This document shows positions 1-64,000 of a stretch of DNA of 64,000 nucleotides, piece by piece. The position numbers were made by a program, and so were the translations under genes. The DNA is from Amoebidium appalachense (Eukaryota; Protista; Ichthyosporea): assembly GCA_963693365.1 (NCBI GenBank), contig CAVNZM010000005.1:8068710-8132709 (forward strand), written 5' to 3'. The first letter of the stretch is position 1; each line of letters starts with the position of its first letter. Under the pieces are notes generated by a model. That model had not been told where the DNA came from and did not search any database. It was given only the letters and a program-made list of their open reading frames with translations.

Positions 1-5218
<5,218 letters not shown>

Positions 5219-5340
5219 CTGGATTTTCGTGTTTTGTTATGTTTTGTGTGTTTTGTTTATTTTTTCGTTCGTGTTGTGGGAGGGAAGGGGGGGAGGGTAG
5301 GAGGTTGAAGGGGAGGCGGGGAGGGAGAGAGGGGGGGAAA

Positions 5341-5373
<33 letters not shown>

Positions 5374-5615
5374 TAGGAGGCATAGGTGACGTGAAGGAGA
5401 AGCAGAAAAAAGGTAAGTGAGGATAAACTGTGAGGAACTCAACGTAGAAAAGGGGCACCGGGATAAGAGGGTGAAGGGAAGGAGGGAGGGAGAGAGGGAG
5501 GAAAAAAAAAGGGGGGGGGGGGGGGGGGGGGGAAGGAGAAGCAGAATGCGTAAGTGAGGAGAAGCTGTGAGGAACTCAACGTAGAGAAGGGGCACCGGGA
5601 CAAAGACCTTCTCGG

Positions 5616-5776
<161 letters not shown>

Positions 5777-5820
5777 CGAGAGAAGGGGGAGGGGGGGGGG
5801 GGTGCGCGCGCGTGTTTTTT

Positions 5821-5852
<32 letters not shown>

Positions 5853-6217
5853 GGATGGCCGGTGGCCGCAAGGGGGGAGAAAGGAGGGAGGGGGGGGGGG
5901 GGGGGGGGGGGGGGGAGAGAGTGTGTGTGTGTGTGTGTGTGTGACGAGAGAAGGGGGGGAGGGGGGGGTGTGCGTGGTTTTTTTTTTTTTTTTTTTTTTT
6001 TTGGGGGGGGGGGGGGGGGAGGGGGAGGACGGCCGGTGGCTGCCACGGGGAGAAAGGAGGGAGGGAGGGGGGGGGGGGGGGGGTAGGTACAGGAGGAAAG
6101 TCTAAGAGCAGCTCGACGGAGAAAAGGGGCACCGAGATAAAGAATAGAGAACCTATAAGAGATAGAAGGGGAAAGAAAGAGGGAGAGATAGAGAGAGTAA
6201 GGGAGAGAGAGAGAGAG

Positions 6218-6255
<38 letters not shown>

Positions 6256-6384
6256 TGAGGGGGAGGGGGGGGGGGGGGGTTTGTGGAAAGAGCGAGGAGA
6301 GAGACATGGGGAAGAGTGGCATCAATTGGTCTAAAGAAGTAAGAATAAATACATCATACTACGCGAAAGTAGGGTAGAGCATTT

Positions 6385-7377
6385 CTAGTTTTGTGTACTT
6401 GTATGTGTAACGTTTGTAGCATGCAGGTGCACTGCTTTGTTTAGCTTAAAATAACTGCCCATAGCTAAACTTTCACTCCCAGGACACTCAACGTACCATT
6501 CACAGAAGGCCTCGTGGCCGTCCATATCCGTAATGGTGACTGCAAACTCGTTGGCCACTGGCACCCAGTTGTCGGGAACAGCCGGAAGGAAGTCGGTGGC
6601 GGGTAAAGTGATGTCGTACCGAGGGCATTGACGGGTTTCTTTCAACTCTGCTACAACCCCTGACCGCAGGTACAACGGCGCTCCTACCAGAACGAAGTCT
6701 ATGTCAGTGCTGTCTTCAGTCAGGCTAGCTTCGACGATGGACTCGACATGAAGGACGTGGCACTCGAGCAGTGGTTCGTCGCCGGACTGCAGCTGCTGGG
6801 CAATTTGCTCGCACGTTAGGCCCCCTGCTGGCTTCGAAGCCCGATCGTGAAATTGTTTCGAGGCATCTTCATCAACCCAGTAGTAGAGCAAAACGGTGAC
6901 CGGCCGAACGTGGGATCTGTATTCGCCATCATCGCCCATTGCGTCGGAGTTTTCAAACCCCAAAAAGTCGCTGATGCGGGCGTTTCCACCCTGCCGAAGT
7001 ACCAAGCCGTACACCGCTATCCCAAAGGCAAACAGAGAGGGCTCTTCGTCGTTGGGTAACGCTGCCTCGGCTACATCATGGAAAATGCGGGCCACCTTTT
7101 CCGAATCGAACTGCCCGGACAAATTTTTCTGCCCCCGGCGTGGTCTCTTTGTGAGCGTGGCCGTGGGCGTGGGAGTGTCCTCAGCGGGACGCTTGACAGG
7201 GCGCGTGCCGGCGCCTTCACGGACATTTTTAAAGAAGCTATGGTATGAATCTCACCGAAACCACTGCAACTGCAAATGAGGGACAGCGGTGCGCAAGCCG
7301 GCTAAATCCACGAAAGGGTTGTAAGATTCTCAAGCCGACCCGGCGGCGTCAAACTCGGCCCTAACTTCAATGTACAT
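6385..7377 (-). pseudogene. Intronless ~330-codon frame of unknown product with two in-frame TGA stops; possibly the first exon of the ParB-like gene
   Basis: ATG at 7377 is in frame with track ORF 6385..7122. TGA at codons 16 (7330-7332) and 42 (7252-7254). Complex, protein-like composition; no family recognised. Confidence 0.5.
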
Positions 7378-8702
7378 TGTAATAATTTAACAAGGATGTT
7401 TGCATAGTGTTAGAGTATCAAATAGAATTTCATATGTGTCTGCATATGTAGGCATATATTGGTCTACACACATGGCAGTTACTGTATGAGCTGTAAAGGA
7501 TACTCCAATTCTACGGTATGTCAGAGAAATAAATTTCGAGCCCCATATGCTTCTTCATTCTGATTGGCTTTGAATACACATACTGCATGATACAGCATCT
7601 TAGATCTCTGCTTCCTATTGGATGAATGAAATGCACGTCGATCCCGAACCAAATTTCAGCTACTTTAGAGTGCATTCTAAACATCTCTGCTGTCTTCTCG
7701 GACTGAATATCCATTGCCAGAATCAAAGAAATAATAAATAATTTATACATGGAATATTCTAGGCACGCCAATTCTAGTTTTACGGAATAAATGAAGGCTC
7801 GAAAGGTTTGCACGGGTTGGCCTCGTGCGTTCCCATGAGTCTGATTGGTTGGTGGCATAAATCGTGCGAGTTTCCTAGCCGCTACTAGGGTTATGATCAT
7901 GTCAAGGGTGCTTACTAAGTAGATTCCTTCTGATGTACGTTTACTTCCTTTTTATTTTATTTTTTTCACTTCTTTTTTTTTTGTTGTTGTTAATTAGGGT
8001 CTCTAATAACAATGTTTATCTCTTATCATGTGAGTTATTGCAATAATCACTATACTGTCAATAGTCGTGTGTCTTACGATCTGATCATGGCTGAGGAATT
8101 TTGGTAACTTCCACTCTTTGAATGGCGTAGGCTCGGCCAATAAGAAAATGCGAGTTGGCCTTTTGCCACCCCAGCGCCAACTAGGACACATGTTGTCCTA
8201 GCGCGGTGGCAATGTGGCTTTAGGTGTCTTGTTCTTTGTTTGGTTTTTTCCAAAACATGTTCAACAGCAGGAGGTACGGGCTCCATTTTCGTACATCTCC
8301 AGAACTTTTCTACTACAAAATATGTTACGTTGACTCATTTATGCCACAATGACACACTACCATATTTTCACACTTGAAAGATTCCTTTTTATGAACCATT
8401 AGGCACACATTCTGTTGTGCGGCATGTCACCGCGCCAGACTGGATAAAAAATATCCTGCCAATCAAAGCATTGTGTCGAGATCCTACTTGGCTATGTTTG
8501 ACTGGCGAAAGATGCACCAAAACAGATCTGCATGCTCCCAGGGGAACCTGACAACTAGCATTAGCATACATGCGAGAACACCCATGTGCCACACGTACCC
8601 AGTAACGACTTGTGTTTGTGACATTTTCAAGTGCATGGGATTCTAATCTATCGTCTCAAGCATATGAACAGAGGAAATTACGTGTAGGTGAGGGCTTGTA
8701 AA

Positions 8703-9753
8703 ATGGGCCCAATTGTGAGAAGCGGCCCTGTCAGGCCCGTGGGGACATGTCGAAGGCAGGGAGCCCCATTACAAAAAGACACGTTAACCACAGGCCCGAA
8801 CGCTAGAAAAGTTCTTGGCGAGCTACAACAAAACTTCACATCTAACTCAAGTGGTAACAATGCAAATGCAAAACGGGGCAGCATTGTTAATGATGGCTGC
8901 GCACGTGCACGCAAACGCACACGTATTGACACATGCAACAACACAACGTTAGCAAACTGCAACAACCCGGCGAGTACCAGACAAATCAGCAGCAGTCAAT
9001 TAGGTAGTGGCAGTGCGGAGGAGCTTTCTTTTTCAAGAGAAGCAATGGATGCCGAAGAGGAGAATGCAAAAAGATTAATCGAAGAGGTGGAGGCACGGCG
9101 GCAACATGGGGTGGCCAGATCGAAGGCGGCGATGGCTGATAAATTAAAACGTAACCGTGCTGAGGCACAGCAGAGGGACCGAGTTACTACAGGGGCATTC
9201 CCGCCCACGCCCATAGGGTCTGCGCAACCTTTTCTGCCCGACACAAAAAAGAAGTTGTCAGAGGCAGCCATTGAAAGTGTCTTGGCTATGACTTGCAGGT
9301 AAAGAAAAATCACACTTCTGGCGCACATCATCTGAGACGGCGCATGTAAATTGACACTGTTTGAGCTAGCATTCCGTACATTCAATCATTAGTGGAATAC
9401 TAGAGCGGAAGCCCGTGTGTGTGCCACATTCAAGTTCTGGTGCTCGTCAGCTCTGAGCCAACCAGTGGGGGGACTTGCTTCATTCTTACATTGCAGCTGC
9501 CTGTGGAATGCATAATGGGTGAGAAAATACTGTTATAGCTAGCTGTGATAGTATGATGACCGTCACGTAAGGGGTGGTATTGTACAGTATTCATTTGTTC
9601 TCATATGTCCTCCCTACTGCAGGTGCAATGACAACTGCTACGAGAGATTCACGTCAGCGCAGGTGAAAAACCTGAGGACTCGGTGGCTCTGTTTGCCTCC
9701 GTCAGTTCGCAACCAGGCGCTGTTCGACTATATGACCCAGCATTTGTAAGCAG

Positions 9754-9790
<37 letters not shown>

Positions 9791-10411
9791 GAAATTATAC
9801 CCAAATATATCTCTCAAGCCATTTTAACCCAGGCGAGGTAAGGCTAAAACAAGGCTAAAACAAGTACCCCCCCCTTTTTTTATAGATATCCCCCCCCCCC
9901 CCCCCCCCCCCCCCCATCCCCCCTTTTATAGATATCAGGAGTCAATGACATCCTAATACCTTAATGTTGCCGAATACTCGTCTAACGCTTGCCCATTAAA
10001 TGCTCTGCTCACGGACGTACAATATGCAGTTCTTCTATACAGACACTTCTCGGTGCCATTGTGTGCAGTCCGGTATGAAGGGTGAACTCTGCATGCTGAT
10101 GTACATAGATTATGATACTTCCCCTCGGATACAATCTCATCTCACCCCACGTAATTGCTACCATAGGGTGAAGCTTGGCAACAACAGCACGTCCCAGAAC
10201 AAGTCTGGCGTCCAAGCGGGCAAGGTCGAGATACCGTGGATTCTGGACAACACAGGGGTAACCCAAACCCCCCCTCCCCCCCCCCCCCCCTTCCCCCCCG
10301 AAACCCACACACACACACACACACACACGTAGTATACACACGCACCGCACGCACACACGCATGCACGCACGCACGCACGCACACACACACTCAAGCATGC
10401 AAACACACGTG

Positions 10412-10444
<33 letters not shown>

Positions 10445-11603
10445 CAGTGCCACGCACACGCACACACACACACACACACACACGAACACACGAACAGGCA
10501 CACACACACACACACACACACCTCATACGTACAAGCTCACACACATGCCCTCATGCACACATGCCCACACCCACACACCCACGCACCCACGCACCCACCC
10601 ACGCACCCACGCACCCACACAATCAGCATCACACAGGCATATAACACGGCAGCAACTAATGTGGTTGCATCCAGAGTTCGGCACATACTACGCACAGAGT
10701 TCGGCAAACAGTTGTGCTTTTGTGCTGGTCCGGCCACACACACCACCCCAACCGCCAGTTTTTTATTTATTTTTTTTATTTTTATTTTAACACGTTTGGT
10801 TAACGTCATCCACCTGCTGCCGGAAGAGTGCATAGGACACAGTCCCATTAGCTACGTTAGAACACCAACCGCCAGTGACTTATAAATTTTTAAATTTTGG
10901 ATAAAACTTAAAAACTGAGATGTGCATGTGGACAGAAATTTTAAGCGTGTTTATAGGGAGAGAAGGAGAGAGCTCTAGATACACAAGAGGGTCAAAAAGG
11001 GGGACCGGGCCTGGACCACGTGATGGCTTCGTTGATGCTCATGCCAACACATGACGGTTGCCACGCGCGTGCAAATCTGAGAGAGAGAGAGAGAGGGAGA
11101 GAGAGGGGGAGAGAGAGAGAGGGGGGGGGGGGAGAGAGAGAGAGAGTGTGTGTGTGTGTGTGTGTGTTGGGTGGGGGGGGGGGGGGGGGGGGGGGAAGGG
11201 CTATTCGTTGGCAAGAGCCAGGAGAGACAGGGGGAAGAGTGGTGTCTATTGGTCTAATAAAGTAATGATGAATACCGGAGGGGGGGGGGGGGGGGATGGG
11301 GGATTGGGGCGGGGGGGGGGGGGGGGGGGGGAAAGGGGGAGGAAAGAACGGGAGGGGAGGGGGGGGGGGGGGGGAGGCGAGGTCTGCCAGGCATAGAGAG
11401 GGAGATGCAGACAGAGGGGGAGGGGGGGAGGGAGGAGGTGAATACCGGAGGGGGGGGGGGGGATGGGGGATTGGGGGGGGGGGGGGGGGGGGGGGGGAGG
11501 AGGGGGAGGAAAGAACGGGAGGGGAGGGGGGGGGGGGGGGGGGGCGAGGTCTGCCAGGCATAGAGAGGGAGATGCAGACAGAGGGGGGGGGGGGGGAGGG
11601 AGG

Positions 11604-11657
<54 letters not shown>

Positions 11658-12523
11658 GATGGGGGCAGGAAGGCCGGGGGAGGAGCGGGCCCGGGTGGGG
11701 AGAGCATGGAATGATAACATGTGTGAAGGAGCAGCGAGGTCGGTGAGGAAGAAGGGGAGGGGGGGGAGGGGAACAAGGTTAAGAAAAACAATACACCAAA
11801 TGACCTCCCCCCCCCCCCCCCCCCCCCCCCCCCGCCCACCGCCCCCTCCCCCTCCCCATCCCATTCATTTCATCCCAGATCTGCCAAGAAGCATTCATCA
11901 ACATCATGGGAATGTGCCGAAACACGTTCATGGCCAGAAAGAATGAATTCCTACAAGGAGCTCGGTTTTACGTACATGGCAACACCGGTGAAGGCAACAT
12001 CTCTTTGGCGGTGGAGAGATTTATTGCCTGGTTTTCCGAATTCATCGACCTCATCGGTCAGTTGATGCCCGACACGTCTACGATACGCTTGCCGCCCGCT
12101 TACACCAAGGAAGAGATCTGGATGGAGTACGTCAGGGTGTGTATTTCATATATACCCCCCCCCCCCCCCCCCCCCCCCCCAAACCACATCTCAATGCATA
12201 CACCTACACGCACGTACATACGCACACACGCAACTACGTACACGGAATTACACACACATGCACACATGCACACATGCACACCGTTCTACACACACATACA
12301 CACATACACGAACACGTATTATAAACATGCACGCTAACACATGCACAAGCATACACTGCTGGGCACAGCCACCCACCCACCCACCCGCTCACCTGCTAAA
12401 CCTCATTCCCACACACAAACACACCCATAAACTGTCAGAGAGAGAGAGACACCGACCCCCCCCCCCCCCCCCCCCCCAACCCACACAGGCGCATGCAGCA
12501 TCATATTGCTTCACATTACCTTA

Positions 12524-12555
<32 letters not shown>

Positions 12556-13991
12556 TCTCGAACACAAAATCAATAGAACACAAACACACACACCCACACC
12601 CACCCACCCACCACCCCACCCACCCGCAGCCACACCCCTACACTCACACCCACACCCAAACCCACACCCACATACGTATATAATTTGCTCTCCCCCCTCC
12701 CCCCCTCCCCCCTCCCCCCCCACAAGCACTCCTGCATATATGGTACAATGCAACCAAGGAAGCCCACGAACACACAAGCACAGGAAAACATGGCTGGGCA
12801 TTCAGACACACCCACCCGCAAACCCACCCACCCATCCACCAATCTACCCAAACAACCAAATTCCCGCGGGTCCACACACTCACTCATAAATCCACCTATT
12901 CACGAAACTTGCTTTATCTCACTCAGTGTCACCTGTTTAACCTCATTACCCAGATACAAACACACCCAGGCACACACAGAGAGATACCAACCCACACAAT
13001 GCCGTCCACCCACCCACACAGGCACATCCATCACAATGTCATATTGACCCACACTGCCTTACCCATGCCTTCACCATCGAAGCACACGTGGCATGCAATG
13101 GTGCACGTGAAACCCCACTCCCCCCCCCCCCCCCCATCCCCCCCCCTCCTTCCCTCCCCCCCCTCCCCCCCCCCCCCCCCCCCCCCCCCCCCAACCGAAC
13201 AACACACAAGCACTATGGCATCCTTATCAACATGCATACATACATAAACAACCTTTTGAAACACAAGCGTGTGACATGCATTTTATCGTACATTATTAAC
13301 TTTTACAACCAGCACACTGCAACTCAGGAGGTTATGCACACACACATACACACATACCCACACACACACACAAACTTCAAACGACACACACATGCAATCA
13401 CACACCACACAGCACATTACACATGTCCCTATTACCATCGAAGCAACACCCAAACACCCAAACAAACAAAGGGACATCCATTACGAAACACAAACACACA
13501 CACACACAGGCACACAAGCACATACACACGTACACACGCACAGTGTCAGGCACACACACATGCAAGGGCACCCACACACATACACACACGAAAACATCCA
13601 TCCAAAACTCCACATTCGAAACACAACCTCTATTCTACCCATACAGATATTGTTACATAAATACTGACCTACGTCCGCTTGGAAAACACAGGATATCACA
13701 GCCGAGGACACAGCCAACCAAGAAGAATTCGAGGCACGGTGGGCACAGCTCCATCCCGATTTCGACGAACAGGAACATGTACTTGGCCCCGACCAGGCAC
13801 GTCTCTCTCCCCCCTCTGTGTGGCTGTGTACATGTGTGTGTACGTGTGTGCTTGTGTGTGTGTATGTGTTTTTTTTTTTTTTTGGGGGGGGGGGGGGGGG
13901 GGGAGGGGGGGATGTGGAGGAAGACAACAGGGTGGGCAGTTTAAGCATGTGTGTGAGAATGTGTGCGTGTATGGGTACGTGTGTGCATGCT

Positions 13992-14066
<75 letters not shown>

Positions 14067-14301
14067 TGGAGAACTTGGGAGGGGGGAGGGGGGGGGGGGC
14101 AAGCACTGCAATGTTGAGTACATTGGGGCAAACAGAGTGTATACCGAGGGAGAGGGGGGCAGGGGGGGGGATAATGGGCCAAACCTGTCCATCTTCCGTA
14201 TTTGGGATAGTATACGTCGTAATGTAGCCTGACATCCTGACATCATGTGAGGTATGCAGCATAACATGCACCTCCATGCAACCCTACTTCTTAAGCGCCT
14301 A

Positions 14302-14384
<83 letters not shown>

Positions 14385-14467
14385 CGTGTGTGTTACAGTA
14401 TGTGTACGTCAGAATGTGTAGGCGAATTGGTATGTGAGCATACGTGCATGAAATCGTGTAAACCCCC

Positions 14468-14508
<41 letters not shown>

Positions 14509-15080
14509 GGGGGAAGGCAGAACAACAAGAACAACAACAACAAAAAAAAACACCCCGCCTACACCTTACTGACAGAGAGAAAAAAACCCACACTAATCGA
14601 TCTTCACACCTTCCAGACTGCCTCAGGCCACAAGCGCAAACGGCAAGCACGGGTAACAGACAAGGGCTACCTTGATCAAGAGGGGTTTCACGCAGCCTGG
14701 AGAACCCATTTCAAGGGTGTAAGTTTAAGCACCGAGACCACCAACTTCGTCAAATGTGAGTACTGCTGCATTCTCAAGGCCCGCCTCAAGCTGGCCACCA
14801 CCAATGCTGCAAGGATCCACATCCGTGAACTGCGGGAGGCACACATCAATCTCCAAAGGCTGGTGGCCCCCCTCTCCCCCCCCCCCCCCCCCCCCCCCCC
14901 CCCCACCCACCCACCAAACGCCATCACCACCACCACCATCATTACGTGCACGGCACACACATACACAAAACCTTTACAACATCACACCTGACAACATCTT
15001 CCAAAGTAAACACCCACGCACGCACATTCACACACACACACACACACACACAAACAAGCATGCACACCTGCACACTCCCG

Positions 15081-15171
<91 letters not shown>

Positions 15172-15300
15172 CCACAACCACACAGTCCGCCTCCCCCTCC
15201 CCCCTCCCCCCATCCCCCCTCACACACACACACACAGTCACATGTTCTCGTGGAGGAGGGCAAAGAAAGGGGGGAGGGGGGGGGGGGCAGCGGTGTTGTG

Positions 15301-15387
<87 letters not shown>

Positions 15388-15569
15388 GCGTGTGTGTGTG
15401 GTTGCGTGCGCGCATGCACGTGTGCGCAAGCACTTGGACTTCCCTCCCCCCCCCCCAAACACCATCACCACCACCACCATCATTACATGCACGGCACACG
15501 CATACACACAACCTCTAAAACAACACACCTGACAACCTGTTCCAAAATAAACACCCACGCACGCACATT

Positions 15570-15619
<50 letters not shown>

Positions 15620-15683
15620 TGCACACCCGCACACCCGCACGTACCACACATGCACACACACAACCACAACCACACAGTCTTCC

Positions 15684-15717
<34 letters not shown>

Positions 15718-15798
15718 ACTTGAACAAAACACACACACATAGTCATGTTTTCGTGGAGGAGGGAAAAAAAAGGGGGGAGCTTGGGTAGTGGCGTTGTG

Positions 15799-15869
<71 letters not shown>

Positions 15870-18018
15870 ACGTGTGTGCGCAAGCACTTGCAAGTGACTG
15901 TGTGTACGTGTGTGCCTGCGCGTAGGGTATTTGGGTTGGTATTTGGGTTTGTATCTGGCGACATCACATGTATTTCAAATCACCGCATCGCGCACATCTC
16001 TTTGGTAGCAACTTCCTGCAATCAAAGTATGTCACTATATACATACACATATTCGCAACTAGAGTGCATGAAACCGCACAGCTTTGTCGTACACACACAT
16101 ATTCGCAATTATTAGAGTGCATGAAACCGCACAGTTGTGTCGTACAGCCATTGAAGATAAACGAGTGACGTCATCCTAGTACCAACTAGGATGACGTCAT
16201 CCTAGTTGTAACTAGGATATATTGTCCTAGTTGTAACTAGGATCCAGAGTCCTAGTTGTGATTAGGATCGGGTCTCCTGGTTGACACTAGGATTATGATC
16301 CTCCTAACCATATATATAGTGATTGACCATGAGATGTCACAGAAAGGAGAGAGAGAGCTATTACCAGCATCGGTCAGCTGCAATTCGGGAGCCACACAAG
16401 TACATGAGTGTCATCGTTGACTCAATGGACCAAGCAAAATCCGAAATCCCGAACGTACATTGGAACTCCAAAGCCGCGAGCTCGATTCCCAAGAAGGCCG
16501 TTCGGATAACCAGTGTCCTCGTTCATGGCCGCACCCTCTACACAATCGTGGATGAGCACGGTCGCAAGGGTGCCAATGTCCAAATCGCGGCACTCACGTT
16601 GGCAATCGAGCGTGAATTGGAGATACGGGGCTCGTTGCCAGAGACGTTGTACGTGCAAATGGATAACGCCTCCGAGAATCATTGCAACGCAATGATGCAA
16701 TTTTTTGAATTACTCGTTTCTAGGGGTGTGTTCACCACTGTGGAGTGTTCGTTCCTTCTTCCGGGACATACGCACGAGGATATCGATGGCCGCTTTCGGG
16801 GATTCAACCATTACCTGACTGAGCAACCGCCGCGGACTGTTCCCGATTTGATGGAGACTTTGAAAAAGCGACCAAGATCGAAAGATTTAGCGCCGTATAT
16901 TCGCCAAAGAGGGAGAGTGGTGGAGCCTCCTGAGGTGCACAATGTACAAGCCATTCCAGAGTTCACAGAGTGGTTAGGCCCCTTGCGCCGATCCCCTGTC
17001 GTACTTCGCAAAATGGCGATGCTTCCGATGGATCAAACTGGACACTGGCGTAAAATTTGAGGTTCGGCGACTTGCCAGCCAAGGCGAGTGGATAGAATGT
17101 AGAGGTTCGCGTAAGGCTCTTCTTCACACGCTCCCCAACCAGCCTGCATCGATGTCAATCAAGGTGAACCAAGGGTCGTCTATTCAGCCTTTTCCGATTT
17201 GGCTACGCGAACAATGGGGCACACTTGGAAGTATGCTTGAGCGATTGGCTAAGGACAATGTATTTTTGGACCCTGATGGAGAGCACCTGGAGTGGTGGAA
17301 GGAGCAAGCGCAGAGTGCCGGATATGATACAGTGACAGGCGAGTTCACGCAACCTGCGCCGGCATTCGAAAATGTCATTACGTTTCCCTTTCGGCTGGTT
17401 AGCGATTTGACATCCAATCGATCATACCCGCGACCGCCCCCTCCAGGTCTTCCGGCCATCCCGGACGAACTTGAAGATCCGAACAACAGAGATGGAGATG
17501 ACTGCGACATACCGTGCATTGGGGCTGACGGTAGGAGGGAAAGGCGCCAAATCGTAAAATTTACAAACCCGGGTGCTCCCAACGAAAATGATTTTGTGTT
17601 GGTGCACACTTGGGACGACACACAGAATACTCCCGGATCAGACTACTTGGGGGAATTTTGTGTGGCGAAAGTAATTCATATTGAAAATCCAGAGGCCCTA
17701 CCGGCTGATAGAACTTTTTGGGTGCATTGGTGGTGTCCTGATGGTGTGGCTAGTGATCTGAGATATGACGCAAAACTGCAACCTATGTTTATTCACAAGG
17801 AAGATCCTGCAAGGCAGACTTCCACTACCTTTCCAGTTTTGACTTGCACAGATAAAAGTTTTCAGGGGTTCTATAGGCCGAATGTACAGAAGGAGCAGTT
17901 AAAGGAATATGTTCAATGGATAGACCCTGTGAAATTCGAGAATATGTGTGGGACGATTTCTACCGGAAGTAGTTTTCTTGGAAAATCGGGTAAGGGTAAC
18001 AGGTTCAATGTTGTTTAA
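8703..18018 (+). CDS. Multi-exon Sola-like (DUF7869-type) DDD transposase, one homopolymer frameshift
   Basis: Exons 8703-9298, 9623-9745, 10167-10257, 11879-12136, (unresolved exon(s) near 13.7-14.2 kb), 14696-14858 (GC donor), 16343-18018. Motifs: ICQEAF..G..HGN..W..G.LMP..LP, W..F..FVKCEYC..H..Q|[37 protein letters not shown]. Removing one A from AAAA at ~17010-17013 fuses ORFs 16323..17060 and 17152..18018 (..[11 protein letters not shown]..). Confidence 0.8.
14926..15890. repeat. ~540-bp tandem duplication in a transposase intron
   Basis: caccaccaccatcattac.tgcacggcacac starts at ~14926 and ~15466; both copies end in gtgcgcaagcacttg. Confidence 0.85.
16174..16292. repeat. Array of five 18-bp palindromes (consensus TCCTAGTTGTAACTAGGA) at 25-26 bp period
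   Basis: Units at 16174, 16200, 16225, 16250, 16275, separated by different 7-8 bp spacers. TGACGTCA at 16166-16173 and 16192-16199. Confidence 0.9.
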
Positions 18019-18588
18019 ATCTCAATTAATGGCATTGCTCGAATTAAGCAAATCGGAGGTCAAGCGGGGTTTGGAAAAATAATAGTACTGAACAAAAGTA
18101 AGAATCTTATCCATGTTTTAGCAAACACTTCTAAATTTTCGTAAAGTCTGATTGGTGTGAATGACGCATGGCTGTGCCAACCCATAATATTATAGCCTCA
18201 GGCATTGCCGGCAACTTATTTTTGACCCAAAATTGCAAAAATAAAACGGCAGAAATCGCTGCACGTGTCCATTATCTCAAAAGTCCTAAGTACCCTCCTC
18301 ACAATACATATAAGCATACACACACGCGAGCAGGCAACATGGGTCTCGCCAAGCACACAGCAAGAAGCAATACAACATTTAACATGGAGAGTACGCAGAG
18401 GCATGGTGCATGCACGCGCGCACCTTTAACAATCAGCCGCCGCCGCATCAGGTTCTCCCCATACCACTGATTAATCTCCTCATACCCCACTTAGACCCCG
18501 GCATCACTATGCAAGAAAACCCCCGAAATTCACTCACCAAAACACGAATTATAGAAGCAAACTAATACGAATCAGCTCAGCACATGAC

Positions 18589-18715
18589 AGACTCTTCTAG
18601 ATCTATCCTGATCTATCGTGAACCTATCCACCAGTTTATCCCGAATATCTCGAATATTCCCGATCACTAGTGCTACGCTAACGCAGGGCATACCGGATGG
18701 CTATCCTGTTCGACA
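18589..18715 (-). repeat. Truncated 3' LTR of the copia element (127 bp)
   Basis: Identical to 23213-23339; preceded on the minus strand by the purine tract AAGTGGGGG (18724-18716). Confidence 0.9.
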
Positions 18716-18852
18716 CCCCCACTTGCACTGTGTTCTATCTATGTACCGCATGCAACCTAAACCTAAGATGCAACTCTAAAACTATGCTACTATACTAACA
18801 CATATAACACCTACTACACGAACATTAACACTACACTAATTGTAGTTCTTAC

Positions 18853-21800
18853 TCAGCCATGCCGATGGCCTGCCAGATGCTGCACTAACTTAAGTCTCCC
18901 TAAAGCTTTGGTGCACATGTCGGCCACGTTACTGTTCGTGCTGCAATACACAAGTTCTACATCCCCATTCTCCACACACTCACGGGTGTAGTGGTACTGA
19001 ACGTCGATGTGTTTGCTCCTGTTATGGAGCATCGGGTTCCTTGCAAGCTTGATGCTGGCCTGGTTGTCGGCGTAGATGATGGTCGCCTCACTCATATCGT
19101 AGCCCAGCTGCCCCAGCAGCTGTCGTAGCCACTTAGCCTCTTTGACTGCCAGGCACGTAGCCATATACTCCGCCTCTGTAGATGAAGTAGCCACAGTCTT
19201 CTGTTGCTTGCTGCCCCAGCTGATGGCAGATCCATTGGCAGTGAAGATGTATCCGCTCGTCGACTTACGGTCGTCGGAGTTGCCAGCGTAATCGGAGGCA
19301 GTGAATCCCTCCACTGTTGTACTCCCTCCTCGTCCTCCGCGGTAGACAATCCCGTAGTTGGTTGTCCCCTTGAGGTACCGGAGAAGATGTTTGGCTGCGT
19401 CCCAGTGTTGAAGTCCCGGGTTGCTCACGAACTTACTAAGTTCCCCCACTGCTTGTGCAATGTCTGGCCGGGTGGCCACCATTGCGTACATTAAGGAGCC
19501 CACAGCTCTGGCATAAGGAACTTGCCGCATCGCCACTCTCTCCTCCTCGCTTGCCGGACTCATGGCCTTGCTCAACACACATCGCTCCGGTAGCGGTGTT
19601 GACTTAGCCTTGCAGTCGACCATGTTGAAGCGCCGCATCAATGACTTGATGTACGTTTCCTGTGACAATTTTATATCGCCTGTTGCAGCGTCACGACTGA
19701 CCTGCACACCGAGTAGCAGCTTTGGCTCGCCGATCACCTTGACGGAGAACTTCGTCGCAACCTGCCTGACGAATTCTTGAATAAGATCATCTGTCGACGC
19801 CGCCACTAGCATGTCGTCCACATGCACAGCCACCACCGTCTTTCCACTTCCGTTGACCTTGAAGTAGACACATCGATCAGCTTCCACACGTGTGAAGCCA
19901 AGATCGACCATAGCCTCATGCATCTTCTCATTCCAGCACCTTGCTGCTTGCTTGAGGCCATACAGACTTTTGTGCAAACGACACACATAGTCTTCCTTTC
20001 CGGGTACCTCGTACCCACGCGGTTGCTGCATGTACAGCTCTTCCTTGATGTCGCCGTTCAGGAACGCCGTGACGATATCTATTTGTGTGAGGTGCATGTT
20101 CTCTGCCGCTGCCATAGCGAAGAGAAGTCTGAAGCTGGTGAACTTGGCCACCGGGGCAAAGGTCTCTTCGTAGTCTATCCCCTCTTGCTGAGAGAAGCCC
20201 CTGGCCACACCACGGGCCTTGTAGCGCTCGACACTGCCGTCGGCGTTGCGTTTCATCTTGAAGACCCACTTGAAGGAAACTGCCCGACGACCTGGTGGGA
20301 GTGGCACCAGTGACCATGTCCCATTCTTGACTAGAGATTCGTACTCCTCGTCCAGCGCAGCCTTCCACTTTGCACCATCTGGCCTGGAGATTGCTTCTTC
20401 CAGTGTCACAGGGTCATCCTCATTGCTATCAGCACTCTCAATTGCTATGCTGATACTGTCGCGGTACTCTACTACACCTGCGTTGATGCCGTAGGTCCCA
20501 CCGCGCCTTGTAGTCATAGACGGATAGGCACTTCTGGTTGCAACCTGCAACTCTGCACTATCTTCCTCGTCTCCTGACCCTGCCGCGTCCGAATCGCCGC
20601 TGTCCTCGCCCGCGCCGTCGCCGATAGCATCTGAATCATATCCACTGTCAGTGCCGATTGTAGGCTTCCGAAAGGAATGTTGCTTCTTGGCGCTGATTGG
20701 ATCCCTCGATTCCAAGCTCTGCTGATTTCCGATTGGCTTATGCATCAGCAATTCCATTGGCTCATCTTGCACCACCGGAATACCGGCCTTTGGGGTGCAT
20801 GATTCATCGATCACCACATCTCGCCCGACGATAGTCTTGCGCGCCTCGGTGTCCCACAACAAGTACGTCTTGCTGTCACCTGTGTAGCCGACGAATTTAC
20901 ACTCCCGACTCTTGGCGTCTAGCTTCCTGCGCTCGTCCTTCGGCACATGGACAAATGCCTTGCTACCAAATACACGTAGATGGCTAACATCGGGCTTCTC
21001 TCCATACCATGCCTCCCAAGGTGTCATGCCACCCAGTACTGTGGTTGGCGTCAGGTTCTTGATGTACACAGCTGCCTGTACTGCTAGCTGCCAGAACCCC
21101 ATACTCATGCCTGCTGACTGCAGCATGCAGCGCGCCGTCTCGACAATGGTCCTGTTAGCCCTCTCTGCTACACCATTCTGCTCTGGTGTGTAAGGGACTG
21201 TCGCCTCATGTTCAATGCCGCACGCTTCCAGGAACGACTTGAACTCAGTGGAGGTGTACTCACCCCCGTTGTCGGAACGCAGAATCTTGATGCTGGCACC
21301 GTGTTGCTTCTCTACGTGTGCCTTGTACTTCTTGAAGTAAGTATGCACTTGGGATTTATGTTTCATGAAGTACACCGTAGTGAACCTTGTCTTGTCGTCG
21401 ATGAAGGTGACATAATACTTGGAACCTTGCAGCGACTCCTTGTTGAACGGTCCTGCCACATCAGAATGAACTCTGTCGAGCTTCGCTGGCGCTGTCTTGC
21501 GGGGTAGCTTACTGAAAGAGAGCCGGGCTTGCTTCCCTCTCGCGCATCCCTCGCACACACCGTCATCCTGGGTTTTGCAGTCGATGCACAGACCCTCGAC
21601 GATGTTTTCTTTAACCATCTTCTGTAGCGTGTTTATTGCCACATGACCAAACCGCCGGTGCCATAAACTGGCGCTGCCCTTTACCGGCTCACACACGGTG
21701 TTACCCCCACTGCTGCCGACTGCAGTGGTCACCATGTTCACGCTCTCACATACGGGTTTCACTAGGAGACGATACAGGCCTCCCTCCACTACCCCACGGG

Positions 21801-22986
21801 CCACAACTTGGCCATCTGTGGCACTCTCAATCGTACACTGTCGACCGTCGGTGATGCCTCTTAACCCGTGCTTGCCAGCGCTTGAAGCCGACATCACGTT
21901 AGTTCCAAATGCTGGCACGTACAGCACATTCTGCAGTCTAAATGTCATGCTGTTGCCCTGGAACTCACTTGTTAATCTTACGACGCCTATTCCTAGCGCC
22001 ATCACACCCGGGGTGTTACCCAGAGCGACGGGTTTGGGTGTGATCGACCGGAAGTCTTCCATCCAGTCCTTTCGGCATGTGACATGGGAGGTTGCGCCGC
22101 AGTCCCAATACCACTCAGTTGAAGAAGGGAGTCCGCTGTTTACCGCCATGGCGAGTATCTCCTTGGAAGCTCCGTTCTGCTTCGCCTTGTCGCCGCGATT
22201 GCCGCCCTTCTTCTTCTTTGGACACTGTGACTTGTAGTGCCCAAACTTGTGACATTTGTAACACTCCACCTTGGATATGTCAGTCACGCGCGGCTTGCCG
22301 GTGTCCTGTCGTGGCGTACCGCCGCGCCATTGGGTGCTGGTCATCATCACCCGCTGCTGTTCCCTTGCAGCCTCGTTCTCCTCAAAACCACGCAGCTTGG
22401 CGATTATCTTTTCCATTGTCTTCTCAGCTGCTGGTAACGCTTGAATGGTCCTAACGTCGGTACGGAATCGGTCGTCAGCGCCTACACCGTCCAGGAATTT
22501 CTCGGCAACCATGTCCTCACTAACTCCATTGGGATCGATATGAAGAAGATCCTGCACAATGCACTCCAGGCGGGCCGCATACTCCAGCACGCTTTCCGTC
22601 GGCATCATATCAGCACGCCAGAACTGTTGAATCAACATTCTCTTGTGATCATCTGTGTTGCGCGCAGCGTATGATGCTACCGTATCCCATATGTCCTTGG
22701 GATTTCTTACGGCAATAGCTCGCCGACACAGGCTTGCAGGTACATCACCTAGTGTCTCCACCAGGTAGGAAGTCGCCTTCTTCTGATCCAAGGGGTCGAT
22801 CTCCACCGGAGGTTGCTCCACCGGTTCGCCGTCCTCTCCTATCACTTCAGGAGCCACGTCTTCAATCGTGTACCATAATTCCTCGCCCTCGAGGAAGCAC
22901 TTCATGCGCATGGCCCACATTGAGTAGGAGATTTTGCCCTTGCCTTCTCCTTCATACATGGGAACTGGACATTTTGCTCTTCCCAT
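18853..22986 (-). CDS. Copia gag-pol polyprotein (gag, zinc knuckle, protease, integrase, RT, RNase H), 1377 aa
   Basis: CYKCHKFGHYKSQC; WYWDCGATSHV; LWHRRFGH; HSDVAGP..RSDNGGEY..PEQNGVAERANRT; YKARGVARGFSQQEGIDYEETFAPV, KSLYGLKQA, VHVDDML; SSTEAEY..DNQASI..SKHID. The integrase-before-RT order defines copia. Confidence 0.98.
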   Translation of the reverse strand: MGRAKCPVPMYEGEGKGKISYSMWAMRMKCFLEGEELWYTIEDVAPEVIGEDGEPVEQPPVEIDPLDQKKATSYLVETLGDVPASLCRRAIAVRNPKDIWDTVASYAARNTDDHKRMLIQQFWRADMMPTESVLEYAARLECIVQDLLHIDPNGVSEDMVAEKFLDGVGADDRFRTDVRTIQALPAAEKTMEKIIAKLRGFEENEAAREQQRVMMTSTQWRGGTPRQDTGKPRVTDISKVECYKCHKFGHYKSQCPKKKKGGNRGDKAKQNGASKEILAMAVNSGLPSSTEWYWDCGATSHVTCRKDWMEDFRSITPKPVALGNTPGVMALGIGVVRLTSEFQGNSMTFRLQNVLYVPAFGTNVMSASSAGKHGLRGITDGRQCTIESATDGQVVARGVVEGGLYRLLVKPVCESVNMVTTAVGSSGGNTVCEPVKGSASLWHRRFGHVAINTLQKMVKENIVEGLCIDCKTQDDGVCEGCARGKQARLSFSKLPRKTAPAKLDRVHSDVAGPFNKESLQGSKYYVTFIDDKTRFTTVYFMKHKSQVHTYFKKYKAHVEKQHGASIKILRSDNGGEYTSTEFKSFLEACGIEHEATVPYTPEQNGVAERANRTIVETARCMLQSAGMSMGFWQLAVQAAVYIKNLTPTTVLGGMTPWEAWYGEKPDVSHLRVFGSKAFVHVPKDERRKLDAKSRECKFVGYTGDSKTYLLWDTEARKTIVGRDVVIDESCTPKAGIPVVQDEPMELLMHKPIGNQQSLESRDPISAKKQHSFRKPTIGTDSGYDSDAIGDGAGEDSGDSDAAGSGDEEDSAELQVATRSAYPSMTTRRGGTYGINAGVVEYRDSISIAIESADSNEDDPVTLEEAISRPDGAKWKAALDEEYESLVKNGTWSLVPLPPGRRAVSFKWVFKMKRNADGSVERYKARGVARGFSQQEGIDYEETFAPVAKFTSFRLLFAMAAAENMHLTQIDIVTAFLNGDIKEELYMQQPRGYEVPGKEDYVCRLHKSLYGLKQAARCWNEKMHEAMVDLGFTRVEADRCVYFKVNGSGKTVVAVHVDDMLVAASTDDLIQEFVRQVATKFSVKVIGEPKLLLGVQVSRDAATGDIKLSQETYIKSLMRRFNMVDCKAKSTPLPERCVLSKAMSPASEEERVAMRQVPYARAVGSLMYAMVATRPDIAQAVGELSKFVSNPGLQHWDAAKHLLRYLKGTTNYGIVYRGGRGGSTTVEGFTASDYAGNSDDRKSTSGYIFTANGSAISWGSKQQKTVATSSTEAEYMATCLAVKEAKWLRQLLGQLGYDMSEATIIYADNQASIKLARNPMLHNRSKHIDVQYHYTRECVENGDVELVYCSTNSNVADMCTKALGRLKLVQHLAGHRHG

Positions 22987-23020
22987 CTTGTCTCAACAGT
23001 CGCTTGATCGTAGCGTTGTA

Positions 23021-23034
23021 CTGGGCCCATAACC
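23021..23034 (-). other. Primer binding site GGTTATGGGCCCAG, complementary to the 5' half of initiator tRNA-Met
   Basis: The plus strand reads ctgggcccataacc directly against the LTR; same PBS type as Drosophila copia. Confidence 0.9.
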
Positions 23035-23339
23035 GTAACTTAGAGGTTTCTCTGTGAGACTTTATTATTTGCTGACTTCCATTGACTGGCCGGCCGGGAC
23101 CTTTATATACTTGTGGTCTGGCTCACTGGAATGTTACATACTATTCCCGATTGGTCTACCCGCCGCTATGGATCTAGTCGCTACCAATCAAAGCACTCCA
23201 ATAGAATCTTCTAGACTCTTCTAGATCTATCCTGATCTATCGTGAACCTATCCACCAGTTTATCCCGAATATCTCGAATATTCCCGATCACTAGTGCTAC
23301 GCTAACGCAGGGCATACCGGATGGCTATCCTGTTCGACA
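23035..23339 (-). repeat. 5' LTR of the copia element (~305 bp)
   Basis: TG start at 23339, TATA-like gtatataaag (~23110), AATAAA (~23067). The inner end reads ..GTTAC rather than the canonical ..CA. Confidence 0.85.
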
Positions 23340-24924
23340 TGCGGAACGTGCTGCGAGTAGTGTTGCGTTTGCGCTTGGCGGTGGTGTGCAGGTTGTCATA
23401 GGGCTGTACACCGGGAATGTCTATAGCTTCGGTCATGGGGAAGCGGGTGTTTGTGTTGTGCTTGGCGGTGGGAGGGGGTGTAGGGGGTGCGGTGAATGCA
23501 CAGCCTACAAAATTCCCAATATCCAGTGTCATGTTTGCGCTGTTGTAGCCGTAGCTGGGGCTAGCGGGTGGATAGGCCGGACGCATGTTGCGCTTGGGTG
23601 TGTTGTTGTTGTTGGACACTTGCATGTGGAGGGTGGGGTTGGTATTGTTGGTGTTGGAATTAAGAGACCGGTTGTCGTTCATTTTCATGTGGTTGGCTAC
23701 TGCGCGGTGCACGACACTACACTCGTCTGTGTAATGCGAAAAAGAGTCAGGATGGGCGATACACATGGGTTGGGGTTGGTTTTGTGTTTGTGTGGAGGGG
23801 TTGGGTGGTGTTGCTGGGTTGGGTGGGGGTTGGGTGGTGTGTGTGGATGCTCGGTAGGAGGGGTGTAAAGGGCGGTGGCGCATGCGGTTGCGTCGAGCGG
23901 AAAGGTAGGGGTTGTAACGTGTGTTTGGTGGTGTGGAAGCGTTTGTGGTTGTTTGTTTGTGTGCAGAGTTGGGGTAGGAGGAGGATGGGTTTGGCTCCTG
24001 CACTACATGCACGGTGTTTGCATAGGACACACGTTTTTTCCCGTGAGTGATTGCACCTTGATAATCACATGCACGCCTCAATTTATTTAAATCATAGGGA
24101 GCATCATCAGGTAGCCTTTCTTTAAGATTATCAGAAAGACCTTCCCACACCTTGTAACTAAAATCCGGGCCACTTGTGGGTTGTTTTGCACGTTGCGCTA
24201 ATTTACGTTTTTGCGCAAAATATTCCCTAAATGATTGGTTATTTTCCATGTGAAATTTATTGTATTTGGTAGTGGCAGCAATTAACATGGCCGGATTATT
24301 AAATTCATCCCTCAATAAATCTTCGAGAGTTTCATAAACCCTGTACCATTGCCCCTTTTTGGAATAAAGGTTATCTAAATTTTGGTTATCCATGATTTCG
24401 CGCGCCATCCCGCGGCAATTATTAACCAATAGAACGCACCGATAATAATCATTCATGCCAACACGATTAGCATGAGAGTTAATATGAGTGAGAAAATTCT
24501 CCAAGTGTGTAGAATTCGAATTATTATTGTTTTCGGCAGTGTCGTCCTTAGGGTCACCTGAAAACTTGGGGCCAGTGTACTTACTTAGAGATCGATCTTC
24601 AGAAAAAGTCTTTTTGTGTGAATTTTCAGAATTTTTGTTTTGATTTTTGTGGTTTTCGTTATTTATGTTGTTGATGTTGTTTTTGTTGTTTTCGTTTTTG
24701 TTGTTGTTGTTTTGCTTGTGGTTATTGTTGCCAGAATTTTCGTTTTGTGAATCATTATCACTTGTGTCGTTTACATTTGTGCGCCCACTGTCATTACTGC
24801 TGTTTTCATCGTGGGAGTTATTTTCGTCTCCTGAGGATGCAACATCCTGCATTTCTGTGTCGCTATCACTCAGCTCGTATTCAGAGCCAGACTTTGTACT
24901 GGAACTACGTGTGCGGGGTGCCAT
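23340..24924 (-). pseudogene. Ty3/gypsy-like gag interrupted by the copia insertion; pol not present in the window
   Basis: PKFSGDP..LENFLTHI..FNNP..YNKFHMENNQSFREYFAQKRKLA (retrotransposon capsid-like) and C-x2-H-x5-H-x4-C (CIAHPDSFSHYTDEC). The last 12 residues of the track ORF are copia LTR sequence. Confidence 0.75.
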
Positions 24925-25045
24925 GTTGATACACAGAATGTGCTGTAGTGCACGTGCAATGTGTATGTATGTGTGTAAATAACCGTCGGAGAGAAGGAGT
25001 GGAGGGGTGCTGAAGCTGTTGTAGGCCGAAGAAGAACCGTAGACT

Positions 25046-25056
25046 CTCTGCTACCA
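25046..25056 (-). other. PBS TGGTAGCAGAG (3' end of initiator tRNA-Met) of the gypsy-like element
   Basis: Plus strand ctctgctacca, ~120 bp upstream of the gag ATG. Confidence 0.8.
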
Positions 25057-25059
25057 CGT

Positions 25060-26055
25060 TGAGGACCGTGACGGCGGTCTGTTACACACTAAGTATGGCA
25101 ATTTATGAATACTTGGACGTTTATTGATGCTCATAAGCTGTGGCAACCTGGCCGTAATGTAGATGTGACGAGGGAACTGTACGTGACTGTATCAATACGA
25201 TGGCCTACAGGCAATAGTGATGACCATAGACAAGCAATGCCTATTCGCTATGCGTGTTATTTCCCTTAGTTGTGACCATGTACTAAGAAGGGGAAAGACC
25301 CTGTCTAACTAACGAATTCTAACTACCTTTTATACTTTCTAGCGCTCTTGGCTACACTAAATATTATGTTAAAAGAGTTCCGACATCTATGTACAAAGTG
25401 CGCGGCTACAGATCTAACCAATCAATCTATTCGATCTATTCTTTGCTCACTATGATGTCATCCTATAAGACCTTATGAGTGGATCCGGCTCACAGCTACT
25501 TATCATATAGAGACAGCACGTACAGGGCATATTTACATTACAAGTTACTACATATTTCTCTAGAATGACAGATATATATCAGCCTTATATCATTGTTAAT
25601 TATTTACACACTTCCGTTAATTGATTTCATCTCTCTGTAAGAATATAAGTACAAACCTCATGGCAATCTTTCGCCGGCGGCTCGTGGCTCTTGGCTCATG
25701 GCTTTTCGCCATATACAGCTAAGTCTATTGATTGTTCATTCGCTCACACTCATTCACAACATTCCATAATTAGATTGCCTTTCGCGTACAGGTACACGCG
25801 TATACATGTGTTCATTGTTTAAGACGTAATATGTTAGCAAAAATGTGTTACACTAATAACGGGAATAAACCTTCGTAATCTTTTACATGCCTCTGGTAAG
25901 ATAGATGGCTCATGGGAGCTTCCCATGGTCTCCAGACACGTGGTTATAAGACATGATCAGGATACATTGCACGGACATACGGCCGTGTTTATTTCAATTT
26001 ATTGATCTAGGATCTGGCCAATCAAATCAGTGTACAAGGATGCCTTCCTTTCGGC
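25060..26055 (-). repeat. Probable 5' LTR of the gypsy-like element; outer end not determinable
   Basis: Lies immediately upstream of the PBS; minus-strand AATAAA (~25125) and TATAAAAG (~25335). No second copy is available to fix the boundary. Confidence 0.4.
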
Positions 26056-26399
26056 TGTGGGTAACCTAAATCATATGTAATTGATACAAAAGAGATGTAA
26101 TTTGATATGCAATACATATAGGTTGTGCATAGATTTATTACCGAAAATGAGGTTCATTAGATATACTGATAGCTATGTATATAGGCATAGAATACCTATA
26201 TTGACTATATACAGTCAGGTCACCAATAGACCTCATAATAGTTGCCAAGTAGACCAAAGCATAGATATCCAACATGCATCCCAGTATATATGCACTGGAT
26301 CAGTAAATGAACAACGAAAATGGATGTGATAGACGACCAAAAGACACCCTTTAGATATCGGCCCTTGCATATATTATATATATAAATAGACATATAGGC

Positions 26400-27440
26400 A
26401 GAAATCCGAACAACGTGTCTGGATATGTATTCTATATCCACAGTGATATCTAATACTCATCCGTTGCATGTATATCCTAAGGACTAATCTAATATATGAG
26501 TGATATCCAATCGGATATCATCACTTCCGTGTCTGGATATGCACTACATCAGCAAAGGCCACCCACCCATCCATTCGGTATCATTCGGGCATCATGGATA
26601 TTAGAATGATAGTACCCATACACGAACCCACCCTTCATCCAACAATATATCAGTCTGATACTCTTTTTGTTAAATCCTAATATCCGGTTATTTTAAGATA
26701 TTAGAATGATATCCATGTCTAGATATCATTCTGATATTGGAATAGCCCCCGAAAAAGCCCGAAAAGCCCCCGAAAAAAGGCGTTGTTCTACTTGTTGCTC
26801 TATCCTTTGGCCATCCCGCTATGTATCATTCTGATAACATAATAGATATTGGAATGATACATACCCTCAAATGCTCTACGTTTTCAGATAGGGGTAAACA
26901 TATCTGAATGAGACTTGAATAGTACATTACAAAGTACAAAAAGTGCCCTCGTTGGTCATAAACGGTTATCCAAATGATATCATAATGATATCATTGCAAG
27001 AACGGGAGGTGTATTATAATATCTTTGTATGCCCTATTATGGTATTGGTATGATAGAAGAAAATGAAATTATCTTCCTTTCCTGATATCAGAATGGTCTC
27101 ATTCTAATACCGTGAATGATATCCAAATGATATCTATTGTAGAAAAGGGGGTGTATTATAATATCTTTGAATGCCCTATTATGGTATTGGTATGATAGAG
27201 GAAAATGTAGCGAAATTCCTTTCCTAATATCATATTGGTGTCATTCTAATATCGTGAATTCCAAAACCTCATATCATAATAGCACTATTCCAATATCTTA
27301 AAATCGTGGAACATTTAAATCTGTACCCTATTATAGTATCATAATTGAGAGACATGTATATCATTATGGTCACCTTTGATTGTCGTTGTGGGCATCATAA
27401 TGGTCACTTAAAATATATCATTCGTGTACCATAATGGTAC
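26400..27440. repeat. AATGATAT/GATATC-rich low-complexity block with a ~143-bp imperfect direct repeat; subterminal-repeat-like
   Basis: atccaaatgatat..ggtgtattataatatctttg..atggtattggtatgataga occurs twice (~26970-27115 and ~27113-27258). Shares gatattggaatgata with the 147-bp array. Confidence 0.7.
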
Positions 27441-27470
27441 CATTTTATTGATTCGTTCCGTCGTCGACGT

Positions 27471-27501
<31 letters not shown>

Positions 27502-27797
27502 CGATCTGCTATTAGCACTAAACTGTATTCAGACTTAGAAAACAAAAAAAAAATTTCTAAGTAAATCTCAAAAAAAAAAAAAAAATTTTTTTTCTAAGTA
27601 AATCTCAAAAAAATTTCTAAGTCTCGCTCAAAGAGAACTACGTATCATGATGTTTTTCAAAAGTTCTAAGACACACGCCCAGCGTGTGTTAATACCGTCA
27701 CATTTTAACCTTCCAAACAACCAAAATAAAACATAACAATATACTAACATTTTTGTTAGTTAGTATACTAAATTATTATTTCTTTTAGTCTTGTGGT

Positions 27798-29017
27798 TCA
27801 ATATCTTGGGGGGATCTTTATGGGTGATTTTGCGGGCCGCTTATTGGCGACGCGCGACGCCTCGTCGCTGCTGCCGCTCTCACGCTCCTTGTCCCCCGCA
27901 CCGCCAACCACCGACCTGTTGCCGTCCAACAGCTTGAGGTCCACCACCTTCTCGTTGGACTGCTTCGTGGAGGGCTTGTCGTCTCCCTTCTCGTCTTGCA
28001 CATCAGCTGACAGGCTGAGGACTGCCTTCTCCCGGGCCTTGCAGATCTTTTCCCAGGTCTTTGCATACTGGGTTGGGACAGAAGGAGATTGTGTGAGTGT
28101 TTTTGGCTTTTCTGGCTAGCCTGAGCATGTATGTACCTGGGAAAAATGCTATCACAATGTTACCATACCAAACCTAAAGATGACATGATAGGATGATACT
28201 TGCCCACACTTAGGAGATATCCTTAAAACACTACGATGATACGTAACCCATACATACGACTTATCAATATCATCTTTTCGATATCCATACGTTGTCTTTC
28301 GGACCGGAGCTAAAACACAATGATGGGGGGGGGGGGGGGGGGGGGGGGGGTTGAATGCAGAACACGGTACGAAATACGCATACACGATGAGAAGCATGGT
28401 GCAGGACACATGCAAAGGCAAACATTCAAGTATGCAACATCAGCCATGTGCACAGTATGCGTCATAAGCAGAGCCCATCCTCAGGGAGGACCCGGGGGGG
28501 GGGGGGGGGGGGGGGGGGGGGTAGTTGTTTACCTTGCTGATCTCTGATGGCCGAGCACCACCCTCGTAGTCAGGCATGTCAGCTCCATACTTCACAGCTG
28601 ACCACGAAATCTGAGTGGCAGACTTGTGGGCCATTGGATCCCGCAGTCCGCACTCAAATGTGTGGAGCATGAAGCTGAAGAGCTCGGGCAACGCCTTTTG
28701 AAACTCCTGTGTGGGTGTTGGTGTGTGTGTTGCGTGTACGTACACGTAAGCATGTGTGTATGTGGTGATGAGGAAAGGGGGTATTCTCCATTAGCAGCAA
28801 ATAAAACCGAATTCGACAATGAAAAATCTGAAATGACTTGAGGAAGTGGGAAGCTGAATGGATACTGGATAACCATGCATGTACCGTTTCTCTGAGTGAT
28901 AAGAATTTGATGTCTTGTGTGGTTATGTGTTGGTGATTCGTACGTGGGACAACAGGGGGAAGTGGGAGGGAGGGAGTGGGAGGGAGGGAGTGGGAGGGAG
29001 GGAGTGGGAGTGAGTGT

Positions 29018-29048
<31 letters not shown>

Positions 29049-29443
29049 GGGGGGGGGTCACAGTGCATTAAGAATGAACCAATAAGGAAGAACAACAACA
29101 TTAAACATGAATAAGCATGTTAAAAAAAGCAGCATGAGAAGATTTCGTCTTTGATTGGGGTGGGGTGTGTGTGTGGGGGGGGGGGGGGGGGGGGGGGGGG
29201 GGTAATGGGCACAAACGTTTAGTGTCTTGAAGCTGCTGAGGCGGTTCTTGATGTAGGAGCCGTTGATGGGGGACATGCATTGGGGTGGGGGGGGGGATCG
29301 ACGCTGTACATGCGGCCACAGGGATGGTTGTTGCACTCAACTTGAACCTCCACCAACCACCCCTACCACGTCTTCTTGCGGTACCTAACCTGGTCTGCCA
29401 ACTTGTTGGGGTCGGCCGCATTGACAGGGGCAACCTGGAACAT
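27798..29443 (-). pseudogene. Last three exons of unknown cargo gene, copy A (paralog of 38581-44952)
   Basis: Exons 29443-29217 (internal TAG and a frameshift), 28706-28533, 28067-27798. Peptides PCGRMYSVDP, LPELFSFMLHTFECGLRDPMAHK..DYEGGARPS and YAKTWEKI align with copy B, with the same intron positions. Confidence 0.75.
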
Positions 29444-30039
29444 CTGTGTTGGTGGGCATGGAGGCATTTGACAGTTTTTTGGAAGGGGGGGAGGGGGGAG
29501 GGGGGGGGAGGGGGGAGGGGCTTTTGGTGTGTGTGTGTTTTTTTGTATGTGTGGGTGGGGAAGTGAGTGAGTGAGTGTGTGTGTGTGTTTGGAAGGGGGG
29601 GGGGGGGGGGTTAGAATGAATGAATAACACTAAATGCTAACATGTGAAACACGTTGTGCTGAAAGACAAAAGCACAAACTTATGAAGTCTAGAGAAGCAG
29701 AAAATAGCTTGAACGACTGGTGGAAGGGATGATAGCTATAGTGCTAACAGCAAAAGTAGTGCCCACAGTCGCTGGTTCATGAACGTGAAAAGGCAACGTG
29801 CATCTGCAGCCAGCAGAACACACGCACACGCACGCACACACACACACATACACACACACGCACACAGACACAGATATAATCACAGGCACGGACACAGACC
29901 AGACAGACAAACGCCATATGCACAAAAGCAGGCAACACAAAACTAACCTTCAAACCCTTTCGCCGTGGGGCGGGAAAGGACCTGCGGACCTCCGGGAAGG
30001 GGGAAGAGAAATGGAGCAAACAACGTGCGTACAGGCTTA

Positions 30040-30180
30040 AACGGACAAAAAATTGCAAACCGGATTGGGTTTAGCCAATCACTATTTGCTATAGACCGGT
30101 TTAGTAACCGCCGCGCCTGATTAGGGAAAAGATAAAAATAGATTTCGGCTCGCGCGCGCGCGTGCATCAGCTTGGTGCCC
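30040..30180 (-). promoter_or_regulatory. Outward-facing promoter-like block in the left arm
   Basis: Opposed CCAAT boxes (ggattgg, gccaatc) and a (CG)n tract, followed on the minus strand by a pyrimidine-rich leader and donor AAG|GTTAGT (~29947). Confidence 0.4.
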
Positions 30181-30332
30181 TCACACACAGCACATGCACA
30201 CACAAGTGCACGCACGCACACACACTGTTATCCCTGATCATGATGCCCCCTCCCCCCCTCCCTCTTCCCCCCCCCCGCGCACCCCCCCCCCCCATACTCA
30301 CACTCACACCCACAGCTCATGCTCACACTCAA

Positions 30333-30389
<57 letters not shown>

Positions 30390-30421
30390 GCGCGCGCACG
30401 CACACACACTCAGACATGCAC

Positions 30422-30459
<38 letters not shown>

Positions 30460-30948
30460 CGCGCACACACAGGCGCGCACACACACACAGGCGCACACCT
30501 ACACAACACACACAGCACATGCACACACAAGTGCACGCACGCACACACACTGTTATCCCTGATCATGATGCCCCCTCCCCCCCTCCCTCTTCCCCCCCCG
30601 CGCACCCCCCCCCCCCCCCCCCCCCCCACCCACCCACCTACAAAGACGAAAACGTTTATCTGTGTTCCAGACCGTGTGCGCTCTACTCCTCTCCCCTCTC
30701 CCGCACACAATGAGCCCCCCCTCCTCCCCCCCCCCCCCCCCTGTGCATGCAGGAACGCACACATATGCACACGTGCGCATACATCATATATATGGCGGTT
30801 GAGTCACAACCCATTTGCAAACCACACACGTGTGCACGCATGGACGTCGCGCACACACACAACGGCACACACACATAAATGCTCGCGCGCTCACAGCACA
30901 CATACACACACACTCACTCACAAACACGCACACACACACACACACACA

Positions 30949-30989
<41 letters not shown>

Positions 30990-31430
30990 TCTTCTCTTTC
31001 TCTTTCTCTCTCTCTCTTTCTCTTTCCCTCTTTCTCTGATCTGTCTCTCTCTCTCTCTCCCTCTTCCTTCTCTCTCTCTCTAGTAGTGGCAAGTGGAAAG
31101 AAAAAATAGGTGATACCCTACTTGGTTTTTTTCTTCTCAATTTTATCTAAATCTCATCATGATAGGGTATTTTTGGTTTACGTATACACTTGGCTCAGCT
31201 TGCATGTACGGGAAACACAAGTTAAGCATGTTAAATAACGATACATTGACATATTTCAACCTGTTGACTATCAGTATCCATCATGGGCTTAGTGATTACG
31301 ACCCCGTCTCAACATTGACATCGTAAAAACCAATAAACTGTCTGATCCAAATCACAATGGACCCAATATCGTGCCCCCCCCCCCCCCCCCCCCCCCTAAA
31401 TATGGAACTTTCATGGTGTTACACGGAACT

Positions 31431-31465
<35 letters not shown>

Positions 31466-31777
31466 ACTCATATACTCTTTGAACTCGCAAAGAACCAATC
31501 CCTAATACTTGTACATGTATTGCATACACAAATATACTCGCACATATACATACACACATTCACTTTAATCTTTCAGGCTACATGTGCAATATACATTTAT
31601 TATGCACAGTCGATTAAGAATTCGTTGTGAAACCCCCCCCCCCCCCCCCCTCCTCGTTCCCTCCATATGCAATGGGGATAATATTGTTTCCCGCTATTAA
31701 TTAAAAAATCACCGTTCTAACTTCCTAAGACCGAACCACTTGTAACACCGACAGTTTCGGTTGTGTTGAAACCCCCC

Positions 31778-31813
<36 letters not shown>

Positions 31814-31973
31814 ACCCACCCACCACCACCTTACCAATATACGTTACGTATTGGTACAATATCACCAATACTAATTAAATGTCGTCACGTGTGATGGTGA
31901 TGGCATCCATGTAGCTCTGCAGCAGTGTGTGTGTGCGGTGCGTGTGTGTGTGGTGTGGAGGCCTGGGGTGGGT

Positions 31974-32006
<33 letters not shown>

Positions 32007-32399
32007 GGATAGACAAATACCAGACATGCATAATTGCACATTCTTTTGCAGCTACAGTTTGATGATATTTACCCACCGTGTGCACCACTTGTGACCCCAG
32101 TCTTCCGAGGTGGTGTCATAGGTGGGCGTCAACACCAATAAATTGACTGGTGACGGGTGTACAACCAAAGAAACTCAGCAGCACATATAATAACGTTGAT
32201 GCTATACCCTGCCTAGTTGACGTAATAATTAGTGCACCATCGCACGCGTGACCCCCCCCCCCCCCCCGGGGGGGGGGGTGTTTTTGCCGCGCCGTACCCC
32301 TGATATTGTAAGTGTACACTGCCCCCACAACCCCAACTGTGTGCTGAATATCTCGTGCTAGGAAACCAATAACGCGAAAGTAACACATGCTGCATGATA

Positions 32400-34030
32400 T
32401 ATGATGTATATGGTACAAGGGGGGTTTCAATCCGGGCTACAATGTTGTGTTTTTTTCGGGTGACCCTCGTACTCCAGAGGCACACTCACCATCCCCCCCA
32501 TAAACTTTGTGGTAAATTTCTCGTGCCAGAAGCTGTTCTGTGGGTAGTTATTGAAAAACCAATAATGTCTAGGTAACATATGTACATATACTATGCTACA
32601 GGGGGGGTTCTATACGAGCTACAACGTTGTGTTTTTTTTGTGTGACCCTCGTACTCCAGGGGCACATTCCCCATCCCCCCCATAAACTGTGTGGTAAATT
32701 TCTCGTGCTAGAAGCTGTTCTGTGGGTAGTTATTGAAAAAACCAATAATGTGTAAGCAACACATGTACATATACTATGCTACAAGGGGCGTTCTATTCGA
32801 GCTACAACGTTGTGTTTTTTTCGTGTTACCCTCGTACTCCAGGGGCACATTTACCTTCCCCCCCATAAACTTTGTGGTAAATGTCTCGTGCTAGAGGCTA
32901 TTCTGTTGGTAGTTATTGAAAAAACCAAAAATGTCTAGGTAACACATGGACATATACTATGCTACAAGGGGGGTTCTATACGAGCTACAACGTTGTGTTT
33001 TTTTCGTGTGACCCTCGTACTCCAGGGGCACATTCACCATCCCCCCCATAAACTTTGTGGTAAATATCTCGTGCTAGAAGCTGTTCTGTTGGTAGTTATT
33101 GAAAAAACCAAAAATGTCTAGGTAACACATGGACATATACTATGCTACAAGGGGGGTTCTATACGAGCTACAACGTTGTGTTTTTTTCGTGTGACCCTCG
33201 TACTCCAGGGGCACATTCACCATCCCCCCCATAAACGTTGTGGTAAATATCTCGTGCTAGAAGCTGTTCTGTTGGTAGTTATTGAAAAAACCCAAAAATG
33301 TCTAGGTAACACATGGACATATACTATGCTACAAGGGGGGTTCTATACTAGCTACAACGTTGTGTTTTTTTCGTGTGACCCTCGTACTCCAGGGGCACAT
33401 TCACCATCCCCCCCATAAACTGTGTGGTAAATTTCTCGTGCTAGAAGCTGTTCTACTGGGTAGTTATTGAAAAAACCAACTTGATGTGTAAGCAACACAT
33501 GTACATATACTATGCTACAAGTGGGGTTCTATTCGAGCTACAACGTTGTGTTTTTTTCGTGTGACCCTCGTACTCCAGGGGCACATTTACCATCCCCCCC
33601 ATAAACTTTGTGGTAAATTTCTCGTGCTAGAGGCTGTTCTGTTGGTAGTTATTGAAACTTTAAATAATGTCTAGGTAACATATGTACATATACTATGCTA
33701 CAAGGGGGGTTCTATACGAGCTACAACGTTGTGTTTTTTTCGTGTGACCCTCGTAATGTAGGGGCACATTCACCATCCCCCCCATAAACGTTTTGGTAAA
33801 TTTCCCGTGCTAGAGGCTGTTCTGTGGGTAGTTATTGAAAAAATCAATAATGTCTAGGTAACACATGGACATATACTATGCTACAAGGGGGGTTCTATAC
33901 GAGCTATAATGTTGTGTTTTTTTCGTGTGACCCTCGTACTCCAGGGGCACATTCACCATCCCCCCTTATAATTTGTGGTGAATTTCTCATGGTAGAAGCT
34001 ACTCTGTGGGTAGTTATTGAAAAAACTCGA
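32400..34030 (+). repeat. ~183-bp tandem satellite, about 9 units
   Basis: Unit gtgaccctcgtactccaggggcacattcaccatccccccc..ctgtgggtagttattgaaaaaacc; aacacatggacat recurs at 32941, 33124, 33308. Confidence 0.95.
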
Positions 34031-34279
34031 TGCTTATAAGTAACGCATCATGCGGCACAAATTGTCATCATAGCATTATACTACCATCATAGTTGGTCGA
34101 CAATAACGATATATTGGGAACGTGGACACCATATTGTAAACCAAAAAATAATACCACCATAATATACTACACATACCTAACAATGTATTGTGAATGAATA
34201 AAATACTTGCTTACGTGCTGGTAAAATACGAGAAACAAGGATTCTCTCGCTCCTTTTTTTCTTCTTTTTTGTTTGTTTT

Positions 34280-34322
<43 letters not shown>

Positions 34323-34519
34323 ATGTATGTGTGTGTGTATGTGCTCGGTTGAGAGGGAAGGGGGGGGCGGATGCACCGTGTGTGTGCATGTGTGCACGTG
34401 TGTGTGTGTGTGTGCTCTGTGGAACGGAATGGGAGGGGAGGAAATGCACCGTGTGTGTGCATATGTGTGTGTGTCTCTCTGTATGTGTGTGTGTGTGTGT
34501 TGTGTGTTTGTGTGTGTGT

Positions 34520-34584
<65 letters not shown>

Positions 34585-35412
34585 ATCAATGATAAGCCGG
34601 CCATGTGTTTATCATGGCGCACCGGTAAATGAATGTGGCGATTATGTGTAAATATATAAACGGAAATACATTATAAAAAAGGACTCACTCAACGAGATGA
34701 ACGAGCGTTACAAAACGTACGTGTCTGCCCCCCCCTCCCCCCCCCCCCCCCCCCCCCCCGCGCCCCCCACCCAACCCCCCCTGTCTTCCCTCCTTCCCAC
34801 TACGACCCCCCCCCCCCCCCTGCACGTGTCTGGGTGTATAGATCCTACAGGTAACGATGGCAGGGTTAGGGTTATGGTTTTATTTGTGGAAATTATTGAC
34901 ATAAATATTTTTCTGGGTAAACACGTAGGATGGGTGTCCGATATCAACAGGCTTTGTTTCATGTTTTAGCAGTTCGCGTTCGGCTGCCCGCATACGGGCA
35001 CCTATTAGCCGATCAAAACATCAGATTCCACAGATCACTAGACCGAGTCTGATTGGCTCAGGATAAGATTTCACATAACACTAGATCGGTTTTGATTGGC
35101 TCAGTTCGGTAGCCGTAGGTATATAAGCACGACAGTTTTTAGCAGATCAGCAGGCAACAACACATCTTCTGTGTTTAGCACCTACAGCTTTACAGCTATA
35201 TTTTCTTTTCACCCACCCACCTACACCCTACACTCAACCCCCATTGATCCCCACATACGTGCTGTTTTTTTCACGGGGCGAAGACTTCCCCCGTTTTTTG
35301 GGCACAAGGACCTCACGGATCAATAAATTGATGACTGGGGGCCTGCCGTGGTTTACAACCATTGCAGGTTCACTTTCGTCCAAGGGGATGTCCCCCTAGA
35401 GGCAACACACGT

Positions 35413-35756
35413 CCCGGAGTAGTTTTCATAGATCAGTGAAAGAGTGACAATACATAACCAACTGCAGTGTACATATGCGTGGATGCCCCAGTGATCGTGT
35501 TAATGGCCTCTATAATCATCATAGTGGTCATCATTAAAGCCCCATACAACCACCATAAGGATCGCTAGTTATACCCCCATACGATCATCATAGTGATATC
35601 ATTCTATGCCTCATACGATCATCATAATGATCACATACCAATATCCATACGGTCATCATAATGATCACAAGAAGATGATCTAACGGGCGCAACTGACATG
35701 TGAATTTGTTTTTGCACGCCTCATGGAAAGCGGATGAGGCTCATCAGGTGGCCGCG
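35413..35756 (+). repeat. Direct repeat copy 1 (copy 2 at 47505-47813), with internal catacgatcatcata subrepeats
   Basis: Both copies start cccggagtagtttt(t)cataga and end gcggatgaggctcatcaggtggccgcg. Confidence 0.85.
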
Positions 35757-36444
35757 TCTTAGGTATGTACAAATTCAAGTCTACTTTCCCTATGCACATT
35801 AACAATATAATAATAATTTTTTAACACTAATTACCGTGACCTAGGCGAGGGTTGTCAATTAAGAATAGCACAGTGACCAAGCAAAGCAAACTACATGCAA
35901 AAACCATATTTGCAACGCCTCCGTGTGGTGATACCAAATATGGAACAAAAACTCTATAAGTAACCAATCCGATGCGCCTGCTCATATTCCATGCTGCTGT
36001 GATTGGCTTAATCATGAGCCGGGATGACGGAACGGTGGTGGAAGTAGGGTTTGAGGAGGTGAAACAATGGCAATTGTTGGGGACTAAAAATCAGTGGTTT
36101 TATGTGCAAGCCAAATGGGAAACCGTGCTGGCCCCCACGCGAATTTTGAAGCCGTATATAATCAGATCGTGCATGGCCACCTGTATAGGCATTTGGTATC
36201 CGTTTAAGGAATCGTTCGAGTGTGCGCCCATGGGCCGATCCCGGGCCATGACACACACTAATACGATTGCTTAGCTGGCTTCTCCTCAATTTTTTTTATG
36301 TGGGTAGCCTATTAGGTATGCATGTAAAGTAATTAATTTTCTCTCCCTTTATTCACTTTTTACAAAATGATATTGGAACGGTATCTTATTTTGAGCCAAA
36401 AGATCTCATATTACTATCTGCGTGGATCGCGAACAAGTATCCCG

Positions 36445-37730
36445 ATAGGTATCAGAATGATATTGGGATGATATAGTATGGGAAACATCTGGTGTTGCAG
36501 AAGAGGATATTGGAATGATATCGTACAATTATGTCACAACATCTCATAATGATATATTCATGGGACTAAACAAATATCTGAGAAGTAAAACATAGGTATC
36601 GGAATGATATTGTTATGATATAGTATTGGATACATCTGGTTTTGCAGAAAAGGATACTGGAATGATATCGTACAATTATGTCACAACATCTCATAATGAT
36701 ATATTCGAGGGACTAAACAAATATCTGAAAAGCAAAAAATACATATCGGAATGATATTGTTATGCTATAGTATTGGATACATCTGGTTTTGCAGAAAAGG
36801 ATACTGGAATGATATCGTACAATTATGTCACAACATCTCATAATGATATAGTCGTGGGACTAAACTAATATCTGAAAAGTAAAAAATACATATCGGAATG
36901 ATATTGTTATGCTATAGTATTGGATACATCTGGTTTTGCAGAAAAGGATACTGGAATGATATCGTACAATTATTTCACAACATCTCATAATGATATATTC
37001 GAGGGACTAAACAAATATCTGAAAAGCAAACAATACATATCGGAATGATATTGTTATGATATAGTATTGGATACATCTGGTTTTGCAGAAAAGGTTACTG
37101 GAATGATATCGTACAATTATGTCACAACATCTCATAATGATATAGTCGTGGGACTTAACTAATATCTGAAAAGTAAAAAATACATATCGGAATGATATTG
37201 TTATGCTATAGTATTGGATACATCTGGTTTTGCAGAAAAGGATACTGGAATGATATCGTACAATTATGTCACAACATCTCATAATGATATAGTCGTGGGA
37301 CTTAACTAATATCTGAAAAGCAAACAATACATATCGGAATGATATTGTTATGATATAGTATTGGATACATCTGGTTTTGCAGAAAAGGATACTGGAATGA
37401 TATCGTACAATTATGTCACAACATCTCATAATGATATAGTCGTGGGACTTAACTAATATCTGAAAAGTAAACAATACATATCGGAATGATATTGTTATGC
37501 TATAGTATTGGATACATCTGGTTTTGCAGAAAAGGATACTGGAATGATATCGTACAATTATGTCACAACATCTCATAATGATATAGTCGTGGGACTTAAC
37601 TAATATCTGAAAAGTAAAAAATACATATCGGAATGATATTGTTATGTTATAGTATTGGATACATCTGGATTTGCAGAAAAGGATATTGGAATGATATCGT
37701 ACTATTATGTCACAACATCTCAGAATGATA
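36445..37730 (+). repeat. 147-bp tandem satellite, 8-9 units
   Basis: atatcggaatg at 36743, 36890, 37037; the overlapping ORF repeats every 49 aa. Each unit holds three AATGATAT motifs. Confidence 0.95.
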
Positions 37731-38580
37731 ACGTTTTGGATACTGTCCTAATATCGGAAAGGGGTATAAAAATAATCAAGATATCCGAAAGGGCCTATTT
37801 AGATATTGTGGAGGTATATGAGGATAGTATATCTCTGTGATATCCAAAAAAGTTCTTTCATATCCATTTGGTATCCATTTTTCATCCGGAAAAAAACAGA
37901 TATATTCAGTTTTTCAGAAAATTTTATGATAACTATCTAATATCATTTAGATAAATGTTGACTATCTCAAAAGATATGTAATTGGATGCCGGATGCCATA
38001 CGCCCATCTGCAATATCTACATCCCCATCCCGGAGGGGTATCGGGATGGAAAACATTGGATGGGCGCCTAATATTAGAACGATATTAGACTAATATCTGT
38101 TTTGGAATTTCGGTATCTATGATATCATAAATGTTTTTTGGATGGGGGTCGTCCTTTGCTGATGTAGATATCCAGTTTGATATAATTTAGCAGTCCATTA
38201 AATATATATCGCGATGAGTAGTCTAATATATAAATGATGCCCAATTGGATAAGCAATACCCCCCCCCCCCCCCCCCCCCCCCCCCCGTTGTTGGGATCCT
38301 GGCACTTGCTCAACGACGGCAGCACAAGTCTTTATGTACACGTCATGCCCCACAGAAGCATGACCAGTTTTATCTAAGTCATGCTCACCAGGAGCATATG
38401 ACACACAATCCAACACTTACTTTTGATTATGAACTATTACAGGGTCCAGTGACCTTCTTGCTTACAAACTACACATGTTTTTTTGTTACTACTATAAGAC
38501 GTATTAATAAAGAAAAAAAATAACACAAGATCAACTTGAACACACTGGGCACAATCAAAGATAATTGTTTGGGGGGGGGG

Positions 38581-40363
38581 TTAATCTTCCTTGCTTTTTT
38601 TGGTGGCGCGTTCCTCATCCTCCTCCTCATTGCGCACCCTCTTCTTGCTGCCCTCATCCTCGCTGCCCTCGGCCTCGCTGCCCTCGGCCCCATCGCGCTC
38701 GCTGACGTCGCCGTCCCTGTCCCCCTCTTCCTCGCTGACATCAGCGTTCTTCACTTGCTCACGCTCGCTAGTCTCATCCTCGGGCTCGCTGTTGCTGCCA
38801 TCTCCGCTGACCTGGCCACCGCTGCCGTCAGCCTCAACCGCATCCTCATCACGGCCGCCATCGTTGTCAGACCCCGGCTGCAAGGGGGAGACGGGGGGCT
38901 GCAGTTCTTGCTCGCCTGGGCTGTCATCCTTGTTGGCGTTGCCCCCCTTGCGCACGTCTAAGGCCACCTTGGCCTTGGCGCTTGCAGCCCTCTCGGCCAA
39001 CTTCTTGGCCTGGTACTGGTCAGCCTTGAGCCTGATCTTGACCTTCTCCCAGTTCTTGATGTACTGTATATGGGGGGTACTATGTGCAAGCATGAATGAT
39101 AAAAGGTTATAGAAATGGGGCGGAGGAAGGAGGGGGCGGTGGGTGGGGGGGGGGGGGGGGGGGGGTAAATGTTAGTACCCAATATGTTTCAAGTCCAACA
39201 GCTATGTAAGAAGGATCAACTGAACACCCATCTAACAATGTGTATATGGGGTGAAGCAGGCGACAGTTCCCTAAGCAGGATTCTAAAGAGTAAATTTTGA
39301 ATACAAACTGTTTGCTGACACCTAGGACACAAAAAGTAAACCATTCCACTTGGCAAGTACTGTTCAAAAGTTTACAAGAAGATAAGTGCCAATAAAGCAT
39401 AAAACAACCACTAAAATAAAGGATTACACAGCACACACACCTGCTTGATGGTGGACAGCCTGGCGCCCCCGTTGTAGTCACCACCGACATTATAGTTGAC
39501 GTGGGCCCATTGGATGGGGGTAGACGGGCACTTGTGGGCGTTGGGGTCCTTCAGCAACGACTCCAGGCAGAAAACGACCATGCTAAAAAACTTGGGGTAT
39601 TTCTCAGCAATGTCCTGTTGTGTGTGTGATGGCAGCGTTTGTGCCCGTGTGTGTTTGTGTGTGTTGGCAGTGTGTGTGTTGTTGGAAGTAGAGTCCGCTG
39701 TGACTAGGGTCGTCGTGGCGCGCTTGGGCGCTGACCCGTTTCTTTACTGCTTTTCAGTGTGTTAACTCCATGACTGAAACTCCATGTCTGCACCTGGCAG
39801 AGACGTGGCTTATATACCCGTGAGGCAGCAGTCTGGAATGTAATCCGGATGCCAGGCGCTAATCGGATTGGCTACTTTCATTTAGAGATCTCTGGGACCA
39901 GTGAACCAATCGTTTGCAGTCAAAACACAATTGGCAACATTCCTTAACTATGCAGATGTGCATGTGGTGATCGAGTGTCAGCGTGTGTCTGTGTACACGG
40001 AACCAATTGTAAAGCTAACATACACATATTGTGGAGTGAGCGTAAGTCTGCACTCCAACATGTGTGTGTGTGTGTGTGTGTACTAGTAGTATGTGTGTGT
40101 GTGTGCATGTGTGTGGGGAGGGGGGGGGGGGGGGGGGAGTTAGTGTCAAATAGTGTCTCATGATGAGGCAAGTGATCGGGAAGAACAGAGGAGGAGGGGG
40201 GGGGGGGGGGGGGTCAAGTGAAGGGAAGAGGAAAGGAAAATAAGATAGACAGATAAGAGAGAGAGACATGGGCAGCGACAAGAGGGGGGGAGACAGAGAG
40301 AGGCGGGAAAAAAAGTCGCTTAATAGCAGTATACAGTACTAGTAGCAGTGGGGGGGGGGGGGT

Positions 40364-40398
<35 letters not shown>

Positions 40399-41025
40399 CT
40401 GGCATACCATGGGAGTCAGAGAGCTGATGCGGGTCTTGATCCCCGTGAGCGTGATGCTCTCGAACACACGGTTGAACTCACGCCATCCGAATGGATGGGA
40501 GGTGCCTGGGTCAGCTGAATACTTGCGGCCACATGGATACCCCATCACCACAACCTCGTCGATCAGCTCCACCCACTTGGCCTCCCGGTCGTTACGGGAA
40601 GTGGCATACTCCATGATCTGCAAACAATAAAAATCAGGGTGTCGTTGAACCTCCCAAGACGTGTACGAACAAATGCTAAACATATTAAACACGTATCCAT
40701 CGGTTGTCCAACAGATAGGTAAGCATACGTTTGTTATCTCGATAGGGGTGTACACGATATGCAATAGATATGTATTATCCAATGAACATGTATGTGAAAG
40801 GATATCCAACGGATACCCATTAAACGACTACCGCAGACCAACGGTTTAGTACTTTCTGTGCATGTGTAAACCATATTTGCATAATCATTATGGTGTGGAT
40901 GTGGAAGTGATCGTAAATGTTCTCTTTTTTGATTTTTAAATTTTTTGGAGGTGATGGGGTGTGTGTTATGTTTGAGTGTGTCTGGGAGAGGGGGGGGGGG
41001 GGGGGTTATGTGTGTGCGTGTGTGT

Positions 41026-41056
<31 letters not shown>

Positions 41057-44000
41057 GGGGGGGGGGGAATACCGATGAGTTGGTGTCAGGCACTGGGTAG
41101 TGGACGAAGGCATTGCGTATGTTGCCGTGAACCATGGATCTGACTGTGGTCAGCCCCGTGCGGATGGCCGTAACGACCTTCTTGGCGTCTGTACCACGGG
41201 TCGCGCTGGCCAAAATGCTCGTCCAGTGTTCCTTGCCCCTTGAGCTCAGTACATCATGTGCAGTCGGCATCACAGTCTTGATGGCCTCGAGGGTAGCAAG
41301 GGCCAGACTACAATTGTCCAACTCGTTGACAGTGGGGTTGACCAACAGCATCACCTGGTAGACCTGGTGAGACTTGGTGAACTGCTTGACGTTGTCATTC
41401 TGTGGCAAACATGGGAGAGTGGATGGTGTGGGTGTGTGCGTGCGTGTGCGTGCGTGCGTGTTTTTTTTTTTTTTTGGGAGGGTGGGTGTTTTGGAAAGGG
41501 GGGGGGGGGGGGGGGGGGTTAGTTTGAGGTCACACAAACTGGCCATTAAAATACAAACGAAAACAGGAGTAAAACCTAGTCAAGTTCGAAATTTGTGATG
41601 GTTTGATAGTAGGGGTAAACCTGCAAATCGTGAGAACTTTTCCCAGAAACTCGTATATCTTGTGAAGGGATGATTATTTTTAAAAGCGGAAAAAACCTTT
41701 ATAATACAATTTTAAGTCCTCTACTAGGAACTGGTACTTAAAACAACAAAGCGACAGCAGTTTAGTTCAAGCAGTTGATTTGTCGACCATACCTTCAAAT
41801 CAATTAGAGAACCCTGTAGATCATGATAGGCTCTTGACTGTCGGATGATCGATCTATCACATGTCGCCGCAAAACAAAACAAGAGGTCCCGTCGAGTGCC
41901 CACACTATCTATTCTCCCACTTTCTCCTAGCTCTTTTTACGGTCACTAAAACTCCGAGGCTTCGAGGCCAAACATACACAAGGACAAGTAAAATGGCATT
42001 TGCCGACATTATTCTTGTGCCCCGGCTTGACACAAGCGACATGGTTGACATAGAGTACAAGGATGATGCGCAGTTACTGAAAATCAAGCATTATCCTCAC
42101 TTGGAAGTCCTGCTTACCATCTGGGAGGATACAGCACACATATACTACGCAAACGTCACAACTGCGGAATATGAAGCTGTTCTGCGTCAAAAGGAACTCT
42201 TATTTTTAAACAATCAGACGGCAGCCCCATAGTCGCTCGTGGGCATCACATCATCCTCCGTGTCACTCCCACTTCCTTCACCTTCTTCCCCTACATCTTC
42301 CCACATGCTCCTCCCCCTGTATCTCTCCTCCCACTCCTCCTTTGCGCTCTGTTCCCCTCGCCCTCCTGTGCGTACTCGCTTTCGCTAACATCCTGCTCCG
42401 CATCATTGGTGGTGTTGTTCGGTTTCGCTGCGGCGCTTGTGTTCTCCAACCCCTTGTTCCGTGTCTTTAGGTGCCGCTTGCACAGTCGCACCCCTCCGTG
42501 TTCGTGGCTTGGCATGGCTTTGAGGCCACAAAGTTCCCCCCGACTGCTTGTTTGCTTGGCAGGGACCGATAACCAGTGCCACTAAGGCCTTTTGCTTCTT
42601 TCTTCCCTCCGCTGCCTTTGCCCGTTCCTCCTTCTTCTGCTTCTCCTCCGCCACAACACGTTCCTTCTCCCTTCTGCCGTCCAAGTGCTGCTCGCTTGTT
42701 CCGATCATGCACCCCTGTTGCTTTTACGTTTTCGCACTATCGTGGCGTTGCTGTTTGGGTTGCGTTCTGCGAGTGGTGCTCGACCGTGTGGTGGTGTTTG
42801 CTGGGGCGTGCTGGTGGGGTCGGCTGTTTGCGCGGGGGGTTGGGTGGGGAGGGGGCCTGCCTGCTCGGGACGAATGTTGTGCACTGTACCGAACCGCTGT
42901 CTTGCTGTTTTGAGGGCAAAGACTTCTGCCTCCAATTCGGGTGTCGCCGGGTGTGCTCGAGGTATATTGTGCTGGTGCTCCAACCGTCATCAGAGTAGGC
43001 TAGCAACGCGTCTGGGTGGATATACTTAACGGCCGTTTCCATTTCCTCTGACATGAGACTCGAGGGCACTACAATGGTGGGTGGAGGGCGTCACCGGACG
43101 CAACAATAGTAGGAATGATGGATAGGTGCCAGCCTTGCTCCGCAAACCCATAGCCGACTTTGTATGTTTTTCATGTCTGTGACCGTGAGAAGTTTCTGAC
43201 CCGCACGCACGTTGGTTATGCGCAGTTGTTTCTCGTCGTCATTGAACAGATTCTTCTCCACGTTTATCTGCTTTTCTTCCACCAGTTCCTCCACGTTTAT
43301 CTGCTTTTCTTCCACCAGTTCCTCCACCATATCAAACCACGAATTCATCTTCTCCTCCGTGAGAGCGGAAACACGCGCTTTCGAAAGTTCGTTTGGTTTG
43401 CGGAAATTGAGGTTGTAATTATAACCGTGCTGTTTGGCACGGCGTTCGAACAAATTGAACCACCCCTCACCCGGAAGCCCGTCTGCTGTATTGAATTTTT
43501 TGCCGTTACGCTCAGCAATGTCCCGTGCAGAACTTCAGCACGAGAAACCCCCAACCCCCTCCCAGCCAGGAACACCAGCCCACTAGCAAGGCCAATCTCC
43601 TCATCTCAGTGTTAGAATGGGCTTAGGGCCCGGTTTCTTGTTTCCATACTCAGGGTCTTTTTTGTGTCTGTATAGGGTTGCAACGGAAATGCCAGTGGTT
43701 GCAGCTACTTCGGCAACCCGTTGCTTGACTGAGCTTCTCTTCTTTAGCTGTCTAGTTGCCTGTTCCATGAACATGGGATTATACTTGGGCCCGTACTTGT
43801 AACCCTGCTTTATTACACTAGGTGCACTGCGAGTGGGCCCTTTTTTGCGAAGCTTAGGCATATGCTTGTTTTTTTTGGGAGCCTTTGCCATTTTCTGACA
43901 CGCAGTTACAACAGTGCTGTACTATGCTAGTCACGGTGTTGTGGTCAGTAATGAAGGCCAATGCTACCCCGAGCATCACGTGCTCACACCAGCTACCTAC

Positions 44001-44952
44001 CCCTACACAATTACACCCAAACAAAGGCAAAAACTACTCAGAAACACTTATTTAGTTGAAAAGAAAGTGGTTTGTGCCCGTTTATTATGTAGAAAACATG
44101 TCCGAAGGGTTTTGGCCAGCAGCTCATGAGAGCTCACATTTCACGTTCTGGGTATCGGAGAAGCGCCGTTTTTTTTTGCCGTTGCAGGCCTGAGTGCCAG
44201 TAACCGCCCCACCCATTTCCCCGCCCATATTCAAACAAAACCAATGAGAAAAAACGCACAAAAAAAGAAAATAACCAAGTATGGGATCATAAGTTTCTCA
44301 CGATTTACAGGGCTCTCAAGATTTGCAGGTTTGCCCCTACCAGGGAAAAACAAAGAAAAGAAAAAGGAAAAAAAGACAAAAAAAAAGGGGAACAAAATAA
44401 ATGGGTGGCAATTAAGGGCAACTGTAATGCGTTTAGGGAAAAGCGAGAGTCTGCAAAAACCATCGAAAGAATATTTACAAGAGAGAATAACAATTTCTTC
44501 CCGTCATATTAGGGTACCTACCAGCCACTTGACGGTCTTGCCAGGGGTCAACTTCTCAAGCACAGGGATGTCGTCGTCATCATCCTCATCCTCGCTATCC
44601 GACGAAGGGGGGGTACGCTTGCGGCTGCTTTTGGACTTATGCGGGGACTAGGAGTCTCGTGCTCATTCTCCGCATCGCCCGATTCATCACCAGATGATGG
44701 GCCCTCCGGTGGGATGTTTTCAAACTCAACGAATTTCCCTTCCGGCATGGAATGGCCGGCACCGCGCAGCGCAGCCAGCATCTCATCCCTGCCTGCAGCG
44801 TAGGTAGTCCGCAGCTTGTCCTTCATCGTGGTGGTGGGGTAGCGCTTGCAGACAACCGTAAGGTAGTAGGCCAACCTGATGTCGTCATTCGGAAGAAGGT
44901 ACTGCCCGTCGGCATCTTTAGGAAAGTCCTCGTCGGCTCCCCAAGACGACAT
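38581..44952 (-). CDS. Five-exon gene of unknown function with acidic linker and tail, copy B
   Basis: Exons 44952-44522 (1-nt frameshift at the G4 run ~44643-44646), 41399-41073, 40617-40408, 39614-39441, 39063-38581; all phase-0 GT-AG joins. Confidence 0.75.
41993..42232 (+). CDS. 79-aa hypothetical protein inside the pogo-like element, convergent with the transposase
   Basis: aaaATGG start context, uninterrupted complex frame MAFADIILVPRLD..LLFLNNQTAAP. Confidence 0.4.
   Translation: MAFADIILVPRLDTSDMVDIEYKDDAQLLKIKHYPHLEVLLTIWEDTAHIYYANVTTAEYEAVLRQKELLFLNNQTAAP
42291..43891 (-). pseudogene. Degenerate pogo/CENP-B-type transposase
   Basis: HTH-psq-like AEVAATTGISVATLYRH, KPGPKPILT, CENP-B-like GLPGEGWFNLFERR, first catalytic motif LFNDDEK. 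Several frameshifts, a 33-bp duplication (ELVEEKQINVE twice), most of the DDE core missing, charged C-terminal helix retained. Confidence 0.8.
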
Positions 44953-45609
44953 GAGGCGTTTTGGTTTGTCACCGCTTGCAGGAGACTTGGATGTATCTGT
45001 GGATAAAAGTGGGAGTGAGCATGGGTGAAGAAGTAAACTGGAAGGAAGATTGTGTGGGAAACACCACGTGTATACCGTTTACCTTAAACCTAGTTTAGGG
45101 TCATTATATGAGATAGATAGTATGCATTTTGCATATGCAAAGGCATGTGTTGGTTGGTCAATGGATATGGAAAACATATACACAAAACATCCACACTATA
45201 CATATAGGTATTAGTCGGGCATCCAATGGATATAAAGCATCAATCAAAGTATCAATTCTATATGTAATACCTATCCAACAGACATGTGTTTGTTGGCCAA
45301 CGAACGTGTACAAAATATGTGTTGCATATACACACTGATTAGTCGGTTATCCAACAGATACTTAAGCTTATGTTTTTTATCTCGGCAATCTACTAGAACA
45401 TCGGAAACATGCTTCTGTAACACCCAGAAGGTTATTTCGCACATGCACTTGCAAAACCAAGGAAAGAAAACTACGTGCACACAACACAACAACATACAGA
45501 AAACGAGGCAAGAGAAAAACGTCAGTGTGCTGTTTTCACGCATACAGTATGTGGGAAACACACCAAACAAAAACAAAAGGGATAGAGTATTTTTTTTTAA
45601 ACGCGCGCA

Positions 45610-45645
<36 letters not shown>

Positions 45646-45647
45646 AC

Positions 45648-46622
45648 CGATTGCAATGGGGATGTTTAGCCGTCGAATTGTAGCAAATGCTTTCACTACT
45701 CTGTCTATGTCTGGGAGGAAATGTGATCGGCATTCGCAAACATCATACAAGGACAGCTTTTCCAACCAACCAAGTGTGGCAGTGTTCACCGCAAGCGCAA
45801 CGTTCGGCCCGCACTGGAAACCATAGTGCAGGGCTAATGGTGTGGTTTGGACTAGGCAGCCCGGGCGCTGAATGACTATGGTTGGGGCAAGTCCCTTTGA
45901 CACTAGATACAAGGGTGATAGGGGGAGAAAGCACTTGTGCTGGATGGGGTTGGTACAATCTAAATCAGGGAACTCGTTTTTCACAAGTTCCATGATATGA
46001 GGGTATTGCCAAGGAGCATGTACGAACCACACTTTGAGACCATCCAAAAGAATGCTGGAAGATGACAGCGCTCCGTCTTCTATGTGGCCGCAAAAACCGA
46101 CAAGAGAATTTTTCCCGTGGGTGTTTTATCCGATGCGTTAAGCATTGCATACAAGAAAGCTTCGTTGATTCCTGGCATTCTTTTCCCATAGTGTTCCTGT
46201 CCAATTACCGTGTGGTCCGCAATGATTGTTGGGTCGTAGAGGCGTGCGTCCGTTATTTGAGCTATGTCTATTTCAGCATGCTCAACATAAAAACCACCTT
46301 CCCCTACAATGTTTTTCTCGTAGAAAGACATGATTTCCGCTGCATCCATCCGGGACAGCCCAACTACATCTTCCACTGCCCCATCCAACACTTCGTATCC
46401 CTCCTTAACCGGCTTTTTCACTAGTTGCCCCCATGTTTCTGAAACAGCCATAAATGTATGTCTAGTGACGTTTTTCTGTATAGTGCGTGCAGGAACAAAC
46501 TTCATGATGTCACCAAAGGGAATGGGCGACGCAAAGTTCGTTAACAAGACTGCCCCCTCCCCTTTCGCTTCTGCTTCGTGCAAGGCGCTGAGGGCCTGTA
46601 AAGCTTTTTCACATAAACCCAT
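45648..46622 (-). CDS. KDM4/JMJD2-like JmjC histone demethylase; one homopolymer frameshift; last exon not resolved
   Basis: Adding one base to the A5 run at 46092-46096 joins ORFs 46080..46649 and 45271..46047: FYEKNI..GGFY..MPGINEAFLYA..SVFCGHIEDGALSSSSILLDGLKVWF..CTNPIQHK..LSPLYL..G..IVIQRPG..T.PLALHYGFQCGPNVALAVNTATLGW..CECR. This is collinear with KDM4 (YWKNL, GVNTPYLY, FAWHTED, KSWY, RHK, QEAGEF, YHAGFN, CSCR). Donor at 45647. Confidence 0.85.
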
Positions 46623-47254
46623 GGTTGTGTGTGAACATCTTTTTAACAAAGTACGTGATGGTGAGTGCTGTGTGAAAGAATGCTTGCTTAATGAGAAAGG
46701 ACGCAGAAGTGAAACTGACCGGTCGAGGGATATGCGGGGGCTTATATGCGTGCAAGCTCACACAATAAACCCACCCTTTTTGGCGCCAGACACATCAGCA
46801 ATCTTCCCCCCCCATCGGAAACCCCTCTACGACGTCGACGACGGGTTCGGAGTAGTTTACGATACCTGAGTGGCTGCGTTTGGTACCCTCGACATTTTAA
46901 TGGATGGAAAAGCTGAAAACCCATCGTCGACGTCGACAAGCATGTTACAGGGTAATAAAGAGGTCCACTGATTTCTCGACCCTCATGTGTATATGCCAAC
47001 GTCATCCTATGGACATGCTGTGCATGCGTTTATACCGTCCATTAACCAAATGTAGCACCTATTCCAATGCTATAGATGTGCTATGGACGTCGTAAGCCTG
47101 TTCTACGTATGTATACTGTGTAGGCTAACATGATGGGTATCGTCGACGTCGAAAACAAAGCATACTGTGAAGGCGATTCTGAGCATCTTAATATGAGGTT
47201 TCCGACGTCTGTAAACTAATAAGAAACGGCGAATTCTGCAATAATAAATACTGT

Positions 47255-47316
47255 TTTTATAATGTATAAGTACAATAGTTTTATGTGTATATATATATAT
47301 CATATAGTATATATAT

Positions 47317-47352
<36 letters not shown>

Positions 47353-47408
47353 TTGGGGTTTTTATAATGTATAAGTACAATAGTTTTATGTATATATATA
47401 TAGTATAC

Positions 47409-47470
<62 letters not shown>
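47255..47470. repeat. (TA)n microsatellite with a duplicated flank
   Basis: tttttataatgtataagtacaatagttttatg occurs twice, each followed by (TA)n. Confidence 0.9.
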
Positions 47471-47474
<4 letters not shown>

Positions 47475-47504
47475 GGGGTAGGGGTGTCCTGGGAATGAAT
47501 GACC

Positions 47505-47813
47505 CCCGGAGTAGTTTTTCATAGAAGCCCCATACGACCACCATAAGGATCGCTAATTATACCCCCATACGATCATTATAATGATCTCATTATATGCCCC
47601 ATACGACCACCATAAGGATCGCTAGTTATACCCCCATACGATCATCATAATGATCTCATTCTATGCCTCATACGATCATTATAGTGATCACATACCAAAA
47701 TCCATACGGTTATCATAATGATCACAAGGAGATTATCTAACGGGCGCAACTGACATGTGAATTTGTTTTTGCACGCCTCATGGAAAGCGGATGAGGCTCA
47801 TCAGGTGGCCGCG
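47505..47813 (+). repeat. Direct repeat copy 2
   Basis: Same start and end as 35413-35756; contains a 71-bp internal duplication. Confidence 0.85.
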
Positions 47814-48394
47814 GAATGAAAGTGGTGATATCCCCCCATTCCGACCGGTTTTGTTAGACCCCCCACACAGAGAAACTGCCTAATGCAAAGTTTGGTTGTG
47901 CTCCCAACAATCCCCTGCACGTTATTAACCGTTGAATCCCCCCCCGTATTACAGCGCATTTTGCATAATATGGACGTACAACGGTCAATAACTTTTCCCA
48001 CAGAAATGGGGGGACAGTCCGACCGGTTTTGTTACATCACCCACACAGAGACACTGCCTAATGCAAAATTTGGTTGGGCCCCCATCAATCCCCTGCACGT
48101 TATTAACCGTGCAAATGTATCCATCTTGTAGTATCCACCTTTCGGTGGTTCACATGTCTACTAGTAGGTGTAATAAAGATGTCCAAACATAATCCATAAC
48201 ACGCCTTATGTATATCCATGGGCCATCCCCAAGACTGTAACAATACCATCCATATTACTGTCGTAAAACGATATATCGTACGGTACAAACGGTCGTAAGA
48301 CGATACATAATATCGTCGACATGTGGACTACGACATACAAACATGCTCGCCGGATATCGTAGATTTCACCATATTTTGGAGTACTAGTACTCAA

Positions 48395-48890
48395 CTGCAA
48401 AATATTCAATGCAGAGTTCTTGTCGGTCATACGATACGGCATCTTGCAGTAGTATTTGTGTGCACGCTCCCAGCTCTCAGCTGACTCCACCGGGCCAAAG
48501 AGGCGATAGTCGTCAGAATAATGCACACCAGCATGGAATTTCGATGTTTTGAGTTCGTTTTTGGTGGAGTCCTTGAAGCACTCGTACGCAGCTTTGCCGA
48601 ACCTGCGTTTTTTGTTGGTGATATTACTTTACAATATAATGCACTAGAGCGGCACGGAGTCCATTACCAAATGGCGAAAGTTCTGCCATCATTACCTGTA
48701 GGATCTATACACCTAGACACGTGCAGGGAGGGGGGGGGGGGGGGTCGTAGTGGGAAGGAGGGAAGACAGGGGGGCTTTGGGGGGGGGGGGGGGGGGGGGG
48801 GGGGCAGACACGTACGTTCTGTAACGCTCGTTCATCTCGTTGAGTGAGTCCTCGGTGAATTCGTATCCTGTCACCATGCTGTATCACTCG
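48395..48890 (-). pseudogene. Relic of a second Plavaka transposase (one and a half exons)
   Basis: Partial exon E*YSMVTGYEFTEDSLNEMNERYR (~48890-48816), an intron, then exon 48602-48395 FGKAAYECF..SKFHAGVHYSDDYRLFGPVESAESWERAHKYYCKMPYRMTDKN. Intron positions match the 58-64 kb gene; the downstream donor has decayed to TTGAGT. Confidence 0.85.
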
Positions 48891-48959
48891 ATTGTCGACC
48901 AACTACTGTGGTAGTATAATGCTATGATGACAATTTGTGCATGCGTTCCTTATAAGCAT

Positions 48960-51900
48960 CGGGTTTTTTCAATAACTACCCACAGAGTAGCTTCGACCAC
49001 GAGAAATTCACCACAAATTATAAGGGGGGATGGTGAATGTGCCCCTGGAGTACGAGGGTCACACGAAAAAAACACAACGTTGTAGCTCGTATAGAACCCA
49101 ACTTGTAGCATAGTACATGTACATATGTTACCTAGACATTATTGGTTTTTCAATAACTACCCACAGAACAGCCTCTAGCACCAGACATTTACCACAAAGT
49201 TTATGGGGGGGATGGTAAATGTGCCCCTGGAGTACGAGGGTCACACGAAAAAAACACAACCTTGTAGCTCGAATAGAACCCCCCGTGTAGCATAGTATTA
49301 TGTACATTGTGTTAGGGGTTTACACACTTTTTATTGCGTGGACACTGCCGGAGGCCCCGCCACATTCGACGGCCTACTGCGTTTTATTTACCAAAACGTT
49401 TATGCCGGGGATGGTGAATGTGCCCCTGGAGTACGAGGGTCACACGAAAAAAACACAACGTTGTAGCTCGTATAGAACCCCCCTTGTAGCATAGTACATG
49501 TACATATGTTTCTTACACATTTTTGTTTTTTTCAATAACTACCCACAGAACAGCCTCTAGCACGAGAAATTTACCACACAGTTTGTGGGGGGGGATGGTG
49601 AATGTGCCCCTGGAGTACGAGGGTCACACGAAAAAAACACAACGTTGTAGCTCGTATAGAACCCCCCTTGTAGCATAGTACATGTACATATGTTACCTAG
49701 ACATTATTGGTCTTTCAATAACTACCCACAGAACAGCCTCTAGCACGAGAGATTTATCACAACGTTTATGGGGGGGATGGTGAATGTGCCTCTGGAGTAC
49801 GAGGGTCACACGAAAAAAACACAACATTGTAGCTCGAATAGAACCCCCTTGTAGCATAGTATATGTACATGTGTTACCTAGACATTATTGGTTTTTTCAA
49901 TAACTACCCACAGAACAGCCTCTAGCACGAGAAATTTACCACACAGTTTGTGGGGGGGGATGGTGAATGTGCCCCTGGAGTACGAGGGTCACACGAAAAA
50001 AACACAACGTTGTAGCTCGTATAGAACCCCCCTTGTAGCATAGTACATGTACATATGTTACCTAGACATTATTGGTCTTTCAATAACTACCCACAGAACA
50101 GCCTCTAGCACGAGAGATTTATCACAACGTTTATGGGGGGGATGGTGAATGTGCCTCTGGAGTACGAGGGTCACACGAAAAAAACACAACATTGTAGCTC
50201 GAATAGAACCCCCCTTGTAGCATAGTATATGTACATGTGTTACCTAGACATTATTGGTTTTTTCAATAACTACCCACAGAACAGCTTCTAGCACGAGACC
50301 TTTACCACAACGTTTATGGGGGGGATGGTGAATGTGCCCCTGGAGTACGAGGGTCACACGAAAAAAACACAACGTTGTAGCTCGTATAGAACCCCCCTTG
50401 TAGCATAGTATATGTACATATGTTACCTAGACATTATTGGTTTTTCAATAACTACCCACAGAACAGCCTCTAGCACGAGAGATTTACCACAACGTTTATG
50501 GGGGGGATGGTGAATGTGCCCCTGGAGTACGAGGGTCACACGGAAAAAACACAACATTGTAGCTCGAATAGAACCCCCCTTGTAGCATAGTATAAGTACA
50601 TGTGTTACCTAGACATTATTCGTTTTTTCAATAACTACCCACAGAACAGCTTCTAGCACGAGAGCTTTACCACAAAGTTTATGGGGGGGAAGGTAAATGT
50701 GCCCCTGGAGTACGAGGGTCACACGAAAAAAACATAACCTTGTAGCTCGAATAGAACCCCCCTTGTAGCATAGTATATGTACATAGTATGTTACCTAGAC
50801 AATATTGGTTTTTTTGCAATAACTACCCACAGAACAGCTTCTAGCACGAGAGCTTTACCACAAAGTTTATGGGGGGGATGGAGAATGTGCCCCTGGAGTA
50901 CGAGGGTCACACGAAAAAAACACAATGTTGTAGCTCGAATAGACCCCCCTTGTAGCATAGTATATGTCCATGTGTTACCTAGACATTATTGGTTTTTTTA
51001 ATAACTACCCACAGAACAGCTTCTAGCACGAGACATTTACCACAAAGTTTATGGGGGGGATGGTGAATGTGCCCCTGGAGTACAAGGGTCACACGAAAAA
51101 AACACAACGTTGTAGCTCGTATAGAACCCCCCTTGTAGCATAGTATATGTACATGTGTTACCTAGACATTATTGGTTTTTTCAATAACTACCCACAGAAC
51201 AGCTTCTAGCACGAGAGCTTTACCACAACGTTTATGGGGGGGATGGTGAATGTGCCCCTGGAGTACGAGGGTCACACGAAAAAAACACAACGTTGTAGCT
51301 CGTATAGAACCCCCTTGTAGCATAGTATATGTACATAGTATGTTACCTAGACATTATTGGTTTTTTCAATAACTACCCACAGAACAGCTTCTAGCACGAG
51401 AAATTTACCACAAAGTTTATGGGGGGGATGGTGAATGTGCCTCTGGAGTAGAGTACGAGGGTCACACGAAAAAAACACAATGTTGTAGCTCGAATAGACC
51501 CCCCTTGTAGCATAGTATATGTCCATGTGTTACCTAGACATTATTGGTTTTTTCAATAACTACCCACAGAACAGCTTCTAGCACGAGACATTTACCACAA
51601 AGTTTATGGGGGGGATGGTGAATGTGCCCCTGGAGTACGAGGGTCACACGAAAAAAACACAATGTTGTAGCTCGAATAGACCCCCCTTGTAGCATAGTAT
51701 ATGTCCATGTGTTACCTAGACATTATTGGTTTTTTCAATAACTACCCACAGAACAGCTTCTAGCACGAGACATTTACCACAAAGTTTATGGGGGGGATGG
51801 TGAATGTGCCCCTGGAGTACGAGGGTCACACAAAAAAAACACAACATTGTAGCTCGAATAGAACCCCCCTTGTAGCATAGCATATGTACATGTGTTACCT

Positions 51901-52850
51901 AGACATTATTCGTTTTTTCAATAACTACCCACAGAACAGCTTCTAGCACGAGAACTTTACCACAAAGTTTATGGGGGGGATGGTGAATGTGCCCCTGGAG
52001 TACGAGGGTCACACGAAAAAAACACAATGTTGTAGCTCGAATAGACCCCCCTTGTAGCATAGTATATGTCCATGTGTTACCTAGACATTATTGGTTTTTT
52101 CAATAACTACCCACAGAACAGCTTCTAGCATGAGACATTTACCACAAAGTTTATGGGGGGGATGGTGAATGTGCCCCTGGAGTACGAGGGTAACACAAAA
52201 AAAAACACAACATTGTAGCTCGAATAGAACCCCCCTTGTAGCATAGCATATGTACATGTGTTACCTAGACATTATTCGTTTTTTCAATAACTACCCACAG
52301 AACAGCTTCTAGCACGAGAACTTTACCACAAAGTTTATGGGGGGGATGGTGAATGTGCCCCTGGAGTACGAGGGTCACACGAAAAAAACACAATGTTGTA
52401 GCTCGAATAGACCCCCCTTGTAGCATAGTATATGTCCATGTGTTACCTAGACATTATTGGTTTTTTCAATAACTACCCACAGAACAGCTTCTAGCACGAG
52501 ACATTTACCACAAAGTTTATGGGGGGGATGGGGAATGTGCCCCTGGAGTACGAGGGTCACACAAAAAAAACACAACATTGTAGCTCGAATAGAACCCCCC
52601 TTGTAGCATAGCATATGTACATGTGTTACCTAGACATTATTCGTTTTTTCAATAACTACCCACAGAACAGCTTCTAGCACGAGAACTTTACCACAAAGTT
52701 TATGGGGGGGATGGTGAATGTGCCCCTGGAGTACGAGGGTCACACGAAAAAAACACAACGTTGTAGCTCGTATAGAACCCCCTTTGTAGCATAGTATATG
52801 TACATAGTATGTTAACTAGACATTATTGGTTTTTTCAGTAACTACCCACA
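48960..52850 (-). repeat. ~183-bp tandem satellite, about 21 units, inverted relative to 32400-34030
   Basis: Unit gtgcccctggagtacgagggtcacacgaaaaaaacacaac; period 182-184 bp. Confidence 0.95.
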
Positions 52851-53460
52851 TGCGGCATGTGTTACTTTCACGTTATTGGTTTCCTAGCACGGGATATTCA
52901 GCACACAGTTGGGGATGTGGGGGCAGTGTACACCTCAATATTGGTAAGGTGGTGGGTGGGTTGGGGGGGGGGGGGGGGGGGGTTCCACACAACCGAAACT
53001 GTCGGTGTTACAAGTGGTTCGGTCTTAGGAAGTTAGAACGGTGATTTTTTAATTAATAGCGGGAAACAATATTATCCCCATTGCATATGGGGGGAACGAG
53101 GAGGGGGGGGGGGGGGGGGGGGGGGGGGGTTTCACAACGAATTCTATCGACTGTGCATAATTAATGTATATTGCACATGTAGCCTGAAAGATTAAAGTGA
53201 ATGTGTGTATGTATATGTGCGAGTATATTTGTGTATGCAATACATGTACAATGTTTTCGTCTTTGTAGGTGGGTGGGTGGGGTGGGTGGGTGGGGGGGGG
53301 GGGGGGGGGGGGGGGTGCGGGGGGGGGGGAAGAGGGAGGGGGGAGGGGGCATCATGATCAGGGATAACAGGGTGTGTGCGTGTGTGCGCTTGTGTGTGCA
53401 TGTGCTGTGTGTGTTGTGTAGGTGTGCGCCTGTGTGTGTGCGTGCCTGTGTGTGCGCGCC

Positions 53461-53492
<32 letters not shown>

Positions 53493-53526
53493 GTGCATGT
53501 GTGAGTGTGTGTGCGTGCGCGCGCGC

Positions 53527-53557
<31 letters not shown>

Positions 53558-53754
53558 TGTGTGTGATTTCAAAGAAGTCGAAAGCGCCAGTGACACCCAT
53601 GTTGAAAAAAAGACAAGCAAGCACGCTAAGAAGGACAGCAAGAAGTAACAGAAACCCTTTCATGCCGAAAAAAATGGTCAAGAACAAAGAAGTGGAGGAC
53701 ACGTAACTATAGTCTGATAGTTGTGACTAAGGGCACTAAGGGTAGCGCTAAGGG

Positions 53755-53880
53755 CACCAAGCTGATGCACGCGCGCGCGCGAGCCGAAATCTATTTTTAT
53801 CTTTTTCCTAATCAGGCGCGGCGAATAGTGATTGGCTAAATCCCAATCCGGTTTGCAATTTTTTCTCCATTTAAGCCTGT
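53755..53880 (+). promoter_or_regulatory. Outward-facing promoter-like block in the right arm
   Basis: Inverted copy of 30040-30180, followed by cgcaggtc short repeats and donor AAG|GTTAGT at ~54090. Confidence 0.4.

Positions 53881-64000: not shown

What the first reader, a model, noticed from the sequence alone, without database searches (positions are those of the whole stretch)
45648..46622. KDM4-like histone demethylase as cargo of a giant DNA-transposon complex: candidate anti-silencing system
Seen: a compact JmjC gene, intronless across the catalytic domain unlike its neighbours. It keeps the Fe-binding H-x-E (HIED) and distal H (ALHYG), the 2-OG Lys (LKVW) and the KDM4-type Zn ligands (C..H..CxC). 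The single lesion is a 1-nt indel in an A5 run, and similar homopolymer indels occur at ~17010 and ~44645, so it may be a sequencing error. Known: KDM4 enzymes remove H3K9me3/H3K36me3, and H3K9me3 silences transposons. Inference: the element carries an eraser of host heterochromatin, acquired as a retrocopy or from a virus.
Basis: partly seen in the sequence, partly recalled or inferred. Interest (0 to 1): 0.88.

Follow-up and report, generated by a model that had tools for sequence, protein, structure and literature searches.

The report
KDM4-like demethylase gene among Plavaka transposons
This is a real, divergent gene for a predicted histone-demethylating enzyme, broken in this copy by transposon insertions; it likely exists in several near-identical copies and may be an accessory gene of giant Plavaka transposons that would help them escape silencing, though it lies outside the two complete elements seen here and a similar gene family is already published from viral insertions.

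Summary
The JmjC domain is real and KDM4-type (Pfam E 5.6e-9; Fe ligands, Lys and C-H-C-C zinc site kept; KDM4 side of a tree, SH-aLRT 97). The missing base is in a GG run at 46085-46087, not the A5 run; 4 of 4 runs laid carry it. The gene is likely multi-exon (about 1,000 aa), not a retrocopy. It has other lesions: a 9,557-bp PlavakaB element splits exon 1 and is absent at that site in 5 of 6 runs laid. The inverted satellite arrays belong to two separate PlavakaB elements, and JmjC lies outside both; no enclosing ends were found. Cargo status stays plausible: a TIR-bounded element carries decayed paralogs of the gene's likely 3' exons (43% identity), and contig depths hint at 5-9 near-identical copies. 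KDM4-like JmjC-only genes proposed as anti-silencing factors are already published for Amoebidium viral insertions, and PlavakaB elements with TET dioxygenase cargo for fungi. A KDM4-like gene inside Plavaka was not found in my searches. Verdict: new variant of a known kind; cargo about 50%, activity untested.

The parts
45648..46714 (-). JmjC exon (KDM4-type catalytic core). 3' donor at 45648|45647; the 5' acceptor at 46714 is the phase-compatible candidate and is uncertain
46085..46087 (.). Frame break in the window: one base fewer than in the runs laid, in a GG run at the first Fe-binding His codon
   Evidence: tables 4 and 7
56352..56619 (-). First exon, main part (Lys-rich leader MGNTKRK...), cut off from the rest by element E2
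   Evidence: (contigs of X2 and X3 join 46792 to 56352; X10 covers this exon only)
46775..46792 (-). Last 18 nt of exon 1, with donor GTGGGT at 46774
   Evidence: an X10 contig ends exactly at 46775
44522..44996 (-). Likely exon 3, with a second frame break at about 44645 in a G run
   Evidence: phase-compatible acceptor and donor; join to JmjC inferred, no RNA joint seen
41073..41399 (-). Likely exon 4 (109 aa, no known family)
   Evidence: no relatives
40408..40617 (-). Likely exon 5; paralog inside E1
39441..39614 (-). Likely exon 6; 43% identical to an exon inside E1
38581..39063 (-). Likely last exon (acidic tail, stop codon)
46793..56349 (.). E2: 9,557-bp non-autonomous PlavakaB element, TIR CATCAGCAATCTT, CA duplication; holds a transposase fragment (48209-48628) and about 21 copies of a 183-bp satellite (48962-52850); inserted in exon 1
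   Evidence: terminal signature from PMC12730594
26547..38164 (.). E1: 11,618-bp non-autonomous PlavakaB element, TIR CATCAGCAAAGG, TA duplication; holds 183-bp (32409-34026) and 147-bp (36450-37730) satellites
27801..29443 (-). Decayed paralogs of exons 5, 6 and 7 carried inside E1 (about 29215-29443, 28533-28706, 27801-28067), same order, no JmjC
41609..44340 (-). Decayed pogo/Tigger-like element (24-nt TIR, HTH remnant) inside a predicted intron of the gene
   Evidence: family name recalled from motifs
58144..63762 (-). Intron-rich Plavaka-type transposase gene, running off the window's right end; ends 1.5 kb from the JmjC gene's start
   Evidence: atlas hits 0.93 with PF18759 but low recognition score; no Pfam hit
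57825..57826 (.). Breakpoint: X2 and X3 continue the JmjC upstream region with other sequence; X11 bridges the window's junction with 0 differences
   Evidence: tables 7 and 8

Best explanation
This is a divergent KDM4-type JmjC gene whose window copy is disrupted by a PlavakaB insertion, and it is likely a multi-copy accessory gene of a related family of giant Plavaka DNA transposons, predicted to remove repressive histone H3 lysine methylation from the element. SHOWN: JmjC domain with KDM4-type residues; open frame and an empty insertion site in other runs; two TIR-bounded PlavakaB elements flanking and interrupting it; paralogs of exons 5-7 inside E1. INFERRED: the seven exons splice into one protein of about 1,000 aa, made of a Lys-rich leader, JmjC and an unannotated C-terminal region (about 70%); the gene has several near-identical copies (about 70%); it moved as cargo of a Plavaka element whose ends are lost here (about 50%); the enzyme is an active Fe(II)/2-oxoglutarate H3K9me3 or H3K36me3 demethylase (about 65%); the C-terminal region replaces the missing PHD/Tudor readers and aims it at the element, giving anti-silencing (about 30%). 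The window copy is likely non-functional because E2 splits exon 1.
For: KDM4-type residues and placement on the KDM4 side of a 51-row tree, SH-aLRT 97. Exon 6 against the E1 exon: 23 of 53 identical, E 1e-11. Exon 5 and 7 paralogs scored above 300 of 300 and 293 of 300 shuffles and lie in the same order and strand inside CATCA..TGATG ends. All five downstream intron phases are compatible. JmjC-region contigs are 7.7-9.5 times (X2) and 5.5-8.6 times (X3) deeper than a diverged Plavaka contig present at the same ratio in both runs; a second X3 contig also works out at about 39. The neighbouring transposase exon has a similar ratio (5.1 and 10.6; 8.1). E1 sits in a GATAT-rich stretch like its own subterminal arms, just downstream of the last exon. 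X10 covers exon 1 only, with an adapter end and a break at the predicted donor: a weak hint of transcription in a related sample. Precedent: PlavakaB elements carry TET/JBP dioxygenases in fungi, and red-algal Plavaka carry SET and putative 2OG-oxygenase genes.
Against: No CATCA..TGATG pair or target duplication encloses the gene. The gene is the target of E2, not its cargo. Two of 2 deep DNA runs break at 57825, so the link to the neighbouring transposase is not general. In E2 the transposase fragment's 3' end points to the near TIR about 1.4 kb away, which leaves no room for this gene behind a transposase of that layout. E1's paralog has no JmjC. No RNA joint links JmjC to exon 3. Contig depth is not a calibrated copy number (tool's warning). 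GATAT-rich patches also occur in introns. No JmjN was detected and the Asn198 position is Ser. A published JmjC-only KDM4-like family is tied to giant-virus insertions, not to Plavaka.
Confidence: 0.42

Rival explanations
1. The gene is a member of the published JmjC-only KDM4-like family of endogenized giant viruses (or a remnant of such an insertion), later hit by and mixed with Plavaka elements. It would work as proposed there: a viral eraser of host heterochromatin.
For: PMC11244446 describes divergent KDM4 paralogs with JmjC as the only domain and multi-exon structure, in 52 (39%) viral insertions, some transcribed and a couple outside insertions. The same paper describes secondary TE insertions and Plavaka repeats in that genome. 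This gene fits that description by Pfam. Repeated viral insertions could explain multi-copy depth.
Against: No giant-virus marker or intron-poor gene cluster in the window: 130 translated stretches scanned against Pfam gave only JmjC and TE families above cut-off. No relative in viral contigs (close relatives only). The 3' exons have a paralog inside a PlavakaB element. The host organism is not established and the published sequences were not compared.
Confidence: 0.3
2. It is a lineage-specific host KDM4 paralog that lost its reader domains and was multiplied by segmental or tandem duplication in TE-rich chromatin. E1 merely captured a fragment of a related host gene, and the enzyme serves host chromatin regulation.
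For: Host-style introns; no enclosing element ends; insertions of E2 and a pogo-like element into it; other KDM4-like paralog contigs at about 85% DNA identity in 3 of 4 runs; the published paper also allows host paralogs outside viral regions.
Against: No conserved host gene anywhere in 64 kb. Near-identical copies at a depth ratio like the transposase's. The E1 paralog keeps exon order and points toward a TIR, as an accessory gene would.
Confidence: 0.2
3. The JmjC exon is a single-copy gene (or dead pseudogene) unrelated to exons 3-7, and the depth ratios reflect ploidy or library bias.
For: Depth is uncalibrated; two variants at 748 and 532 in X2 near 56800 could be alleles; the phase match of JmjC to exon 3 has about a 1 in 3 chance.
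Against: The same roughly 1:8 ratio to low contigs appears in two samples. The frame is open and catalytic residues are kept in other runs. A typical donor plus poly-C follows the JmjC exon. It is not the canonical KDM4: no JmjN, PHD or Tudor, and a long branch.
Confidence: 0.08

Closest known systems
JmjC-only KDM4-like genes of Amoebidium appalachense giant endogenous viral elements (PMC11244446)
   Same: Divergent KDM4-type JmjC with no PHD/Tudor; multi-exon; expanded family in mobile, silenced DNA; the anti-silencing role was already proposed there.
   Different: Here there are no viral genes nearby, the context is PlavakaB elements, and the likely C-terminal region has a paralog inside a PlavakaB element. 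Sequence identity to the published genes was not tested.
KDM4/JMJD2 histone demethylases (human KDM4A-E, yeast Rph1)
   Same: H-x-E...H iron triad, 2-OG Tyr/Phe/Lys positions, C-H-C-C zinc site, Lys after the zinc His; same side of the tree.
   Different: No detectable JmjN, PHD or Tudor; Asn198 position is Ser; under 45% identity to any of 1.84 billion representatives; substrate untested.
TET/JBP-bearing PlavakaB transposons of Agaricales fungi (PMC12730594)
   Same: CATCA..TGATG ends, 2-bp target duplication, and a 2-oxoglutarate dioxygenase proposed to counter silencing.
   Different: Those carry a DNA-modifying TET/JBP inside fully defined elements; this is a histone-demethylase type, and no enclosing ends are found for it.
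Giant Plavaka elements of the red alga Bostrychia with PAG1-3 accessory genes (10.1101/2025.02.11.637652)
   Same: Giant Plavaka with accessory chromatin-type genes and internal tandem repeats.
   Different: Their cargo is SET/DNA methylase and a putative 2OG oxygenase with a ParB-like domain; the passages read name no JmjC.

Membership tests
JmjC Fe(II)/2-OG oxygenase | JmjC domain above Pfam cut-off | tested here: met
   PF02373 36.9 bits against 24
JmjC Fe(II)/2-OG oxygenase | H-x-E/D...H iron ligands and 2-OG Lys | tested here: met
   KDM4A residue numbers are recalled
KDM4/JMJD2 | C-H-C-C zinc site and following Lys | tested here: met
   All kept; the cysteine set is absent in 9 of 9 zf-C5HC2-bearing KDM5/plant-type hits checked
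KDM4/JMJD2 | Groups with KDM4 rather than KDM5 | tested here: met
   SH-aLRT 97 in a quick IQ-TREE search of 51 rows, with long branches; the careful search did not finish
KDM4/JMJD2 | JmjN domain | tested here: not met
   No Pfam hit; profile comparison aligned only the JmjC part. A diverged JmjN is not excluded; the model of relative P0009 was unreliable there
KDM4/JMJD2 (canonical) | PHD/Tudor reader domains | tested here: not met
   No Pfam hit in exons 3-7
KDM4/JMJD2 | Demethylates H3K9me3/H3K36me3 | not testable with these tools
   Needs an enzyme assay
PlavakaB transposon (elements E1, E2) | CATCA..TGATG termini and 2-3 bp target duplication | tested here: met
   E2's empty site seen
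Plavaka cargo gene | JmjC gene lies between one element's TIRs | tested here: not met
   It lies outside E1 and E2, and no other TIR pair was found in the window; ends could be lost or lie beyond the window
Plavaka cargo gene | Gene family occurs inside a TIR-bounded element | tested here: met
   Met for exons 5-7 only, not for JmjC
Plavaka cargo gene | Several copies with shared ends | tested here: inconclusive
   Depth ratios 5.5-9.5, uncalibrated; ends not seen; no genome held
Amoebidium GEVE KDM4-like family | Lies among giant-virus genes | tested here: not met
   No viral marker in the window
Amoebidium GEVE KDM4-like family | Falls in the published clade | not testable with these tools

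The most novel reading that the evidence does not exclude
A PlavakaB giant DNA transposon family carries its own KDM4-type histone demethylase fused to a transposon-specific targeting region, and uses it to strip H3K9me3 from its own copies: a histone-level counterpart of fungal TET-bearing Plavaka elements, and possibly the shuttle between host KDM4 and the viral KDM4-like family.
Probability: 0.25. Interest if true: 0.82.

Novelty: new variant of a known kind. Interest (0 to 1): 0.52.

Why it matters
Transposon-encoded anti-silencing factors are rare. Known or proposed ones act on DNA methylation (TET/JBP; VANC as cited). A histone lysine demethylase carried by a cut-and-paste transposon would extend this arms race to histone marks and give a testable enzyme. 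It would also bear on the open question in PMC11244446 of whether JmjC-only KDM4-like genes arose in the host or the virus. If the rivals hold, this is one more decayed copy of a published family.

Tried and rejected
1. One giant element with the inverted satellites as arms: rejected; each array lies inside its own TIR pair. 2. An intron as the cause of the frame break: rejected; the only GT..AG in the overlap would remove the His (sequence), and runs show one extra base. 3. Retrocopy: rejected by the exon structure. 4. Whole-genome copy count: no genome held. 5. Word-index protein searches: 0 of 87 candidates; 1 of 7,994, the query's own first row; 0 of 329 for exon 4 (weak evidence). 6. Viral contigs: 0 of 3 and 0 of 4 candidate stretches. 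Metagenomes: 2 of 94, one a ciliate-code KDM4 gene (L001) and one a chance match in a bacterial contig (L002). 7. Atlas search for exon 4: best 0.84, uninformative. 8. Fold of relative P0009: mean pLDDT 41, only the JmjC core resolved, so no fold search was run. 9. No RNA holder listed among 24 runs. Parts without cover in X8, X10 and X11 are not used as evidence of absence. 10. Earlier findings of the scan: nothing in 4 look-ups. 11. Host organism: not established.

Full report
1. THE DOMAIN. The minus strand holds two overlapping frames, 46080-46757 and 45271-46125. The second hits Pfam JmjC at E 5.6e-9 and KDM4, KDM5 and JMJ14 chains in the PDB. I aligned a read-through with X at the break to 143 of the 150 best hits from 1.84 billion representatives; two tandem-repeat hits and five short ones were dropped. 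It keeps the positions of KDM4A Tyr177, Phe185, Glu190, Asp191, Lys206, His276, Asn290 and the zinc set Cys234, His240, Cys306, Cys308 with Lys241 (numbering recalled). His188 is the codon at the break and reads His in the window's second frame and in the runs. The Asn198 position is Ser, as in 21 of 143 hits. A quick IQ-TREE search on 51 rows (50 of those 143 plus the window; the careful search did not finish) puts it on the KDM4 side at SH-aLRT 97, next to the unnamed P0009 (85), among long branches. JmjN, PHD and Tudor were not detected. The best true relatives are 41-44% identical. So it is KDM4-like and divergent, and it is not the canonical KDM4.

2. THE FRAME BREAK. Of 24 runs listed I laid four on 45650-47250. 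Three show one extra base behind 46085, in a GG run and not the A5 run; the fourth has a loose end that fits. The frame is therefore open in those runs. They also differ from the window at six other sites in the exon. Five of these are shared by all four runs: four change a residue, one is silent, and none hits a catalytic position. The runs thus show another haplotype or a majority copy, and cannot say whether the window's break is an error or a real lesion. The breaks at 46085 and 44645 both look like one-base losses in G runs, which fits long-read error (inference).

3. THE GENE IS TARGET OF AN ELEMENT AND LIKELY MULTI-EXON. All four runs leave the window at 46792 and continue with the sequence at 56352. 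X2, X3 and X10 show the same join from the other side, so 5 of 6 runs laid show the empty site; X11 has no cover there. The skipped 9,557 bp (E2) has 13-nt exact TIRs and a CA duplication, and depth jumps at its first base. With E2 removed, a 95-codon Lys-rich first exon ends at a donor at 46775|46774. X10 covers only that exon and a piece of the transposase's last exon, carries an adapter end at 56628, and has a contig ending exactly at 46775. Its kind is not on record, so this is a weak hint of a spliced transcript. After the JmjC exon a donor followed by poly-C leads to five further exons down to 38581, all in compatible phase, about 1,000 aa in all. A decayed pogo-like element sits in one intron. 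The join of JmjC to exon 3 is inferred, not seen.

4. THE PLAVAKA CONTEXT. A second element, E1 (26547-38164), has 12-nt TIRs and a TA duplication. Ends of CATCA..TGATG with 2-3 bp duplications define PlavakaB (PMC12730594, passages). Each element holds one 183-bp satellite array, so the inverted arrays are not the arms of one element around JmjC. A Plavaka-type transposase gene runs from beyond 64000 to 58144; atlas hits carry PF18759 at 0.93 with a low recognition score, and Pfam itself gave no hit. It ends 1.5 kb from the JmjC gene's start. However, X2 and X3 both break at 57825 and go on with other sequence, while X11 bridges the window's junction with no differences and also holds another continuation. 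The adjacency is therefore a deletion or a juxtaposition peculiar to this copy. No TIR pair encloses the JmjC gene.

5. WHAT KEEPS THE CARGO IDEA ALIVE. E1 carries decayed paralogs of exons 5, 6 and 7 in the same order and strand. Exon 6 matches at 23 of 53 residues, E 1e-11; exons 5 and 7 beat 300 and 293 of 300 shuffles. This copy has no JmjC. So the family of the likely C-terminal region is PlavakaB cargo in at least one element. JmjC-region contigs are 7.7-9.5 times (X2) and 5.5-8.6 times (X3) deeper than a diverged Plavaka contig found at the same ratio in both runs, and a second low contig in X3 works out at the same depth of about 39. The tool warns that depth is no copy number; I read it as a hint of several near-identical copies. 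The transposase's last exon has a similar ratio. E1 itself lies in a GATAT-rich stretch like its own subterminal arms, just past the last exon, but such patches also occur in introns.

6. LITERATURE. PMC11244446 (abstract, passages, sections 6, 7, 8, 10, term search of 2 supplements; figures not visible) reports divergent JmjC-only, multi-exon KDM4 paralogs in 52 giant-virus insertions of Amoebidium and a couple outside them. It proposes that they counter host silencing, and it describes Plavaka repeats separately. Its figures 2E, S4C and S6C could bear on whether JmjC occurs in Plavaka repeats and were not seen. PMC12730594 (passages) shows TET/JBP inside fungal PlavakaB, with no mention of JmjC. 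The Bostrychia preprint (passages; supplements closed) describes Plavaka accessory genes. PMC11013392 (one passage) reports JmjC genes in wasp filamentous viruses. PMC12344493 had no hit for the terms. Searches for Plavaka plus JmjC, KDM4 plus transposon plus giant virus (17), Amoebidium plus KDM4 (52), transposon plus JmjC plus anti-silencing (53), Plavaka plus transposon (54), giant virus plus JmjC (82), Amoebidium plus H3K9me3 (83) and TE cargo plus JmjC (94) found no report of a KDM4-like gene inside a DNA transposon; these were read as listings, and the library lacks most subscription papers. The host is not established. The window fits the description of Amoebidium, and a retroelement primer site resembles an animal-type initiator tRNA (recalled), but no sequence comparison was possible.

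7. VERDICT. The gene is real and KDM4-like. The window's copy is likely dead. I favour a Plavaka accessory gene with a predicted anti-silencing role (0.42) over a giant-virus remnant (0.30), an expanded host paralog (0.20) and an unrelated single-copy exon (0.08). The anti-silencing concept is published for close analogues, so this is a new variant of a known kind. Interest 0.52; 0.82 if cargo status and activity are shown.

Noticed in passing
window 9000-18018 (+): Intron-rich transposase-like gene ending in DUF7869 (E 9.8e-32), with two overlapping frames near 17010 that suggest a frame break; 25-26-bp subterminal-like repeats at 16166-16293.
   Followed up: partly
window 18589-23339 (-): Copia retrotransposon with an open 1,379-aa polyprotein and 127-bp identical direct repeats at both ends: a recent insertion next to a gag-like ORF (23302-25050).
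   Followed up: partly
window 25040-25060 (-): Primer-binding-like site TGGTAGCAGAG upstream of the gag ORF; resembles the complement of animal-type initiator tRNA (recalled, untested).
   Followed up: no
window 350-5200 (-): Unannotated multi-exon gene with no Pfam hit; an exon near 1320-1480 has a GGQH motif like ParB/Srx-type domains of transposon accessory proteins (recalled, untested).
   Followed up: no
window 45775-45849: Contigs of one or two other JmjC paralogs at about 85% DNA identity in X1, X2 and X3, so the family has further members.
   Followed up: no
window 46376: In X3 one low-depth contig (about 39) leaves the JmjC exon here into other sequence: a truncated or interrupted copy.
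   Followed up: partly
window 29677-30181 and 53751-54363: Block shared in inverted form by E1 and E2, with CCAAT boxes, possibly the promoter and first exon of the cargo gene.
   Followed up: partly
window 35515-35756 and 47519-47813: A roughly 240-bp repeat with 34-bp subunits present in both E1 and E2 in direct orientation, unlike the shared inverted block.
   Followed up: no
window 57600-58804: X11 covers the transposase's last exon and downstream region with no differences from the window and an adapter end at 57600; possibly transcription of this transposase copy, run kind not on record.
   Followed up: partly
window 6385-7251 (-): Intronless 288-codon ORF with no Pfam hit.
   Followed up: no
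L001:1742-2659: KDM4-type gene read with the ciliate code in a metagenome contig; not related to the finding.
   Followed up: partly
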